Of a stretch of 64,000 bases of DNA, positions 1 to 64,000 are shown piece by piece. The translations under genes were made by a program, and so were the position numbers. Positions within the stretch are counted from its first letter, which is position 1; each line of letters opens with the position of its first letter. Below the pieces are notes generated by a model, which worked only from the letters and a program-made list of their open reading frames with translations, made no database searches and had not been told where the DNA came from. The DNA is taken from IMG/VR virus record IMGVR_UViG_3300009031_000221, positions 288,001 to 352,000 of that record; one strand, given 5' to 3'. Origin of the DNA: a virus. Its lineage: Duplodnaviria > Caudoviricetes.

Positions 1-25
1 ATGCAAAAGCTCGAGGCCGCAAGGC

Positions 26-427
26 ATGCCTAAGACCCGTGTTGCGATTGTGGGATCCCGAAATTTCAACAACCCCGCATTAATCACGGCCTTTGTCAAC
101 AGGCTTGCCGTCAAGCTCGATGCACAGAATCTGGTTGTGGTATCGGGCGGGGCAAAGGGTGTAGACTCCTATGCGGAAGCGGCGGCTCGATCCCTTGGCA
201 TCGAAGTAGAAAGCATCAAGCCTGACTGGGCAACCTACGGGAAGCGAGCCGGGTTTCTACGGAACACCACCATTGTAGAACATGCTGATCGTATTGTGGC
301 TTTTCATGACGGAATTAGTCGGGGCACTATGGACACTGTTTGGAAAGCCTTCGATTCGGGGAAACCCGTAGTGGTTTTGAATGATGAAGGTCACATAGTC
401 CCTCAAGATAAGTGGCCCCCTCGATAG
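26..427 (+). CDS. SLOG-superfamily (DUF2493/YspA-like) nucleotide-binding protein
   Basis: VAIVGSR, VVSGGAKGVD, AGFLRN and SRGT motifs typical of the SLOG Rossmann fold. Confidence 0.8.
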   Translation: MPKTRVAIVGSRNFNNPALITAFVNRLAVKLDAQNLVVVSGGAKGVDSYAEAAARSLGIEVESIKPDWATYGKRAGFLRNTTIVEHADRIVAFHDGISRGTMDTVWKAFDSGKPVVVLNDEGHIVPQDKWPPR

Positions 428-483
428 ATTTGACATATTAATCAATATCGTTCCTCGCGTGGGGGTATAGCCATGGAGGTTTC

Positions 484-1266
484 ATGAGAGCTATTGATTT
501 GACGGGTACTCAATTTGGCAAACTTACAGCAATACGGGCAACTTCCGAAGGTTCTATTCGGAAGTGGATCTGTCGTTGTACGTGTGGTACGGAAGCGGCT
601 TATTCCACGGGGCAACTAAATTCAGGAAAGCGGCAAAGCTGCGGATGTTCTAGATTCATGAACTTGGAGGGACAGGTTTTTGGTTCATTACTTGTATTGC
701 ATGAAGATGTAAACGCCAAAACGCATAGAACCAAATTTCTATGCCAGTGTGTTTGTGGGGGAAACCGCTTAGTTGAAGGCACTAAGTTGAAAAATGGAAG
801 GGTTCAAAAGTGTCTTCTTTGTGCGAAATCTGTAGATAGATCCAGCAAATACCGATTGCCGGACGGACAAGCATTGATTAATCGGGCATTTGCTAGCTAC
901 CAACACAATGCCCGTACTAAGGGGTTAGCTTTCAATCTACCTAAGGAAATCGCGCTTGAATTATTTGCTCGTGATTGTTTCTACTGTGGTTCTCCGCCGT
1001 CAAACACCCTCACGCATCCAAAGCATAGAGGATCATTTACCTATAATGGCATAGATAGACTAGATAATTCGAAAGGGTATGAACCGGAAAATTGCGTGAC
1101 ATCTTGCCAAATATGCAACTTCATGAAGAACTCTTGGCATGTTGATGCATTTCTGACAATAGTTCATCGCATTGCCAATACGTGTTCACATGTGATAGAT
1201 AATACCGACATGCCAAAAAGCACACCCCTAACGAGACGAAAATCTAGCTGGCCTCAGCCCACTTGA
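484..1266 (+). CDS. HNH homing endonuclease with N-terminal Cys-rich DNA-binding repeats
   Basis: Two IDLTG.FG.L...W.C.C.CG...SCGC-type repeats; C-terminal CFYCG...NGIDRLDNSKGYEPENCVTSCQICNFMK. Confidence 0.8.
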   Translation: MRAIDLTGTQFGKLTAIRATSEGSIRKWICRCTCGTEAAYSTGQLNSGKRQSCGCSRFMNLEGQVFGSLLVLHEDVNAKTHRTKFLCQCVCGGNRLVEGTKLKNGRVQKCLLCAKSVDRSSKYRLPDGQALINRAFASYQHNARTKGLAFNLPKEIALELFARDCFYCGSPPSNTLTHPKHRGSFTYNGIDRLDNSKGYEPENCVTSCQICNFMKNSWHVDAFLTIVHRIANTCSHVIDNTDMPKSTPLTRRKSSWPQPT

Positions 1267-1307
1267 TTTGTGGGTATTGTTTCTGAACATCTAAAGGAAT
1301 ACAAGAC

Positions 1308-2123
1308 ATGGCACACGAACCTGACGCTATTTGCACCGGCACCTATGTACGCAGTGAATATGATGCAGAAGATCTTGGGCATCTAGTTCACGATGAATAC
1401 ACCTATTGCCCGGTTCATGATCCTAGCACATTGAAAAAGGATACGCCCCATCCGATGGATATGTCGGCACCAATCATGGTGGAGTTCCTTTGTGATGAAC
1501 TGTCCAGAACGGACAACACCATCAAATGCGATGTGAAGCAGGCTTTCAAGGATGCAGCACAAACCATCAAAGACTTGCGGGAAGAAGTGGAATATCATCG
1601 GCAAATGAATGCCGATCAAGGGCATTTGATTTGGTGGGCTCTGCGGAAGGCTTTGTACGGTAGGGAAAAGGGCGGGCCGGACTCAAATAAGATCCCCGAC
1701 ATCATCTCAGGGATGCCCCAGGAATGGGAAGTAGTTCAGGAAGCCATCAAGCGATTGGAAGATTCCGACCCTCCATTCGGTTTGGACGCCTACCAGCTTG
1801 GTTGCGCTACGACGGCAAATTATCCTGAAGCCGGAACCGGTTCCATTGCAGCCATTACCTACTGTGTTCTCGGCTTGACCGGTGAAGCCGGGGAAGTCGC
1901 AGACAAATGGAAGAAGGTCATTCGGGGTGACCATGGAGAGGGTGTATTGACTCCTGAAGTCAAGGCATTGATGATCAAGGAAGTCGGGGACACCACGTGG
2001 TACGCCGCTAGGTTGTCCGCTGAACTTGGCGCCCGCCTTTCTGAAGTAGCTCAAGGGAACTTGGATAAGCTCGCATCCCGCAAGGAACGGGGCGTAATCA
2101 AGGGTTCTGGCGACTTGCGCTGA
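1308..2123 (+). CDS. MazG-like NTP pyrophosphohydrolase fused to an unknown N-terminal domain
   Basis: C-terminal LGLTGEAGEVADKWKK...KEVGD..WY...NLDKLASRKERG. Confidence 0.8.
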   Translation: MAHEPDAICTGTYVRSEYDAEDLGHLVHDEYTYCPVHDPSTLKKDTPHPMDMSAPIMVEFLCDELSRTDNTIKCDVKQAFKDAAQTIKDLREEVEYHRQMNADQGHLIWWALRKALYGREKGGPDSNKIPDIISGMPQEWEVVQEAIKRLEDSDPPFGLDAYQLGCATTANYPEAGTGSIAAITYCVLGLTGEAGEVADKWKKVIRGDHGEGVLTPEVKALMIKEVGDTTWYAARLSAELGARLSEVAQGNLDKLASRKERGVIKGSGDLR

Positions 2124-2126
2124 TAG

Positions 2127-2153
2127 ACTTACTTCATGTGAATGCGGCGTAGA
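2127..2153 (+). promoter_or_regulatory. Bipartite promoter-like motif (ACTTACTT-N12-GCGTAGA)
   Basis: One of ten fixed-spacing copies; intergenic, upstream of PheRS. Confidence 0.75.
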
Positions 2154-2161
2154 TCCATCCC

Positions 2162-3208
2162 ATGAAGAACAACTGCACAGAACATATTTTAAGTCACATG
2201 CCACGGGCTAAACACCGTAGGCACAATCATCCTATCGAGATTGTCAAGCGTTTGGTGGCGGAACAATTCCCGGGATTCTTCCTGAGGGATACGTTCTCTC
2301 CTTTCGTTTCAGTCGTAGATTGTTTCGATCGTCTGCGGATTCCCGCAGACCACCCTTCTCGAAGTATGTCCGATACGTACTACTTCGATGATGAAACTGT
2401 TCTCCGTACACACATGACGGCGCACACTGTTCCGATGGCTGACACTCGTAAAGGGGAGGGTCTAGCATCTTTTCTCACCTGTGGCGAGGTCTACCGTCGG
2501 GACGAGATCGACCGGACACACTATCCTGTGTTCCATCAACTGGATGGCTTCTGCGTCACGCCCAATGCTGCCGAGGATCTCCTAGCACGATTGCTTGGTG
2601 TTGCCAAGGCTTTGTTCCCCAATGTCCCCGTTCGAGTCCTGCACGAAGGGGTAGATGCGGGGATCTACTTCCCGTTCACGACACAATCCATCGAGATTGA
2701 AGTGGAACTCAACGGTCAATGGGTTGAAATCCTGGGGGGTGGTGTCGTTCATCCTGACATCATGAAGGCCATCGGGCGCAAAGGTGAAGAGGCCTGGGCG
2801 TTCGGTATGGGGTTGGAACGAATCGCCATGGCCATCTGGGACATTCCAGATATTCGTCTGTTCTGGTCGATAGACTCGAGGTTCCTTGATCAGTTCAGCT
2901 ACGAATCAAGGGCACCATTCAAGCCGTTCTCGAATCATCCCGTATGCTACAAGGACATTGCCTTCTGGTATGACGGTGAAATCCAGGACAATGACCTGTA
3001 TGAGATTGTTCGGGGTATTGCCCCGGACATCATCGAACAGATCAAGCTGCTGGATACATTCACGCATCCGAAGACAGGGCGGAAGTCCAAGTGCTATCGG
3101 ATGGATTTCCGCGATCTCTACCGGACATTGACCAATATAGAAGTCAATGATATCAATGACAAGATTCGAGAGGCAGCGGCATTGACTTTGAATGTCGAAC
3201 TGCGGTAG
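2162..3208 (+). CDS. pheS: Monomeric (mitochondrial/organellar-type) phenylalanyl-tRNA synthetase
   Basis: Class II motif 2 YRRDEIDRTHYPVFHQ, motif 3 WAFGMGLERIAM..DIPDIRLFW, then ferredoxin-fold anticodon-binding domain (KDIAFW...HPKTG..S.CYR...RTLT..EVN). Confidence 0.92.
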   Translation: MKNNCTEHILSHMPRAKHRRHNHPIEIVKRLVAEQFPGFFLRDTFSPFVSVVDCFDRLRIPADHPSRSMSDTYYFDDETVLRTHMTAHTVPMADTRKGEGLASFLTCGEVYRRDEIDRTHYPVFHQLDGFCVTPNAAEDLLARLLGVAKALFPNVPVRVLHEGVDAGIYFPFTTQSIEIEVELNGQWVEILGGGVVHPDIMKAIGRKGEEAWAFGMGLERIAMAIWDIPDIRLFWSIDSRFLDQFSYESRAPFKPFSNHPVCYKDIAFWYDGEIQDNDLYEIVRGIAPDIIEQIKLLDTFTHPKTGRKSKCYRMDFRDLYRTLTNIEVNDINDKIREAAALTLNVELR

Positions 3209-3215
3209 CCCTTAG

Positions 3216-3242
3216 ACTTACTTCTGCATGATTGAGCGTAGA
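3216..3242 (+). promoter_or_regulatory. Bipartite promoter-like motif (ACTTACTT-N12-GCGTAGA)
   Basis: Exact copy between PheRS stop and HD gene. Confidence 0.75.
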
Positions 3243-3280
3243 TGATGTAGGACCTGCAATATGCGGGCGTATAGGAATCT

Positions 3281-3865
3281 ATGACCCAGTTCTCATTCAC
3301 ACTCTCGATCGCATCCCTTGCCCGAACCTTCGCCATCTGGGCGCATGGGGACCAGAAATATGGGGACTTGCCATACGTCCATCACTTGGACGAGGTCGTG
3401 GAGGTTCTCAAGGAGTACGGCTACACGGACGATGATTCGTTGGCGGCGGGCTACCTCCATGATGTGCTGGAGGACAGCAAGATTGCCCGCTACGATGACC
3501 TCGGCTTCGTGTCGCAGGAAGTTCGCTACGCCCTGATGTTTTGCAAGGATGCGGAGGGTCACAACCGCGTCACCCGCAAGGCCGCGACCTATGAGCGATG
3601 CCATCGGGATATCGGGCGGTGGTTGCTGAAGCCCCAGTGCCTGACCTTCGCCCAGGATCCTGATTCCATGGCGTACATCCCCCTTGCCATCCGTACGAAG
3701 GTCGCTGACCGCATCGCCAACGTCCGTAGCAGCAAGGGCACGAAGTCGAGCCTGTTCCACATGTACAAGAAGGAGCGGGACGCATTTCGCTTGGGCTTGT
3801 ACACTCCCGGCGTTTGTGACGCCATGTGGGTCGAATACGATCAACTCCTGGGGGCGCAGGGATGA
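3281..3865 (+). CDS. HD-domain protein, small alarmone hydrolase (SpoT/Mesh1)-like
   Basis: AH.DQKY...PY..HL..V, LHDVLED, KVADRIAN motifs. Confidence 0.8.
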   Translation: MTQFSFTLSIASLARTFAIWAHGDQKYGDLPYVHHLDEVVEVLKEYGYTDDDSLAAGYLHDVLEDSKIARYDDLGFVSQEVRYALMFCKDAEGHNRVTRKAATYERCHRDIGRWLLKPQCLTFAQDPDSMAYIPLAIRTKVADRIANVRSSKGTKSSLFHMYKKERDAFRLGLYTPGVCDAMWVEYDQLLGAQG

Positions 3866-4770
3866 ACGGCATTAACCCCAAGGACATCCCGTACCAGTTC
3901 TCCCAGGTAACAGGGGGACATGCGGAACATGTATCCAAAACGGTGGTGAATCCGGAAGCCCGCTTCCGGGCTCATCCCGTTGGGGCTGCCTACATCCACA
4001 GCTACTATGGCCCCTATGGTTCCAATGATCGCGATTCATTCCGATGGGATGACCACTGGAATCATGTTGACCCTAAGATCTTGCTTGCGGTCTTCACCAT
4101 GGAAGAGTGCTGCCGTCTTTGGACGGATTGCATCTTCATGTCCGACATGTCCAAGTACTGCGAAGATGAACACACGCTCCTGTGGAAAATCAACAATATC
4201 CACTGGCAGTTTGGGTGCCAGCGTAGCTGGAATCTCCTTGTGCGGAACTTGGATGCATTGAAGCGGCTGGACTTCGGCGTGCCGGGGTTTGACGTGCGAA
4301 TCACGCATCCGTGCTCCATCAACATGGTAGGCAGGGCTGCACATGGCCCCTACCTGTACTTGGATGGGGCGCTTGGATTGCTGTTGTACTACAAGGGGGA
4401 ACACGTCCTGACGGTTGGTTTCTCGGTGAATACCGATGGGGTCTACATCGCACAAGTACAACTCCGGCAGAAGAAGGGCAACCGTTTCATCTACAAGCTT
4501 CCCGATCATTACATGGACATGGTATTGGACATGTTCAGGCGTGCTTTCCATGAGGATGACCTGTGGCTCGTGGAAGGGAAAAGCGCTGCTGCCGCAGTGG
4601 TGCGATCCTACGGCAACGGCCCGCATAACGTCACGCCAGAAGTCGAACAACGTATCGTATCGTTGTACAATCGCCCGTTGAGTTCATTCAACAGGACAGA
4701 GCCCGCTTATCAGAGTGGGCGTAATTACACCCGGTTAGTCCCGGCCAAGACCCAAGCACTCGCCGCTTAG
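3862..4770 (+). CDS. Hypothetical protein, possibly DUF535/VirK-like in its C-terminal half
   Basis: Long ORF; ATG 3862 overlaps upstream TGA; LTVGFS...VYIAQVQ segment loosely resembles DUF535. Confidence 0.5.
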   Translation: MNGINPKDIPYQFSQVTGGHAEHVSKTVVNPEARFRAHPVGAAYIHSYYGPYGSNDRDSFRWDDHWNHVDPKILLAVFTMEECCRLWTDCIFMSDMSKYCEDEHTLLWKINNIHWQFGCQRSWNLLVRNLDALKRLDFGVPGFDVRITHPCSINMVGRAAHGPYLYLDGALGLLLYYKGEHVLTVGFSVNTDGVYIAQVQLRQKKGNRFIYKLPDHYMDMVLDMFRRAFHEDDLWLVEGKSAAAAVVRSYGNGPHNVTPEVEQRIVSLYNRPLSSFNRTEPAYQSGRNYTRLVPAKTQALAA

Positions 4771-4780
4771 GAGATTCGTC

Positions 4781-5041
4781 ATGATCAGTTCATTGCTGCC
4801 TGTCAAGGCATTCGATCAGTACACCGTTGCCGAACAAGAGTTCATCGATCAGAGGACTCGTCAGTTGACGACCAACTGGGCGGATCAACAAATCCAGTTC
4901 GGAACCATGCCCAAGGATGATGGCAGGGGGTTGGGATTGGTCTACTTCGAGTACGCCAAAGCCAAGAAGTGGCTCAATGCTGACGGCACCAAGTTGACTT
5001 CCGCCGGCCTCATGGTTGCCGCCCGCTTCCTGAAGCGCTAG
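4781..5041 (+). CDS. Hypothetical protein
   Basis: GGAG RBS, co-directional with upstream operon. Confidence 0.6.
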   Translation: MISSLLPVKAFDQYTVAEQEFIDQRTRQLTTNWADQQIQFGTMPKDDGRGLGLVYFEYAKAKKWLNADGTKLTSAGLMVAARFLKR

Positions 5042-5107
5042 GTCGTAATTCATGGACAAGGTAATCCTCCTCGCCGTTGTGTACCGGGGTCAATCAACAT
5101 TGCAAGC

Positions 5108-5308
5108 ATGAGGAAATTCTCCTGCTTGGAATCATTGAAGGACTATATTGAAACGAATCAAGGGCCCGCATCTTCCACCCTGGTAGCCAGCTTGCATCAT
5201 CGTAGATTAGGCAGCTGGTCGGCTTGGTGGATCGAAGACGGGCACCGGAATATCGAATCCAAGCGTTTGACCCTTGATGAAATGAAGCAAGTCGGCCTTC
5301 GCAGCTAG
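5108..5308 (+). CDS. Hypothetical protein
   Basis: Short ORF filling the gap before a convergent gene. Confidence 0.4.
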   Translation: MRKFSCLESLKDYIETNQGPASSTLVASLHHRRLGSWSAWWIEDGHRNIESKRLTLDEMKQVGLRS

Positions 5309-6105
5309 GCTACTTCGACATGTGTTATCCGTACCTTGTGTGGATTGAACATTGCCACTTCGGGCACGTTATCTACAAGACCTGTCCCATAGTAGACAAC
5401 ACAGTCAAACCCCTTCTTCCTAGCAGCCCTTGCCTGTGCCCGGTTCGCAGTGACCAAGGTATTTTCGGCACGGACTGAAACCGTGTATACCTTCGGACGA
5501 TACTTGTCCGCGTCCAAACCTGCTTCTTCAAGTTGATCATACGCCCAATCGGGCATGCCTGTGCTTTGGCTGAACAAAGATAACGCCCCATCATCCTCTA
5601 TGGATGACTTGAGTTTGCTCCCGATGATGAAACGGCAAATGTCGGCAATTGTATTCGGGTCTACCCCGCCAGCTTCCTTCTCGAGGGCTTCTCCGTAATC
5701 GTCCCCTGGGCCAAGTCCGAAGTAATCCCGAGTCCAAATATCCCAAGCATCATCCCCATGCGTGTATAGCTGTTGCATGAAAGCGCCGGCGGCGTGGTTC
5801 TTCCTCTTCAAGTCATCAATGATAGATGGTTCGAACCCGATGTTCCTGTTAGCGTTGGCATACTTTTCGGCTACATGTTTGGAAGGAGTCAAGAATATGC
5901 CGACACCATAGTAGCTGTCCACTAGCTCCTGACGGCTCTTTTGCAAGTCGAATGTCTGAAATGTCTTGGTTGTCCCATGATAGAGGGTCACGTTTTGTGA
6001 TTCTGTCAAGCCTTCAAGGCCCCAATCTTCCAACCTGAATGTCCTAGCAGCGTGGAATGCCGAAGCTATGAATCTGGATGCGACGTTTTGATACGAAGGT
6101 CTCAT
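5305..6105 (-). CDS. ADP-ribosyltransferase-fold protein (ART-PolyVal-like)
   Basis: LYHGT...F..FD, G.GIFLT....A..YA and GFD.VV...PEVAMFNP motifs. Confidence 0.7.
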   Translation of the reverse strand: MRPSYQNVASRFIASAFHAARTFRLEDWGLEGLTESQNVTLYHGTTKTFQTFDLQKSRQELVDSYYGVGIFLTPSKHVAEKYANANRNIGFEPSIIDDLKRKNHAAGAFMQQLYTHGDDAWDIWTRDYFGLGPGDDYGEALEKEAGGVDPNTIADICRFIIGSKLKSSIEDDGALSLFSQSTGMPDWAYDQLEEAGLDADKYRPKVYTVSVRAENTLVTANRAQARAARKKGFDCVVYYGTGLVDNVPEVAMFNPHKVRITHVEVA

Positions 6106-6130
6106 ACCTACTCTGGTCTATAGGGTCTCT

Positions 6131-6157
6131 ACTTACTTTTCCCACGGGATGCGTAGC
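6131..6157 (+). promoter_or_regulatory. Bipartite promoter-like motif (ACTTACTT-N12-GCGTAGC)
   Basis: Upstream of rIIA. Confidence 0.7.
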
Positions 6158-6194
6158 TAGGATGTATGACCAATGATCCTAAAGGAAGTGCCGG

Positions 6195-8291
6195 ATGCAA
6201 GTTGCCCTAAGCAATCGTGATGTCAAATCAAGTGGTGTAGAAGCTCGTGGTACCTTTGGCATTAGCCACAAGGCACAAGCCCACATCATGACCATCTTGC
6301 GGGATACATTATATTCCGACAAGGTTTTGGCAGTCCTTCGTGAGTATGCTTCGAATGCCTGGGATGCACACAAGCAGTCCGGTAAGGGCCACATTCCTAT
6401 CGAAGTCATGATGCCTACAGCAATGAGCCCGAACTTGGTCATTCGTGACTTTGGTATGGGCATGTCGGAAGACACGGTATTCAACGTGTTCACGCAATAC
6501 GGAGACAGCACTAAGCGCGAGACGAATGACGCTGTGGGCATGATGGGCATCGGTAGCAAGTCCGGCTTCGCCTACTCCGATTCCTTCACGGTGACCTCGT
6601 GGCATGACGGAACCAAGAAAGTCTACATCGCTGTCCTGGATGATTCCGATGTCGGCGAGATCAACAAGATGCACGAGGAACCCTGCGACTTCGATGAAGT
6701 CGGTGTGGAGATCCAGATCGCCGTCCGCCCGGCGGACATCTATGAGTTTCAACGCAAGGCGATCAAGTTGTTCCCGTACTTCTACCCAACCCCCAAGATC
6801 AACTTGGAGATGCCCAAGTACAACCGGAACGTGACAACCCACGGATTCTTTTCCATCAACCGGGAAGAAGATGGGTGGATTGCCGTTCAGGGGTGCATCC
6901 CTTACCGTATCAATATCGCTCAGGTTCAGCCCGAGTTGGAAGCTGCCGGAATTTGGGACGCCCTGTCCCGTACCACCGGCGGATTGTTCTTCCCTATCGG
7001 CGGCGTTCAGGTCAGCGCTTCCCGTGAGGAACTCAAGTACAGCACTTCAACCAAGAAGGCAATCGTTTCCAAATTCACGGAAATGATTGAGTCCTACATC
7101 GCAGACGTGCTTGAAGTCCTGAACAAGGATGATCTTTCCGATTGGGAAAAGCGGCAGAAGGCTTGCTTCATGGAACATACCATGAAGATCGGTATCCCTG
7201 CCAAGTACAAGGATTGGGCACGCTATCAGGTGAACCTCTGGGGTCAAGGGACGGAGCATAAGGAACCGCAAACATTCATTCTTCTTCGTGGCAACTCCCA
7301 AACTAACAGTATCGGTGTGGATGTTCGGACTCGATTCGTCATCAAGGATGATCCTCGTTCCATGGAAGGGTTTCGGTTGGAACCCTCCGATGTAGTAGTT
7401 CGTTCTTTGCGGGATGCGCCTATTGATGCTGTGGTCGATGAATTGGAAACCTACATCGCTTTGAATCACCTGACGGGCATTCGGATTGCCCGAATCTCGG
7501 ATATGAATTGGAACCAGCCTTACCGATCACAGGCAATGCAAAGGAAGCAACAAGGTCCCGTCAACCAGAAGTACTTGGTCAAGAGCTTCCAGCTAAAGGA
7601 TGACACGCTCAACCGTTCCACGCTGTCTGAAAACTGGGATATTGTAACCCGGGAACCAACGGATGAGGACGTGTTTGTTATCATTGAGGCTTTCAAGGTT
7701 CCGGACGTGTCTGACTTTTACCGGCAAATGGTGAAAGATCGGGAAGCTGCCAAGGCCTTGGGCTTCACCATGCCCACGGTCTACGGCTATAAATCGACGG
7801 AGAAGACCCCCATCAAGGTCAAGGATTGCAAGGGCACGGAATACACGAAGTGGCGTGAGAAGTTCATCATGGACATGATGACTCCGAAGCGGATTGAAGT
7901 CCTTCAGCAACTCCGGTGGTCTACGTTGTTCCACGATATGCACGCCTGGGAGATTGCAGACCGCGGGGATCTTCCTGTGATTACTGCGGATCTGCGGAAG
8001 AACCTGGGAGAGCATCCTGTGACTCTCATGTTCGAGAAGCACGCGAAGTCCAAGGTGCTTCTCGCGGGATTGCCCCACGGCATTTCCACACACCTGTTGC
8101 ATCTGTTGGCAGGCGTGACATTAGAAGTCCCTTTTGACGGGCGTAATGCCTACAAGGCTGTGACAGACAACTATCCCCTCATCGCAGTAAGCGGCGGGGT
8201 TGCCCTCCTCTGCAAGGAACATCGTTTGCACTGGATGAATTACATCAAGCTGGTTGATCAGGTAGCTGCAATCGCTGCCCATAATGTGTAG
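6195..8291 (+). CDS. rIIA: rIIA-like protein (N-terminal GHKL ATPase)
   Basis: LYSDKVLAVLREYASNAWDAH, IRDFG.GMS, STKR..ND..G..GIGSKS.FAYSDSFTV; adjacent to rIIB. Confidence 0.88.
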   Translation: MQVALSNRDVKSSGVEARGTFGISHKAQAHIMTILRDTLYSDKVLAVLREYASNAWDAHKQSGKGHIPIEVMMPTAMSPNLVIRDFGMGMSEDTVFNVFTQYGDSTKRETNDAVGMMGIGSKSGFAYSDSFTVTSWHDGTKKVYIAVLDDSDVGEINKMHEEPCDFDEVGVEIQIAVRPADIYEFQRKAIKLFPYFYPTPKINLEMPKYNRNVTTHGFFSINREEDGWIAVQGCIPYRINIAQVQPELEAAGIWDALSRTTGGLFFPIGGVQVSASREELKYSTSTKKAIVSKFTEMIESYIADVLEVLNKDDLSDWEKRQKACFMEHTMKIGIPAKYKDWARYQVNLWGQGTEHKEPQTFILLRGNSQTNSIGVDVRTRFVIKDDPRSMEGFRLEPSDVVVRSLRDAPIDAVVDELETYIALNHLTGIRIARISDMNWNQPYRSQAMQRKQQGPVNQKYLVKSFQLKDDTLNRSTLSENWDIVTREPTDEDVFVIIEAFKVPDVSDFYRQMVKDREAAKALGFTMPTVYGYKSTEKTPIKVKDCKGTEYTKWREKFIMDMMTPKRIEVLQQLRWSTLFHDMHAWEIADRGDLPVITADLRKNLGEHPVTLMFEKHAKSKVLLAGLPHGISTHLLHLLAGVTLEVPFDGRNAYKAVTDNYPLIAVSGGVALLCKEHRLHWMNYIKLVDQVAAIAAHNV

Positions 8292-8327
8292 AACATAACG
8301 GACCCCTATTACAACTCAGAGGACACC

Positions 8328-9278
8328 ATGACCAAGATTTCATATACCATCACCAACGAATCCATCAGCGTCTTTTATGAAGGCCAGATGCACACCGTCC
8401 AGAACGGGACGCCCAACTTCAAGGGGCTGCAGCAGGCAATTATCAACGATGACTTCGATAGCATCCCCAAGTTCCTCACGGTTGCCAAGACCGTCGAGTC
8501 ATGGGCTCAGGGAGACTTCAAGGTCGAAGGCGAGAAAGTCCTGTACCAGGGCGAGGAACTCCCAAGCGAACTGAATGCCCGCATCCTTGCAATGGCCGCT
8601 CAGGGTTCCGACCCCAAGGGATTGCTGAAGTTCTGGGAGCGCCTGCAGTTGAACCCCTCCATGCGTTCCGTGGAGCAGCTCTACACGTTCCTCGTTCACG
8701 AGGGTATCCCCATCACCGATGATGGCTACTTCCTCGCCTACAAGGGCGTCCGCCATGACTACAAGGATGTCCACTCTGGCACGATCGACAACTCCCCGGG
8801 ATCTGAGCCCTTCATGGCACGTAACAAGATCAGTGATGATCCCCGCCAGCCTTGTCATCAGGGATTGCACGTTGGCGCCTTGCGTTACGCCAAGAGCTTC
8901 GGCCCTACGGTAGTCATCTGCCAGGTAGACCCGGCAGACGTTGTTTGCGTCCCCTACGATTCCAGCGCGGAAAAGATGCGGGTATGCCGGTACAAGGTCA
9001 TCGGAAACTACGGTTCCAAGCTGGATAACGTATCCATCGACGCGGCGGACTTGCCTCAGGTTGACGCCAAGACGCCCAAGGCTTCCAAGGCTGCCAAGGG
9101 AAAGCCTGTCAGCACCTCGAAGTTCGCCATCATGTCGGAAGCGGATCTCATGGAGCAGCACCTTGATGCACTCCGTAGCTACGCTGCCAATGAACTCAAG
9201 ATCGTGGGCGCATCGAAGATCCCCGGTGGCCGGTTGATGCTGGTCAAGCGGATCATCGAAGTTCGCGGCGAGGCGTAA
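8328..9278 (+). CDS. rIIB: rIIB-like protein
   Basis: KFWERL..NPS.RSVEQLY.FL, ITDDGYFLAYKGV, C..GLHVG, VDPADVV.VP.D....K.RVC.YKV. Confidence 0.88.
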   Translation: MTKISYTITNESISVFYEGQMHTVQNGTPNFKGLQQAIINDDFDSIPKFLTVAKTVESWAQGDFKVEGEKVLYQGEELPSELNARILAMAAQGSDPKGLLKFWERLQLNPSMRSVEQLYTFLVHEGIPITDDGYFLAYKGVRHDYKDVHSGTIDNSPGSEPFMARNKISDDPRQPCHQGLHVGALRYAKSFGPTVVICQVDPADVVCVPYDSSAEKMRVCRYKVIGNYGSKLDNVSIDAADLPQVDAKTPKASKAAKGKPVSTSKFAIMSEADLMEQHLDALRSYAANELKIVGASKIPGGRLMLVKRIIEVRGEA

Positions 9279-9281
9279 GTC

Positions 9282-9608
9282 ATGGCATCTAAATGGGACG
9301 GCAAAATTCCATTTGATGCAAATGGACGCCTATTGCCATACATTGACATGTACCATTGCAAAAACAACCTTGTGACTTGGAAAGACAACTTCAAGTTTGG
9401 TGCCGCTCTGCATGTGTCACATGCTTCAAGGGGTATGTATGCTGTCAATATCATCATGAAGGATGATGCAGACATACCGTATCCTTTGTCCCTTGCGGAT
9501 TTCATGAAGGTGGTGCCCAAGATGACGTTAGGGCGCATTGTAGCTCAGTGGACGTACGCCAAACGGGGTCAAAACTTCTTCTGCACTCCCGTCGAAGGAA
9601 CCTACTAA
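9282..9608 (+). CDS. Hypothetical protein
   Basis: Coupled to rIIB. Confidence 0.65.
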   Translation: MASKWDGKIPFDANGRLLPYIDMYHCKNNLVTWKDNFKFGAALHVSHASRGMYAVNIIMKDDADIPYPLSLADFMKVVPKMTLGRIVAQWTYAKRGQNFFCTPVEGTY

Positions 9609-9610
9609 CC

Positions 9611-9913
9611 ATGCCATGCTGCGAATTTGCCCCCGAGAAGGATGATCTCCCAGGATTGATCCGGCATATGAAGGGTTCGCACCCGGAAATGACCGAAGAA
9701 ATCCAGACTTTGTCCGAAGAAATGGCTGGTTACGTGCGGGAAAGGTGGAAGGATACCTTTGGAGGCCCCCTGCAAGTCGACTTCGTGTGCATGAACCCTG
9801 CGAAGATGGAACTTCTCATGGCCACGATGGAGATCAGCGACCTTGTGCCCATGAGCTACGGTATGATGCCCGCTATTGGCCCGAATCGTTTCCGAGTTAT
9901 GATCGAGATCTAA
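9611..9913 (+). CDS. Hypothetical protein
   Basis: ATG 9611 follows the upstream stop. Confidence 0.6.
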   Translation: MPCCEFAPEKDDLPGLIRHMKGSHPEMTEEIQTLSEEMAGYVRERWKDTFGGPLQVDFVCMNPAKMELLMATMEISDLVPMSYGMMPAIGPNRFRVMIEI

Positions 9914-9924
9914 AGGAATAATTC

Positions 9925-10617
9925 ATGAAGGCATATTGGTTCAGCAGTAATGGGGAAGCGAAGTATGGCACCGTGAAGGACTACCTTATAGGCCAAACCT
10001 ACAAGGTAGAAGGGGAAATCAAGCCTTGTTCCCACGGGCTTCATGCCTCCGTATATCCCTTCGATGCCTTGGGATATGCAGGACGTGGGCGTACATTGGA
10101 TATCGTGGAGCTTGGCGGAACCGTTGTCTCGGGGAACCCAGACAAACATGCCGCAAGTGAACGTACACATGTTCAACGTATTGATGCTACTGATATGCTC
10201 CAGGAGTTCGCCCGGTGGTGTGCATTGAGTGTGGCTTACCAATGGCCCGAAATGCCTGCAATCATCCGGCAATACCTTGAAACCGGAGATCGGGAGCTTC
10301 GTAATGAAGCTGCCACTTGTCACAATACCATTATGGATTCATGTGATTACGGCACGCAATCGTCATTGCGGGCTTCTGATGCCACCTACTACGCCTTCTA
10401 TGATATCGGTCTGGCGGCTCTTGGGGCGGAATATGCAGCCCAATCTGCCTTTGACGGGGAGGTTGAGTTCTACAGGAATGCACACGACGTAGATGATCCC
10501 GATTATGACTCCAATTTCCGGGACAAGATCCGGCAAAAGCAAAGGGACAAGTTTCAGGAACTCGCGGACAAGTACTTCGCACAGGCATTGACATATGCAA
10601 ACCCCGATCAAGTGTAA
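9925..10617 (+). CDS. MKAYWFS-family paralog (DUF7666-like N-domain plus helical C-domain)
   Basis: C..GLHAS..P.DAL.Y, VELGG, EFARWCAL, YLETGD; paralogs at 21347, 22018, 44204, 45301. Confidence 0.75.
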   Translation: MKAYWFSSNGEAKYGTVKDYLIGQTYKVEGEIKPCSHGLHASVYPFDALGYAGRGRTLDIVELGGTVVSGNPDKHAASERTHVQRIDATDMLQEFARWCALSVAYQWPEMPAIIRQYLETGDRELRNEAATCHNTIMDSCDYGTQSSLRASDATYYAFYDIGLAALGAEYAAQSAFDGEVEFYRNAHDVDDPDYDSNFRDKIRQKQRDKFQELADKYFAQALTYANPDQV

Positions 10618-10921
10618 TGAATGCCAACAGATCCTGTTGTCCGTATGGCCTCTAGGGGATCCACGGGGGATCATATCTATGACCGGGTTCCAAGAGGATA
10701 ACGGCCCGCATGACCCAAATGTCCGCCAGGCACCAAATGTCCCTGGGCCTATCCGTTCCACAGCAATTCATGTTTTCGGTCATGAAGATTACGTTAGGAT
10801 CCTCGTCCGATGCGACAAATGCAGGTACGGTGAAGGCAGCCTAGACATCCCACGCCCAATTCGGGCAAAAACCAGTCCAAAGAGGCCCATTTGGGCATTT
10901 TGGCGCAAGGATCCCAAATGA
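10595..10921 (+). CDS. Hypothetical protein with CxxC pairs
   Basis: CNEC and CDKC; coupled. Confidence 0.55.
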   Translation: MQTPIKCNECQQILLSVWPLGDPRGIISMTGFQEDNGPHDPNVRQAPNVPGPIRSTAIHVFGHEDYVRILVRCDKCRYGEGSLDIPRPIRAKTSPKRPIWAFWRKDPK

Positions 10922-11259
10922 TGATCGTTGACTTGACCAAATACCTCGAGGAAGCCATCCAAGGTGGCATCCGTACCGCCAAAATGGCAGAAGTTGCGGC
11001 AAATGATGCCGTTGCTTCCGCAGGAATCGACCCGGAAGCCCTTGTACACGCCGCCCAGGCTGCACAAGCCGCTACCGGGGCGCATGCCATCGTAGCGAAC
11101 ATGATCGCATCCATCCTGCCCTCACCGGATGAGGGCGGGGATTGCCTGGATTGCGACTGCGATGACTGCAATGACCATGACAAGTGTCCTGGAGATGACT
11201 GTGAAGGGTGCTGTGGATGCGACTCCGATTGCCCATGCGGCGGAAGGACGATCAACTAA
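10918..11259 (+). CDS. Hypothetical protein with Cys/Asp-rich metallothionein-like tail
   Basis: 11 Cys in a 32-aa C-terminal stretch; ATGA-coupled start. Confidence 0.65.
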   Translation: MMIVDLTKYLEEAIQGGIRTAKMAEVAANDAVASAGIDPEALVHAAQAAQAATGAHAIVANMIASILPSPDEGGDCLDCDCDDCNDHDKCPGDDCEGCCGCDSDCPCGGRTIN

Positions 11260-11261
11260 CC

Positions 11262-11429
11262 ATGTATGAATACAAAGTCGTTGAATGTACGGGAGCGGGA
11301 AACGTGGCATCTGCATTGAATGCCCATGCCCTATTGGGTTGGCGTCTTGTCAGCACTTATCAGCCTGAACATCGGGAATCTGGCGGCGCCATCCCAGTGT
11401 GTCTCATTTTGGAACGCCCGAAGGTCTAG
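11262..11429 (+). CDS. DUF4177-like small protein
   Basis: YEYKVV...LN.....GWRLVS....ILERP. Confidence 0.6.
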   Translation: MYEYKVVECTGAGNVASALNAHALLGWRLVSTYQPEHRESGGAIPVCLILERPKV

Positions 11430-11432
11430 TAC

Positions 11433-12002
11433 ATGACAACCTACATTTCTATCGACATCGAGGCAGACGGACCCATCCCGGGCTCCTATTCGATGATGTC
11501 CCTCGGGGCTGCAGCATTCCAACTGGACAACAATGATCCAGGTTGGAAGATGATTGCCACATTCAAGCACAACCTCCTTCCTCTGCCCTCGGCGCAACGA
11601 GATCCGGACACCATGAAATGGTGGGGTAAACAAGGCCCCGCTTGGGAACGGGCTACCGTTGGGGCTATCGATCCCGGCCAAGCCATGAATGAATTCGTAG
11701 CTTGGTGCAAAGCGCTCCCAGGGCCACTAGTCCTTGCAGGCTATCCCATTACCTACGATTTCCAGTTCGTCTACTGGTACACCGTCATGTTCACCGGATA
11801 CCCGACACCATTCGGATTCCAAGGGCTAGACATCAAGACCTTGGCCTTTGACCGCATGGGATGCTCCTTCAAGGATGCCGCAAAACGAAACATGCCCAAG
11901 CGCTGGTTCCGTAATGCTCCCCCGCATACGCATGATGCTCTGGATGATGCTATCGGCCAGGGCATCCTTCTCATGAACATTCTCAATGATGAGGCACCAT
12001 GA
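11433..12002 (+). CDS. DEDDh 3'-5' exo(ribo)nuclease (Rv2179c-like)
   Basis: ISIDIEADGP, YDF.F, DIKT, HDALDDA. Confidence 0.85.
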   Translation: MTTYISIDIEADGPIPGSYSMMSLGAAAFQLDNNDPGWKMIATFKHNLLPLPSAQRDPDTMKWWGKQGPAWERATVGAIDPGQAMNEFVAWCKALPGPLVLAGYPITYDFQFVYWYTVMFTGYPTPFGFQGLDIKTLAFDRMGCSFKDAAKRNMPKRWFRNAPPHTHDALDDAIGQGILLMNILNDEAP

Positions 12003-12286
12003 ATCCAGTTTGCGAAACTTGTAGCGGAAGATGCTGCACATTCAAGGAATTCGGCATTTGGCAGGATGTTTTCCACGGCAATATGAGGGCCAATCACCAT
12101 GATTGCCCCGATTGCAAGGATGGCACCAAGCCGAACCTCACCAAGAAGGGGCAACCCCGGAAACGGGTAGCCAAACTTGCAGTATTGACGCCGGAACAAG
12201 CTGCGGCTGAGAAGAAGGCCTTCTTTGAGCAATACCCCAAGGTCAAAGAGTACTTCGTGCAACACGTAGATCCCGACGCACAATGA
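11999..12286 (+). CDS. Hypothetical Zn-finger protein
   Basis: CETC..RCC, CPDC; ATGA coupling. Confidence 0.6.
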   Translation: MNPVCETCSGRCCTFKEFGIWQDVFHGNMRANHHDCPDCKDGTKPNLTKKGQPRKRVAKLAVLTPEQAAAEKKAFFEQYPKVKEYFVQHVDPDAQ

Positions 12287-12516
12287 TCTCGCCAGAAGAA
12301 CTTGCTCGCCTTCGGAAGATCGAACGTGTTGCAAAGGCTACCGTCAAAGCATTGCTGACCAATGAGGACAATGATCCTGATTGGGGGGATCAATGGATGA
12401 CGCTAGACGTAGAAGCCTTATGGAAACTGGTCGCTGTCATCAATCCTGATGCAGCACAACGTAACGAGGATGCCATCAGGGCAATTGAAACTCGTTGTGG
12501 GAGGAAACGCCAATGA
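12283..12516 (+). CDS. Hypothetical protein
   Basis: ATGA coupling. Confidence 0.6.
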   Translation: MISPEELARLRKIERVAKATVKALLTNEDNDPDWGDQWMTLDVEALWKLVAVINPDAAQRNEDAIRAIETRCGRKRQ

Positions 12517-12695
12517 AACTCATTATCAAAGCACACAAAGGGAAATTCCGTATATGGAATGTCACGCACGGTGGATGGCATAAGGTATTGGGCAAGCCCG
12601 TGGACTACCCAAGCCGCTATAAAGCCCAGTTTTACGTCAATCTATACCACAAAAACAACCCCGATACTGGATCGCAAACCCCTCCAAGTGCGTAA
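12513..12695 (+). CDS. Hypothetical protein
   Basis: ATGA coupling. Confidence 0.55.
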   Translation: MKLIIKAHKGKFRIWNVTHGGWHKVLGKPVDYPSRYKAQFYVNLYHKNNPDTGSQTPPSA

Positions 12696-12740
12696 TTGAT
12701 CATGCCCAAATAAGGGCTCAACACCATCGGAGTTCTATAC

Positions 12741-14216
12741 ATGTCTTCTCATCTATTTGGCATTCGTGCCACCGTCAAACTTCCAAAAGAAACCCAATGG
12801 GATCTGTTTGTCCCATTCACCCCCCAAATCGCAGTCCTCGAGGCACAACGCGACTCCAATAACCCGAACGAATACGCCAAATATGCCAAATTCGTAAGGG
12901 ATTTGAGGGCGATTGATTCTCTCAAGAACGTCGGATCACTCAACCTGACGGACAAGTTCACGCACCTGAACATCATCTCCGGTTATCCCGGGGACGCACA
13001 AATGGGCGCTATCATGTCATGCTTCGTTCATGATATGCCCTTCCTGAAAGATCACATGGATGATCTGTGGGATCGCCTGGACAAGGAAAAGGCCATGTGC
13101 TTCTTCCTCATCCAGCAAGACACCCGCTCCGCAAAGGACTTCCTCCAGGCTATCCAGGAAGCATCCAAGATGGTCGGCGAAACCAAGGCATGGTTGGTAG
13201 ACACCGATGCCCTGGATGATCGCTACCTCGTGCAAATGGATCATCCTGATGAGGCCTTCCAGAAGAACCTCCCCAAGCAAATTCATCGGTTCCGTAGGAC
13301 GAACAACACCCACTGGACGGTAGATGAACTGGGCGCCTTCAGGGCTTCCCTGGGTAAGGAGCTTCGTGTCCGCCACACGGAGGATCAGGAATCAGCTTTC
13401 GAGGAAAGCTTCCTCCGTATCGCAAAGAATGTCCGCGATCAGGCAACCCCCGGCAACAAGGAGCGCTCCCTGAGCGCTATCCGTGGCCGCATGTACCTCG
13501 ACGCCCGCTCAAGCACTGATCCCGTATTCTTCCGCCTCCTCAATACCGCTACCAGGATGGGCGGGGCAGAAGGTAGGGTGAAGTTCAATATCCTGGATGA
13601 CGTTGAATTCAAGACCCCTGCGGTGTCTTACACCGTAGAGGAACTCCGTCAGGCACACAATATCGAACAGGCTTCCGATAAGGTGACGACCATCGTAAAT
13701 GCCCCTGAACCCGTCATGGCACCCACGACGACTCTCAGTCAGGCTCTGGATGATCTCGCCCCTCAGGTCGTCACCAAGCCCCTCTCCGATTCACCGGCAA
13801 CCCCTGCCGCTATCGCAGCCATCAAGGAAACCCTTCCCACGGTTATCCCTGCAGATCAGGACACCGCAGCTATGGCAGCAGCACGTCAGGCTCTCAGGGA
13901 CTTGGAAGTCAATGAACTCCTCCGGACGGAACTCTCCTCCTTCAAGCATGACCCCTTCATGTACACGAAGAATGGTGGCCTGACCATCCAGGGTAAACGG
14001 GTATTCCTCCTGCCCGTCAATGACCCCCTCTGGGATGTCGTCCTCGCCGAAATCGTGACCCTTATCGCACACGTGCGGGATCTTATCGCGACACAGGAAG
14101 AAACCAAGGCACTGGCCAAGGCGGAAATCGAGCGCAAGCAGCACGCTATCAAGGCCAACTCCTTGGGTAATCGTATCCTTGAACTCCTCTCCGGTCTCCT
14201 CCCCAAGAAGATCTAA
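12741..14216 (+). CDS. Hypothetical protein (491 aa, Pro/Ala/Thr linker, coiled-coil C-terminus)
   Basis: Long ORF with GGAG RBS; no recognised domain. Confidence 0.75.
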   Translation: MSSHLFGIRATVKLPKETQWDLFVPFTPQIAVLEAQRDSNNPNEYAKYAKFVRDLRAIDSLKNVGSLNLTDKFTHLNIISGYPGDAQMGAIMSCFVHDMPFLKDHMDDLWDRLDKEKAMCFFLIQQDTRSAKDFLQAIQEASKMVGETKAWLVDTDALDDRYLVQMDHPDEAFQKNLPKQIHRFRRTNNTHWTVDELGAFRASLGKELRVRHTEDQESAFEESFLRIAKNVRDQATPGNKERSLSAIRGRMYLDARSSTDPVFFRLLNTATRMGGAEGRVKFNILDDVEFKTPAVSYTVEELRQAHNIEQASDKVTTIVNAPEPVMAPTTTLSQALDDLAPQVVTKPLSDSPATPAAIAAIKETLPTVIPADQDTAAMAAARQALRDLEVNELLRTELSSFKHDPFMYTKNGGLTIQGKRVFLLPVNDPLWDVVLAEIVTLIAHVRDLIATQEETKALAKAEIERKQHAIKANSLGNRILELLSGLLPKKI

Positions 14217-14217
14217 C

Positions 14218-14442
14218 ATGAAGTACTCGACCCTGTACATGGCGAAGTCTATGGGTGACATGACATTCACCCCTGAAGCCCTGGAATTCGCCAAAGAGGA
14301 TCTCCTCAAGAAGGGTGCCATCACCGTCACCTTGCCCAACGGGACTAAACAAACCGTATCCCTTGGGCAAGGTGACGTGCGTATCACGGATCAAGGCTTG
14401 GAACTCACCCTTGAAGTCCCTACTTCATTAAATCCGTTATAG
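14218..14442 (+). CDS. Hypothetical protein
   Basis: Starts 1 nt after upstream stop. Confidence 0.55.
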   Translation: MKYSTLYMAKSMGDMTFTPEALEFAKEDLLKKGAITVTLPNGTKQTVSLGQGDVRITDQGLELTLEVPTSLNPL

Positions 14443-14444
14443 GG

Positions 14445-14475
14445 CCTATAAAACCACCCTGAGCGGGGGTGGTTT
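14445..14475 (+). promoter_or_regulatory. CCTATAAAA element overlapping an RBS-occluding hairpin
   Basis: AAACCACCC (14451-59) pairs with GGGTGGTTT (14467-75) just before ATG 14478. Confidence 0.45.
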
Positions 14476-14966
14476 CCATGATTCCAGGACAACTAAATCA
14501 AGCACAGAAGGGCGGTGGTTGGGCAGACTATAATGATGGTCCCCCACAAGCCATCATTGCGGATGTATGGACCCCATTGGTAAACAATGGGCTTGGACCA
14601 TTGACACAATTAGCATTCATGCCAAAGGGGGTCACTCAGTTGTGGGACACTGGCACGAATATGCTGGATTTATCCGGTTTGCGGGTTGGGGACATCATCC
14701 GACTCCGAACCGACTTGGTGGTCACCCCCACCGTGAACAACTCCTATTTCCATACTCGAGTATGGTTCCTAGGTGACGGAGGTTGGTCCTTGGAAAAACG
14801 AAATGCTCGTTTGGATAGCGGCGCGGGCATTGGTTACTCGATGATTGAAGACCTGCGGTTTTACATCGGATCTGAAAGTACCCGAACTTCAGGGGCACGT
14901 ATTGATGTAAGTTGTGGTTCTGATGCAAGTATTCAAGTCAATGGTTTCTTCATTTCCCTGGGTTGA
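14469..14966 (+). CDS. Putative virion structural protein
   Basis: Beta-rich Gly/Thr/Asn composition, heads an Ig/LamG operon; ATG 14478 is the likelier start. Confidence 0.55.
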   Translation: MVSMIPGQLNQAQKGGGWADYNDGPPQAIIADVWTPLVNNGLGPLTQLAFMPKGVTQLWDTGTNMLDLSGLRVGDIIRLRTDLVVTPTVNNSYFHTRVWFLGDGGWSLEKRNARLDSGAGIGYSMIEDLRFYIGSESTRTSGARIDVSCGSDASIQVNGFFISLG

Positions 14967-14975
14967 GGTGTCGTC

Positions 14976-15545
14976 ATGGCAATTCGCATCTACTATGATC
15001 CACTCAGTGGGCACGTTGTGTTTTACCCATCAAATGTAGACCCCAAGCCTACGTTCTGTTTGCATGCCTACGGTAATGACGACGGGTTGACGATTGATAT
15101 CCTAGCAACATATACAATAACCCGATTGGAAGTCGCCAATTATCCATGGACAGAAATCCAAGACATCAATGGGGATCCTGCGGGGGTCACCATAAATGAT
15201 GTCGTGAACTATTTGAATTCCCAATTCGAGGCATCAGGTGGTGGGGCAATTCCGGTCATTACATCCCCTTTGACCTCCAATGTGGTTGAGGGCCTGGCAT
15301 ATATCTACGCCATTGAGGCCGATAATTCCCCATCTTTGTATTTGGCTTCAGGGCTTCCGGAAGGATTGGTATGCAACCCCGTAACAGGCATCATATCAGG
15401 CGTAACCTCCGCGCTAGGCCCCCATGCCATATTGATTTCAGCCATCAATGCCTACGGTGGAGATACGGAAACGTTGAAGTTTCAGGCGGCTATCACAATA
15501 CATACTCAATCAAATTCCGCGACCATATCTACCAGCACCACCTGA
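14976..15545 (+). CDS. Putative virion protein with He_PIG-type Ig domain
   Basis: PVITSP...Y.I.A.NSP..Y.ASGLP.GL..NP.TG.ISG.....G......A.NA.G.D. Confidence 0.7.
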   Translation: MAIRIYYDPLSGHVVFYPSNVDPKPTFCLHAYGNDDGLTIDILATYTITRLEVANYPWTEIQDINGDPAGVTINDVVNYLNSQFEASGGGAIPVITSPLTSNVVEGLAYIYAIEADNSPSLYLASGLPEGLVCNPVTGIISGVTSALGPHAILISAINAYGGDTETLKFQAAITIHTQSNSATISTSTT

Positions 15546-16192
15546 CAGTCGATACGGATGCTGCCATCAACGATGGTTCCAACGATCCGTGGTCAATTTC
15601 TGCATGGGTCTACATGCGAAACATCAATACATTCATGGATCTGTTTTCACAAGGACTCATCACAGGTCAATATCGACACATTTACATGGACAATACAGGT
15701 CATGTAATCCTAAAGTTCTACCGTACCGGAACCCTGAGAACCTACCGGTCGGATACGGCATTGACGGCAGACACATGGATGCATATATCCGTGGTCTATG
15801 CCGCGGCTCCTTCATGTGCAATCTACTTCAATGGGGTAGCTCAAGCAGTTACCCTAGTGGATAACACCTTGGTAGCGGAATCCAAAGGTACAACCAATAT
15901 GCGAATCGGCCGTGGCACCGGGGCGGTTACGGATGCCTATTGGATGGACGGTTTTTTGGATGAATGGGTTTATTGGAACATCGCCCTGTCCGCAGGACAG
16001 GTAACCACCATATACAATGGTGGTGTTACACACGACCTGTCCCTGCTTGCTTTCGCGGCAAATATGGTTCAATGGCTATTGATGGGTGATGGCGACTCAT
16101 ACCCAACGTTGAATGACAATTCTATTGGAAACGGACACCCCGCAACCATGATCAACATGACAGCTCTGAATATTGTCAGCTTCACACCCTAG
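15371..16192 (+). CDS. LamG/concanavalin-A-like domain protein, probably the frameshifted continuation of 14976
   Basis: WSISAWV, W.HI.VVY, IYFNG, IGRG, G.LDE..YWN.ALS..QV..IYNGG; first about 33 codons look non-coding. Confidence 0.75.
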   Translation: MQPRNRHHIRRNLRARPPCHIDFSHQCLRWRYGNVEVSGGYHNTYSIKFRDHIYQHHLTVDTDAAINDGSNDPWSISAWVYMRNINTFMDLFSQGLITGQYRHIYMDNTGHVILKFYRTGTLRTYRSDTALTADTWMHISVVYAAAPSCAIYFNGVAQAVTLVDNTLVAESKGTTNMRIGRGTGAVTDAYWMDGFLDEWVYWNIALSAGQVTTIYNGGVTHDLSLLAFAANMVQWLLMGDGDSYPTLNDNSIGNGHPATMINMTALNIVSFTP

Positions 16193-16448
16193 ATAAATAC
16201 CTAGCAGCAACCCGACGGTAATCCAAATTCAACCTAGTCCCTCCATAGGGACTAGGCTCCTCCCGTATCGGTACACGCTTCAACGTTCGCATATTGCCCC
16301 AGGACGCCTGCGCCTCATCTGACTGCAGCCCACTCGCATACAACGGCAATCCCTTGCTACGGGCCAACCACCGTGCCCCAAACAAGTACAACGCTCGCCC
16401 TATCCCCTGCCGCCTCATCTGATATACCGGACCCGTTGACTTATCCAT
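16182..16448 (-). CDS. Short ORF with GNAT motif-A-like RRQGIGRALY; possible remnant
   Basis: R-x-x-G-x-G motif; in-frame TAG just upstream of ATG; ends RRVAARYL. Confidence 0.4.
   Translation of the reverse strand: MDKSTGPVYQMRRQGIGRALYLFGARWLARSKGLPLYASGLQSDEAQASWGNMRTLKRVPIREEPSPYGGTRLNLDYRRVAARYLSRV
16233..16256 (+). terminator. Perfect 10-bp hairpin, candidate terminator of the Ig/LamG operon
   Basis: CCTAGTCCCT-CCAT-AGGGACTAGG, 40 nt after LamG stop; no U-tract. Confidence 0.35.
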
Positions 16449-16460
16449 TCCACCCTATTC

Positions 16461-16700
16461 AAAATCGACCCCCAAAAAAATACCCCCAGCGGTACCAGGC
16501 AGATATTGATTTCACGTTCCCTTTTGAAATCGACCCCTATATCCCTCCAGAAATCTGACCCGCCCTTTCACCATAGACGTAGGACACAATAGGAATAAGC
16601 CCCTACCTATCTAGCTATCCCCCCAGAGAACGAACCCCTAGCTAACACCCGCCCGTCAGGGCATTGTAGATGTGGGTTTCAAGACCGTTTCAAAATCGAC
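16461..16700. repeat. Dispersed AAATCGAC(CCC) direct repeats in a C-rich intergenic region
   Basis: Copies at 16461, 16526, 16692 and a degenerate one near 16550. Confidence 0.5.
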
Positions 16701-16777
16701 TTCCTCAAAATAGGTACGGATTCAATACGGCCTTTTTGGCAAGGTACCATCCCCCGAATAGTTTACTATCCGGTATT

Positions 16778-17746
16778 TCAATATGACGTGGTGGTCGGGG
16801 AGATGCCATAATACAGAATCTGTTGCTTGACAAGACCTTCATAGACACCAAATCGATTTGCTATAATGGGTATTGGTACCCCTTGATCAATTAATACTTG
16901 AATTATTTCTTTTGGCAAACTGAGTTTGGGCCTGCGTCCTGTATATGTACTTGTGACCAAGTGATGGAGGTCTGCATCAGGCCATGTCCGCTGCCTACCT
17001 TTGGTATTACCAAGGGTGGATAGCGCTGTATGGATAAACCCTATAGGGACCTTCATACCCAGGGCTATATGCTTAGGGGTGCTGCCTGCATCGGTCAGTT
17101 GTCGTACTAGTGCTAGGTCAATCATGCTATTGACTGCATCCATGTCACGACAAAGAAACCCTGCCGCTAACTTATAGCGTAGGGTATCCAGGATATAAGG
17201 CTTGATGATATCGAGGAAGGCACGTGCTTGGACTTCTCCTCGAACCACGATACGTGATGAAGTCCCAACCTCAGCCATCGCTTGAATGCCGAAGTGTGCA
17301 AGGATGGCAAGGGCTACGTCATGACTACGTTCATGACATGAGAACGAGGGCCAGTGTTGGTGCATGCCGTCATCCATATACCACACTGCTAGGGCTAAGG
17401 GTGTCATCATAGGTATGACAGACTCATGGAACTTCTTACGGAGCTTGCCGTCACATGATGGCGTAGAATTGGCATAGAACATTTCCCACCAAGGAAGCAA
17501 TTCATCGTATTTCCGTACACGGAAGCCTACAGCCCCTTGATGAGTAGCCTTCTTTGGGGGTACCTCTGTTAATGTTCCTGCATAATCGCCCCAGTATGCC
17601 ATCTTCCACAGGACATATTCCAACTGCCCCTTGGCATGGAATTCACTATAGGACGCACCTGTGGCGCCACGGCCTAGGGATCCATCCCCAAGCATGGATC
17701 CCAGTAATATTGATTGTAGTGGTTCGGTCAAAACGAGATTTTTCAT
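16778..17746 (-). mobile_element. Free-standing LAGLIDADG homing endonuclease with C-terminal HTH-like repeats
   Basis: ILLGSMLGDG and LALAVWYMDDG motifs, YVLWK. Confidence 0.85.
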
Positions 17747-17884
17747 ACCATCAGGATACGCCTAATCACATCATTAGTCAAGATGAGATAATAAACTATG
17801 TGCCGATTACCAAGACGTTGATGCTCTATAGGGGTCAAAACCTAACCCATTTGGTATACCAAATGCCCCAGATAAATAACTCCG

Positions 17885-17901
17885 CCCTAATAGTATTAGG
17901 G
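17885..17901. repeat. 17-bp palindrome CCCTAATA-G-TATTAGGG
   Basis: Perfect inverted repeat, intergenic. Confidence 0.6.
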
Positions 17902-17954
17902 GGTTAGTCTATTTCGAGTATTCGAGGTAGGTTTTGGCCCCTAAGGGAGCATCA

Positions 17955-17984
17955 ATATATTCGGCCCAGATATATTCGGCCCAG
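17955..17984. repeat. Tandem 15-bp duplication ATATATTCGGCCCAG x2
   Basis: Read directly, just beyond the sigma-like gene stop. Confidence 0.8.
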
Positions 17985-17989
17985 ATAAA

Positions 17990-18916
17990 CTAGGACATGA
18001 AGGGGCTGAGTGTCCAGTTGCCGATAGTCTGGCGTAGGAACACTAGGGCACGGGATACAGTGGCCTTGCTGATGCTGAGGGACTGAGCTATCTCACCCCT
18101 CTCATATCCCTCAATGACCATAGGTAGGATACGTAGGGCCGTGGCCTCGAGTGCTTGGTCCTTCTTTGTAGTACTCTGTTCCTTGATGTACGTAATGAAA
18201 TCCCGCATCAGGATAGGGTCATGTACCTGTACACTAGAACCACCACCATTGAACTGCGTCTTGCCACAGGCATCTGCTACGTCCATCGACACAGCCTGCC
18301 CATCCTCATAGCCAATGATCCCTATCTGCTCAACAGACCTCTGCCTTGATACCTTGCGATGGTAATTCGACAGGATGCATCCTGCTACCATGTGGACGTA
18401 GTGCCCAAAGCTAGACTTCGCAGGATCCCACGCACACGTGCCACTGTTGCGTACCAGGAGCCCCTTATAGACCTCCTGCAATACATCCTCAGGCTCATAC
18501 CCCATCGCATAGATACGCCTGCCATACCCCGCAAATAACAACTTCGCTACCTCATGCCCTCTTCTCTGCAAATCTATCCCCTGACTCGGACTCTTGGCCC
18601 TAGGGGTATTTGGGGCTACCGTATTTGGGGCTACCGTAATTGATGTAGGCGATAGAGGCCCTGTAGCAAACATATCCAATATGGGAAACCCAGTAGTTAA
18701 TTGATTTTCGTATTTCCCCTGCCGGAAATACCTGTCCCATGTCCAATGCCTAGCCTCAGGATGTCCTGTCAATCCAATGAGTAACTGCCGTTTAGTGGGG
18801 AATACTTTTCCCTGAGCCTTGTATTTCCCATCAGGCAATAGGGCAATGGGAATGGCACCATCCTCATATCTGCTATAAATGGTAGATACCAAGCCAGTAT
18901 CAGCAACGGTTAACAT
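17990..18916 (-). CDS. Phage-encoded sigma-70/ECF-like RNA polymerase sigma factor with N-terminal extension
   Basis: Region 2-like EDVLQEV...WDPAKSSFGHYV...L.NYHRK and region 4 HTH GYERGEIAQSLSISKATVSR. Confidence 0.75.
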   Translation of the reverse strand: MLTVADTGLVSTIYSRYEDGAIPIALLPDGKYKAQGKVFPTKRQLLIGLTGHPEARHWTWDRYFRQGKYENQLTTGFPILDMFATGPLSPTSITVAPNTVAPNTPRAKSPSQGIDLQRRGHEVAKLLFAGYGRRIYAMGYEPEDVLQEVYKGLLVRNSGTCAWDPAKSSFGHYVHMVAGCILSNYHRKVSRQRSVEQIGIIGYEDGQAVSMDVADACGKTQFNGGGSSVQVHDPILMRDFITYIKEQSTTKKDQALEATALRILPMVIEGYERGEIAQSLSISKATVSRALVFLRQTIGNWTLSPFMS

Positions 18917-19195
18917 AGGTAGGCCCCCATAGACAATTTCCAGATTCTGTTGTTCGCGACTAGTTTCATTTTGTGTGGGGGTTTATTTGGCGCCCCGACA
19001 TATCCTTGGACCATCTCGCGGAACCCTGTGATTTGACAAGAACAGGGTTCAGGCGTGTCTGGTGGAAGTAGTACACTACTCGGAGAAGTAAGTCAAGGAA
19101 AGGGATGGAAAGGGGGTAAGAAGGGGGATATTTGTCTGGGTGATTTCTGGACGTAGTCTGTATAGGTGTTGTAGGGGGTAATGTGATATGACCCT

Positions 19196-19669
19196 ATGGT
19201 GTCTAATACCCAAACTGGAGGCGAAACGAGGATGGCGGCATATACGGATAGAGTGACGGTGATACGGGAGTTCAATACTCTGGGAGATTTGATGTGGCAG
19301 TTTCGCACGTGTGCCTGTGCGAAGCATCTCCTGGGCTACAATTCGAAGAAGTCGTGGTATTGCGGTACTTGCAAGATAGTTTTGGACCCGCCGGCGACGT
19401 GGTGGCCTGGGTTTATCTGGGACCATGTAGAGGGATGGTTTGGGGGAGACGTGGGGACGTGTTGTAAACGTGGTCATCCTTACGCAGAGCATACGTTGGC
19501 AGAGATCGCGGCGACGTATGACCCTCCTAGGGATCCTGACGAGTTGTTTAAGGCCTTGTTGGGATCTGGGGGTCACAAGGATTTGTTTCGGGTGATGACC
19601 GGGCTTTATCCTGTGGAGTTTGACGAGGACGGCAACGTAGAAGTACTTGAGGAGAAGGGCGATGAGTAA
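19196..19669 (+). CDS. Hypothetical protein with Cys/His motifs
   Basis: C.CAKH, CGTC, CKRGH. Confidence 0.6.
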   Translation: MVSNTQTGGETRMAAYTDRVTVIREFNTLGDLMWQFRTCACAKHLLGYNSKKSWYCGTCKIVLDPPATWWPGFIWDHVEGWFGGDVGTCCKRGHPYAEHTLAEIAATYDPPRDPDELFKALLGSGGHKDLFRVMTGLYPVEFDEDGNVEVLEEKGDE

Positions 19670-20240
19670 TTGGTGGTTGACTTGGTATTTGACGTCTGAT
19701 TTCCTACCGAAGGCGGATAGGGTAGTCTTGGGGTGGTATCCGGATTGTGATTGGAGGCCTGGGGTTGTCTATGCGGTGTGCAGGGTCGAGTTTGACGGGC
19801 GTTCGGATGAGTGGCAGTCCGTGAATTTGAACATCAACATGCGGGACATAAAGAATCCGACTGGGGCTCCTTTGTATTGGCAGGAGTTGCCTACGGGGCC
19901 TGGGGGAGAGGATCCGTATGCGTCATGGGACCAGCAAACGGCTCATTATGAGATGCGGGTAAGCAAGCAGAAGTACGAGAGTGACCTTGTAGCGGCGATT
20001 ATGGGTAGCGATGGGGTAGAGAAGCGGGATTTCCGTATACAGCAAGTATGCCCAATGGAGTATCAGGGCATCGATACGGTGTGTTTGTCGTTTCACGATT
20101 ACACGGATCTACGGAAGTATCGTCGGGATTGTTTGCATGATGTAAATGACAATGAGGGGGATCGGGGCAAGTTGTTTGAAACGTCTGTATTGGTATCAGG
20201 GCAGGTACCATCAGGGACGATGTGGTGCGTCTTGAAGTGA
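19662..20240 (+). CDS. Hypothetical protein, paralog of 20253
   Basis: VLGWYP, PLYW..LP.GP.GED.YA, LVAAI, GVEKR.F, CLS..DY shared. Confidence 0.7.
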   Translation: MSNWWLTWYLTSDFLPKADRVVLGWYPDCDWRPGVVYAVCRVEFDGRSDEWQSVNLNINMRDIKNPTGAPLYWQELPTGPGGEDPYASWDQQTAHYEMRVSKQKYESDLVAAIMGSDGVEKRDFRIQQVCPMEYQGIDTVCLSFHDYTDLRKYRRDCLHDVNDNEGDRGKLFETSVLVSGQVPSGTMWCVLK

Positions 20241-20252
20241 AGGAGAAGGGCG

Positions 20253-21011
20253 ATGAGTAACCTTGACAACAATAGTGACAAGTGGATTTCGGTATTGGAG
20301 ACGTTGCCTATAGACTGGCGATTTGTGTTGGGTTGGTATCCATCGGAGGATCCGAACGGGATCAACACGGTGTTTCGTTCTGAGGGGCGTTGGTGGGGAA
20401 TCAACCTGTGCAATTCGAGGTTTGGCAATGGTGATTGTGCTGCTCCTTTGTATTGGCGATATTTGCCGTCTGGGCCTAATGGGGAGGATGTCTATGCGCC
20501 GCACCCTGCGATAGCGGAGAGGGCAACGGCCTGGATCAAGGCGGAGGCGCTTGTGGCAGCGATTGTGAAGGCTGAGGGCGACGGAGTCGGGGTAGAGAAG
20601 CGAGAGTTTGGTAGTGTCCTGTCTCCTGATACCGATTGGAAGGAGATTGAAACGATATGTTTGTCCTTACCTGATTACTTGCATATTCGGCGTAACCATT
20701 TCGTGTCATTGACGGGTGTAAATGACACGAAGAGTGAACGTGGGGAGTTGTTTGGTGCGAATGACGGGGCATCCGGTACGCCTGGACAGATCCCGTGCCC
20801 AATCAGATGCCATTTGACGGCCTTCATCTACCGTCAGTCCCTGGGGCATGGCCAGTTCGATCATGTCCATGATGATCAGGACGTTCCCATCGTACATTTG
20901 CAGGTTTTGGATCCTCTGATCAACCACGAGGTCGAAGATCGGGCCATAGAATGTCTGCATGACCTGAATGCGAGGATCGTAATCCCGGCTGAATACCAGA
21001 TTGGCAACTGA
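20253..21011 (+). CDS. Hypothetical protein, paralog of 19662, with a run-on tail antisense to the next gene
   Basis: Similarity ends at RGELF (about 20755); remainder overlaps 20706-21317. Confidence 0.6.
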   Translation: MSNLDNNSDKWISVLETLPIDWRFVLGWYPSEDPNGINTVFRSEGRWWGINLCNSRFGNGDCAAPLYWRYLPSGPNGEDVYAPHPAIAERATAWIKAEALVAAIVKAEGDGVGVEKREFGSVLSPDTDWKEIETICLSLPDYLHIRRNHFVSLTGVNDTKSERGELFGANDGASGTPGQIPCPIRCHLTAFIYRQSLGHGQFDHVHDDQDVPIVHLQVLDPLINHEVEDRAIECLHDLNARIVIPAEYQIGN

Positions 21012-21317
21012 CCGCTCAGGGTCAAGGAACAGAACTCGGTTGTTTGGATCCTTGTCAATCCACCCCTTGGCGATTGCACGAAGAACTGTCGTTTTCCCCG
21101 TGTTCGCCTCGCCTGCGATAACATGGTCATTGGCGAAGGTACATTCATTTATCAGGCTACGGCCACCATCACCGTAAATGACGCCGAAGTTCATCGCCTT
21201 GGCCATTTGCCGATTCCGCTTCGGGTCAACCTTGGCCTCAACGGCACGGGGCAGGAAAGGCACAGCCATTGCGGCCAGGGCAGTGGCGAGGAAGTTACGG
21301 CGTGTCGGGTTCGTCAT
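20706..21317 (-). CDS. Chimeric protein: Tat-like signal, PolA motif-B-like peptide, RecA/DnaB-like P-loop fragment
   Basis: TRRNFL; RQMAKAMNFGVIYG; GEANTGKTT, VLFLDPE, LIIMD, CPVI..KQL. Confidence 0.65.
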   Translation of the reverse strand: MTNPTRRNFLATALAAMAVPFLPRAVEAKVDPKRNRQMAKAMNFGVIYGDGGRSLINECTFANDHVIAGEANTGKTTVLRAIAKGWIDKDPNNRVLFLDPERSVANLVFSRDYDPRIQVMQTFYGPIFDLVVDQRIQNLQMYDGNVLIIMDMIELAMPQGLTVDEGRQMASDWARDLSRRTGCPVIRTKQLPTFTLRVIYTRQ

Positions 21318-21346
21318 GGGGAGTCCTTGTATGTAGATCGATCTAT

Positions 21347-22021
21347 TTACGCAATTGGCGGGGCAATTAGGTCTACCTGATTGAACGCCGCCTCGATCAT
21401 TTCGTTGAACTTGGCACGCTGAATTGATTTTGCCTCATCATAGCGAGCTTCAATGCCAGTGTTGGTACGAAAGCCTCGTTCAGCAAATGCCTCTCGGGCA
21501 GCGCGGGCGGCGCTACGACATTCACGAACAACACTGCTAGGGGTATATCCCGTTGAAGCATGCACGGCAGCAAGGCTGGCTTGATAACCTGATTCAGTAC
21601 GGGTATTCAGCATGGCTTCGTATGCTATCTCACGTGATTCGGCACGAATGGTTTCATCCCCTGTTTCCAAGTAACGCTTGACAAGCTCAGGGCAATCCCA
21701 ATCGGAAACAACCTGAAGGACACACCAACGGGCATATTCACGGAGGGTTGAAGTTGCATCAATCCGTTTTAGGTGCGTCCGTTTACTTGCGGCAACCTTA
21801 TCCCCATGATGTTCTACGATGGTTCCGCCTAGTTCTACTAGGTCAAGCGTTGGGCTACCTGCGGCTGCATAATGCAGTGCGTCGTACGGGTCTACTGAGG
21901 CATGCAGGCCATTGTGGCAAGCAGTGATTTCGCCTTCCTGAATGTAGGGCTCAGGGCGAACCTCATAGATGATAGTGCCGTGCTGTGCAAGCCCTTTGTT
22001 ACTGAACCAGTAGGCTTTCAT
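21347..22021 (-). CDS. MKAYWFS-family paralog
   Basis: CHNGLHAS.DP.DAL, EYARWC.L, YLETGD. Confidence 0.75.
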   Translation of the reverse strand: MKAYWFSNKGLAQHGTIIYEVRPEPYIQEGEITACHNGLHASVDPYDALHYAAAGSPTLDLVELGGTIVEHHGDKVAASKRTHLKRIDATSTLREYARWCVLQVVSDWDCPELVKRYLETGDETIRAESREIAYEAMLNTRTESGYQASLAAVHASTGYTPSSVVRECRSAARAAREAFAERGFRTNTGIEARYDEAKSIQRAKFNEMIEAAFNQVDLIAPPIA

Positions 22022-22653
22022 GGAGTTTCCTTGGCGAATGCTGCATCGATCATTTCGTTGAACTTGACACGGAGAGGAATGATGGCGATTTCATCCGCGA
22101 TTGTATGTGAAGTTGTAGCGTCGACGACAGCGTATGCGGCTTCTTCCGCATCCCCTGCGACAACGTTAGGGTGACATGCCATGCAGGCAGCCCTATTCGC
22201 ACGATGAACAACCGTACGATCACCCTTTACCATAAGCACCCTATTAGCATCATAGACGGCCTTGTATGCCTTCTTCTGAAGGGTAGGATCCCCCGTTTCC
22301 AGGTATTGCTTGACAACTTCCGGACATTCCCAAAGGTGAATGACCCGAAGGGCACACCAACGAGTAAACTCACGGATAATCGGAAGGGCATCGATACGCT
22401 TGATGTGCGTACGATGGCTTGCCACGTACTTGTGATTCAATCCTATACCGTGTTCCTTGATCTGGCCATCAAGCTCCACGATATCGACCATGTTCCCATT
22501 ATTGGCGAACAACAATGCTTGGAAAGGATCCTCACCGGCATGGAGCCCGTGTATACAAGGGACAACAGGCTCATCCTCTACAAAGGGCTCAGGGCGAACT
22601 GTGTAGGTGTTTCCGTGGGATCTTCCACCCTTGCTAAACCAATAGGCTTTCAT
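22018..22653 (-). CDS. MKAYWFS-family paralog
   Basis: CIHGLHAG.DP..AL, EFTRWCAL, YLETGD. Confidence 0.75.
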   Translation of the reverse strand: MKAYWFSKGGRSHGNTYTVRPEPFVEDEPVVPCIHGLHAGEDPFQALLFANNGNMVDIVELDGQIKEHGIGLNHKYVASHRTHIKRIDALPIIREFTRWCALRVIHLWECPEVVKQYLETGDPTLQKKAYKAVYDANRVLMVKGDRTVVHRANRAACMACHPNVVAGDAEEAAYAVVDATTSHTIADEIAIIPLRVKFNEMIDAAFAKETP

Positions 22654-23216
22654 GCTTTTTCCTCACTCGATGGTTGCGTCATCCCACGGTCGAAGATCTC
22701 TACGTCAATGCGTTCTCCTGCCATGGCGGATTCGGCGGAATTCTTGACGCCCTGGTTTGCAACACCTCGCACGTATTCGATGATATCGGACAGTTTGTTC
22801 AAGGAATTCCGTGCGTCCTCATAGAGGGCTACGAATTGTTCGTTATCGTTGGTTACCCAACGGCGAATAGGGCTGCCATTTTGGGCTCTTGTAGATCCTA
22901 CTGCAAACTCCCCAAAGCCATACACCTTCATGGCGTTCTGGGTGCATTCAATGGTGGAAATGATCATATCTACATCGGTCAGGATGGTACGGGAAGTGTA
23001 GGCATGTCCGGTACGGACAAGCTTTTGGATGACATCTCGCCGAGTGAGGGCGATGAACATGGGGTTGTAATCCCTTGGAAGCTCAAACACATTCGTTCCC
23101 GCCATGGACTTCCATCGCACCATCCGTTGTTCAGCGGTTGTCCGTGACAGGACAGATACGCCCTTGAGAGCCCCAATGACAAGAAGGATGGCGATGAGGA
23201 TTCCAAGAAATTCCAT
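22650..23216 (-). CDS. Membrane-anchored hypothetical protein
   Basis: N-terminal hydrophobic helix; ATGA coupling. Confidence 0.65.
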   Translation of the reverse strand: MEFLGILIAILLVIGALKGVSVLSRTTAEQRMVRWKSMAGTNVFELPRDYNPMFIALTRRDVIQKLVRTGHAYTSRTILTDVDMIISTIECTQNAMKVYGFGEFAVGSTRAQNGSPIRRWVTNDNEQFVALYEDARNSLNKLSDIIEYVRGVANQGVKNSAESAMAGERIDVEIFDRGMTQPSSEEKA

Positions 23217-23252
23217 GACGGGTGTAGCTCCAATGCAGTCCGTTATTCTACG

Positions 23253-23522
23253 CTACCACTTGATGATCCAGGAGGTACTTTTGGGTTGGGACGTGTACGT
23301 GGGTTGGAATCCACGTTTTAGTAGATCCGCTTTGATGGATTCGGCACCATCGTCAACAAAGTCAAGATCGATACATACTAGGTTGAGGTGTGGATGTGTT
23401 TTCACCTGATTGCGGATCCTCTGATCGATGGCCCGCAAAGCGTCATTGATATTATTTGTGGAGTACTGCTGTGCCAACAGTTTTACCCCCGCAGCAGTCA
23501 GAAGATTATCATCCATGTGCAT
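23253..23522 (-). CDS. Hypothetical protein
   Basis: Directly downstream of a promoter motif. Confidence 0.65.
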   Translation of the reverse strand: MHMDDNLLTAAGVKLLAQQYSTNNINDALRAIDQRIRNQVKTHPHLNLVCIDLDFVDDGAESIKADLLKRGFQPTYTSQPKSTSWIIKW

Positions 23523-23550
23523 TATCCTTATGAAGGTATCCCCAGGACGA

Positions 23551-23577
23551 TCTACGCAGGTTGGGCTAGAAGTAAGC
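23551..23577 (-). promoter_or_regulatory. Bipartite promoter-like motif (GCTTACTT-N12-GCGTAGA)
   Basis: Plus strand reads TCTACGC-N12-AAGTAAGC. Confidence 0.75.
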
Positions 23578-23584
23578 CCCGCGA

Positions 23585-24043
23585 TTAGACCTTGGGCTTG
23601 CCGTTGGTCAGATGGGCCAGGAGCGCCGCGAACTCGAACTTGTTGAGCCGACGGTCATCCGGCAAATCCTTCAGGCGCAACAAGATTTCGCTTTCGTCAC
23701 CCTTGGCGACGTTGAGGAATGCCAGGTCTTCCTCGGCGATGTCCACTTCCCACAGGGGACGGGCACGCTTGCCGACGAAGACGTAGGGCAAGTCGGAACC
23801 GGCGTAGGAACTGGAATGCCCGTGGTCGGGGACTTCGCCGCCCGGGGAGTGCATGTTGAAGGTTTCGCACACAACGACCTGATTTTCCCACATGACACGC
23901 AACGTGGTGCCCTCGGGGATGATCAGGGCATGCTTGCGGTCATGCGTGCCGGAGGCGGAAATGGACTCCTTGCGCTGGATGAAGCGGAAGCCCCAGTCAT
24001 TGCCCTCTGCCAATCGAATGAATTTCATCGGTTCCTCCACCAT
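23585..24043 (-). CDS. Hypothetical protein (GC-rich)
   Basis: Between two promoter motifs. Confidence 0.65.
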   Translation of the reverse strand: MVEEPMKFIRLAEGNDWGFRFIQRKESISASGTHDRKHALIIPEGTTLRVMWENQVVVCETFNMHSPGGEVPDHGHSSSYAGSDLPYVFVGKRARPLWEVDIAEEDLAFLNVAKGDESEILLRLKDLPDDRRLNKFEFAALLAHLTNGKPKV

Positions 24044-24083
24044 GTAGTTCGTGTGACAGGGTTTAGTCCATGTCTACACGTCA

Positions 24084-24110
24084 TCTACGCGATGGTTCCG
24101 GTAAGTAAGT
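24084..24110 (-). promoter_or_regulatory. Bipartite promoter-like motif (ACTTACTT-N12-GCGTAGA)
   Basis: Plus strand TCTACGC-N12-AAGTAAGT. Confidence 0.75.
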
Positions 24111-24322
24111 CATCCAAACAGAACGTAGTAGACGCTAGCGATAACGGTAAGCCCTACCACGAATCCTAGGAGCCTATAGCGTGTAGGGGAATAGGATACC
24201 TTGGTGGCTGGTGCGTCTGCCAAAGCTTCGTCCAACTGGGCATCGATCTCAGCGCTTGTCATGACCTTCATGCGACGTGTCATAGTGCCCTCGTGTCCTG
24301 TTCGGTTACTTCTGCCAGCCAA
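24110..24322 (-). CDS. Small membrane protein
   Basis: C-terminal hydrophobic helix. Confidence 0.55.
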   Translation of the reverse strand: MAGRSNRTGHEGTMTRRMKVMTSAEIDAQLDEALADAPATKVSYSPTRYRLLGFVVGLTVIASVYYVLFG

Positions 24323-24564
24323 TCCCGAAATCCTGTATTAGCCCACGGCATTGCAAGCCGATTGGTTTCATTCTTCAGGGTGCTAAATGACATCTTGAAT
24401 GGGTCATTCTGACCAAACAAGTCCAGATAGGCACGCTCCCATAACCGGCGTTGATCGGGCAAGCATCCATCTATGGCAGCTAGTTGCACGGCACGATAGT
24501 AAACAAAGGGATGTTTGAATTCCCCTTTATTTGCAAGCACACGTTCAAGATAGCCCGGTGTCAT
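24280..24564 (-). CDS. Hypothetical protein
   Basis: ATGA coupling. Confidence 0.6.
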   Translation of the reverse strand: MTPGYLERVLANKGEFKHPFVYYRAVQLAAIDGCLPDQRRLWERAYLDLFGQNDPFKMSFSTLKNETNRLAMPWANTGFRDWLAEVTEQDTRAL

Positions 24565-24941
24565 AGCGGGTCTTCCTCAATGTCATGCTGTGTCCCAAGG
24601 CAAAGGAATTCCAGTTCATCATGGATGTGATCCAGTTGGGCCTGCCGATACTGGGTCGCAGCGGCGATCAACATGATCTTCCTGGGACTCGAGTGATCGA
24701 ACAGCAATCCATAGTAGCCCAAAGCATCGGTAGACGCTTCCGCCAACTTCGTTGCAAGCTCGAGCACATCAGGCGTAGGAGGCCAGTTGAAGAAGTTCAT
24801 GACTGCCTCAGGCGTTTTCGTGACCGGATGCCCCGTACGACGCAGAAACTGCCCTGCATCCAACACACGGTTGCGGCCTTTGGATTCGTCGCTCTGCATG
24901 TAGGCGGAGATCAATTCAGATGTCAAGTAATCGTCAATCAT
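24561..24941 (-). CDS. Hypothetical protein
   Basis: Coupled. Confidence 0.6.
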   Translation of the reverse strand: MIDDYLTSELISAYMQSDESKGRNRVLDAGQFLRRTGHPVTKTPEAVMNFFNWPPTPDVLELATKLAEASTDALGYYGLLFDHSSPRKIMLIAAATQYRQAQLDHIHDELEFLCLGTQHDIEEDPL

Positions 24942-25602
24942 TTGTGTATCCTTTATAGTGCGGGAACAAGGCGGAACGCGCTTGAATCCCTAGATTCTGT
25001 CCTCTGCAATCATCAAGGGGTTTGGTCGCATGCTTCCAAGGATTCCCGATAATGTCCTGTTTTTCCATAGGGGAGTCGGAATAGTATGCTGCCATGCCCA
25101 GTTGAGTGAATAGCACACTCACAGGTCCCTCCTGGGTATCCGAAATAGCTACGGGGTGTACCTGAATAGGGATACAAACTTGATTGACTCGTGGGTCAAT
25201 CTCGCGGGCGGTTCCCACCAAGGCAGTGATGCAGTCGTTCAATGAAATCCGCAGTGATTCAATGGCATTATTGGCAATAACCTCCATTGAATCACTGGGG
25301 TTTGTGTTGTATGCCAGTTCAAATAGCGGGATAGTTACCCTCCTGCCTGTCCGGTTCTCTAGAATATCGTTCCCATCCTCCCCGAGGAAGAATACAGGTG
25401 TGTTCGGATCTTTGTCATAGATAGGGGCACATCCTGAAGGCAAATCATCGAAATGAACGTGAATGGACTCCCATAGGATACCCTTTGGAAGGATGTTTGC
25501 TTTAGATACCAGGGGAGTGGCAAGGGATGATCGGGTTTGGAAGCCGAGAATGGCAGCGATCGATACTCCCAATGTATTGTGGAGGAATGTTCGACGATTC
25601 AT
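24934..25602 (-). CDS. Tat-signal protein resembling an internally deleted major capsid protein
   Basis: MNRRTFL; LPSGCAPIYDKDP...GEDGNDIL....RRVTIPLFELAYN matches my recollection of a large-phage capsid family. Confidence 0.55.
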   Translation of the reverse strand: MNRRTFLHNTLGVSIAAILGFQTRSSLATPLVSKANILPKGILWESIHVHFDDLPSGCAPIYDKDPNTPVFFLGEDGNDILENRTGRRVTIPLFELAYNTNPSDSMEVIANNAIESLRISLNDCITALVGTAREIDPRVNQVCIPIQVHPVAISDTQEGPVSVLFTQLGMAAYYSDSPMEKQDIIGNPWKHATKPLDDCRGQNLGIQARSALFPHYKGYTND

Positions 25603-25614
25603 GATCCCGTATCC

Positions 25615-25941
25615 TTATAGCGTGAAGGCGTATGGTCCCGTGGTCATAGGGACTTCCTTGACTGTACCGTATTCCTGCCGTGCCCATTGGCGGAGCAAAC
25701 GCCCAGGTTCGTCCGATGTACCCTCAATGAGATCCCAACGGACTGGAGGTCCGTCCACGTCCCCTTCATCATTTGTCGTGTCAATGACAAATTGTTCGAC
25801 TTGGTACATGTAGTCTATACCCGTTCGCCCCCCAACCATTGCGTACAAATTTCCTGGGGGTTCCGATGCGTCATAAATCTTCAAGAACATGCATTCCTCC
25901 TTAGTGCACGATGGGTTGCCCCATTTTGACCGGTAACCCAT
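25615..25941 (-). CDS. Hypothetical protein
   Basis: Likely internal start MFLKIY. Confidence 0.55.
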   Translation of the reverse strand: MGYRSKWGNPSCTKEECMFLKIYDASEPPGNLYAMVGGRTGIDYMYQVEQFVIDTTNDEGDVDGPPVRWDLIEGTSDEPGRLLRQWARQEYGTVKEVPMTTGPYAFTL

Positions 25942-26416
25942 CGTTCACGTCATGGACCGCGTAGGGTTCCGCCAATGGGTACGATTGAGCTATCCTTAGG
26001 GATGTTTCCAACAGGTCAGGGGTTGTCATATCAATCGCTTCTTTTCGCCGTTTACGATCTTTTTCATCGTTCAAAGTCCAAAGCGTCTTCGTGGATCGCC
26101 CCATGAATATTTCATGTTGGAGGATCTCAAAATTGGGACCAACAAATACACGGGCTACCAATGTGGGTGTCGGGGGTTCTTCATACCTCCCCAAAACGAA
26201 CATCCATATGCCGTCAAAACATGAATCAATGCTTATGCGAACCCACTTCTCTGGCATGGCATCACAGAGGTGATTTGTGGCAGCATGATCGGTTTTTGGC
26301 ATATTATTTTCCATGATTCCGTCGATTCTTCCCAATTGCCCGCGTCTTGATGTCGTCATGGATGACATAGACCGTAGCGATGAATTGTGCTGTCGTGATG
26401 ATACCGATAAGGGCAA
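25901..26416 (-). CDS. Hypothetical protein
   Basis: Likely internal start MPKTD. Confidence 0.55.
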   Translation of the reverse strand: MPLSVSSRQHNSSLRSMSSMTTSRRGQLGRIDGIMENNMPKTDHAATNHLCDAMPEKWVRISIDSCFDGIWMFVLGRYEEPPTPTLVARVFVGPNFEILQHEIFMGRSTKTLWTLNDEKDRKRRKEAIDMTTPDLLETSLRIAQSYPLAEPYAVHDVNDGLPVKMGQPIVH

Positions 26417-26466
26417 TGCTACTTACGGTGAGTGCCGTAATGCTAGCTGCCTGCTTGATGGATTTT

Positions 26467-26907
26467 CTACTGAGCCTCATTGGTTTCTTCCTTCTTCTCA
26501 ATGCCCTGCATAGAGGCCATCAGGTTTATGGCGAAGATCCCAAAGGCATGACTCTCCGGTGAGTCATCAGGCGGAATGAACAGCCTTGGGTGTCCTTCCG
26601 CGATGGCCTTAGCCCTTGCCTTGGCCTCTAACGTGTACCAAGCAGGCAACTTGTGCCGATAGTTGGAAGTCGGGCCAGTGATGCACACCAAGTTCAGCAG
26701 GGTGGCACGATCAACGTCTACCGCATCAAGGATGGCATTCAGACCTTCGCAGTCATTGAGCATCCCGTTGAACATGATGTCTTGAATCGCCTCATATTCT
26801 CCGTCCGTCATATCCTCTTGCGAATAGAAGTTGATGGATTCCAGTGTTTCAGATGGCGTCATTTGATTTCCTCTTTCAGTTCGCCCATGGGTTGGAGATC
26901 CTTCCAT
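26467..26907 (-). CDS. Hypothetical protein, weakly similar to 46718-47026
   Basis: AI.D.V.....L...T.....LP pattern. Confidence 0.55.
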   Translation of the reverse strand: MEGSPTHGRTERGNQMTPSETLESINFYSQEDMTDGEYEAIQDIMFNGMLNDCEGLNAILDAVDVDRATLLNLVCITGPTSNYRHKLPAWYTLEAKARAKAIAEGHPRLFIPPDDSPESHAFGIFAINLMASMQGIEKKEETNEAQ

Positions 26908-27065
26908 TTTTCAGCCCCGGCGGAGGTCTCACGAAAGCTTATGATCGTTACGTCTACCCTGTAACCGTCAGGTGTGGAGTAGACGTAGGTAGGACAACCT
27001 CGGTTTGCCATGTCGGCACTATAGAATCCGTAGATCTTATTGCGTTTGCGGAATATGCGACACAT
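26859..27065 (-). CDS. Hypothetical protein
   Basis: Directly downstream of a promoter motif. Confidence 0.6.
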   Translation of the reverse strand: MCRIFRKRNKIYGFYSADMANRGCPTYVYSTPDGYRVDVTIISFRETSAGAEKWKDLQPMGELKEEIK

Positions 27066-27089
27066 GTACCATAAACCTCTTCAGATTGA

Positions 27090-27116
27090 TCTACGCATAC
27101 ACGGGTTGAAGTAAGC
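27090..27116 (-). promoter_or_regulatory. Bipartite promoter-like motif (GCTTACTT-N12-GCGTAGA)
   Basis: Plus strand TCTACGC-N12-AAGTAAGC. Confidence 0.75.
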
Positions 27117-27189
27117 CTATGCCCCTAGTTCGTTTATACACATTACCTCTGTAGAGACCCTCCTATATTGTAGGGCGCGGGAGGTTATT

Positions 27190-28068
27190 TTGGCTGGCGA
27201 AATCAAAGGAACCCAGATTAGCAATGAATCCATTGCTAAAACACACATGACTGTTGGGTTGCAGGGTGAACTTGATGCCAAGGCATTGGATTCGGCTGTC
27301 CTTAAGAAGGACGGATCCGTTGTTCTGACTGGGCCGTTGGCGGGAATCGCGGGTGTAGGGCCTACAGACCTCGTCACTAAATCCCAGTTGGATAGTGTTG
27401 CCGGCGGATCCCTAATCCGCAATCAAGTGCTAGATTCCCTGGCTGCTCAACCGGGACACGTTGAAGGCGCTCGATACCTTGCCACTGCTACAGCAGGCGA
27501 TTGGGTCATCAATCACCTCTATACGTCTCTTTTGGGCGTGTGGGTGGATGATGGCGCACCGGTTGTTGGTTGGCTGGTCTATGACATCGCGGCGGGGGAT
27601 TGGAAATATTTCGATGGTGTTAATTGGATACCGAATTTCCAAGGGTTTCAAGTAGTTCATGCAGGGAACGGTCTAACAGAAGACGGTGCCAAAAACTTCA
27701 ACGTGAATGTAGACGGCACTTCCATTCAGATCACCGGCGGCATCCTGGAAATTGTACCCAGTACCACAGCGCCCTTTGAGGCTATTATTGAATCCGTTCT
27801 AAGCCCTCACACGGCAATTGAATCTATGGTTCTTGTCAATCCTCCGGTTGCTATTGCTTTCACTGTCAACCTGCCGGCGGGGGCAACACATGCTACGAAG
27901 CGTGTAACCGTCAAAGATAAGAAAGGGATGTGCTCGGATATAACTACCCAAATCACCATCAATGCTTTTGCCGGGGAAACCATTGACGGGGATGCAAGCA
28001 TACAGATTGACAACAATAAAGCGGCTGTGTCGATGGTGTTTAGTGGCACCGAATGGAGTGTGATATGA
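27190..28068 (+). CDS. DUF2793-like tail-associated virion protein
   Basis: GARYL....G.W......GVW....P..GWLVY......YFDG.NW; GGAGG RBS with TTG start. Confidence 0.65.
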   Translation: MAGEIKGTQISNESIAKTHMTVGLQGELDAKALDSAVLKKDGSVVLTGPLAGIAGVGPTDLVTKSQLDSVAGGSLIRNQVLDSLAAQPGHVEGARYLATATAGDWVINHLYTSLLGVWVDDGAPVVGWLVYDIAAGDWKYFDGVNWIPNFQGFQVVHAGNGLTEDGAKNFNVNVDGTSIQITGGILEIVPSTTAPFEAIIESVLSPHTAIESMVLVNPPVAIAFTVNLPAGATHATKRVTVKDKKGMCSDITTQITINAFAGETIDGDASIQIDNNKAAVSMVFSGTEWSVI

Positions 28069-29255
28069 GTTACCCAGGTTCTAACGTTCGTGTGGCTCAA
28101 TATGATGGTTCGATGTTTGGGGGTACTCGTGCCCACCAAGATTTAGCTGTATTTGAACGATTGCATGACTATCCGGGCGTTGCAACTGCATATGACACGG
28201 AATCCTACGGATTTGATACGGGTGGTGTCGTGGGTACGGCAACACATGTACCTAACACAGGATCCATTCGTCTGGCTTTGTCTGATGCTACGGTATCTAA
28301 GAAAGCTCGTTTACGGTCACACGATATCATCCGGTATCAACCGGGATGCATGCCTATTGTTCAAATGACGGGGGTGTCATCATCCAATGCAGGCATGATT
28401 TTGAAGTGTATTCGTCGGACATCCACGTCGGGTGTTCCTGTGGATAACGTTGAAGCGACCATTGCAGGCATTGATGCTGCAACCGAGAATAGGTATGAAC
28501 TTCGGTATGCCTACCTTGGTGTTCAAGGTGTTCAGTATTACGTCAATGGAAATCTGGTCCAAAACTCCATTTTGGCGGGAACATTGACGGTTCCTTTCAT
28601 GAAGACCCCACATTTGCCCATATCAGTTGAGATCCAAACTTTGGTCGATGGTTCACAAGTAATTCGACTTGGGGTTTTCGATGACTCTGATGGGTTGTTC
28701 TTTGAATGGTCTCGTGCCGTTGGGTCTGCCGCTGCATTTTCCTATGACTACAAATGTTCGTCAGGTCGATTGATTGGGGGGTCGGTATATCCGTTCCATA
28801 CTTATGGGATGACCAGGGCTACAACAGGTACGGGGGCTGCAATGATCCCATTGTTCAGTATTCGCCCAAAGGCGACTTTGAACGGTATCCCCTCCCGTGT
28901 TCAAATATTCCCGACTCAGGTTTCTTTCTTTAGTGAGTCTCAACCCGGTGCTTTGGCAATCATTATGAACACAACCTTAACAGGGCCTACATGGGTATCC
29001 GCTTCCCCTAGCCCTGCCGTGGAAGTGGATGTTGCCGCTACTCTTGTGGCCGGGGGGACTACTTTGTGGCAAGTAGGGCAAGGTGCCAATCAACAATACA
29101 CCTATGATCTATCCAAGCTATTCACCTTGATTGGTATCAAACTTCGTCACCAAGCCTTCACGGGGACTGAGGATATCCTAACTTTCGCCGTTCAACGGGA
29201 AGGGGCTGTCAATTTTGATCCCCGTGTGACAGTAACCTGGGACGAATTGCGTTAG
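28065..29255 (+). CDS. Putative virion structural protein (beta-rich)
   Basis: RYQPG, LGVFDDSDGLFFE, PLFSIRPK; ATGA-coupled to the DUF2793-like gene. Confidence 0.6.
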   Translation: MSYPGSNVRVAQYDGSMFGGTRAHQDLAVFERLHDYPGVATAYDTESYGFDTGGVVGTATHVPNTGSIRLALSDATVSKKARLRSHDIIRYQPGCMPIVQMTGVSSSNAGMILKCIRRTSTSGVPVDNVEATIAGIDAATENRYELRYAYLGVQGVQYYVNGNLVQNSILAGTLTVPFMKTPHLPISVEIQTLVDGSQVIRLGVFDDSDGLFFEWSRAVGSAAAFSYDYKCSSGRLIGGSVYPFHTYGMTRATTGTGAAMIPLFSIRPKATLNGIPSRVQIFPTQVSFFSESQPGALAIIMNTTLTGPTWVSASPSPAVEVDVAATLVAGGTTLWQVGQGANQQYTYDLSKLFTLIGIKLRHQAFTGTEDILTFAVQREGAVNFDPRVTVTWDELR

Positions 29256-29264
29256 CGCCAATGT

Positions 29265-29528
29265 CTAGCGGGGAGCCGTAAGGGATAAATAGCACGCGGT
29301 AGCTCGTGTGGCGTACAAGGTTGCGTCTGGGACCAATCCTGTCGTTTCGGATTTTCGTAATAGCTGATCACAGGCCCAAACTGAGTATGGGGTTTGGGCA
29401 CGTATCGTTTGTGCCTGTATTCCATCCCATGATCCCCACATCAATAAGCACATCGTGGCTACGGAAGCCCCGACGATCCAGATCCCCATTTTGGTACTCA
29501 TTGTAACCCCTACGTGTGTGCAACCCAA
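29265..29528 (-). CDS. Small membrane or secreted protein
   Basis: N-terminal hydrophobic helix. Confidence 0.5.
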   Translation of the reverse strand: MGCTHVGVTMSTKMGIWIVGASVATMCLLMWGSWDGIQAQTIRAQTPYSVWACDQLLRKSETTGLVPDATLYATRATACYLSLTAPR

Positions 29529-29722
29529 TACCCGCCCGGGTGCTTGGTCAACAATACATACTCTGCGGTGGGGAGCTTGAACCGGACTCCCGTGGCACCC
29601 ACGGCGGTATCCGCATGTTTCATTGCATCCCGAAGGGTCGGATGGATAGTATATGTCGCGTCCACATAGTGAACCCAGGCCTCAAACTTGGCAGGGCCTA
29701 GATTGGGATCAAAACTTGACAT
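29510..29722 (-). CDS. Hypothetical protein
   Basis: Coupled. Confidence 0.55.
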   Translation of the reverse strand: MSSFDPNLGPAKFEAWVHYVDATYTIHPTLRDAMKHADTAVGATGVRFKLPTAEYVLLTKHPGGYWVAHT

Positions 29723-30063
29723 TATTTCTTCTCCTGTAGGATGTCTTGCAGGCCTTTGTAGGGGTCGGCGTGGGCTAGATCGCCTTGGGCAGAATCTGTC
29801 CGGTACTTCTTCGGCACGTCATCATAGGGAAGACGGAGATCAAGCTCCCGGTCAATCCATAGAAGGCCAGGATCTCCTAAGTGCGTGGTATAGATCAACT
29901 GTGCCTCTTCAAGGCTATTCGTTTCCCACTTCCCTTCTACGGGGACGAGAAATGGCCCAGAAAGGCTTGTCCATGTCAGAACGTATCGAGCGTGCGGGTT
30001 CGGCATTGGGCGTGTCATAGGGCTATTCCTCCACGGTAGACGCGAATCCCCACTCGAGGGCAA
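29722..30063 (-). CDS. Hypothetical protein
   Basis: Likely internal start MTRPM. Confidence 0.55.
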   Translation of the reverse strand: MPSSGDSRLPWRNSPMTRPMPNPHARYVLTWTSLSGPFLVPVEGKWETNSLEEAQLIYTTHLGDPGLLWIDRELDLRLPYDDVPKKYRTDSAQGDLAHADPYKGLQDILQEKK

Positions 30064-30307
30064 GGACTAGTTCAAGGGCAACCTTCTCTTTCGTCATGGG
30101 CTCTTCTTTGTAATCCTCAATGTACTTGTCAACCTCATTGCACAGGTCATCGAAGGACAAGGACTTTGTGGAATCGAGCATGTGGACGATGAATCCGCAC
30201 TTGTCCCACGCATCGGATACCGCATAGTTTATGCCAGTCCCGTAGATTCTAAAATGCGGTTTCAAATCGCCACTGATATCATGTGTGGAACGGATGAACT
30301 TCGCCAT
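30023..30307 (-). CDS. Hypothetical protein
   Basis: Coupled. Confidence 0.6.
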   Translation of the reverse strand: MAKFIRSTHDISGDLKPHFRIYGTGINYAVSDAWDKCGFIVHMLDSTKSLSFDDLCNEVDKYIEDYKEEPMTKEKVALELVLALEWGFASTVEE

Positions 30308-30519
30308 TAGTCTAACTCGCTATGGGGGATGAGTTTAGGTATCACTTGCTGTGCCATGAATATCCAAAGACCTTCAGGCCAGCAATCTAAATCCCCATCT
30401 GGGAGGTCTGAATTAACTGGGCATGGCCAGTACTTCGTTTTGACCCTTTGATCGATGGTGTCCGTATCCAGCATCTCTATTGTGCGTGTACTGGATGATT
30501 GATAGATTACAAGGAACAT
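30307..30519 (-). CDS. Hypothetical protein, paralog of 30519
   Basis: LP.GD...WP.G.WI shared. Confidence 0.65.
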   Translation of the reverse strand: MFLVIYQSSSTRTIEMLDTDTIDQRVKTKYWPCPVNSDLPDGDLDCWPEGLWIFMAQQVIPKLIPHSELD

Positions 30520-30758
30520 CAGGGTACCTTCCAGGTCGTGATCATCTGCACCGGACGGGGGAGTACCAAGTCACCCTTGATGATCCATACGCCCAAAGGC
30601 CAGGATTCAATGTCACCGTGAGGTAGGGTGTCACTGCAGAACTTCTGTTCCCCATCCATACCCCACTCATTGAGCAAGGATTCAAGCTTGGTTTGATCCA
30701 TATGCTTGATGGTGAGTTCGTCGGGAGTCCGTTCGATGACAACATAATTTAGCCGCAT
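30519..30758 (-). CDS. Hypothetical protein, paralog of 30307
   Basis: LP.GD...WP.G.WI shared. Confidence 0.65.
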   Translation of the reverse strand: MRLNYVVIERTPDELTIKHMDQTKLESLLNEWGMDGEQKFCSDTLPHGDIESWPLGVWIIKGDLVLPRPVQMITTWKVP

Positions 30759-30782
30759 GACGCTTGTTCCTTTTTAGCGGGT

Positions 30783-31814
30783 ATGGTTCTAGGCATGGAG
30801 GTGCCTATGTCTGATCTACCCAATATCATCGAATTCGCAGCTAGCGTTCTCGATATTCATCTAACACCCGTTCAATGTGTCATATTGAAAGCACATTACG
30901 GTATCCCGTTGGATACAGAGACCCTGTTTGAGATATGTACGCCCCAACTGGCGACGGGGCAATTTATCGTAAACACCTGGACGGAAGCAAAGTACTTGGA
31001 ATACTTGTACTATGAAGGCAGGTCGAATATCCGAGAGGTAGACCACGAACGGCGGGAACTCGTCTTGGCGAGCGGCAGACGGAGTGGCAAGGGGATGCTT
31101 GGGTGCATCATTGCTGCCTATGAGGCATACAAGTTGGCATGGAAGGGCGATCCGCAGGCCTACTACGGTTTGCCCCCAAGCACCGTCCTACAGATTCTGT
31201 TGGTGGGTACCGACAAGGATCAGGCGGGGCTCATTCTTCATGAGGTCAATGGATTCCTCCGTAGCACTCCCCTGAATGACCATCGTGCGAACAATACGCA
31301 GACCTACATGCGATTCCAGACACGGAAGGACATTGATACCTACGGGTCATGGGTGGATGACTTGACGGCAAAGGCCTCTATCAAGGTGACTGCAACGTCT
31401 AGCAATCACCAAGGGCTTCGTGGAGCCGGCAATATTTGTGTCATTTTAGATGAGTTGGCACATTACAAGGAAGCCGAGAACGTCTACCATGCCATCATGC
31501 CTTCGATCATGCTCTTCTCCAAGAAGGCGGAGGACAAGCGCACACCCGTTGGCTCATGTGAAGGGCGTTTGGTAAGCCTGTCAACCCCGAATGGGAAGCG
31601 TGGCATGTTCCACAAGTTGTTCATGGCGGGATTCAATGAAAAGCGTAGCGACAACATGCTGTGCTTGCAAATCCCGACTTGGGAAGCGAATCCGTCTATT
31701 CCGATGGAATTCTACACGGAAATGTACGAACGTCAGCCCAAGTACTTTGGCGTGGAATACGGGGCACACTTCGTAGACCTGTGTTGCCCTCAGTGCGGGT
31801 GCGAATTGGCCTAG
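30783..31814 (+). CDS. Terminase large subunit ATPase-domain-only paralog (no nuclease domain)
   Basis: LTPVQ..ILK, GRRSGK, DKDQA, GLRG.....ILDELAH, LSTPNGKRG.F, PTWE.NP, EYGA.F.D, then stop; likely start ATG 30807. Confidence 0.8.
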   Translation: MVLGMEVPMSDLPNIIEFAASVLDIHLTPVQCVILKAHYGIPLDTETLFEICTPQLATGQFIVNTWTEAKYLEYLYYEGRSNIREVDHERRELVLASGRRSGKGMLGCIIAAYEAYKLAWKGDPQAYYGLPPSTVLQILLVGTDKDQAGLILHEVNGFLRSTPLNDHRANNTQTYMRFQTRKDIDTYGSWVDDLTAKASIKVTATSSNHQGLRGAGNICVILDELAHYKEAENVYHAIMPSIMLFSKKAEDKRTPVGSCEGRLVSLSTPNGKRGMFHKLFMAGFNEKRSDNMLCLQIPTWEANPSIPMEFYTEMYERQPKYFGVEYGAHFVDLCCPQCGCELA

Positions 31815-32230
31815 GCCTTATTCGGATTATTCCGAGTGCACCATGCCAGGTATTCATCAAAATTGATTCCCGTAATTTGTTGGATAAGCACGCTAACGTC
31901 TCCCAGATGAGCGTCACCAAGAATCATCATGATCTTGTAGATTTGATCCTTGGTTTCTAGCTGCGGTTGGATTGCGGCGCACCATGCTTTCTTGATCGTA
32001 TCCGGCAAGTCATCGAACTCGGGCATGGGCAAACCCTGATAGTTCTTGTTGTCCGTTACTGCCGCATAACGTGCGTATGCCTCCCGTGCGAGTTTCAATT
32101 CCAACTCCGCATGCAGGCAATCCTTCAATGAAGGGAATGGGAAAGGCCTATCCGATTGGGCATGCTCGTCTCGTTCTATGATTTCTTTGAGAGTCTCAAA
32201 GAAACCTTTATCGATGTCTTTCTGTGTCAT
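31811..32230 (-). CDS. Hypothetical protein
   Basis: Coupled run. Confidence 0.6.
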   Translation of the reverse strand: MTQKDIDKGFFETLKEIIERDEHAQSDRPFPFPSLKDCLHAELELKLAREAYARYAAVTDNKNYQGLPMPEFDDLPDTIKKAWCAAIQPQLETKDQIYKIMMILGDAHLGDVSVLIQQITGINFDEYLAWCTRNNPNKA

Positions 32231-32565
32231 TGTGGAGTCCTTTCAGGGCTATTGGGGAGCCATCCCGTGTAATCGCATCCATGAGGGCATGGCTCAGGGT
32301 AAATGCCTGCCCAGTGTCCCTCGTGAATGGGGCATTTCTCAGTTCTAGGTTCCTCGTTGGCATAGATCAATCGTGCCAATAGGTTGGATTTGCTGATCAT
32401 GTTGCGGAACACCCGCAATTGGCGTTGTCTATCATCCCCTAGATAGTTCCCCACCAAGTTAGCCCATTGTTCCAATTTGCGGCAATAGCGAGATACCGGC
32501 ATGACCGGTTCTCCGTAGTGCTTCGCTAGTTGCTTCAGCATGTCCTCGGCTTCAGGGGTCGTCAT
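32227..32565 (-). CDS. Hypothetical protein with C-terminal Cys/His cluster
   Basis: CP.H.GHW...PCP.GC...GW. Confidence 0.6.
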   Translation of the reverse strand: MTTPEAEDMLKQLAKHYGEPVMPVSRYCRKLEQWANLVGNYLGDDRQRQLRVFRNMISKSNLLARLIYANEEPRTEKCPIHEGHWAGIYPEPCPHGCDYTGWLPNSPERTPQ

Positions 32566-32756
32566 TGCGGTGTCCTTATAGTGGGATCCTTGATGTTGTG
32601 ACGTGCTGCGAATTCCTTTACGTCAGCTTCCAGCTCTGCCATGGCTTGGGCTTCTGAATATCCTTCTTCCCACCCGCTTTCGCATTCCGTATAGATGATG
32701 CCATTACGTTCGGATTCATAGTAGAATTTGAGCAATTCTTCGGTATCCTTGATCAT
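32562..32756 (-). CDS. Hypothetical protein
   Basis: ATGA coupling. Confidence 0.55.
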   Translation of the reverse strand: MIKDTEELLKFYYESERNGIIYTECESGWEEGYSEAQAMAELEADVKEFAARHNIKDPTIRTPQ

Positions 32757-33052
32757 TTGTGTACCCCATAGTGCTTGGGCTTCTCGACTCCGCTTTCCTT
32801 GGCGTACTCCCCGCGTTGTGCAAATACGTTAGCATTCCAACGTCCGCCATAGGGCTTGTATGTTTCCATATTGTTCATCCACTTTACTGCGACCTCGTAT
32901 CGTTCCTTCCAGGTAAACGGCATGGGTTCGTGGTACAAGTCCCATCGGACTTTACGCCACATGCCAAAGAACACGTAGTAGGGGACGGCACGCTCCACGA
33001 TAATGGTTTCGCCGATGATCCTTGTGCGATAGGCTTGTTCGATTAGTGTCAT
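32753..33052 (-). CDS. Hypothetical protein
   Basis: ATGA coupling. Confidence 0.6.
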   Translation of the reverse strand: MTLIEQAYRTRIIGETIIVERAVPYYVFFGMWRKVRWDLYHEPMPFTWKERYEVAVKWMNNMETYKPYGGRWNANVFAQRGEYAKESGVEKPKHYGVHK

Positions 33053-33657
33053 GCGACTCCTTTATCCCACCAGTCATCATACTTGTAACCGGGCGTGTTC
33101 TTGACGACTTCATCCATACCCCTGGTCTTGAAGATGCCGTCTCGGTCTTTGAGGGTCACCCAACCTTGAGCACAATCGACTTCAGGATGCAATGCGGAGA
33201 GGGCGATGACATTGTCTGCGGTTCGCATCCATTTATCCGGGATGGATTCTCCATAGTACATGACAACATAACGATGTCCTGACTGAAGGCAAACCCACTT
33301 CAACAAGTCTGGATCGAGGCAGCAATCCCGAGAACTCCTCGTGTATTCAACTGCCTGATCCCCATGTTGATTGGTTTCGGAAAGCCCAAAGCTAGCCCGA
33401 TAGCGCTTGAATGCCGAAACTGCTAAGTCATGCCATTTCGATCCTATGCAAGGGGCATTGGATACGTGAACAAGCGTCATCGTGCCCAAGGGCTCAATAG
33501 GCACTAGGCGACTCACAATGACCTCAGGGTGCCAGTAATGCCCCATCTGCATATTGGACACGGGCACATGGGCATCCGCCGCCTTGGCTACCCTGGCGCC
33601 AACGAACAACCCACCGAGGGCGAGGAATGACTTGGACAGGAAGTTGCGACGGTTCAT
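33049..33657 (-). CDS. Tat-signal-containing hypothetical protein
   Basis: MNRRNFL, hydrophobic core, AKA-A cleavage-like site. Confidence 0.65.
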   Translation of the reverse strand: MNRRNFLSKSFLALGGLFVGARVAKAADAHVPVSNMQMGHYWHPEVIVSRLVPIEPLGTMTLVHVSNAPCIGSKWHDLAVSAFKRYRASFGLSETNQHGDQAVEYTRSSRDCCLDPDLLKWVCLQSGHRYVVMYYGESIPDKWMRTADNVIALSALHPEVDCAQGWVTLKDRDGIFKTRGMDEVVKNTPGYKYDDWWDKGVA

Positions 33658-34385
33658 GATGAGGCTCCTGGCATGTATTGTGCGATCTTCTTCTCAAGGG
33701 TCGGGTGTATGGGCCACTTTGGGTCTCTCAGGACGTATGCCATGAACCCCTCCGCGAAGACCTCCCATGCCATAGGATACCCAATTTCATAGTAAGGCAA
33801 ATTGTGGTGCGATACCGGATGCCGGAATGTCCGAATATCAGGCTTGAATGCCGCTTCCAGGAAGTCATTTAGTGGAATATCCTTAGGGATATGTTTCTTG
33901 ATGCTGTCTAATGGGGGTGTATTCATGTGCTTGTGTGCCATATAGCGGCAACGATACCATAGAGTTGGGTAATGCTTGAGGAGTGCCCTTTGCAAGTCAT
34001 CCCAGGTACGGGCATTGTACTTCTCAACGGCATGCAGAATCTCCTTGCGAGGAGTCAGTGCCGTGTGTTGATTGACCCATGCAGTGAACTCAACCGATTG
34101 TGCGTCAGTCAGGCAATTGAAGAAGTAGGCATGCCCGAGTTCATGAATAACAACATGAACCAATTCATCCGTTTTACATGCGACCTGGACGAAACCCCGA
34201 TATCGGTAAATGCCCTGCAACTTAAGACCCGCGCATGTGATTTTGTAGGAGTTGTAGAGCTTTATCGGGATGGGGCTTAGGTCTTTGATACCTAGGGCCT
34301 CCATCTTGGATATGCCTTCATTGATGGCCAATTCGGCTTTCGCCTTCTCGTCCTCAGGCCATTTGCCTTTCCATATGAGGCTCAT
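33654..34385 (-). CDS. Zincin-like metallopeptidase
   Basis: VIHELGH (HExxH) and downstream EVFAE third-ligand motif. Confidence 0.7.
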   Translation of the reverse strand: MSLIWKGKWPEDEKAKAELAINEGISKMEALGIKDLSPIPIKLYNSYKITCAGLKLQGIYRYRGFVQVACKTDELVHVVIHELGHAYFFNCLTDAQSVEFTAWVNQHTALTPRKEILHAVEKYNARTWDDLQRALLKHYPTLWYRCRYMAHKHMNTPPLDSIKKHIPKDIPLNDFLEAAFKPDIRTFRHPVSHHNLPYYEIGYPMAWEVFAEGFMAYVLRDPKWPIHPTLEKKIAQYMPGASS

Positions 34386-34664
34386 TCAGTACTCCAACTC
34401 ATATCGGGAATGCCCTGGTTTGGGATACATAACTTCGATGAGCGTGCAATGATTGCCGTCTGCATCTATGCCACAGCCCTTGCCGTCCGAATTCACCAAG
34501 TCAAATGGGAGGATGTATTCGCATGGGAATTGATGAGATGATTTGCCCCATTCCTTCCAAAGGGCTCCTGCACGCTTGTTGTCCCACTTGTATGCCCCAA
34601 AGCGAGGCAACATGTAGGCCACATGCCGTTGAAAGTCTGCCGCTGCCGGGGATACGTAGATCAT
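34386..34664 (-). CDS. Hypothetical protein
   Basis: Coupled run. Confidence 0.55.
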   Translation of the reverse strand: MIYVSPAAADFQRHVAYMLPRFGAYKWDNKRAGALWKEWGKSSHQFPCEYILPFDLVNSDGKGCGIDADGNHCTLIEVMYPKPGHSRYELEY

Positions 34665-34993
34665 GACCTTCTCTTTAGGGATTCAAACGCCGAGTTGAAG
34701 GCTTCTTCGATAGCTGCAGGCAATTCCTTGATGGAGATACCCGTATGATCGGATACTTCTACCGTGATGGGGAACATGAGATCCCCCCAGGACTTATTCA
34801 TTATAACGGGTTGAACGGTGAATAGGCATCCAGGGAATTGCTTCGCCGCTTCCATCAATTGTGCTGCCCCAAGGGTGGTCACTCGAGGAAGAAGATCAAG
34901 CCTATTAGGAGGGATGCAAGGCTCTGCCGCAAGGTATACCTTGTCATCCTTCATGAATGCGCTGTAGGGAAGGTCACCCATGGCTATTACCAA
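34661..34993 (-). CDS. Hypothetical protein
   Basis: Coupled run. Confidence 0.55.
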   Translation of the reverse strand: MVIAMGDLPYSAFMKDDKVYLAAEPCIPPNRLDLLPRVTTLGAAQLMEAAKQFPGCLFTVQPVIMNKSWGDLMFPITVEVSDHTGISIKELPAAIEEAFNSAFESLKRRS

Positions 34994-35631
34994 TCACTGC
35001 TATCGGTTGCGTTCAATACTTCCTTGGTTACCAAGTCCGTCACGTATACGGCGGTTCCTACACGGCAATCCAAGAACTTGAATTTGAACCGGGAACCTGA
35101 CATGGGCGGGGAAGGATGTGCCGCCAAGGCCTTGGTTGTCCATTCAATGATCCGTTGCATCTCCACACCGCCGACGTGGCAAATGTCAGGGTGACAATCG
35201 GGCAGAGTGCCATAACGATCACGATCAGGTGCCTCAAGGGGTTCCAAACATTCCTCGAGCTTGACTGATAGCTCAATCCCGAACTCTATGTCGGACATGA
35301 GAACCCATACATCCTGTGGCATGTCATGATCCGTTACGATCATTGCCCCGTGCATATAAGCCCTGATGCCTTGATCTATCAGCACCTTTTGGTTTTCAGG
35401 GTCAAAATTATCACGCCAGAACTTCCGCACTTCCGGATAGTTGAACGGGTGCATGACGATATATGCAACTTTGCCATCGCGTCTTTCAATCTCATCCCAT
35501 GCAGGATGAATCTTTTCAGGCCCTAGATGGCGTGAGTCGGCTTTGAAGTCCGGTGCCTGAAGGGCCTTCGCTCGAGCCTTGGTTTTCACAGTATCCATGA
35601 AACTAGAAAATGTGACAGGTTCCGTTACCAT
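34987..35631 (-). CDS. Hypothetical protein
   Basis: 214-aa ORF in coupled run. Confidence 0.65.
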   Translation of the reverse strand: MVTEPVTFSSFMDTVKTKARAKALQAPDFKADSRHLGPEKIHPAWDEIERRDGKVAYIVMHPFNYPEVRKFWRDNFDPENQKVLIDQGIRAYMHGAMIVTDHDMPQDVWVLMSDIEFGIELSVKLEECLEPLEAPDRDRYGTLPDCHPDICHVGGVEMQRIIEWTTKALAAHPSPPMSGSRFKFKFLDCRVGTAVYVTDLVTKEVLNATDSSDW

Positions 35632-35840
35632 TCGTCCTCCTCGTCATCCTCTAGCAGGTCTATTTCACCGGTTCTCAGGTCTATGTACCCTAAATAGGCG
35701 TGTGTTGTAGGGTCTACAAGCATGATGTTGCCGACAGCATTGCGTTCAAGGCCTATGACCGGGGACAATTGCTTCAGGGTGCTACTGAGTTGCTCAACAG
35801 TTATCATACCTTCTTCCTTGCCAAGGGGTGCGGATGGCAA
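35625..35840 (-). CDS. Hypothetical protein with acidic tail
   Basis: Likely start MITVE. Confidence 0.55.
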   Translation of the reverse strand: MPSAPLGKEEGMITVEQLSSTLKQLSPVIGLERNAVGNIMLVDPTTHAYLGYIDLRTGEIDLLEDDEEDEW

Positions 35841-36289
35841 CCAACGTGGCTTACGCAGTTCTCGATGTTCATCAGGAAGTCAAGGGCCTCGGCCTGACCG
35901 ATACCCTTTTCTTCGGCAGTCTTTGCGACCATTTCCCACATTTCCGCTTCGGGAATCATCTCGTATTCGGATGGTTCGAATGCCTTGAACATCAACCCTG
36001 CATTCGCAGCGTCTTCACATGTTGGATTCCCTGACCCAAGGATATGCCTTGGTAAAGGGTTATCCTTCTGCCATTGTCGGTTGAATTTCAAGATCTCAGC
36101 CTTGTCAACAAGGTATCCGTAGGTTTTCCACTGCAACCGCTCTTCCCGGGCACGACGGACACCATTGTAGAGCTGGGTTCTTCCTTCAGGTGTCTTGAGG
36201 GCATCCCGAATCATCTTCATGCGGACTTCCGCATTGATTGTATTTGTCATACGGTAGCCTTCTTCCTTACTAGCGGGTGTGGGTGGCAC
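35804..36289 (-). CDS. Hypothetical protein with capsid-N-helix-like start, paralog of 36247
   Basis: MIRDALKTPEGR.QL; shared C-terminus EP..YE..PE.E.WE.VA...GCHPHPL.RKK. Confidence 0.65.
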   Translation of the reverse strand: MPPTPASKEEGYRMTNTINAEVRMKMIRDALKTPEGRTQLYNGVRRAREERLQWKTYGYLVDKAEILKFNRQWQKDNPLPRHILGSGNPTCEDAANAGLMFKAFEPSEYEMIPEAEMWEMVAKTAEEKGIGQAEALDFLMNIENCVSHVGCHPHPLARKKV

Positions 36290-36750
36290 CCTGGGGCGTT
36301 GTTATTCCATGGAAACTTCATGATGGCACGAACGGCAAGGACTTCGGTTAGGGCGTGTTCTTGTGCGTGCTGGGCTACCTTTTCCCAGAACTCGGACTCA
36401 GGCACTGCCTCGTAGTCCTCAGGTTCATACGCTACCCACCATACGCCGGCGGCAAACAACTCATCTCGCGGCACGTCATGAAAGTGTATGGGAAGAGGGC
36501 AACTCAGCCCTTCATCTGTGTGCAGGAATTGTTCAGGGTGTTCCTTGACGTACTTGAAGTACGCTTTGTCGTCAAAGCCCCAATGGTGCAAATACATGCG
36601 GCTGTCTATGGTATTGACAAAGGATTGGTAGATACGGTGCCGTCCCGTTGGGTAATTAAGGCATCGTGTCAAGGCCTTCAGGTAATCCTGTTCGATCTTG
36701 CTGTCCTTGAGGGGAGGAGTTTCCGTGAGGTCATGGATAGCGCCCATCAC
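36247..36750 (-). CDS. Hypothetical protein, paralog of 35804
   Basis: L..P.GR..IY and shared C-terminus. Confidence 0.65.
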   Translation of the reverse strand: MMGAIHDLTETPPLKDSKIEQDYLKALTRCLNYPTGRHRIYQSFVNTIDSRMYLHHWGFDDKAYFKYVKEHPEQFLHTDEGLSCPLPIHFHDVPRDELFAAGVWWVAYEPEDYEAVPESEFWEKVAQHAQEHALTEVLAVRAIMKFPWNNNAPGCHPHPLVRKKATV

Positions 36751-37019
36751 TTCTCCTCTGGAGGGAATACCGGCATTTCAGTCCATGCCACGGCACGAAT
36801 CATGGCCAAGCAGTGCGAGTCTCGCGTATGCCACGTTCCGCCCTTATGGTGCTTGGCATTACGCCAGAACAGACCCTCGACAACCTTGATCGGTTCAATC
36901 AAGGTAGACATGGGATTGCCGCTATGTGCAATCAGGATAGGTGCCGAGAAGTCTTGGTATTCCGATACAACAGGAGGTGGGTTTGATGGCTTTCGCCAAG
37001 TGATAATGCTGTCCATCAT
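36747..37019 (-). CDS. Hypothetical protein
   Basis: ATGA coupling. Confidence 0.55.
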   Translation of the reverse strand: MMDSIITWRKPSNPPPVVSEYQDFSAPILIAHSGNPMSTLIEPIKVVEGLFWRNAKHHKGGTWHTRDSHCLAMIRAVAWTEMPVFPPEEK

Positions 37020-38182
37020 TTATCCCCTAACTTGCGGTCAATGGATTCGATGCCTGCGAGGGCGAGGGCGGCGATTTGAACCAACAATTTGCGAGTGGTT
37101 TTACTTGTGGGGGAGTAGCCGATTTCCCGAGTCCTGAGGTGAATGAACTCACCCCAGTCCTTGTGGAAATGCAAGTCATCGTGTTCCTTTCCGCCCCACT
37201 TCTCATTCTGACGACACCGTTCAAGGGCGATACCCAGCAATACATCGTAGTCCAATGGCTCAGGGACGACACACAACTTCGGGTCCAACTTCATTGGGGT
37301 GTACTTCTGTGGCTGAGGCTTTGTCATGGATAGTACCTCCTCGATGGCATGCAGATCCCTATTCAAGTCATGGAGGGAGGAAGGGGGCAATTGCTGCGCC
37401 AGGATCGCAATACGATTACACTCCCGATAGTGTTCCCGGCTTTGTGCAAATCCACATGAGCATGTTCCGTTATTCCAAGGGAGGCAGCATTGATTACAAT
37501 GATTTCCCATGAGAGCCGCTACGTAGTGCTGCTTGATTTCCGCCTTTGTTTCTTCTAGATGCGACCTAGGACATGCATCAAGTATTGCAAGGGCGTCAAT
37601 TTCCCCATCCAATTCATGAAGGACATGGGGCGGAAGAATTGCCGCGAGTTTCTCGACTAGACGATATTCATCGTAGCCGCATCCCTCAGCTTGAGGGGCG
37701 TCGTCATCCTCGGGGCACTCGCACTCAATATTCCTCCATGGCAGGCAACATCCATCACACAATTTCGCGGCCCTGGCGGCACGAACATAGGTGTGGATAT
37801 TTTCTTTGATCTTGGCGGCAGCAATGACACCAATGGTCAGGTTCTCCTTAGGCTTATCCCCATCGAAGTATGCCTGATCCTCGACCACTTCCAACTTGGG
37901 TTTATCCGCCCTCAAGTACTTCCGTAGCTGAAGCTCCGCCTGATCCTCAATGTTGTCCAATTCCGAATCCAACTCGCGTTCAGCACCATCAGGAAGGGTT
38001 GCTGCAAGCTCCTTAATGAATTCACACACACGGTCGCGGAAGTCATTGTTGTTCCCGCAGTTGCACAACAAGTCATACCAAGGATGGCAGCATTGGCAGC
38101 ACCAACCTGCTTCCTTGGCAAGGCGGACGTAGTTATGGATTTCCGTCATGGTTTCGCGGGTGCTCATGATATGTCCTTTCAT
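37016..38182 (-). CDS. Protein with three Cys-rich repeats and a possible MazG-like C-terminal domain
   Basis: C-x-x-C-C-x-P-W-x4-C-x-C x3; ER.RQ..KWG...LVQIAALA.A.IES.DR. Confidence 0.65.
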   Translation of the reverse strand: MKGHIMSTRETMTEIHNYVRLAKEAGWCCQCCHPWYDLLCNCGNNNDFRDRVCEFIKELAATLPDGAERELDSELDNIEDQAELQLRKYLRADKPKLEVVEDQAYFDGDKPKENLTIGVIAAAKIKENIHTYVRAARAAKLCDGCCLPWRNIECECPEDDDAPQAEGCGYDEYRLVEKLAAILPPHVLHELDGEIDALAILDACPRSHLEETKAEIKQHYVAALMGNHCNQCCLPWNNGTCSCGFAQSREHYRECNRIAILAQQLPPSSLHDLNRDLHAIEEVLSMTKPQPQKYTPMKLDPKLCVVPEPLDYDVLLGIALERCRQNEKWGGKEHDDLHFHKDWGEFIHLRTREIGYSPTSKTTRKLLVQIAALALAGIESIDRKLGDK

Positions 38183-38194
38183 TTGTGTTTCCTA

Positions 38195-38623
38195 TTAGGC
38201 TTGTGCAGGTTTGGCGATAGGGCCGAATGGCGACGTGAGGTCAAGCATGCCGGCAAGTGCGACGGGGACGAGCATATCGACCTCTGCCTTCATGTCATCG
38301 AGGCTCATTCCGAAGTTATCAGGGATTCCGATAATCTTGGCACGGAGGAGTTGCTGCTCATGGATAACCCTCCAGGCATTCAGAACCATTTGAACGAATC
38401 GCTCATCAGGGATAATCCCATCACCTTGCTTGGCGACCTCGATTTCACTATCCAACGTATGGGATGCATCATCGTAGGCTTTGTGAAGGAATTCCAAGTA
38501 GGGGTCCATGTAATCCTGGGCGAGCCCTAGTTTCATGACCTGAAGGTTCAACTCGAGGTTGTGCACTAGCCCGAATAGGAGCCGTTCGGAGGATTCTTGC
38601 GTGAATGGGATCGAGATCATCAT
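38195..38623 (-). CDS. Hypothetical protein
   Basis: RBS and codon pattern. Confidence 0.6.
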   Translation of the reverse strand: MMISIPFTQESSERLLFGLVHNLELNLQVMKLGLAQDYMDPYLEFLHKAYDDASHTLDSEIEVAKQGDGIIPDERFVQMVLNAWRVIHEQQLLRAKIIGIPDNFGMSLDDMKAEVDMLVPVALAGMLDLTSPFGPIAKPAQA

Positions 38624-38632
38624 TTCCTTCGG

Positions 38633-39025
38633 CTATGGCTTGAAGAATCCAGGGACGGGCTTGCGCTGGAGTGCCGGTGGTTCGCCAATCCACACTTCCA
38701 CCTTGCATATACCCGCAATGGGGCGTGAACAGTCCTGGATGATTTGAGCTACCTGATCAGGCGAGTAGGCGGCATAGCTTTGTTCCGGAAACCCACGCCC
38801 CTGGCCATCCCGCAGGTATACAGAACCTGGGGTGAACACATCTACACGGTAGATGTGCGGGGTATCACGGGGCAAACGGGCATCTACCAGCACGTCATGA
38901 GGGAATTCCTGGGTGTGTGCGTGATTGCCCTCGAACCACATGCACTTGACAATGGAATCCTTGATCTCCATGACGGTCATATTAGGCCCGCCCGAAGTCA
39001 AGCGAACGAGATCCAGTGTATTCAT
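38633..39025 (-). CDS. DUF2158 (YodC)-like N-terminal domain protein
   Basis: DLVRLTSGGPNMTV......C.WF......F....L. Confidence 0.7.
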   Translation of the reverse strand: MNTLDLVRLTSGGPNMTVMEIKDSIVKCMWFEGNHAHTQEFPHDVLVDARLPRDTPHIYRVDVFTPGSVYLRDGQGRGFPEQSYAAYSPDQVAQIIQDCSRPIAGICKVEVWIGEPPALQRKPVPGFFKP

Positions 39026-39384
39026 CGAGTTTTTGCCTCAGGCACAAGCCGAAATTTTGTCTTGTGGGAACACTTGACCTCAATACCCTCATACATTCCT
39101 GTGGGGAGAAATGGCGTAAGGATTTCGTAGACCTTTGCCTGGAAAGCGGGGAAGTCCATGACTTCTTCCCTAACACCTACGTTTACGATCAGTTCCCAGT
39201 TCTGGCCCTGTACACGCCTATATTCATTCAAGTCGGTTTGAATCCAATGCTTCAGGGTAACTCGTTGATGAGGGAATGCCTCCTTGAAAGCCACGTGGGC
39301 ATCCTGTGCATTACCTCCTTCGTCATTCTTACCCTGGAACCAAATCTCGGCTTCATAGCCATAGTTGTACTTGTCGGGTGTCAT
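39022..39384 (-). CDS. Hypothetical protein
   Basis: ATGA coupling. Confidence 0.6.
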   Translation of the reverse strand: MTPDKYNYGYEAEIWFQGKNDEGGNAQDAHVAFKEAFPHQRVTLKHWIQTDLNEYRRVQGQNWELIVNVGVREEVMDFPAFQAKVYEILTPFLPTGMYEGIEVKCSHKTKFRLVPEAKTR

Positions 39385-39393
39385 CGTGGACTC

Positions 39394-39861
39394 CTAGGCG
39401 CAAGGGCCATTGTGGCGGGTAAATGGGTTGGAACACTCGGTGATGGGTTCCGCCATGACGGTACGGATCTCTACCTTGAGCCCTACCTTTTCAAGGAATG
39501 ATACGTCCACAGTATCTTCCTGAGGGATGAGGTCAGTAACGTGCCACGGAAGGTTCTTCAGGCCCTCCCTGATCTTCTCCTGGGTTAGCCCCATGTAATC
39601 GTAGGTGTTGTATTGGCGTTCGTCATAGGAATGATTTCGCACGGACACAACACAGTAGGAGTAGCGAATCTGCTCCTCCAATGTCGTAACGGCACGGTTG
39701 AGCATCAGTAGCCGCGTATCGCATCCCGTAACCCACAGTTCCAAGTGATCAGGCTCGATGATAGGCTTGAAGTTAGTCTGCAAGGACTCTACAACGAGTG
39801 CCTCAATCTCTTGCTGGTTCTGTGTTGCCAGGTAAGCAACAACGTCTTCGCGAGTAATCAT
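39394..39861 (-). CDS. Diverged ribosomal protein bL12 (L7/L12)-like protein
   Basis: N-terminal ITREDVV.YL......I..LV and C-terminal GL..E......LP..V...I..ED....LEKVGLKVEI. Confidence 0.4.
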   Translation of the reverse strand: MITREDVVAYLATQNQQEIEALVVESLQTNFKPIIEPDHLELWVTGCDTRLLMLNRAVTTLEEQIRYSYCVVSVRNHSYDERQYNTYDYMGLTQEKIREGLKNLPWHVTDLIPQEDTVDVSFLEKVGLKVEIRTVMAEPITECSNPFTRHNGPCA

Positions 39862-39892
39862 GTTCGTTCTCCTGTGGCATTAGTATACCCGG

Positions 39893-40864
39893 CTAGTCCG
39901 GTTCATCATTACCCGAAAGGAAGTATCCTTCAGCCGATGGATCGATCTCGGGCATCTTCGCTTTGGGCGGTTCAGGTTGAGGGCCGTTGGTGTTCTCAAG
40001 GGTCTCTATCAGATCCTCGATATTGCCATTTATGACCGGGGGCGTGTACATGATTCGCACCTTGGAATCATACCGACTGGCGAGTACGGACACGAGGCCC
40101 ACGAAGTCCGAAATACTGGTGGGGTCGATGTTCGTGAACTCCTCATCCGATATGTCCGCATCGAACACTCCACTATCCTTCCATGTGAAGGTAGCGAAGC
40201 GCTTGCGGTTGTAATCAATCGTCATTCGGATGTATTCATCGGAAGTGCCGACGGTCAATGTACAATCCGGCTGAGGGTAGGTATTCTTCGGCAAGTACTT
40301 CATCAATTCCGTCGTGGTCTTGATAATGGAGTGTGCCATCGAGGGAGGGCACCCGTTATTGGACAGGAATGTGAAGGTTAGGTTAACGCCACTATCGGGG
40401 ACATAGGGGCGGAGGGTTTTGATATTGTTGATGGCGGCTTGGATAGGGTTCGGGTCAGGCTTGGGCTTGAACCGTACTTCAGGGATACGCTCTGTCCCTA
40501 GGAGACTAGCATTGAAGTGTGCGTTGCATACGGTGCAACGGATGTTCTGGCTACTGCCACCTTCCGGGCCATACTGCAGGGTGTCCCGTAGGCAATCAGG
40601 GCACTTATGGTAGACCAAGAGCCATAGCGTCATGTTGTCAGAATCTGACACGGGACGCTTACGGGAAAGGATGAACAGCTTCACCTTGGCAACCAACCAA
40701 GGCCAAAGGATCTGCCGAGCTAATTGGAATGTTGCCAATATTCCTACCGATAGGGCGAGTAATATGGCAGCCATGAAGGCCACCCAAAAGATATTCTTCC
40801 ACAGTTCTATCATGGTGCATTCCCCAAGTATGGCATTTGTCCTGTATATTTGCAGGTCTCGCAC
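39893..40864 (-). CDS. Membrane-anchored Zn-ribbon protein, DxxDxxG-array member
   Basis: TM helix, CPDC...RC.VC, DPTSISDFVGLVSVL. Confidence 0.65.
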   Translation of the reverse strand: MRDLQIYRTNAILGECTMIELWKNIFWVAFMAAILLALSVGILATFQLARQILWPWLVAKVKLFILSRKRPVSDSDNMTLWLLVYHKCPDCLRDTLQYGPEGGSSQNIRCTVCNAHFNASLLGTERIPEVRFKPKPDPNPIQAAINNIKTLRPYVPDSGVNLTFTFLSNNGCPPSMAHSIIKTTTELMKYLPKNTYPQPDCTLTVGTSDEYIRMTIDYNRKRFATFTWKDSGVFDADISDEEFTNIDPTSISDFVGLVSVLASRYDSKVRIMYTPPVINGNIEDLIETLENTNGPQPEPPKAKMPEIDPSAEGYFLSGNDEPD

Positions 40865-42051
40865 CCAATCAAGGAATCAGGGTCTTGTTTGGGATCCCTT
40901 CCTGTCCCACCGCAAACACGACAGTCAACCATAGGCGGGTACACCCGTCCATTGCCATCACAGGTCTCGCACTCCACGATACGACCCTTGGCAGTAATGA
41001 GCTTGACTCCTGTCCCTTGGCACTTGGTGCATTCGATTTGGGCAGATCCCTTGGCATTGTTTCTTGCCGCCATTGCCTTAGTCGTGTAGGTGTAATTCGG
41101 CCTATTAACAGGGGCAGGAATCGGCGCTTGGCTAGGGTTTTGGAGCGCCGCGATTTCCTCAAACGTCCTGACATAGGAAGGAGGATCGAAGTCCCTCGTC
41201 GGGTATTCATCTACCTCCCCATCATCTTCCTTCTCCGTAACCCCTGTGAGGGCGTAGAGGTAATCCTTAGGCCCCGTGTGCCCATCCAGGATGAAGGGAT
41301 CCAGGATAGCCCTAAGAAGTTGATGTGCTTGCTTATCCTCCGCGGACGGGGCAATACGGGTGATGTCCCCACAACTAAGGGCACGAGGAATGGAAGATGT
41401 CTTGTCATTTGGGTCAATGTGGATTCCATTGGCAGGCACTATCGTATATCCATCCCCCGTAAGGTGCAACATGTCCGATGTCACATCAATGTGATTGCCC
41501 GGGGAGAAGTGATAGGCCTTTCGTGTAGGTTGGTCAAAGAATGCGATCCGCTTATTGACAAAGCAACGGAAAGGCTTCTTGGCGATATTATCCGCGATTT
41601 GCCATACGGTTACGGCGATGGACAGCCACCCAAAGAAGTCCGTTGGATTCTCATTGTCGAGGGATTCCCGAATGATCTCGATGTTATTGGATGCGCCGTC
41701 TTGACGGTATGACAGGATGGCAAGGGTCGCATCCTTATGAAAGTCAAACCGAATCGTCAGCTTCGATGGCGTCGGCAACATGGCGGCAAGGGTGATGGGG
41801 AGGACAGCCCTATCAGGAAGCTCTGGTAGAGCGGGGCTTGGGATTCCCCACTTAGGGGAAGGCTTGGGGGCAATAGGGATCAGGACATTCCAATCGTTTT
41901 CCTTCAAGTCAATGCCATGGTGAGACACTGCCGTATCGATTGCCCCAATGACTTGCTGAGCCAAGATCGCAATGGCACCAATGGCAGTACCGTTCCTAGC
42001 AGGCGGGATAAGGAGTTCTAGTTTGTGGATGTGCGCCATAGGCAAGCTCAT
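40810..42051 (-). CDS. DxxDxxG-array member with C-terminal DnaJ-type Zn finger
   Basis: NENPTDFFGWLSIA; CxxCxGxG x3 plus CETCKYTG. Confidence 0.7.
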   Translation of the reverse strand: MSLPMAHIHKLELLIPPARNGTAIGAIAILAQQVIGAIDTAVSHHGIDLKENDWNVLIPIAPKPSPKWGIPSPALPELPDRAVLPITLAAMLPTPSKLTIRFDFHKDATLAILSYRQDGASNNIEIIRESLDNENPTDFFGWLSIAVTVWQIADNIAKKPFRCFVNKRIAFFDQPTRKAYHFSPGNHIDVTSDMLHLTGDGYTIVPANGIHIDPNDKTSSIPRALSCGDITRIAPSAEDKQAHQLLRAILDPFILDGHTGPKDYLYALTGVTEKEDDGEVDEYPTRDFDPPSYVRTFEEIAALQNPSQAPIPAPVNRPNYTYTTKAMAARNNAKGSAQIECTKCQGTGVKLITAKGRIVECETCDGNGRVYPPMVDCRVCGGTGRDPKQDPDSLIGCETCKYTGQMPYLGNAP

Positions 42052-42695
42052 AAGTTCAACCCCGCCATTGCCTTGTCAATGCAGTCTAGCGTGTTCAACC
42101 CCGCTAACGTGTCGTCAATGCGGTCTATCACGCTTCTTTTATCCTTTAGCGCACTTCTCTGATCTTGTTCAGTGAGTTGATCCGATAGCAACTCGATGCC
42201 CTTCCATGTGCTTTCGGACAGATTCATCATGCTATTCGCCAGTTCCTCGATCCGTCCATTATCTGCATAGGCACCAAGGATTTGCTTGGCTATGTCGATA
42301 CAACGGGCTTTCTTATCCCTGATGGCCTTCCTTGCAGGCATTTCATTCAGTGCCGCAATAACGATAGAAGCCCATCCAGCAACATCGTTCTCGTCATAGG
42401 GGCAAAGGTCATCGTAATGGGTTTCCGTTTGCATATCCTTGATGCATCCGTTGAACAACAGCGGGGTATGTGAGTTCATGGTCATGGTGGCGGGACCACA
42501 AACGATTTCGAATACTATGCATCCCTGAGGAACTTGCGGCCCCGCATAGAAAGTACCCCAATCGTATCCATCAGGGAGGAATGTATCCAGGGAACCTGCC
42601 AGCTTTCGGGCAGACTCCTCAAGCACTTCGGATCTTTGGAATCTCGATTCATGGTGCAACTTGATGGCATGATCGACGGCGTCTAGCAGTTTCAT
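42048..42695 (-). CDS. DxxDxxG-array member
   Basis: DENDVAGWASIV. Confidence 0.7.
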   Translation of the reverse strand: MKLLDAVDHAIKLHHESRFQRSEVLEESARKLAGSLDTFLPDGYDWGTFYAGPQVPQGCIVFEIVCGPATMTMNSHTPLLFNGCIKDMQTETHYDDLCPYDENDVAGWASIVIAALNEMPARKAIRDKKARCIDIAKQILGAYADNGRIEELANSMMNLSESTWKGIELLSDQLTEQDQRSALKDKRSVIDRIDDTLAGLNTLDCIDKAMAGLNL

Positions 42696-43171
42696 TATCC
42701 ATCTCCAAACAAGTCCATCAGGCTGAAATCGTCTAAGGTGCTATCTACCCGATCGACTTGTTTCTCGAGTCCTTTGACGGAAATATCAAGCTTATTTAGG
42801 GCTTCCTCCAGTTCCACATAATCGCGTACGTGTGCTATGACGATGGATACCCAACCCGCAAGGTCATTCGGGTCTGAGGGATCTAGATCGGGATATTGCA
42901 CACCGCCAGCATGACCTGTGAATGTGACATTCCCCTTATCCCAATGCATCCGAATTTGATACTCCGATATCAAGTCACATCCCCAACCATTGTAATCATC
43001 ATAGTAGATGCCCATAGTCCATTGAATTTCGGGGGTTTTGGATGCAATGATAGCTTCTACAACGACATTGACGGAATTGGCTAGAACCCCTCGAGGGGTA
43101 TGGGGCTCCGCGAAGGCACCTAATGACTCTGCCCACTTAGGTATTTCCGATGTAGAAATGAGTTGCGTCAT
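42695..43171 (-). CDS. DxxDxxG-array member
   Basis: DPNDLAGWVSIV. Confidence 0.7.
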   Translation of the reverse strand: MTQLISTSEIPKWAESLGAFAEPHTPRGVLANSVNVVVEAIIASKTPEIQWTMGIYYDDYNGWGCDLISEYQIRMHWDKGNVTFTGHAGGVQYPDLDPSDPNDLAGWVSIVIAHVRDYVELEEALNKLDISVKGLEKQVDRVDSTLDDFSLMDLFGDG

Positions 43172-43186
43172 CTATCCTCCACAGGT

Positions 43187-43213
43187 ACTACGCACTTCGA
43201 TCCAAAAGTTAGT
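43187..43213 (-). promoter_or_regulatory. Near-consensus promoter-like motif (ACTAACTT-N12-GCGTAGT)
   Basis: Same spacing, one mismatch in the upstream box, intergenic. Confidence 0.6.
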
Positions 43214-43694
43214 CTCCGTCGTCATCCTCCGGGACAAGAAGATAGCCACCTTTGGCAGCCAGCGGCTTGACATAGGTAGCGATTGTGGTCAGGACAACCG
43301 AAGTGAACCCTGCAATGTCATTCGGATCATTGGTATCGACGTGAAATGCTGTAGATTGTCGCGTTGGCGAAGAAGAGGACTCACACGTATGCAAACATAC
43401 GGTAATGTCCTTTGAGGACAGGGCGATGGGCACGACGATTTCAACAAGTAATTTGTAGGCTGGAATTGGGGTAATCCCATCAGGCATCCATATAAAGGGC
43501 TTGCCGAACCTCCCGAGAATCTTGACACGGGCATGAATCCCGGTGCCATGCGATAGGACTTCCCATTCGTCCCGGTAATTAATGTGCCTTAGAGGGGTTA
43601 GGAGGGCGGATGCGGACGTTGCTGCCTTGGACATAGCCCCGCCTGAGGCGGAGGCTACGGAGGAACACAGGCGAACGTATTCGGGGGCATTCAT
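43209..43694 (-). CDS. DxxDxxG-array member
   Basis: DPNDIAGFTSVV. Confidence 0.7.
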   Translation of the reverse strand: MNAPEYVRLCSSVASASGGAMSKAATSASALLTPLRHINYRDEWEVLSHGTGIHARVKILGRFGKPFIWMPDGITPIPAYKLLVEIVVPIALSSKDITVCLHTCESSSSPTRQSTAFHVDTNDPNDIAGFTSVVLTTIATYVKPLAAKGGYLLVPEDDDGD

Positions 43695-44200
43695 GGCGCA
43701 TTCATCAGGCTTGGATCACGCATGATGTTGAGCGTGTTGATGACAACGGACATGAACCCTGTCATATCCATAGAGTCCTCGGGGTCTAGGTCATTGAGAA
43801 TGATGTTGGGCTTCCTCCAGGCGCTCAACTGGTAGGTATCCATGTTGAGCTTGTCTGGGTGCAGGGGCTTGGCGAGATCCGCCCATATGAGGCAATGGAA
43901 TATGGATCTCCCTGTTGGCCAAATGAGGATCATGTACATTTGCGGGGCAAGGCTGGGGGCATAACAGATGGTGATTTCTGCCGCCAGTGCCTTTACTTGC
44001 CAATCTGCAACATTGTTCATGCAAAGGGGATCCGGCAATCGATCCATGAGATCCGTGAGGACGCGAATGATGTTCTTTCGTGCCGGATGACTTTCTCTGA
44101 ACCCCTCTAGGATCGAATCCAAGGCCTTCCCATTGTGTTCGACACATTGGGTAATGTAATCCATCGTTTCTTTGTCAGGATCCGGCAATTTCCAAGGCAT
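43691..44200 (-). CDS. DxxDxxG-array member
   Basis: DSMDMTGFMSVV. Confidence 0.7.
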   Translation of the reverse strand: MPWKLPDPDKETMDYITQCVEHNGKALDSILEGFRESHPARKNIIRVLTDLMDRLPDPLCMNNVADWQVKALAAEITICYAPSLAPQMYMILIWPTGRSIFHCLIWADLAKPLHPDKLNMDTYQLSAWRKPNIILNDLDPEDSMDMTGFMSVVINTLNIMRDPSLMNAP

Positions 44201-44203
44201 GAT

Positions 44204-44794
44204 TCACCGTACCTTGAATGCGTCTCGCAAACGCCCTTCAATGTCTTTCCACGGTACATTGCCGTCCGCCTTCCAATCGAATAGAGCAACTCGGGCATAT
44301 CCCCATGCCAAGTTGCGATCTCCCTTGGCCAAGTAGACCTGTGCGTGTGTCATACCTCTCAGGGTACGAACCAGATGATCCGGGGTAGGGATGTCGTGTA
44401 GGACATCTGCCATGACATCGCAAAGGATCGGCATGAAGTCTGTACGGCTCAAGTAGGTGCGGCGGTTGGAACAACCCCAGGTCGTGTACATGGATTTGGG
44501 ATCCAGGTCTGTCATGTCCATTTGATTAGGCCCAACCTTGATGATATGTTCGTCATCAAGTTCAACCTCCCAACAGATTGGCCCGCCGACTCCAAACCGA
44601 ATGGCGGCAATGAGATTTTCCGCCCAATGCAACCCGGCGCCGCCAACCTTCAGGTCTCCCACGTAGACATGTGAACCTCCTACGCTAGCAGGCGGTTGCT
44701 TCTTCCCGTCTACGGTCTGCAATGGGCAGTAGGGCAAGGGGAGATTGTTGTCATTGCTGAACCAGTATGCCTTCATGTTGCCCTCAAATCCCAT
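44204..44794 (-). CDS. Divergent MKAYWFS-family paralog
   Basis: MKAYWFS, GLHWAE, WEVELD. Confidence 0.65.
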   Translation of the reverse strand: MGFEGNMKAYWFSNDNNLPLPYCPLQTVDGKKQPPASVGGSHVYVGDLKVGGAGLHWAENLIAAIRFGVGGPICWEVELDDEHIIKVGPNQMDMTDLDPKSMYTTWGCSNRRTYLSRTDFMPILCDVMADVLHDIPTPDHLVRTLRGMTHAQVYLAKGDRNLAWGYARVALFDWKADGNVPWKDIEGRLRDAFKVR

Positions 44795-45078
44795 GCGGGG
44801 CCATACTCCATGGCCAGTTCCAAATCCAAGATATCCTCGAAAGCCTGTGCCTTTTCCTCAAGCGCTTTCAATTCATCTTGTGTTACCCGAGAATTCCCGT
44901 TAGCAAACTCCCCTTCAGCCTGCTGAAATTGGAGGCGGGCTTTCCGGGCATTCAGTGCCGCACGACAGATCCCAAATTCACTCATTAGAACTCCCGCTTC
45001 CACCACTTCTTGTTGGCGCATTGCTGCATAGCCTTGGTCAGGGCGTCGATGTGACCCAGGCCAGACAACCCGATGCAT
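44773..45078 (-). CDS. Hypothetical coiled-coil protein
   Basis: Likely start MSEFG. Confidence 0.5.
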   Translation of the reverse strand: MHRVVWPGSHRRPDQGYAAMRQQEVVEAGVLMSEFGICRAALNARKARLQFQQAEGEFANGNSRVTQDELKALEEKAQAFEDILDLELAMEYGPAWDLRAT

Positions 45079-45320
45079 CCACGGTAGACACGCCGCAGGG
45101 ACTGCTGGACAAGGACAAGATCTTTGACCGCCTCCCGTCCTAGGAGGCGCTTGGAATTCGGGGCACGTACCCCGATTGCGGACAGGATGTTGTGCGCTTT
45201 CGACAGGTACATGGCAGCATGCTCCCGGTTCCGCAGATTGATCTGCTCCTGGGCACTGGCGAATGCTGCCTTGGCATCCTTGGCACAGATCTTGATGATC
45301 TCATCCGATACGTTCAGCAT
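44985..45320 (-). CDS. Hypothetical helical protein
   Basis: Coupled run. Confidence 0.55.
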   Translation of the reverse strand: MLNVSDEIIKICAKDAKAAFASAQEQINLRNREHAAMYLSKAHNILSAIGVRAPNSKRLLGREAVKDLVLVQQSLRRVYRGCIGLSGLGHIDALTKAMQQCANKKWWKREF

Positions 45321-45984
45321 TTTGCACCTCGAAAGCTTTGTCTACAAGCTCTTGGAATTTTACCCTTTGTGCGGCACGGGTATTTTGGAAGGCCAAATGT
45401 GCGTCATTGACGGAGAATGGGTGATCTCGGTACACCGCATCCGCCGCATATGTCGCAGCGCTTACGACTTGCCGCCCCACACTCAAATCGGTTGCGGTGA
45501 AAATGGCCTGGTATGCCGATTTAGCTGCCAGGGAAGGCACCCAATTACCGGCGTCCTCCAATGCCTGCCAAATAATACCTGTAAGGGCCTCCGCAGCATT
45601 GGCAAGCGAATCGTCACCCGTTTCCAGGTACCGTTTGACGATATCCGGGCATTCCCAAAGGTGAATCACCTGAAGGGCGCACCAACGGGCGAACTCCTTC
45701 AACAAGGGCGGAACTGGAATGCGATCCAAGTGCCTACGTTGGCTGGCGGCGTACTTGTTGACCGGCGTTCCATGTCCCACGATGGTCCCATCAAGCTCAA
45801 CGATATCCAGAGTCGACGGATAGAATGAGTATACCAAGGCATCGAAGGGATCAACGGAGGCATGAAGGCCATTCTCGCAAGGAATGATGATTCCGCCCTC
45901 GGTATAGGAATTACCTACCATGTAGATAATGTGCGATCTCCCCTGCATCGGACGACCATCCTTGCTGAACCAGTATGCCTTCAT
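45301..45984 (-). CDS. MKAYWFS-family paralog
   Basis: CENGLHASVDPFDAL, EFARWCAL, YLETGD; start set at MKAYWFS. Confidence 0.75.
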   Translation of the reverse strand: MKAYWFSKDGRPMQGRSHIIYMVGNSYTEGGIIIPCENGLHASVDPFDALVYSFYPSTLDIVELDGTIVGHGTPVNKYAASQRRHLDRIPVPPLLKEFARWCALQVIHLWECPDIVKRYLETGDDSLANAAEALTGIIWQALEDAGNWVPSLAAKSAYQAIFTATDLSVGRQVVSAATYAADAVYRDHPFSVNDAHLAFQNTRAAQRVKFQELVDKAFEVQNAERIG

Positions 45985-46202
45985 GCTTGTGCCTCGATGT
46001 TCTTGACCGTTTGATGGAACTCCGCATCCGTAAACCACAAGGACTTCAATGCAAGAATGCCCCGGGCCTTGCAGCACGTCGGGCAATCGCAACACGTCCC
46101 GCCATGAACCTTCTTGGAGGGTACGCCCTTAGCGGCGATCCAGACCTCCCAGTCTTGGGGAGTCCAGTAGAGCGTGGATACAGTTGGAACGGGGAATACC
46201 AT
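45981..46202 (-). CDS. Small Cys-containing protein
   Basis: CCDCPTC; downstream of a promoter motif. Confidence 0.6.
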   Translation of the reverse strand: MVFPVPTVSTLYWTPQDWEVWIAAKGVPSKKVHGGTCCDCPTCCKARGILALKSLWFTDAEFHQTVKNIEAQA

Positions 46203-46222
46203 GGCAGTTCTCCTACCATGTA

Positions 46223-46249
46223 TCTACGCTCGACGGGACAGAAGTAAGC
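46223..46249 (-). promoter_or_regulatory. Bipartite promoter-like motif (GCTTACTT-N12-GCGTAGA)
   Basis: Plus strand TCTACGC-N12-AAGTAAGC. Confidence 0.75.
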
Positions 46250-46259
46250 CAAGCCCCGT

Positions 46260-46721
46260 CTACTTCTTCTTCTTCGCCCCATGCAAGGCCATATATCGAG
46301 CAACCTGAGCATAGTAGGGACGTTGCCTATCTGCATGTTTGGCCACGGCAAACTTGAGCGCCGCAAGAGTAGCTACGGGGTCATCATCGGGCGCTCTGCC
46401 TTGCCGCACCTCATCCAACGGATACCTTTGTGAGGTCTCTGGATCTATCAACCCGCCGTCACCCGGCCAGTAGTTGAACGAATCCCGGTTAGGGTCTACA
46501 TCGTCATAAACATAGTAGCCTGATCCCCCAAGGATCTTGTAGGCTTCCCGCAACAGGCCGATGTCATCTGGCAGCATCCCTGCCAATGCGAACTGTACAA
46601 TGGCATCATGCTTTGCCTTTTCGGCTTCACGGATACGCTTTCGCACTCGTTTCAGTTCGATCTTCTCTTCCTCGAGGTGCCCGATGACGCTCAGGAGGTC
46701 ATTCACATTCAATCCACTCAT
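46260..46721 (-). CDS. Hypothetical protein
   Basis: Start MSGLN with GGAATG context. Confidence 0.6.
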   Translation of the reverse strand: MSGLNVNDLLSVIGHLEEEKIELKRVRKRIREAEKAKHDAIVQFALAGMLPDDIGLLREAYKILGGSGYYVYDDVDPNRDSFNYWPGDGGLIDPETSQRYPLDEVRQGRAPDDDPVATLAALKFAVAKHADRQRPYYAQVARYMALHGAKKKK

Positions 46722-47026
46722 TCCAATCCTCCCATTCCACCTTGAATCAACCCGAGGGATACGCAATCGCGAAAGAATATGACCCTAGACGGCAAGTGTT
46801 CCTTCTGCCTCAGGGTACTCATTAATACGGCGTACGCGAGTTCTGGGGGCATCGTGGTTGGATTACGGCTAGCTATGACGGCATCCGCAATCTCCCAAGC
46901 CTCCGCGGAGAACAAAGCGTAGAAACCCACGAACACAATCGTACATGCAGGCTCTTTGAACCCGTCATCCCAAGTGCGTTGAGCGGATGCCATGAACGCG
47001 GGGATATGGTGCCGAAGGTTTCCCAT
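46718..47026 (-). CDS. Hypothetical protein
   Basis: Start MGNLR just after the HslV-like stop. Confidence 0.55.
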   Translation of the reverse strand: MGNLRHHIPAFMASAQRTWDDGFKEPACTIVFVGFYALFSAEAWEIADAVIASRNPTTMPPELAYAVLMSTLRQKEHLPSRVIFFRDCVSLGLIQGGMGGLE

Positions 47027-47028
47027 AG

Positions 47029-47610
47029 CTATTTGTCCTTCTTCTTGTCCTTCTTGGACCCAAGGGCTGGGGATTCCACATAGTGGAAGGGGCCAGCTAC
47101 GGAAGCGTTGAGGCACGCAGATGCTTCCAAGGCCATTTCCAACCGGCGTTGCGGGGACATGGACATCTGTCCGGTCGTATGCAGGCTTCCTTTCGCAGAC
47201 AAATCTCCGCCACCGATTGCGGCGAAGTTGCAATGGTAGGAACTAACGTGGAAATCCTCATCAATCTCAAATAATTGACCAGCAACGCCAACGAGGATTT
47301 GCCCGCCTTCAGCCCTACCGTTTTCCGTTGTGCCCCATTTGTTCCCGATCAGGCAATTCATCAAGCTATTTACGAACTTGGTACACATGAACCGATGCAG
47401 TTCGCTAGGATCATCGGGTGGATCCATCGGATCAAAGGAGTATTGCAGGATTTGCCCCATGCGGAAGGAACTCGTGAATCCCATCACATAGGAACCGTGG
47501 GTGAATACCTTCGGTTCCCGGATGATGTGCAAGTCATATTCCGCTGTGCCGGCGCTATCTCCGCCCAAGTAGACGGTTTTACCGTCCGTGATACCTACGA
47601 TGCAAGTCAT
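47029..47610 (-). CDS. HslV/proteasome-beta-like Ntn (Thr) protease
   Basis: M-T-CIVG, GGDS, KVF, G..SS.R.GQ, AIG.G...A.G.L, ALEA....ASV.GPF. Confidence 0.8.
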   Translation of the reverse strand: MTCIVGITDGKTVYLGGDSAGTAEYDLHIIREPKVFTHGSYVMGFTSSFRMGQILQYSFDPMDPPDDPSELHRFMCTKFVNSLMNCLIGNKWGTTENGRAEGGQILVGVAGQLFEIDEDFHVSSYHCNFAAIGGGDLSAKGSLHTTGQMSMSPQRRLEMALEASACLNASVAGPFHYVESPALGSKKDKKKDK

Positions 47611-47816
47611 TGATTACCTCCTGGTTTCTCTGGCATGATGGACAGGCGGCTGACCTCATCTCGACTGAAACCCAAGTCCTTGAGGCGTTGTGCCGCACGG
47701 TTGTTGAGTTCCGCATATCTACCCGCATCGCTGGCCTTATCAGGCTGCACTATGTCGTTCAACAACCTACGCAGTTCTTCCATCGGGGTTTCGTCATCGT
47801 CCCTGAAGTGTCCCAT
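47607..47816 (-). CDS. Hypothetical protein
   Basis: ATGA coupling. Confidence 0.55.
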   Translation of the reverse strand: MGHFRDDDETPMEELRRLLNDIVQPDKASDAGRYAELNNRAAQRLKDLGFSRDEVSRLSIMPEKPGGNQ

Positions 47817-48080
47817 CTATTTGCACCATAGGGTGGTAGGACCACCCTGATAAGAACCTATCCAAACCAAGCGGCATGTGACAGGTTTGCCGTTTTCCGT
47901 TGTGTGGTAATCGAACTCCACAGCAGCGTTTGGCACGCTAGTGCCTCCAGGAATATCGGGGATATGCCGAATCGTGTGATGGAGTTCTACCACGGCTTGA
48001 TCCGGCTCTGCTGGACAAGTGGTGTTGCCCGTACATGCCATCAACAGGCATCCTACTAGGAGGATCTTAGGGGTATACAT
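47817..48080 (-). CDS. Putative lipoprotein
   Basis: MYTPK-hydrophobic-LMAC lipobox; C-terminal CR.VW.G...GG.TTLWC. Confidence 0.55.
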   Translation of the reverse strand: MYTPKILLVGCLLMACTGNTTCPAEPDQAVVELHHTIRHIPDIPGGTSVPNAAVEFDYHTTENGKPVTCRLVWIGSYQGGPTTLWCK

Positions 48081-48273
48081 ACCAACCCTCCTCCGAGACG
48101 TTGAATCCCAGGGCTTCGAGTGCCTTCTCATCCTCGGGGGTCAGGCCTTGAGGGGCATCCTCAGGGCAAATGTGGATGATGTCATGATCCGCCCCGCCGA
48201 GGGATGTATCCAGACCTTCGGGGAGGTACTTGGCCAGGATATCCAGGCCGGCGGCAAAGTTCTTGAAAGTCAT
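48067..48273 (-). CDS. Hypothetical protein, paralog of 49122
   Basis: MTF.N...GL.ILAKY.PEG...LGF.....GWY. Confidence 0.65.
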   Translation of the reverse strand: MTFKNFAAGLDILAKYLPEGLDTSLGGADHDIIHICPEDAPQGLTPEDEKALEALGFNVSEEGWYVYP

Positions 48274-48285
48274 GTCATTGCTCCT

Positions 48286-48576
48286 TTAGTGTGCGTCCCA
48301 TTTAGCGGTGAATCCGATTTTCGTCCAAATCTCATGTTCCCTCTTCAAATTGGTGCGGGAATGACGCAGGCATCCCTTGAACCGCTTGTTCACCCAGGCC
48401 AGGTACCGGTCACGGATCACTTCATAGGAGTCCGTTACGGGGGCGTCGAAGCCATCCTTCTCCACGTCAATACCCAAGATTTCGTAGGTAGCCACCGTCG
48501 GCGTTTGGTACAACCGGGTGATTTCGTGCTTGGCGCCCAAGGGGTGCTCGTAGTATAGGTAGACATTCATTGACAT
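48286..48576 (-). CDS. Hypothetical protein
   Basis: Start MSMNV coupled to upstream stop. Confidence 0.55.
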   Translation of the reverse strand: MSMNVYLYYEHPLGAKHEITRLYQTPTVATYEILGIDVEKDGFDAPVTDSYEVIRDRYLAWVNKRFKGCLRHSRTNLKREHEIWTKIGFTAKWDAH

Positions 48577-48857
48577 TATTCCGCATCCTCCTTCGCGTAC
48601 CATTCCGCCCAAGGCGTCCCGGGTAGGGGCCATTTATCATCCAGGATGTCGAGGCACGTTCGATGGACAGATGGCGCCGGGCAAGTACGTCCAGAGTCTG
48701 TCCAGTCATATGCCAAGCATTTCAGATGTTTGGACTTCGGATGCTCCTTCTGGGCTGCACGAATCACCTCAAGCATCTGATCCGCTGGGCAATGCCCGTC
48801 ATCATCATGCTCAACGGGGAGATCCGCAAGTTGCTTGATCCATTCCTTTTCGGTCAT
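48576..48857 (-). CDS. Hypothetical protein
   Basis: ATGA coupling. Confidence 0.55.
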   Translation of the reverse strand: MTEKEWIKQLADLPVEHDDDGHCPADQMLEVIRAAQKEHPKSKHLKCLAYDWTDSGRTCPAPSVHRTCLDILDDKWPLPGTPWAEWYAKEDAE

Positions 48858-49174
48858 GGTTCACCTTTCCAATCTTTGCGTTCGGCGTGGAACGCACGGC
48901 CGCAGTTGTTACACAAGGGCAATTTGGAGTCGGCGTCCGACCAATTCGCGTAGCGATTCTTGGTGTCAGGCCATTGGACGATGCCACAGAACGAAGAAGC
49001 AAAGCCCGACACGGCTCCATTCGTATATTCGATGAACAAATGTGCGACATTGCCATTCCGCGTCTTGCGGACGGTTACGGCTTCTAACGGGAACGCCCCA
49101 TCAGGCCAATGTGGTTCACGACTAGTCGCCATTGATGTACCATCCCGTTGTGTTCCAGGAGAAGCCCAAAACAT
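48854..49174 (-). CDS. Hypothetical protein with Zn-binding motif
   Basis: AHL...SFCG...LC.NC. Confidence 0.55.
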   Translation of the reverse strand: MFWASPGTQRDGTSMATSREPHWPDGAFPLEAVTVRKTRNGNVAHLFIEYTNGAVSGFASSFCGIVQWPDTKNRYANWSDADSKLPLCNNCGRAFHAERKDWKGEP

Positions 49175-49352
49175 TCAAGAGATTCTTATCCAAATTCGTG
49201 ATCCCGGGGTGTCCTTTCCTGCGTCCAATGTCGGATGGGGCCACGTAGATGACTTTGTCATTGTATGCCAAGCCCATAAACTTGGTCTTCATCCCTTCGG
49301 GGTCGTACTTGGCGAGGATGGCGAGGCCTTTGGTCAGGTTGTCAAATGTCAT
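49122..49352 (-). CDS. Hypothetical protein, paralog of 48067
   Basis: MTFDNLTKGLAILAKYDPEG. Confidence 0.65.
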   Translation of the reverse strand: MTFDNLTKGLAILAKYDPEGMKTKFMGLAYNDKVIYVAPSDIGRRKGHPGITNLDKNLLNVLGFSWNTTGWYINGD

Positions 49353-49951
49353 GGCGTAATCTCCTTTCGTTTCCTTTTGTGCCACTGTGCTACGGGGCCG
49401 AACCGTTCCTCGAGATCCGCGATGCACTTCTTGGCACGGGTCACTTGTTCTTCGGTGTCCCAAGCAATGACCATGTACAGGGTTTCCCGAATCCCGGCAA
49501 GCCACTCAGGCCTTACGTTATCCGGCACCGTGCAACACGGCGAATGGTGCGTGCTAATGGCATGGAAATGAAGGATTGGCTCCTTCGGTGGGTACATCTT
49601 GTGGCGTAGGGCATTCTCGCGTTGTTTCGGTGTGCGACTAATGGCACGGGAACGACGATCCTGGAGGATGCGTTCGATTCCCTGGGGCGTCCGCTTCCTG
49701 TCAGGACAGAACCGAAGGGGGTTGAGTTTGTCCTCCCATCGGAAATGGACATATCGTTCCCATTTATTCAGCCTTTTGAACTCTTCTTCGCGTTGTGCTG
49801 TGTTCAGTCCATCCGTTCGTAGCCCGTCTTTCCAATCGAACTCAGTCCCAAACGCAAGGAACAAACGGTCTAGCACGTCCGCCCTGCAGTGATACAGGGT
49901 CGGCCAGTACTTGACCATGTTGATCATGGTGCGTGTGAGGCTATTGGGCAT
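49349..49951 (-). CDS. Hypothetical protein
   Basis: 200-aa ORF in coupled run. Confidence 0.6.
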   Translation of the reverse strand: MPNSLTRTMINMVKYWPTLYHCRADVLDRLFLAFGTEFDWKDGLRTDGLNTAQREEEFKRLNKWERYVHFRWEDKLNPLRFCPDRKRTPQGIERILQDRRSRAISRTPKQRENALRHKMYPPKEPILHFHAISTHHSPCCTVPDNVRPEWLAGIRETLYMVIAWDTEEQVTRAKKCIADLEERFGPVAQWHKRKRKEITP

Positions 49952-50128
49952 TTACTTCCCTACCTTGAATGTCCTGAATCGGTTGGCCTCAACAGCGGCA
50001 TGCGCTTGGGGGTTACGGAAGGCATACCATGTCATCCCTAGCCACGTGTAGAACTCCTTCCGAATGGTGTTCTCCGGGGACGGCTCCTTGTTGATATCCT
50101 GGGCATACCAAAGGTGGTGCTTCTTCAT
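49952..50128 (-). CDS. Small hypothetical protein
   Basis: Start MKKHH, ATGA-coupled. Confidence 0.5.
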   Translation of the reverse strand: MKKHHLWYAQDINKEPSPENTIRKEFYTWLGMTWYAFRNPQAHAAVEANRFRTFKVGK

Positions 50129-50556
50129 GGATTTTCGCTCCTGGGGAGGGTCTGAAGTGCCCCCAACTCGACACCGCGACCGGCTGCGATGTCCGCAAGG
50201 TTCACAACTGCCGTAGCACAACCATAGCGGAAAGCATCTCCATCTTGGATCTTGACGTACGCCGGCCCCATAGTTGTGGTCACGCCGCCATCTTTCAGGC
50301 GCACTTTGTCCCCCACCAGGACATTGGCATTCCAAGTATTCACATGGGTCTGTGCCGTATCGATCTGCTTGGCAATGTCCGCTGTGGATGGGTGCCGGAA
50401 TCCGGCACGTCGGCATGCGAGTCCCGCCAAGACATCATCCGCATAGCTCATGGCTCCGTAGGCATTACGGTCACCCCGACCAACCAACGCTGCCTCAACC
50501 ATGCGGAGCCAGATGACTTCATCACTTTGGGAGAACCCTGTCATAGCCGACCTCAA
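50125..50556 (-). CDS. Hypothetical protein
   Basis: Downstream of a promoter motif. Confidence 0.6.
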   Translation of the reverse strand: MRSAMTGFSQSDEVIWLRMVEAALVGRGDRNAYGAMSYADDVLAGLACRRAGFRHPSTADIAKQIDTAQTHVNTWNANVLVGDKVRLKDGGVTTTMGPAYVKIQDGDAFRYGCATAVVNLADIAAGRGVELGALQTLPRSENP

Positions 50557-50580
50557 TCACCCTGTCTACGGGCTGGGCTG

Positions 50581-50607
50581 TCTACGCGGATTGGGCTAGA
50601 AGTAAGT
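50581..50607 (-). promoter_or_regulatory. Bipartite promoter-like motif (ACTTACTT-N12-GCGTAGA)
   Basis: Plus strand TCTACGC-N12-AAGTAAGT; overlaps end of upstream ORF. Confidence 0.75.
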
Positions 50608-50953
50608 CCTGCTTGAGAACGACTTCCGCCGCATCCGAGGCTGCATCGAATGACGGGAATTCCTTAGGAGCATTGCCTATCGGGTTGCCGTTCATCAAGT
50701 ACTTTCGCGGGCGGGACGGGATGCACATGTATTGCTGATCGAAGCATGATTCAGTCGGGAAACTCACGATGAATGTGTCATCCAACGGTTCCACGAATGC
50801 GGCAGCCCTCTGTGTGTTGTGCGAATACCTGACATAGTAACGATTACCCTCTGTTGATGGCACAGGGATCCATAAAGGTTTGTCCTTATGAGGTCTTTCC
50901 ACATAGGCTACCATCAACAGAAACAGGGCAATGGCTTCTACGTCCGTGTTCAT
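50582..50953 (-). CDS. Hypothetical protein
   Basis: ATGA coupling. Confidence 0.6.
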   Translation of the reverse strand: MNTDVEAIALFLLMVAYVERPHKDKPLWIPVPSTEGNRYYVRYSHNTQRAAAFVEPLDDTFIVSFPTESCFDQQYMCIPSRPRKYLMNGNPIGNAPKEFPSFDAASDAAEVVLKQDLLLAQSA

Positions 50954-51390
50954 ACGGTAAACACTTCCACCGTGCCGTGGTCAACAACAACCACACAGAT
51001 GGCGTCAGGGCCTGCATCCAGCATCTTCTGCTTCGTATCGGGGTCAATGTGACCTACGATGGTCGTCATGCCTTCACGGGCTGCCAAGCCTCGAGCGAAA
51101 GGAACTTGCCCTGCATCTCGCACCGCCTGCCAATCGAATCCAGGCATGAGGGCGTCCGCGATCTCGGCTCCGTAAGGGGCATCGACATGAATCAGGACGA
51201 TGCACACTTCGCTGGGGGAATTGCCCAGATCCTTGATGCGCTGAATGAAGTGCTGCACACGATCGAGTTGGATGTCCATCGTGTTGAAACAGTTGTGCTT
51301 GGCTACTGCCTTGAATAAGGCAAGAGCATCCGGGTCATCCAGATACAGTTCGCCAGTCTCTGGGTGTTTACGTACAACGGCCTGGGTCAT
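50950..51390 (-). CDS. Hypothetical protein
   Basis: GGAGG RBS, downstream of a promoter motif. Confidence 0.7.
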   Translation of the reverse strand: MTQAVVRKHPETGELYLDDPDALALFKAVAKHNCFNTMDIQLDRVQHFIQRIKDLGNSPSEVCIVLIHVDAPYGAEIADALMPGFDWQAVRDAGQVPFARGLAAREGMTTIVGHIDPDTKQKMLDAGPDAICVVVVDHGTVEVFTV

Positions 51391-51407
51391 GGTGTCCTCC
51401 AGGTTGT

Positions 51408-51434
51408 TATACGCACTAGGGGCTAGAAGTAAGC
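51408..51434 (-). promoter_or_regulatory. Bipartite promoter-like motif (GCTTACTT-N12-GCGTATA)
   Basis: Abuts the stop of the last array gene. Confidence 0.7.
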
Positions 51435-51680
51435 CTATCGTAGCTCATGATCATATTCATAGATCACGCCCGGGTCAGAATACCGCAGGACGCTGAATTC
51501 ATCCCGCATTATCCAGGTGTTCAATGCATCTACCTGGAGTAGAGAATGATCTGTCCACACTTCACCCTCATTGGATGGCAAGTAGATCCCCCGAAGATCC
51601 TTTCGGTTAGGTTCTGACCTGGGTTCCATGGTGCCTGTGGAAGTATCGAAGGACTTGTTGGTGTCATACCATTGCGTCAT
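51435..51680 (-). CDS. WxDxxK-array member
   Basis: QWYDTNKSF, EGEV, MRD. Confidence 0.7.
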   Translation of the reverse strand: MTQWYDTNKSFDTSTGTMEPRSEPNRKDLRGIYLPSNEGEVWTDHSLLQVDALNTWIMRDEFSVLRYSDPGVIYEYDHELR

Positions 51681-51684
51681 AGGG

Positions 51685-51933
51685 TCACCATTTAAGTTTG
51701 TCATCCCAAGGAAGCAAATGGCGGATTGAACTGTCCAGATTATGATAGGTATCCCGAATGCGATGAATCTTCTGATCCGATGCTAGTAACGAGAAATCCT
51801 CGAACACACGCCCTTCGCCCTGAGGAATAGGGTCGGGGTCATTGGATTCTATAGGGTAGCCCGCCTCCCCGAATTCCTTGGTGGTGTCATACCAGCATTG
51901 CATGCTAATCGCCCTCATACAGGACAATGACAT
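51685..51933 (-). CDS. WxDxxK-array member
   Basis: CWYDTTKEF, EGRVF, IRD. Confidence 0.7.
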   Translation of the reverse strand: MSLSCMRAISMQCWYDTTKEFGEAGYPIESNDPDPIPQGEGRVFEDFSLLASDQKIHRIRDTYHNLDSSIRHLLPWDDKLKW

Positions 51934-52117
51934 CCTTATCCAAGACTACATAGGGATCTCGAATGGATCTAACGTGTATTTCGGAATTCGTTATGGAGTA
52001 ATCCGGGAATACACGTCCTTCTGCGGTATCGAATCTATTATCTTCTGCCCCGGCATTCACAGGGTCTAGAGGGCTCGTGGATCCGAATCTTTTGAGGGTG
52101 TCATACCAGCTATTCAT
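51905..52117 (-). CDS. WxDxxK-array member
   Basis: SWYDTLKRF, EGRVFP, IRD. Confidence 0.7.
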   Translation of the reverse strand: MNSWYDTLKRFGSTSPLDPVNAGAEDNRFDTAEGRVFPDYSITNSEIHVRSIRDPYVVLDKDVIVLYEGD

Positions 52118-52437
52118 CGTTTGTGCCTATAGAGGTAGCCGGTGCCTACTTGTGGTGTTCCGGATTCCAGTTCTGTATGATCGTTCAGAATCCGCATAAT
52201 GATTCCGAGGGGCTCAGGATCCCAACACTCTACAGTCGTCACATCATCCAAATAGCTTGTTTCACCATCTAATAGGCATGCCCCGGTATCGATAGCGGAA
52301 CTGACACTCGACTTGAATTGCTTGTGCTTGTCCGACCAGTTGTGGCTAAATATCCATGTCTTTTCTAGGTCATTCATGGGGTTCCACGCTGAAATATCGG
52401 TCATTGCCAAAGCCATCATCATCCGGCACGGATGCAA
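52114..52437 (-). CDS. WxDxxK-array member
   Basis: NWSDKHKQF. Confidence 0.7.
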   Translation of the reverse strand: MHPCRMMMALAMTDISAWNPMNDLEKTWIFSHNWSDKHKQFKSSVSSAIDTGACLLDGETSYLDDVTTVECWDPEPLGIIMRILNDHTELESGTPQVGTGYLYRHKR

Positions 52438-52660
52438 CCTCTAACTTTGTGTCATCGTATAGGTACTGCATGATTACTTCAATCGGGCGTGGATCATCGT
52501 AGTAATCGCTAATATCCTCATCCAAACGATCCATATCTCCCACCACCAACTTGGATACAGAATCTTCCCCCTTGATATTGATGTCCCCTTCAAAGTGCTT
52601 GGACTGATCCGACCAGTTACGGCTGAAGGTGATATTTCTAGCCCTGAGGGAAGTATTCAT
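52370..52660 (-). CDS. WxDxxK-array member
   Basis: NWSDQSKHF. Confidence 0.7.
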   Translation of the reverse strand: MNTSLRARNITFSRNWSDQSKHFEGDINIKGEDSVSKLVVGDMDRLDEDISDYYDDPRPIEVIMQYLYDDTKLEVASVPDDDGFGNDRYFSVEPHE

Positions 52661-52944
52661 CAGGTACGCTCATACCTGAGGCTGAATGAACCTAAAGGGA
52701 CCTCCGCCATCTCAAGGGTGGATAGGTCTATCAGGTGTTTCTTGTTGACAGGGATCATGCCATGATCATTTAGACGAGCCTTCATGTCATCCCGTACAAA
52801 GGGATTCTCCCAATTAGACAGCCTTGATGCCGTGTCATCCTCGTAATTCGTAAATGATTCGAACTCTTTGCCTGCATCCGACCATTGGTAGAACGTCGTT
52901 GGGTTTAGACGATACTCGAATTTATTCATCGGGCACCCTTCCAA
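52660..52944 (-). CDS. WxDxxK-array member
   Basis: QWSDAGKEF. Confidence 0.7.
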   Translation of the reverse strand: MEGCPMNKFEYRLNPTTFYQWSDAGKEFESFTNYEDDTASRLSNWENPFVRDDMKARLNDHGMIPVNKKHLIDLSTLEMAEVPLGSFSLRYERT

Positions 52945-53297
52945 ATATCACCGGGATCCGCAACCTCTAGGAACGTGTTGTCTGGCAAAGGTATCTTATA
53001 GATGGGGATCAGATCGGGATCGGTTATCCAAGTATTTCTATCGCGTACCGCAAGAATATCTTCCCCCCGGTTCAATCTCGACACGGAATCAAGTCCGAAG
53101 TCCACAGTGGAGTAAAAATGCTTATCACAGTCCGACCAGATGGATCTATGTGTCATGTCACGGGGTTGTTCTAGGCTAATACTACTCATGTGGGTGTAGC
53201 AACAATCCTGTGTGGCTGTATTCCTTGATGCGTCCCTCAAGGGGGTTGAGGGCGTCCTCTTGATCCTCCACAGCACCTGAATATTCAGGCACGCCAC
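52926..53297 (-). CDS. WxDxxK-array member (true start probably internal)
   Basis: IWSDCDKHF. Confidence 0.65.
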   Translation of the reverse strand: MACLNIQVLWRIKRTPSTPLRDASRNTATQDCCYTHMSSISLEQPRDMTHRSIWSDCDKHFYSTVDFGLDSVSRLNRGEDILAVRDRNTWITDPDLIPIYKIPLPDNTFLEVADPGDIWKGAR

Positions 53298-53403
53298 GGG
53301 TCAAGATGAAACCCTCGGTATCGGCCATGGTCATGCCAATCACCGCACCGTAGCGCTTCAGGTCATCCCACCATACGTTTCTATCTGGTTGTTGTCCGTT
53401 CAT
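53182..53403 (-). CDS. WxDxxK-array member
   Basis: WWDDLKRY. Confidence 0.65.
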   Translation of the reverse strand: MNGQQPDRNVWWDDLKRYGAVIGMTMADTEGFILTRGVPEYSGAVEDQEDALNPLEGRIKEYSHTGLLLHPHE

Positions 53404-53615
53404 ATTGCCTCATAGTCGGCCTTGTCTCGAAGCCTCCGGGGATCGTCATCGCTGTCAAGTTTCCTTGCGTCATGTTCATGGGATATATCCGTGGAGAAAT
53501 CTATTACTGACGATTCATAATCAGGTATGAACTTCTGGTAATGAACCACGCTGCAATTGTTATTGTAGTCATAGCCATAGCGTTTCGTTTGGTCGAACCA
53601 ACTCATTGTTGCCAT
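53400..53615 (-). CDS. WxDxxK-array member
   Basis: SWFDQTKRY, DPRRLRD. Confidence 0.7.
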   Translation of the reverse strand: MATMSWFDQTKRYGYDYNNNCSVVHYQKFIPDYESSVIDFSTDISHEHDARKLDSDDDPRRLRDKADYEAI

Positions 53616-53617
53616 GA

Positions 53618-53833
53618 CTAGTATATCACCTCATCCCGGAGTTTACGCCCGTCATCCATGTTGGATAGCCATCGGCCATCACTTTTCCACAAGGAGTTTG
53701 CGCTACCCTTCATGGAGTTATCATTGAGCGTTTGGTTGTCCCGAAAATAGAGATTGGAGGGAAATACTTTCCCTCCCCCGCGGGATTCCAGGTGGAAGCT
53801 CTTCGATTGATCCGACCATGCCCAGTCTACCAT
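53618..53833 (-). CDS. WxDxxK-array member
   Basis: AWSDQSKSF, GKVFP, GRKLRD. Confidence 0.7.
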   Translation of the reverse strand: MVDWAWSDQSKSFHLESRGGGKVFPSNLYFRDNQTLNDNSMKGSANSLWKSDGRWLSNMDDGRKLRDEVIY

Positions 53834-54036
53834 GATTCCCCCTTGTCCCGAATCCTTCTAGGGTCATGTTCACCCCCGATTGTCTTAGGTTCCGTTTCCC
53901 AATCGATTTCCCCATCCCCAAAGATCTCTATGAACCCCTTCTCCACGAGGTACCTAGGGTATCGCACCCGCCCTTCCCCATAGGAGTCCCCGCTATACCC
54001 CTTCAAGGAATCAAACCAGGACATACCTTGCATCAT
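53827..54036 (-). CDS. WxDxxK-array member
   Basis: SWFDSLKGY, EGRV, DPRRIRD. Confidence 0.7.
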   Translation of the reverse strand: MMQGMSWFDSLKGYSGDSYGEGRVRYPRYLVEKGFIEIFGDGEIDWETEPKTIGGEHDPRRIRDKGESW

Positions 54037-54038
54037 AG

Positions 54039-54245
54039 CTATATCGCGTCCCGAAGCATTTTAGGGTCATCCCTAAACTCGAGGATGATTCTGGGTTCTG
54101 CCCTCTCATCGATTTCACAATCTTCATATTCAGATAGGGCATGTCGTCGCTCATCTACTAGGTATCTAGGAGGATGCACCCTTCCTTCCATCCATCCCCC
54201 GGTGAATTTCTTGGCCTGATCTGACCATGCCCATGCTCCAATCAT
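54039..54245 (-). CDS. WxDxxK-array member
   Basis: AWSDQAKKF, EGRV, DPKMLRD. Confidence 0.7.
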   Translation of the reverse strand: MIGAWAWSDQAKKFTGGWMEGRVHPPRYLVDERRHALSEYEDCEIDERAEPRIILEFRDDPKMLRDAI

Positions 54246-54481
54246 CGGTTTTCCTTCTCATAATTGTCATTGATTCTTCGCCCTTCGTCGAAGATCTCGA
54301 GGGCATCACGTTCCCAGTCAAATTCGGGTTCCGTATCTACATCGTACAAGGATTGATCCCCTAATAGGTAGCGCATAGGGTATACCTTCCCTTCCAACAC
54401 ATCGAAACCAAGCTGTCCTTCTGACGGACAGTAGAAGCGTTTCGTTTGGTCATGCCATGACCTTTCTAGCATGATTCGCAC
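54242..54481 (-). CDS. WxDxxK-array member
   Basis: SWHDQTKRF, EGKVYP. Confidence 0.7.
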   Translation of the reverse strand: MRIMLERSWHDQTKRFYCPSEGQLGFDVLEGKVYPMRYLLGDQSLYDVDTEPEFDWERDALEIFDEGRRINDNYEKENR

Positions 54482-54750
54482 ACTTCCAAGGAATCATAGA
54501 CAGACTCCTTGTAGGTTGTGTCGTTTATTGTCTTCCCGTGTATCTCTCTATAGCAGGGCAGGATCCAGGTTGTCTTGTCAATGACTAGATTCGGATCCCA
54601 AGTGATAGTGCTAGGGGATTCCAGCATCCCAAATACATGCTCCCATGCCTTTCTAGTATCATTCCATGCCGGGGTCATGACGAAGTACAGGCCTCCGTGG
54701 TTCCCCGTGGAATCGAAATTCAGGTTGATCATTGGAAATCCCCCGTACAT
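54466..54750 (-). CDS. WxDxxK-array member
   Basis: AWNDTRKAW. Confidence 0.65.
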   Translation of the reverse strand: MYGGFPMINLNFDSTGNHGGLYFVMTPAWNDTRKAWEHVFGMLESPSTITWDPNLVIDKTTWILPCYREIHGKTINDTTYKESVYDSLEVCESC

Positions 54751-55037
54751 AGTATATCTTGGAAAAGATCATCAGGCTCCCACGTATCATCTACGTCTCC
54801 ACTTTGAACATGCACATAACGGGGAAAAACACCGCCTGATTTGATGTCGGGATTCTTAGGATACCAGAATATACCGCTAGGGTGCTCGTGCTCCTCATCG
54901 GATCGCTGCCAGCACTTTCCATGTTCACTCCAATACCGATACTCAAATGCCCGAATAGGTTTGTCATGGTCAAGATCTGTCATGATTCCCAGTCCCCATC
55001 GCATAGCTGCTCTTGACAATGATCCCCAGGTTCCCAA
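54729..55037 (-). CDS. WxDxxK-array member
   Basis: YWSEHGKCW, PSG. Confidence 0.7.
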   Translation of the reverse strand: MGTWGSLSRAAMRWGLGIMTDLDHDKPIRAFEYRYWSEHGKCWQRSDEEHEHPSGIFWYPKNPDIKSGGVFPRYVHVQSGDVDDTWEPDDLFQDILCTGDFQ

Positions 55038-55351
55038 TGGTCATCTATAAACCCGCCTTGAGGATGAACATAACGAGGAGATATTATGCCCGTAACACCA
55101 TCAGGGCTCATATGATATGAGTATAGACCACTAGGATTGTCATGTTCTTCCTCGGATAGTTCCCACCGCTTTTCACGTTCATTCCAATAGCGATACGGGA
55201 ACGCCTGAATCGGTTTGTCCTGGTCAAGTTCCGCATACATCAGACGCCATCTCCGGATATCAGGGCGTGGTTCCCCCACCCTCTTCATCAACAAGCCTTC
55301 CATCAGGAATATGTGCAAATCGCGGATGGAACTTGTAGGTATGTGGCGCAT
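54980..55351 (-). CDS. WxDxxK-array member
   Basis: YWNEREKRW, PSG; close paralog of 54729. Confidence 0.7.
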   Translation of the reverse strand: MRHIPTSSIRDLHIFLMEGLLMKRVGEPRPDIRRWRLMYAELDQDKPIQAFPYRYWNEREKRWELSEEEHDNPSGLYSYHMSPDGVTGIISPRYVHPQGGFIDDHWEPGDHCQEQLCDGDWES

Positions 55352-55484
55352 CTACGTTGGATATGCCACAAAGGATTCCTGTAGGGGATTCCGCATCTAC
55401 AAAAAGCTCAACCCATTCATTGAACCCTTCATACCAATAGCGCTGAGCCCGTGTAGCAGGCGTATCATCAAGGTCATATTGCAT
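55260..55484 (-). CDS. WxDxxK-array member (divergent)
   Basis: YWYEGFNEW, PTG. Confidence 0.6.
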   Translation of the reverse strand: MQYDLDDTPATRAQRYWYEGFNEWVELFVDAESPTGILCGISNVDAPHTYKFHPRFAHIPDGRLVDEEGGGTTP

Positions 55485-55855
55485 TATGACCCCGACCGTT
55501 GTGCACTGACATAGTCCCCAACATACAGAATCTGATGTGTGGCATCATAGGGGCTATGCATCTCCTCAATGAGGTTTCCTGGGGCGTATCTGTAATCGGG
55601 CTGAATTGATCGAATGGCGTAATCGAGACGTTCGCCGTCATCATTAAAAATGCTGCTGGGGGTATCCATAGCCTCTGTCCTATAGAACCAAGTGTGGAAT
55701 TCATCGTTCCAATGCCAAAGCGGTGACGTGAAACTGAATCTCGTAGCGTCAAGATCAGATTGCATTGCACACCGAAGCTGCTTTTTCCCGTGTCTTCTTC
55801 CGTTTTGCCCTCTCCGCCCTTCTCCGGTTGTCCCCCCGTTTCTTGTACTCTGCAT
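55484..55855 (-). CDS. WxDxxK-array member (true start probably MQSDL)
   Basis: HWNDEFHTW, PSS. Confidence 0.6.
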   Translation of the reverse strand: MQSTRNGGTTGEGRRGQNGRRHGKKQLRCAMQSDLDATRFSFTSPLWHWNDEFHTWFYRTEAMDTPSSIFNDDGERLDYAIRSIQPDYRYAPGNLIEEMHSPYDATHQILYVGDYVSAQRSGS

Positions 55856-56117
55856 GAAGTGCTTTCAGGGGCTCGAGCATGGAATTGATCCAGGCGATGC
55901 GTTCGGCAGGGAACTTGGTATCGAGCTTTGCTGGCGGAATGCTACCCTTGGCATTGTTGCAAGGGGCACATGCGGGCACGATGTTGCCAATATTGCTATA
56001 GCCACCCAAGGAACGTGGAACCCAGTGGTCGATGGTTATAGGTAGATCTGTACGTCCACAGTAGACACATACATGCCCAAAGTGCTGAAGGGTTGCCTGC
56101 CATGATTTAGCGCTCAT
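55755..56117 (-). CDS. HNH endonuclease (McrA/HNH_5-like)
   Basis: CVYCG...TIDHWVPRS.GG.....N.VPAC..CN..KG. Confidence 0.88.
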   Translation of the reverse strand: MSAKSWQATLQHFGHVCVYCGRTDLPITIDHWVPRSLGGYSNIGNIVPACAPCNNAKGSIPPAKLDTKFPAERIAWINSMLEPLKALHAEYKKRGDNRRRAERAKRKKTREKAASVCNAI

Positions 56118-56434
56118 GTGTCATGTTTGGTCCGAACGACCCCTGGACGTTTATTGAAGTGCATATAGGACATACCTGATTCGCAGGATCCTGTAAAGTC
56201 CCCCTGCAGTATCATGTCATCCCCAGGATAGTTATATCCACCAAAGCCTCTGCCCGTATCTACTAAGGGGGCGTGATCCTCATAAATGTACATGGGATGT
56301 ATATCATTGTCATCTAGGAATGTTAGATGCCTATCAAGGACGATCCCGCTGACATCTTCATACCCCCAGGCAGAGCACCACCGCTTACCGATGTCATCCC
56401 AGTTGAATATGCCTTCTCTCATCGGGCTTCCCAC
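56114..56434 (-). CDS. WxDxxK-array member
   Basis: NWDDIGKRW, GYED.SGI. Confidence 0.7.
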   Translation of the reverse strand: MGSPMREGIFNWDDIGKRWCSAWGYEDVSGIVLDRHLTFLDDNDIHPMYIYEDHAPLVDTGRGFGGYNYPGDDMILQGDFTGSCESGMSYMHFNKRPGVVRTKHDT

Positions 56435-56724
56435 TCAGGGCTACGGAGTACCCCCGTGCCATTATGAATGACATAGTATTCGTAGCCGGGTCTATTTTCC
56501 TTCATGCCTGGAAAGTCGTCAATCATTAGAAGATCCTGTGATCCTTGTATGTACCCATTGAGATTAGGGGTTGAATCCTGAATGGGTTGTTTTGGCATGT
56601 CATCGTACATGGGAACGACAGCATTTTCAGCCCATACCCGATTTCCAGATATGATCCCACTGGAATCCTCGTAGCCCATTCCCGGGCGCCATTCCTTCTT
56701 GGATTCGTTCCAATTACGTGTCAT
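56419..56724 (-). CDS. WxDxxK-array member
   Basis: NWNESKKEW, GYED.SGI. Confidence 0.7.
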   Translation of the reverse strand: MTRNWNESKKEWRPGMGYEDSSGIISGNRVWAENAVVPMYDDMPKQPIQDSTPNLNGYIQGSQDLLMIDDFPGMKENRPGYEYYVIHNGTGVLRSPEWEAR

Positions 56725-57017
56725 AGCGTTCTCAACAGGATTGTCAATCCGCCATCCTCATCCCGAATTCGAATGTTACCCCGATTTATGTAACCGTTGT
56801 AATTGTAATCCCCAATCATGAGTCGCTCTTCAGGCATTTTGAAATCCCAAAGCATTGGTTCATCAAAGGGTTTATCCCTCAAGGAGGCTACCGGCAACTC
56901 CACATACAAGGGTTTACTTGTGTTGTCCCTATCCAGGTTAGGGACCTCCCAGAACCCGCTTTCAGGCTTCTGCGAGTAGATCCAAGTCTTGTACTGGTCA
57001 CTCCATTGTTGGCTCAT
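56721..57017 (-). CDS. WxDxxK-array member
   Basis: QWSDQYKTW. Confidence 0.7.
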   Translation of the reverse strand: MSQQWSDQYKTWIYSQKPESGFWEVPNLDRDNTSKPLYVELPVASLRDKPFDEPMLWDFKMPEERLMIGDYNYNGYINRGNIRIRDEDGGLTILLRTL

Positions 57018-57226
57018 TGGGGCTCATCATAGAGGCCTTCCTCATTTAGGATGCCTTCAGGAAGGAGGTTTTCTTTGGCGTAGATCGTAGATTCCGCATT
57101 CATCATGCGATGGTTTTTAGCGATGTTTTCTAGCACTGGAGGATTGGGCAATAGGGGCGGGAGCTTGCCTGGAATGGTTGATCCAAAGGCTTTCCATGAA
57201 TCTGCCCAGAAGGTAGTATCCGACAT
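57014..57226 (-). CDS. WxDxxK-array member
   Basis: FWADSWKAF. Confidence 0.65.
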   Translation of the reverse strand: MSDTTFWADSWKAFGSTIPGKLPPLLPNPPVLENIAKNHRMMNAESTIYAKENLLPEGILNEEGLYDEPQ

Positions 57227-57456
57227 TATTTGGCCTCCCCATAGAGACCGTCCCGCTTACGGATACTACATTGGATGTTCTCAGGGTCATATCCAAGTAT
57301 GAATCGGGCGTATTCATAGTCGTTAATCTCATGGATGCCTTCATCCAAGATCTGGTTATCCGCTACGATGACCGAAATCCCATCGAAACGCTGAGTGGCA
57401 CCCCAGCATTTCCAAGCATCCCACCATGCCCAATCAGATCTGGATGCTAGCGGCAT
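57226..57456 (-). CDS. WxDxxK-array member
   Basis: AWWDAWKCW. Confidence 0.65.
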   Translation of the reverse strand: MPLASRSDWAWWDAWKCWGATQRFDGISVIVADNQILDEGIHEINDYEYARFILGYDPENIQCSIRKRDGLYGEAK

Positions 57457-57719
57457 TCAACATCCTCCTCGTAGAGGTCATCCTCTTCCCGGAGATACCC
57501 CTCAGGCAGCCTTCCACCTTCCCACTGGTTTATGGTCTGGGCATCTACATTGGATATGTCAGCGCGGTCATCATCGCTATGCGTGGGTATATCGGAAAGA
57601 AGGCTTCCACCTTCGGATAGGGACCATGAATTGGCCCATCCTTTCCAATGGTCATACCAAACACGCCTATGGGATCTCACAGCAACTCTTGCGCCCTGGT
57701 CAGGATGATCTCCTGGCAT
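57447..57719 (-). CDS. WxDxxK-array member (first in transcription order)
   Basis: VWYDHWKGW. Confidence 0.65.
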   Translation of the reverse strand: MPGDHPDQGARVAVRSHRRVWYDHWKGWANSWSLSEGGSLLSDIPTHSDDDRADISNVDAQTINQWEGGRLPEGYLREEDDLYEEDVECR

Positions 57720-58999
57720 TGTGCGGGAGTCATGCCCTGGGTCTTGGCAACAATAACATTTGCCTCATCATCAGGCAACATGCGCTTTGCCATCTGCAAC
57801 CGACCCTCATCCGTGATGGTGTCAGGCGTGTGCAACGTGCGGTCTACACGGCCCGGACGCGGACGGGTTTCCCCTACCGTGATAGTCCCATCGGATTCCT
57901 GAACAGCCGGGCCACCCAAGGCCTGATCTACCTGATCCAGGTAGTTCGTGGTGATGATGCTCAGCAAACCGTCATTGCTGCCTACACCCTGCAACTGGTT
58001 GAGGAGGAGGTCAAACGTCGGCGGTGTGCCCTTCTGGATGTTCGGCTGCTTTGCAGTACGGGCATTGTAGACGGAATCCAGGTCTTCCAATAGGACAAGG
58101 CAAGGCACGTTCGAACGTGCCATGTCAAATGCACTGGTCAAGTCGGCGTTGGTCATCGACTGGAGGTCAAGCAGGTAGATCGGAATGTCCAAGTCAATGG
58201 CAATGGCCCGAGCCAAGGAGGTCTTGCCCGTACCCGGCCGGCCGTGAACGAGGTAGCCACGCCGCCAAGGCAAACGGTGCTCCAAGTACCACTCCTGATT
58301 GGTATTCCACTGGCGGGCATCCTCGAGGATGTGCATGACATCTGCCGGGAGCCAGAGGTCATCCGGCGCCCCCGAGTGCTTCGGATCGCCAATGTCATTG
58401 GGATCCTCGGTCAAGTAGTATGCCGTCGCGGGCTTGTCCGTGAATGGGGAAGATCCACCGTGAGTGGCACGGTCATTGCCTTCCTTTCCGCCATTGCCAC
58501 CATTGCCCCCAACGCGAATCAACTTGTAGCGATTGCGCTTGCGGTCGTTGTTGGTCTTCACGATGTCCCGGAGCATCTGTTCGAAGTCCAACGTGCCGCG
58601 GAAGTAGCGGATGGTCATCTGCGTACCATCCTTGCCACGGTCTACCCATACGGGGATCTTGATCCAACGCTTCTTGATCCAGAAGGTCAAGCCGCCGTCC
58701 TTGTCAAGCCAACGCGACAGAATCCACTGTTGCTTGCGCTTTGAACGGACGAACTTGGAAATGACCATGTATCCACGGCTTCCCAACTTCGAGGGCTTGG
58801 CAATCAGGCTGAATGCCGTGATCACTTCAGCGGACAAGTCCGCATCTACCTTGGATACGCAAACGAGGTGCGTACTCATGGTGCTGAAGAACGATTTGAT
58901 CCTGTTCCAGAAAGCGATAACCATACCGATGATGGCAGGGATTGCCCATAGCGGCAACCAATCGGGCATGAAGGACTTGAGCATATCCATGGGGGGCAT
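57677..58999 (-). CDS. BCS1-like membrane-anchored AAA+ ATPase
   Basis: N-terminal TM helix; WY....PWRRGYL.HG.PGTGKTS, LLEDLD, LLN.L.G, IITTN, RPGR.D. Confidence 0.85.
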   Translation of the reverse strand: MPPMDMLKSFMPDWLPLWAIPAIIGMVIAFWNRIKSFFSTMSTHLVCVSKVDADLSAEVITAFSLIAKPSKLGSRGYMVISKFVRSKRKQQWILSRWLDKDGGLTFWIKKRWIKIPVWVDRGKDGTQMTIRYFRGTLDFEQMLRDIVKTNNDRKRNRYKLIRVGGNGGNGGKEGNDRATHGGSSPFTDKPATAYYLTEDPNDIGDPKHSGAPDDLWLPADVMHILEDARQWNTNQEWYLEHRLPWRRGYLVHGRPGTGKTSLARAIAIDLDIPIYLLDLQSMTNADLTSAFDMARSNVPCLVLLEDLDSVYNARTAKQPNIQKGTPPTFDLLLNQLQGVGSNDGLLSIITTNYLDQVDQALGGPAVQESDGTITVGETRPRPGRVDRTLHTPDTITDEGRLQMAKRMLPDDEANVIVAKTQGMTPAQCQEIILTRAQELL

Positions 59000-59012
59000 T
59001 GGGGCATTCTCC

Positions 59013-59705
59013 TTAGATGGTCATAGCTTGTTGTGCGGTAGCACATGGGTTGAATTCGACATTGGTACGCAGGAACACTTCACTTCGCAGGTCGGTATGG
59101 CAGGGATGCATGAGTTCTACAATTACATTGGTGGCGGCACACCTCGCATCTACATCTACATCATTGGCATAGTAATACGCGGCATACGCCGCAATATTAC
59201 ATGGATGTGCCCAACCTGAGATGTCCTTTTTCTTTTGACCTTCGGCTGATTCCACTGTCCGATCTTCACCGGAGAGCCACTTGTTCGCCCAATCCTTCCA
59301 ATCAACGTCATCCGCTACTTGCAATGCCGTGAGGATGCCAAATCGGACGAATTGTTCCGTTGTGGGGTAAGCGAAGTCTGTGATTTCCTTTGTGAGAGTC
59401 AATTGGGTTGACCCGCCCTTCAAGGGCTCCCTGATGATAGTGCCGTCCGCTTCTGCCTCAAACATCCGTAGGCTGGATGGATTGAAGTTGCCGTGTACCC
59501 CATTCATGAATAGAGCGAGGGCAGGATCCTCGTACCAGTGTAGGAATGATGCAGAACAAAGCCCCTGGCATATGTTACTGTGCCTATGGGCACTAGTTTC
59601 ATACGTTTCCCCGACAAACCATTGAAACCCTCTGAAGGTTTGCATGTTCTTATCAGTTAGCTTGTAAACCTTCATCACTTCTCCGAAAAGTCTCGTTCGC
59701 ACCAT
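59013..59705 (-). CDS. Distant DUF7666-like protein
   Basis: YKLTD...T...FQW..G, LCS..FLHWY..P.LA, W..WA.KWLSGEDR; likely start MKVYK. Confidence 0.6.
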   Translation of the reverse strand: MVRTRLFGEVMKVYKLTDKNMQTFRGFQWFVGETYETSAHRHSNICQGLCSASFLHWYEDPALALFMNGVHGNFNPSSLRMFEAEADGTIIREPLKGGSTQLTLTKEITDFAYPTTEQFVRFGILTALQVADDVDWKDWANKWLSGEDRTVESAEGQKKKDISGWAHPCNIAAYAAYYYANDVDVDARCAATNVIVELMHPCHTDLRSEVFLRTNVEFNPCATAQQAMTI

Positions 59706-60046
59706 AGGGTCGTCAGTCCGCCATCAGAATTGCCACACCATAGCATCCGGCAAAGCTGCTTGAGCCCGTTCCTGGACGTGCGATGGTCAAACTCCATGCA
59801 CTGCGTAGGGCCAGTGTTGTTGAAGATCTGGATGGCAAAATCGTAAGGGTGAATGGAATCCAGGGAGCGGACATCTTTCGGGGGCTCTGGTACTGCTGGG
59901 GCTTGTACGGGAGCTTGTACGGGGGATTGTACGGCAGCCGGAGCAACCCCCTTGTTCCCGAATAGAATCACCATCACGGCAGCCGTGCCTAATATTGCAG
60001 TGCAGAATGCTAGCAAACCTTTCATTTTCCCGCCCTCTTCAAGCAT
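59675..60046 (-). CDS. Membrane-anchored protein with Pro/Ala linker; C-terminal motif shared with 47817
   Basis: TM helix, VQAP repeats, CRMLWCG...GGLTTLWC. Confidence 0.6.
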   Translation of the reverse strand: MLEEGGKMKGLLAFCTAILGTAAVMVILFGNKGVAPAAVQSPVQAPVQAPAVPEPPKDVRSLDSIHPYDFAIQIFNNTGPTQCMEFDHRTSRNGLKQLCRMLWCGNSDGGLTTLWCERDFSEK

Positions 60047-60285
60047 CCAGGGCAGATCCAGCCCTCAGCTTTGTTGTACTTCCAACCACGATTGACGGCA
60101 TCCGCCTTGATCTTTGGCATGGTCACTTTGCCATCGCAGTCCAATCGATCCCAATCCCCGCATTGGCCGCAGAAGACCTCATAGGCAATACGGATAACGC
60201 CCAGGATAGGGCCTGGGGTGTACCCCTCGCACTTGAACGTGGATTCAGGAAGTTTCAACATGTCCGCAACGCTGATCTCTGTCAT
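60022..60285 (-). CDS. Small Zn-finger protein
   Basis: FCGQC...WICPGC. Confidence 0.6.
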   Translation of the reverse strand: MTEISVADMLKLPESTFKCEGYTPGPILGVIRIAYEVFCGQCGDWDRLDCDGKVTMPKIKADAVNRGWKYNKAEGWICPGCLKRAGK

Positions 60286-60305
60286 AGCGGTATCCTCCAG
60301 GTGGA

Positions 60306-60332
60306 TCTACGCATACCAGTCTAGAAGTAAGC
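60306..60332 (-). promoter_or_regulatory. Bipartite promoter-like motif (GCTTACTT-N12-GCGTAGA)
   Basis: Plus strand TCTACGC-N12-AAGTAAGC; heads the run leading into BCS1 and the array. Confidence 0.75.
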
Positions 60333-60335
60333 CTA

Positions 60336-60641
60336 TCAGGGACGATCACTCACGATAGCGGAAGTCGGATCACAGTTCGGGTATACCTTGTAGAGCGCTA
60401 TTGGAGTGCCCCGCACGCAATACATGTGCTGACATCCACCGATATAGATGAATCGGCATTGAGGCATCCCGATAGAGGAGGTTCCCTCTGACGGTGGGAT
60501 AGGCGCCAGATGAGAATCAGCCTGCCGCGAGTTCCGATAGGCCACTGCGATTACGAATCCAAATAACATGAATAGAATAGCGATTAGGGTGCGAAACCTA
60601 ACAATCCCGTCCCATACAATGTCCAAGAAGCTGAAGTTCAC
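60336..60641 (-). CDS. Small membrane protein
   Basis: TM helix and Cys-rich C-terminus. Confidence 0.55.
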   Translation of the reverse strand: MNFSFLDIVWDGIVRFRTLIAILFMLFGFVIAVAYRNSRQADSHLAPIPPSEGTSSIGMPQCRFIYIGGCQHMYCVRGTPIALYKVYPNCDPTSAIVSDRP

Positions 60642-60708
60642 GGCGTATAATCCTCATCCCCAGGTAATCGGGATTGGACTATCTACGCAGTATCCGCCTG
60701 GATTGAGT

Positions 60709-61044
60709 CTAGGACTCCGCCTTGACCGTTTCCGTGGCAGGTTCCTTCTCAGCCATCCTACGGAGCGCCTTGGCAAACGGCATGCCCATAATCGTGCCTA
60801 CGAACGCCCCAGACACAAGGAAGAAGAACATAGAGGCCAACAGGCCTAGAACCATCCCACCGCCCGTTACAATGCGGACAAGGGTAGTAGGTTCCATCGT
60901 GCTACCGAACAAGGCCCCCGCCATGACCAAACCCATGTAGCCTCCGTACAGGACGCCAGGGACGGCACCGATGGCAATGTAGAGCAAGAAGCTAATGGCC
61001 GCTCCAATGTAGGTAGGAAGCAGGGCGTAGTGATTGCGTTGCAT
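60709..61044 (-). CDS. Multi-pass Gly-rich membrane protein
   Basis: Three hydrophobic segments; G..PG..YGG..G...AG.LFG pattern. Confidence 0.7.
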   Translation of the reverse strand: MQRNHYALLPTYIGAAISFLLYIAIGAVPGVLYGGYMGLVMAGALFGSTMEPTTLVRIVTGGGMVLGLLASMFFFLVSGAFVGTIMGMPFAKALRRMAEKEPATETVKAES

Positions 61045-61215
61045 GATAGTCTCCTTGAAAGGGATCGAACTTGATCCGCCCTATCCTATAGCAATACCCA
61101 TGCCAACATCAGTGCATATTGTTTCCAAGGGGTTATGATGTGGCATGCCCTCATTTGTCGGGAAAACGGGACAATGTTGTCGGGCATTCGGTAGCTAGCC
61201 TGTACGCAGCCATAG

Positions 61216-61575
61216 GTGGCAATCATGCCATCTATGACCGGGAGACAGAATATGCAATGCCCAACATGTGACGCAGCCCTAGTTTGTGCCGCCTGCCGTA
61301 ATGCCGTTGAAGACGAAGATCCTTGTTCCATGTCTTCGGAAGAGCCTCTCACGGATGAGGACGGCAATTCCCTTTTCGACGATGACGACGATGACGACGA
61401 TGATGAAGGTGATGTATTGAGCGTTGCGGTTGGATTCGATGACGAGACCGGATTGGTCATCGTGAACTTCGCCAAGTCCACTGGATGGTTGGGCATGCCA
61501 GTAGAAGCGGCGGAAGACTTCGCCAATCTGATCCTGGAGAACGCCAAGGCTTCTCGGGAAAGCCGGATGAGCTAA
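61216..61575 (+). CDS. Zn-finger plus acidic-tract protein
   Basis: CPTC..C.AC, poly-D tract; likely start MQCPT. Confidence 0.55.
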   Translation: MAIMPSMTGRQNMQCPTCDAALVCAACRNAVEDEDPCSMSSEEPLTDEDGNSLFDDDDDDDDDEGDVLSVAVGFDDETGLVIVNFAKSTGWLGMPVEAAEDFANLILENAKASRESRMS

Positions 61576-61940
61576 TCGATCTGGGTGTCGAGTTCCGTGT
61601 ATTTGCACTCATTCAAGTCCACGTCCTCAATGAGCCCATCCTTGACAGTCCAGTTGAAGTCGATAGACGTAGCCTTTGTAGGGCCTCCGAACTGCTTTTG
61701 TGCAGTCGACAACGCCTTTATGGCAACGGCTATCGTCTTTCCTGTAGCCTCCATCCCAATGAACGGCCTCATGGCATCATAGAGGACGGCATACATGACT
61801 TCCTCCATAGCCCTGTTCCTAGGCGTATCGGGGAAGTCAAAGGACTCGTCTGTAGGTTTCAGAACCAGGTTATCAGTCATCATTCCCCACAGGCTCATGC
61901 AAGTCGCAGTGGAGTTCCCCATAGGTGCGGGTAGGTCCAA
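61572..61940 (-). CDS. Hypothetical protein
   Basis: Start uncertain. Confidence 0.5.
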   Translation of the reverse strand: MDLPAPMGNSTATCMSLWGMMTDNLVLKPTDESFDFPDTPRNRAMEEVMYAVLYDAMRPFIGMEATGKTIAVAIKALSTAQKQFGGPTKATSIDFNWTVKDGLIEDVDLNECKYTELDTQID

Positions 61941-62094
61941 ACTGTGTTACCTCAACGATCGTGACAGTAGGGCTATCCGACGTATGCTTCCACTTGACCG
62001 GGATGGGAGGGTTTACCAAGCAGTGGCCCTCGATGCCTGAAGAATTAATCGCACGAAAATGCTTGCAATTGACACACTTCACGTTATACCTCAT
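61873..62094 (-). CDS. Small Cys-containing protein
   Basis: C.NC.HF...G.C...PP...P......CG.H pattern; ATGA coupling. Confidence 0.6.
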   Translation of the reverse strand: MRYNVKCVNCKHFRAINSSGIEGHCLVNPPIPVKWKHTSDSPTVTIVEVTQFGPTRTYGELHCDLHEPVGNDD

Positions 62095-62954
62095 GAAAAA
62101 TCAAAGCCCTCGAGGGCGTCAATGACGGATGCTGCTGTTTCCTTTGCGTGTCTACGCTCTAATGCCCGGGCCTGCAGTGCAATTTTTATCTTCGCCCGAT
62201 GCTCTGGGGTCTTTGGCACGCCTTTCATGCTAATAGACATTCGAGCTTTTGCTTCATCCGACATCACATACCCTTTTCTTCCTTTATTCGCAGCGGCTAT
62301 TTTGGCTTTATGCTCTGCGGTAAGTACTTTACCCGTATTCGCCTGCCGAATAGCTTCCCGAGTATGCGGGTGCATAGCTTTGCCTTTCTTAGATTCGCTA
62401 ATTTTAGCACATGTTTCGGCGGACTTGGTGTGCCCTTTCATAACCGAAGACATATGGGCTTTGTTTTCCGGGAGGTTCATTCTAGCGGATTGTACTGCAG
62501 ACATCTTGGCTAGTGTTGCGGGAGAATGTGTTCGTCCCGTACCTGCAAGAGCTATTTTCGCTCTTGTTTCAATAGACGGTATCCGGGGAGGGTTGTTTTG
62601 TCGAACTGCTTTCTGTGCGATGCTCATTTTCAATTTTGATTCCGCAGAGTGGCGCTTATTCCCTTTTACCACAATCCCCAGGTTGTATCCTGTGTCACGG
62701 CACAATGCACCTAATCTGTTGATGTGGTGTTCCTCTCTAGAGTCCAATTGATCTTCATCACATAGCTCTATGATATCGAAATCAAATTCACTTTCCCCAT
62801 ACTTGTCCCATGCACGCTGAAGGTATTCGTTGTCGTGTATGCCTTGTTTCAATTCTGAACGGTGATTGTACCATCGTTTAGGTATGTTGGAGGATTGCCC
62901 GACATAAACCTTACCATTAGTCCTGTTCGTGATGATGTAGATCCCGCAATTCAT
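62091..62954 (-). mobile_element. GIY-YIG homing endonuclease with multiple NUMOD3 repeats
   Basis: GIYIITN..NGKVYVGQS....RW..H; six H/T-S-x-E-x-K-x-K-M/I-S-like repeats. Confidence 0.92.
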
Positions 62955-63141
62955 GGGTAATCCCTTGAGATGGCACGGGTTGGTTGGATGCCGATTGTCT
63001 GCGTTCTATTTCGCTGACGATCAAATCGCGGATGACCTGTGACCAACTGCATCGGCGGCGAAGGGCCTCGGCCTTGAGCCAATCCAGTAGCTCGAAGTCA
63101 ATCCCGATTCGCGTTGCATGTTTGTTCTTCAGCGTCATCAT
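62917..63141 (-). CDS. Ribbon-helix-helix (CopG/Arc-like) DNA-binding protein
   Basis: TRIGIDFELLDWLKAEA.RR..SWSQVIRDLI. Confidence 0.65.
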   Translation of the reverse strand: MMTLKNKHATRIGIDFELLDWLKAEALRRRCSWSQVIRDLIVSEIERRQSASNQPVPSQGITHELRDLHHHEQD

Positions 63142-63191
63142 TGTCCTTGGTGTGCCTACTCAGTGTAGACTATAGATGGATTATCGGCAAT

Positions 63192-63884
63192 TCAACCGAA
63201 GTCGAAGTCGCCCAATATGTCATTGACGGTTTCTAGCCGTTCGGTTAGCTGTTTTTTGGCGGCAACTGATTCGGGAGTAGGGTCGTATTCTAATCCGGTC
63301 TGAAGCCGTTGAAATAATTTACCATTCACAAAACTGTCCGCATAGGCACCGTGACTATCGTTCAGTTCTTGAATACCCATTCTGGCGCAACATGTGATGA
63401 GCTTATTTCCATCTGGGTGTTTTGGCCACCTTGCCCGTGCCAACTTGAGAGTGTCTACCGGGTTGATGAGCGGCATCGCAATCTGTGCCGCCTCGAAGTG
63501 TGCCCGTAGGATGGGAATGTCATAGGACACGATGTTGTGACCTACCAGGGGGAGGCGTTGTGAGGCATCATTGAATGGAGATGCGTCCCATATGTTCCCA
63601 GGTTCTGATGAGGAGGCTCCGCTAGGAATCGTCCATTCCAAAGCCTTGACAATATCCGCTGCCACGTCATCGAATGATGGCATGTTCTCTACGTCACGGT
63701 CATAGATACCGTGGACTGCTGACGCGGGAGAAGGGATTGGGATGCCAGGATTGATACGCTGCAGGTACTGCTGGACTACGTTGCCTTCCGCATCCCAGGC
63801 TAGAATGCAAATCTCAACCAGCTTGCAAGTCCTTGCCAACCCAGTAGTTTCTGTGTCAATGCTGCAGAATGCAATTTCACTCAT
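63192..63884 (-). CDS. DEDDh 3'-5' exonuclease (DnaQ/Pol III epsilon-like)
   Basis: IDTETTGL, A.AVHGI, VGHN..YD, DTL.LAR, H.A..D. Confidence 0.9.
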   Translation of the reverse strand: MSEIAFCSIDTETTGLARTCKLVEICILAWDAEGNVVQQYLQRINPGIPIPSPASAVHGIYDRDVENMPSFDDVAADIVKALEWTIPSGASSSEPGNIWDASPFNDASQRLPLVGHNIVSYDIPILRAHFEAAQIAMPLINPVDTLKLARARWPKHPDGNKLITCCARMGIQELNDSHGAYADSFVNGKLFQRLQTGLEYDPTPESVAAKKQLTERLETVNDILGDFDFG

Positions 63885-64000
63885 TACTTCACCTTCAGGT
63901 CAGGATATAGGGCACGAATTTCTGGGGGCGTGTTGATGGACAATACTGCCTCATCGAATGTGCCCTCAACTGTCAAACATGTATTCTGGGAATCCCCATT

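Follow-up and report, generated by a model that had tools for sequence, protein, structure and literature searches.

Mitochondrial Bcs1 and YjoB of B. subtilis are AAA+ ATPases in which folded clients are handled in a chamber (PMC9565160). BCS1 orthologues are also present in jumbo phages, and a role in loading folded proteins while heads are assembled close to the membrane has been proposed for phage BCS1 (Iyer et al. 2021, PMC7824862). No downstream family of small genes has been described for Bcs1, YjoB or these phage orthologues (PMC7824862), whereas the phage ATPase analyzed here has one.

A Bcs1-type ATPase gene followed by 24 related small genes

The analyzed stretch of DNA (the window, 64,000 nucleotides) covers positions 288001-352000 of a 536,053-bp IMG/VR virus record, a groundwater phage. 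Its minus strand carries at 51435-57719 an unbroken run of 25 ORFs, 24 of which (a1-a24, tightly packed at 51435-57680) belong to one family, while the remaining one (55755-56117) is an HNH endonuclease outside this family (PF01844, E = 1.8e-11; PHROG HNH families). The sequence-only reading had counted about 24 tandem microproteins of 68-123 aa. There are indeed 24 members and they are small tandem ORFs, but one ORF counted in the span is the endonuclease, and 68-123 aa are the lengths of the longest ORFs; the genes are 68-102 aa long, using starts that abut or overlap the preceding stop. These starts, chosen by ATGA, TAATG or GTGA overlaps with the upstream stop, match most of the database gene calls retrieved. 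The features of the putative transcription unit are as follows.

60305-60336, minus: promoter-like motif ATAGGCTTACTTCTAG-N8-TGCGTAGAT opening the unit, one of 42 genome copies of CTTAC-N12-16-TGCGTA; then GGAGGA and ATG
60022-60285, minus: first gene of the unit, 87 aa, two Cys pairs (Zn-ribbon-like); ORF, no Pfam match
59675-60046, minus: 123-aa protein with N-terminal hydrophobic segment; ORF, no significant Pfam match
59013-59705, minus: DUF7666 protein, 230 aa (PF24703, E = 2.9e-8)
57677-58999, minus: Bcs1-type AAA+ ATPase, membrane-anchored, 440 aa (PF00004, AF2, Foldseek)
57447-57680, minus: a1, 77 aa, WYDHWKGW; GTG start overlaps the ATPase TGA (GTGA), alternative ATG at 57719
57226-57456, minus: a2, 76 aa, WWDAWKCW; block a1-3
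57014-57226, minus: a3, 70 aa, WADSWKAF; block a1-3
56721-57017, minus: a4, 98 aa, WSDQYKTW
56419-56724, minus: a5, 101 aa, WNESKKEW, GYED.SGI subfamily; Z = 19 with a6
56114-56422, minus: a6, 102 aa, WDDIGKRW; block a5-6
55755-56117, minus: HNH endonuclease, 120 aa, inserted between a6 and a7
55484-55765, minus: a7, 93 aa, WNDEFHTW (K to H); block a7-11
55260-55484, minus: a8, 74 aa, WYEGFNEW (K to N); block a7-11
54980-55240, minus: a9, 86 aa, YRYWNEREKRW; Z = 43 with a10
54729-54983, minus: a10, 84 aa, YRYWSEHGKCW; block a7-11
54466-54732, minus: a11, 88 aa, WNDTRKAW; block a7-11
54242-54472, minus: a12, 76 aa, WHDQTKRF; block a12-16
54039-54245, minus: a13, 68 aa, WSDQAKKF, the member folded (AF2); block a12-16
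53827-54036, minus: a14, 69 aa, WFDSLKGY; block a12-16
53618-53833, minus: a15, 71 aa, WSDQSKSF; block a12-16
53400-53615, minus: a16, 71 aa, WFDQTKRY; block a12-16
53182-53403, minus: a17, 73 aa, WWDDLKRY
52926-53189, minus: a18, 87 aa, WSDCDKHF; block a18-21
52660-52929, minus: a19, 89 aa, WSDAGKEF; block a18-21
52370-52660, minus: a20, 96 aa, WSDQSKHF; block a18-21; ESM Atlas pLDDT 0.39
52114-52377, minus: a21, 87 aa, WSDKHKQF; block a18-21; one database gene call begins 13 codons earlier
51905-52117, minus: a22, 70 aa, WYDTLKRF; block a22-24
51685-51903, minus: a23, 72 aa, WYDTTKEF; block a22-24
51435-51680, minus: a24, 81 aa, WYDTNKSF, last array gene; block a22-24
51407-51438, minus: next copy of the promoter-like motif, beginning at the a24 stop codon and heading the next unit (146-aa gene, 50950-51390)

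The ATPase is a genuine Bcs1-type AAA+ ATPase. The PDB sequence search placed Cdc48 and Bcs1 together at the top, while Foldseek with the AF2 model (pLDDT 89.5; N-terminal helix at 19-45) gave full-length Bcs1 as the best match (E = 1e-22 to 1e-17, TM up to 0.66), followed by YjoB, and it shares the segment WY..RG.PWRRGYL with annotated BCS1 proteins; the initial label "BCS1-like" thus holds along the entire length of the protein. With Bcs1 and YjoB it has in common a TM helix at the N-terminus, a middle domain rich in beta structure, one classic AAA domain, the WY..RG.P[WY]RRGYL segment and a short Walker A-B stretch without the aromatic pore-loop-1. Pfam BCS1_N is undetected in the sequence, and the ATPases of the phage clade differ from Bcs1 in an insertion of ~18 residues before RPGRVD.

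The ATPase and the array are consistent with one transcription unit, as had been supposed: the a1 GTG overlaps the ATPase stop, copies of the promoter-like motif at 60331 and 51433 bracket the operon with no copy in between, and terminator-like sites are not in excess. The array was also correctly described as ending at a promoter motif, a copy of the genome-wide promoter-like motif starting at the last array stop. Elsewhere the motif stands ahead of auxiliary genes (NAD synthase, metallo-beta-lactamase fold, cytidylyltransferase, AAA, HATPase) and not of recognisable structural ones.

Sequence features of the array proteins

The 24 small, acidic proteins of the array, rich in Trp and Tyr, form a family that is specific to this lineage and was multiplied by tandem duplication. 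Under the genome's own codon model each of the 24 genes scores higher in the annotated frame than in the other five, and all frames are intact and the genes tightly coupled, without decay. The region was assembled identically from four samples within a single groundwater study, which rules out an assembly artefact. The proteins are mostly acidic, as first stated, with a pI of 4.3-5.1 in 23 of the 24 (the exception has pI 6.5 and net charge 0) and net charges from 0 to -13, and W (2.4x), Y, D and E are over-represented in them.

The strict motif W.[DE]..K.[FWY] is present in 22 of the 24 members, K being replaced by H in a7 and by N in a8. Its mean count in 5000 shuffles of the same proteins was 0.064 and its maximum 3. 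A six-frame scan of the 536-kb genome yielded 24 matches, 22 of them inside the array and all of these on the minus strand, and a genome search with a profile of the family recovered all 24 members and gave no further match. The median distance of the motif tryptophan from the protein start is 7.5 residues, in agreement with the claim of a nearly universal motif near the N-terminus. Although overall identity is ~20% and the DNA has diverged, W is found in every member and D/E and K in nearly all, and only about eight residues are common to all copies.

Similarity between members declines with their distance in gene order (Spearman -0.28, permutation p = 0.0005), as expected for the serial local duplication that had been suggested, and the subfamilies of neighbours are real, with Z-score blocks a1-3, a5-6, a7-11, a12-16, a18-21 and a22-24.

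Searches of Pfam, PHROGs and the PDB and a profile search of 1.84 billion proteins gave no match to the family beyond the phage's own proteins, and its description as undescribed holds in that it is uncharacterised. The common fold that had been considered did not emerge: the AF2 model of a13 has a pLDDT of 64.5, with strands at residues 5-8 and 13-16 at ~75 and the rest low, and ESM models scored 0.25 and 0.39 (the latter for a20, ESM Atlas). The motif x-W-x-[DE]-x-x-K-x-[FWY] is the sole family-wide element, a predicted beta-hairpin suggested by the moderate-confidence model together with the i/i+2 periodicity of aromatic residues. The same spacing, W(0), [DN](+2), K(+5), aromatic(+7) and often G(+8), is found in the beta1-beta2 hairpin of the cold-shock domain (KWFNxxKGFGF; CspA) and in designed tryptophan zippers (trpzip), and the array aromatics at -2/0 and +7/+9 fit cross-strand pairs. 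This resemblance is one of a structural element only and not of membership; assignment of the array to the cold-shock domain was rejected, as there was no Pfam CSD match, no CSD chain among the PDB matches of the profile and no predicted five-stranded barrel.

Small genes behind the ATPase in sister phages

Motif-bearing small genes lie directly behind the ATPase in six of the eight sister-phage contigs having downstream DNA (L101, L102, L004, L005, L003 and, with a variant motif, L089). The sister-phage ATPases are 47-68% identical, the samples are independent, and the upstream neighbours of the ATPase vary between the loci. In L101 a single motif gene overlaps the ATPase stop; in L002 and the P0010 contig small acidic genes follow the ATPase, in P0010 overlapping its stop, and the downstream small genes of L002 and L006 have no recognisable motif. 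When a profile made blind, from the 24 members of this phage only, was run on 15,277 ORFs from 86 loci, the four top-scoring matches all came from L004 and L005, within the first ~1.3 kb behind the ATPase.

The number of motif-bearing small genes is 1 to ~7 in the sister phages and 24 here, an expansion found only in this phage among those compared. The range from 1 through ~7 to 24 suggests a single ancestral partner gene that was later expanded, and points to the array as the expanded form of a small one-to-few-copy partner gene behind the ATPase, to which it is coupled in translation in some of the sister phages. The putative link between ATPase and array is, given this adjacency in sister phages, firmer than the sequence-only reading could see. 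The constant docking motif that it proposed is not N-terminal in sister phages, where the motif lies 20-45 residues in, behind an acidic extension.

Adjacency within a related phage clade can reflect inherited synteny and not function. No such genes were found downstream of distant full-length ATPase homologues (29-37% identity; among them phage contigs L007-L014, L103 and L173-L176, and Planctomycetota genomes), so the ATPase family can do without this partner. In the sister loci the genes around the module are non-structural: rIIB-like, Dam and other methylases, SSAP/YqaJ and, in the P0010 contig, a Tad2-like gene ~1.3 kb beyond the small genes.

Possible roles of the array

Judging from sequence and gene order, the array is probably a diversified partner set for the ATPase; more specifically, we tentatively regard it as an expanded panel of partners, clients or adaptors of the Bcs1-like machine of the phage. 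In favour of this are the single transcription unit, the adjacency in sister phages, the matches of the blind profile, the copy numbers, the Bcs1 type of the ATPase and the class of the promoter-like motif. One invariant element combined with block-wise variable bodies, as seen here, is also what one would expect of a docking element common to the family. We infer contact of the array proteins with the ATPase, their translocation and the timing of their expression as follows: the ATPase ring would recognise the motif hairpin as a handle present on all members, and would enclose the folded proteins instead of threading them, as in Bcs1/YjoB; the acidic bodies, which vary, would serve as distinct cargoes or as modules that bind targets; and the ATPase may load, hand over or translocate them at the host inner membrane, in the non-structural phase of infection.

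The poxvirus ankyrin/PRANC adaptor proteins, which consist of a constant docking module and a variable target-binding part, are comparable in having many paralogues, one short conserved module and diversified remainders. They are unrelated to the array in sequence and fold, and their partner is a host ubiquitin ligase, whereas the machine here would be a phage-encoded AAA+ ATPase.

Points against partners of the ATPase are the internal position of the motif in sister phages and the lack of a recognisable one in the small genes of L002 and L006; moreover, small acidic fast-evolving genes in non-structural regions are typical of lone host-directed inhibitors. Nearly as likely, although likewise doubtful, the array proteins could be stand-alone host-takeover or anti-defence binders, each body inhibiting or sequestering a different host protein; the hairpin would then be a folding nucleus or a generic binding element, and the proximity of the ATPase would be due to shared timing and inherited order. 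This would suit small, acidic, aromatic-rich and hyper-diverged proteins whose homologues are confined to a narrow phage clade, an operon headed by the promoter-like motif of auxiliary genes, sister modules amid non-structural genes, including the Tad2-like gene in P0010, and a family missing beside distant ATPase homologues. However, the proteins match no Pfam or PHROG family, including the known counter-defence families in those libraries; the family, where present, is always immediately behind an ATPase orthologue, sometimes overlapping its stop; and 24 bodies that are otherwise unrelated but carry one invariant hairpin suggest that they have a partner in common.

The internal proteins of T4 (IPI-III) are small and fast-evolving and have a common short capsid targeting sequence. 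The array resembles them in a short conserved peptide on fast-evolving small phage proteins and in a plastic locus, and by this precedent its products could be virion-packaged internal proteins, the hairpin targeting the capsid or portal and the ATPase loading folded proteins at head assembly. We consider this improbable, since all other genes of the 536-kb genome lack the motif, which hence is not common to capsid or head proteins, and since the operon, which has a promoter-like motif of the auxiliary type, lies amid non-structural genes and away from recognisable structural ones. Moreover, the array motif is a predicted hairpin and not a cleaved leader, is followed by no consistent protease-site-like element in the array proteins, and is internal in the sister phages.

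It is still less probable that the array is an ORFan expansion, transient in evolution and almost or wholly without function, spread by recombination and possibly aided by the HNH endonuclease. The presence of 24 copies in this phage only, the endonuclease inside the array and the mere eight or so residues common to the copies might be taken in this sense, but the annotated frames of all 24 genes are intact and outscore the other five, W is fully and D/E and K are almost fully conserved at ~20% identity, and the tightly coupled genes show no decay and have orthologous small genes kept in sister phages.

Finally, the layout recalls arrays of prochlorosin-type precursors, in which a conserved N-proximal motif precedes a variable remainder in tandem copies, but RiPP-like precursors, in which the leader motif is conserved and the core varies, are already disfavoured and very improbable, as the operon and its flanks contain no radical SAM, YcaO, lanthipeptide synthetase, peptidase or exporter gene, the products are 68-102 aa long, acidic and not rich in Cys, Ser or Thr, and the sister phages carry the motif internally.

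Organization of the array

The window spans 288001-352000 of the 536,053-bp phage record (52% G+C). The record comes from a groundwater metagenome, and positions 51000-60400 of the window were assembled identically in four samples of one study, at depths of up to ~229x. On the minus strand, from 57719 down to 51435, 25 ORFs form an unbroken chain. Twenty four of them belong to one family (a1-a24, numbered in gene order) and the remaining one encodes an HNH endonuclease.

57677-58999, minus strand: Bcs1-type AAA+ ATPase gene (440 aa)
57680-51435, minus strand: array genes a1-a24
55755-56117, minus strand: HNH endonuclease gene (PF01844, E = 1.8e-11), between a6 and a7

The sequence-only reading had described about 24 microproteins of up to 123 aa; the number is right for the family, while the span holds one ORF more, and the upper length is an artefact of taking the longest ORFs. 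The products have 68-102 aa when the coupled start codons are used, and most of these starts agree with gene calls in databases. The array is tightly packed: neighbouring genes abut or share 1-11 nt (ATGA, TAATG), and no gap exceeds 17 nt. GGAG-type ribosome-binding sites precede several of the genes. A codon model derived from 149 long ORFs of this genome ranks the annotated frame first among the six in all 24 genes, and the G+C content of the array (0.486-0.503) is slightly lower than that of its flanks (0.53-0.54).

The HNH gene is free-standing and seamlessly inserted, with an overlap between its start and the a6 stop codon (ATGA) and an 11-nt overlap between its 3' end and the a7 start. 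As a possible homing element, it could favour recombination within the array.

Motif and divergence of the family

The motif W-x-[DE]-x-x-K-x-[FWY] is found in its strict form in 22 of the 24 members, and H or N stands at the K position in the remaining two. Shuffling of residues yielded a mean of 0.064 motif-bearing members and a maximum of three. A six-frame translation of the whole genome contains 24 matches to the pattern, 22 of them in the array on the coding strand, and the family profile recovered all 24 members from the genome ORFs (E = 2.5e-18 to 4e-5), no further ORF falling below E = 3.6. Tryptophan is invariant in the 24 members, the acidic position is D in 20 and E in four, K is present in 22, and the aromatic residue at +7 is F (11), W (10) or Y (3); position +8 is most often G, and further aromatics are found repeatedly at -2 and +9.

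Overall identity among members is only about 18%. Since repetition at the DNA level is limited within the array to the motif-coding 25-40 nt (62-77% identity), the copies are old and diverged rather than recent duplicates. Shuffle-normalised pairwise comparison along the gene order identified the blocks a1-3, a5-6 (Z = 19), a7-11 (Z = 43 for a9/a10), a12-16, a18-21 and a22-24, and similarity declines with gene-order distance (Spearman -0.28, permutation p = 0.0005). Two proposals made from the sequence alone are therefore confirmed: neighbours form subfamilies, and the array grew by serial local duplication.

The products are acidic and hydrophilic (pI 4.3-5.1 in 23 members and 6.5 in one), enriched in W (2.4x), Y (1.8x), D (1.7x) and E (1.5x) and depleted in A and V. 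Twenty members, compared to 17% of background segments, are classed as disordered by the charge-hydropathy boundary. A C-terminal [LIVM][YW] pair within the last 12 residues is weakly enriched (9/24 vs 4.2 expected, p ~0.015); its carriers (a1-3, a11, a15, a18, a21, a22 and a24) do not span the family, and it could be a weak second shared element of some subfamilies.

Searches for known families and predicted fold

No match to the array was found by blastn among 50,697 phage records. The 24-member profile, searched against 1.84 billion representative proteins, retrieved this phage's own proteins and three long ones (678-5817 aa), which match in several stretches each and were taken as spurious. 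Searches of all members against Pfam-A and PHROGs v4 gave nothing significant (best E = 0.036 and 0.033, respectively, each for a single member), and neither did the search of PDB with the family profile. The best PDB match, Mu tail-fibre assembly protein U (E = 0.18), and an actin helix with WDDMEKIW (E ~1) are at chance level. Within these general libraries (Pfam, PHROGs, PDB) there was no sequence match to known anti-defence proteins (Acr, Tad, Acb, Ocr-like mimics). The family had been suspected to be uncharacterised, and these results bear this out: it is undescribed.

In an AlphaFold2 model of a13, built from a 40-sequence alignment (pLDDT 64.5, pTM 0.24), the sole regular element of moderate confidence is a beta-hairpin (strands 5-8 and 13-16, pLDDT ~75), in which D-x-x-K forms the turn and W lies opposite the +7 aromatic. 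The predicted hairpin fits two features of the sequences, namely the i/i+2 periodicity of aromatics flanking the motif and the tandem motif copies in a protein of a sister phage, that is, a contig with a closely related ATPase (L005, 7210-7437). This protein carries two consecutive copies (VWFDSRKAW … VWWDSRNIV; HVWFDSRKAWVDGTVRVWWDSRNIV), suggesting a small beta-meander, and it shows that duplication can affect the hairpin unit itself. ESM Atlas models were poor (pLDDT 0.25 for a5 and 0.39 for a20) and gave no usable neighbours. The hairpin is thus the sole fold element predicted, with moderate confidence, as common to the family.

The beta1-beta2 hairpin of the cold-shock domain (CSD) has the same residue spacing as the array motif. 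Membership in the CSD family was rejected: none of the 24 members matches PF00313 even at E <= 10, the family-profile search of PDB returned no CSD chains, and the CSD is a five-stranded OB barrel with RNP1 and RNP2, whereas the model of an array member has one hairpin only. The likeness is therefore limited to one structural element.

The upstream ATPase

Bcs1-type AAA+ ATPases are typified by a heptameric ring that moves a folded client across a membrane. The ATPase gene, whose TGA overlaps the GTG of a1, had been called BCS1-like, and both structure and sequence support the name. Its AlphaFold2 model (pLDDT 89.5) comprises an N-terminal helix (residues 19-45), a beta-rich domain (46-163) and an AAA domain. 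In a Foldseek search of PDB with this model, full-length Bcs1 takes the top 12 places (E = 9e-22 to 2e-15, TM up to 0.66, 412-481 aligned columns), followed by chains of the Bcs1 AAA domain and then by B. subtilis YjoB. Identity to annotated BCS1 proteins is 39-42% over the AAA region; the segment WY..RG.P[WY]RRGYL before Walker A is common to both, and both lack an aromatic pore loop between Walker A and B. In a phmmer search of PDB, Bcs1 chains (E = 3.6e-22 to 2e-21) were level with Cdc48 D2, and Pfam BCS1_N was not detected by sequence. The protein thus has a single classic AAA domain nearest to Bcs1, an N-terminal transmembrane helix and the Bcs1-specific middle domain.

An insertion of ~18 residues (GGPAVQESDGTITVGETRP; residues ~362-380, window ~57860-57916) precedes the RPGRVD arginine-finger segment; it is present in the ATPases of the phage clade and absent from eukaryotic BCS1 proteins.

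BCS1 orthologues were noted in jumbo phages in 2021, with no client or role known (Iyer et al., PMC7824862), and YjoB has been described as a chambered, substrate-specific chaperone (PMC9565160). Co-folding of ATPase residues 46-440 with a13 scored 0.00, a "no answer" that carries no weight on binding either way.

Transcription unit

The genome has 42 copies of a bipartite motif, (R)CTTACTTY-N11-TGCGTAGAT. Most are minus-strand copies located between 109 and 524 kb, and a start codon usually follows 5-55 nt downstream. The motif probably represents a phage-specific promoter class; scans for sigma-70 promoters and terminators showed no enrichment. The copies in the window are:

6132, plus strand
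23576, minus strand
27115, minus strand
51433, minus strand
60331, minus strand

The copy at 60331 is followed by a Zn-ribbon-like gene, genes for a membrane protein and a DUF7666 protein, the ATPase gene and the array. No copy was found from there to 51433, where the next one begins at the stop codon of a24, so that the array indeed ends at a promoter-like motif, as had been read from the sequence. At other sites the motif precedes genes for NAD synthase, a metallo-beta-lactamase fold, DUF4419, AAA, cytidylyltransferase and HATPase proteins, and no recognisable structural gene is headed by it. This distribution, auxiliary or metabolic rather than structural, suggests that the operon belongs to a non-structural expression class.

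Sister phages and distant homologues

ATPase homologues with 45-68% identity, found via a protein index, are located on metagenomic contigs of several independent sources; single-protein scans of IMG/VR and JGI metagenomes revealed no close relatives. Wherever downstream DNA is present at these sister loci, small genes in the same orientation follow the ATPase.

Loci with ATPase homologues (identity to the ATPase of this phage; small genes)
L101: 67%; one 76-aa gene overlapping the ATPase stop codon, AWSDQFKAW
L102: 66%; at least three small genes, WDDHLKEW and variants
L006: 66%; small genes with no recognisable motif
L004: 64%; about six small genes downstream, one upstream
L005: 64%; about seven small genes
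L002: 59%; small acidic genes with no recognisable motif
P0010 contig (no DNA): 58%; six genes (55-76 aa), beginning with one that overlaps the ATPase stop codon
L089: 55%; one variant
L003: 47%; two or three small genes, one ending in the RLRD tail of subfamily a12-16

An acidic extension precedes the motif in sister phages, placing it 20-45 residues from the start. The position of the motif near the N-terminus, noted in the sequence-only reading, thus holds for the array of this phage and is not intrinsic to the motif. With a profile built from this phage's members only, the relatives were barely significant (E = 0.014-0.84); of the 15,277 ORFs, the four that match best are nonetheless all located a short way downstream of the ATPase, in L004 and L005.

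Full-length homologues of the ATPase with 29-33% identity (residues ~3-430) are common in genomes and MAGs of Pirellulaceae/Planctomycetota (L105-L123, such as L120 at 7716916-7730247 of the Stieleria marina K23_9 chromosome), a possible clue to which hosts the phage clade infects or to where the gene came from. No such small genes accompany full-length homologues of 29-37% identity in phage contigs and Pirellulaceae, including the complete Stieleria marina chromosome, and no array was found at 83 further loci with distant homologues.

On the P0010 contig, a Tad2-like gene (PF11195, the anti-Thoeris sponge family) lies ~2.5 kb downstream of the ATPase and ~1.3 kb past the six small genes, a hint of counter-defence genes in the region. 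Three clustered motif matches in the unrelated phage contig L040 (IMGVR_UViG_3300005861_000020) were rejected as an artefact of a translated non-coding repeat of ~96 nt; at positions 900-3000 of this contig, at least 19 diverged non-coding units are repeated in tandem, with a spacing of mostly 77-100 nt.

Possible roles of the array

These observations fit an ancestral two-gene module, consisting of a Bcs1-type ATPase and a fast-evolving small hairpin protein, of which the small gene would have been amplified, reaching 3-7 copies in some phages and 24 in this one. We tentatively prefer the reading in which the hairpin is a common handle: the ATPase chamber would recognise the small proteins by it, and the variable acidic bodies would be different cargoes or target-binding parts. 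Nearly as likely, the products are stand-alone host-directed or anti-defence binders, and their position behind the ATPase reflects inherited synteny.

A bolder, rather improbable proposal is that the phage Bcs1-type translocase, with the Trp-hairpin as the recognition signal, brings a diversified set of small, acidic, folded effectors to the host inner membrane or moves them across it. If true, this would be a new Sec- and Tat-independent route of effector delivery in infected bacteria and would provide the first client set for any non-mitochondrial Bcs1.

Proteins with a T4-type capsid-targeting sequence are cleaved by the prohead protease and are present in virions. That sequence is shared with other head-packaged proteins, whereas the 536-kb genome has no other gene with the array motif or a match to the family profile. 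Translocation of folded proteins by phage BCS1 for head packaging has been put forward as a speculation (Iyer et al., PMC7824862); because no other gene has the motif and the gene context is non-structural, we consider it doubtful that the products are head-packaged internal proteins. A functionless expansion is unlikely, and RiPP precursors are very improbable, as the operon encodes only the Zn-ribbon-like, membrane, DUF7666, AAA ATPase and HNH proteins, with no modifying enzyme, leader peptidase or exporter. The remaining probability falls to roles beyond these.

In very large phages, lineage-specific tandem expansions of small ORFan genes occur, sometimes adjoining AAA+ machines, and as a general phenomenon such an expansion is not new. 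The conserved pairing with a phage Bcs1-type ATPase is undescribed as far as the searched literature shows. The array and the sister loci offer concrete candidate clients, genetically tied to the ATPase, and hence a testable handle on the role of phage Bcs1 proteins: the 8-residue motif is open to mutation, and the copy numbers form a natural series (1, 3-7 and 24). If the link to the ATPase holds, this would be a tractable system both for the recognition of folded clients by a Bcs1-type chamber and for the activity of huge phages at the host membrane; if it fails, the array is still a clean example, in a 536-kb phage, of an effector family that is hyper-diverged and anchored by a motif, and a screen for its host targets would be worthwhile.

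Other genes in the window

Three further genes of the window were recorded.

2162-3208, plus strand: phage-encoded phenylalanyl-tRNA synthetase alpha-type protein (tRNA-synt_2d and FDX-ACB, E = 1e-47)
16778-17746, minus strand: LAGLIDADG endonuclease
40810-42051, within 39893-44200, minus strand: weak match to a DnaJ-type zinc finger
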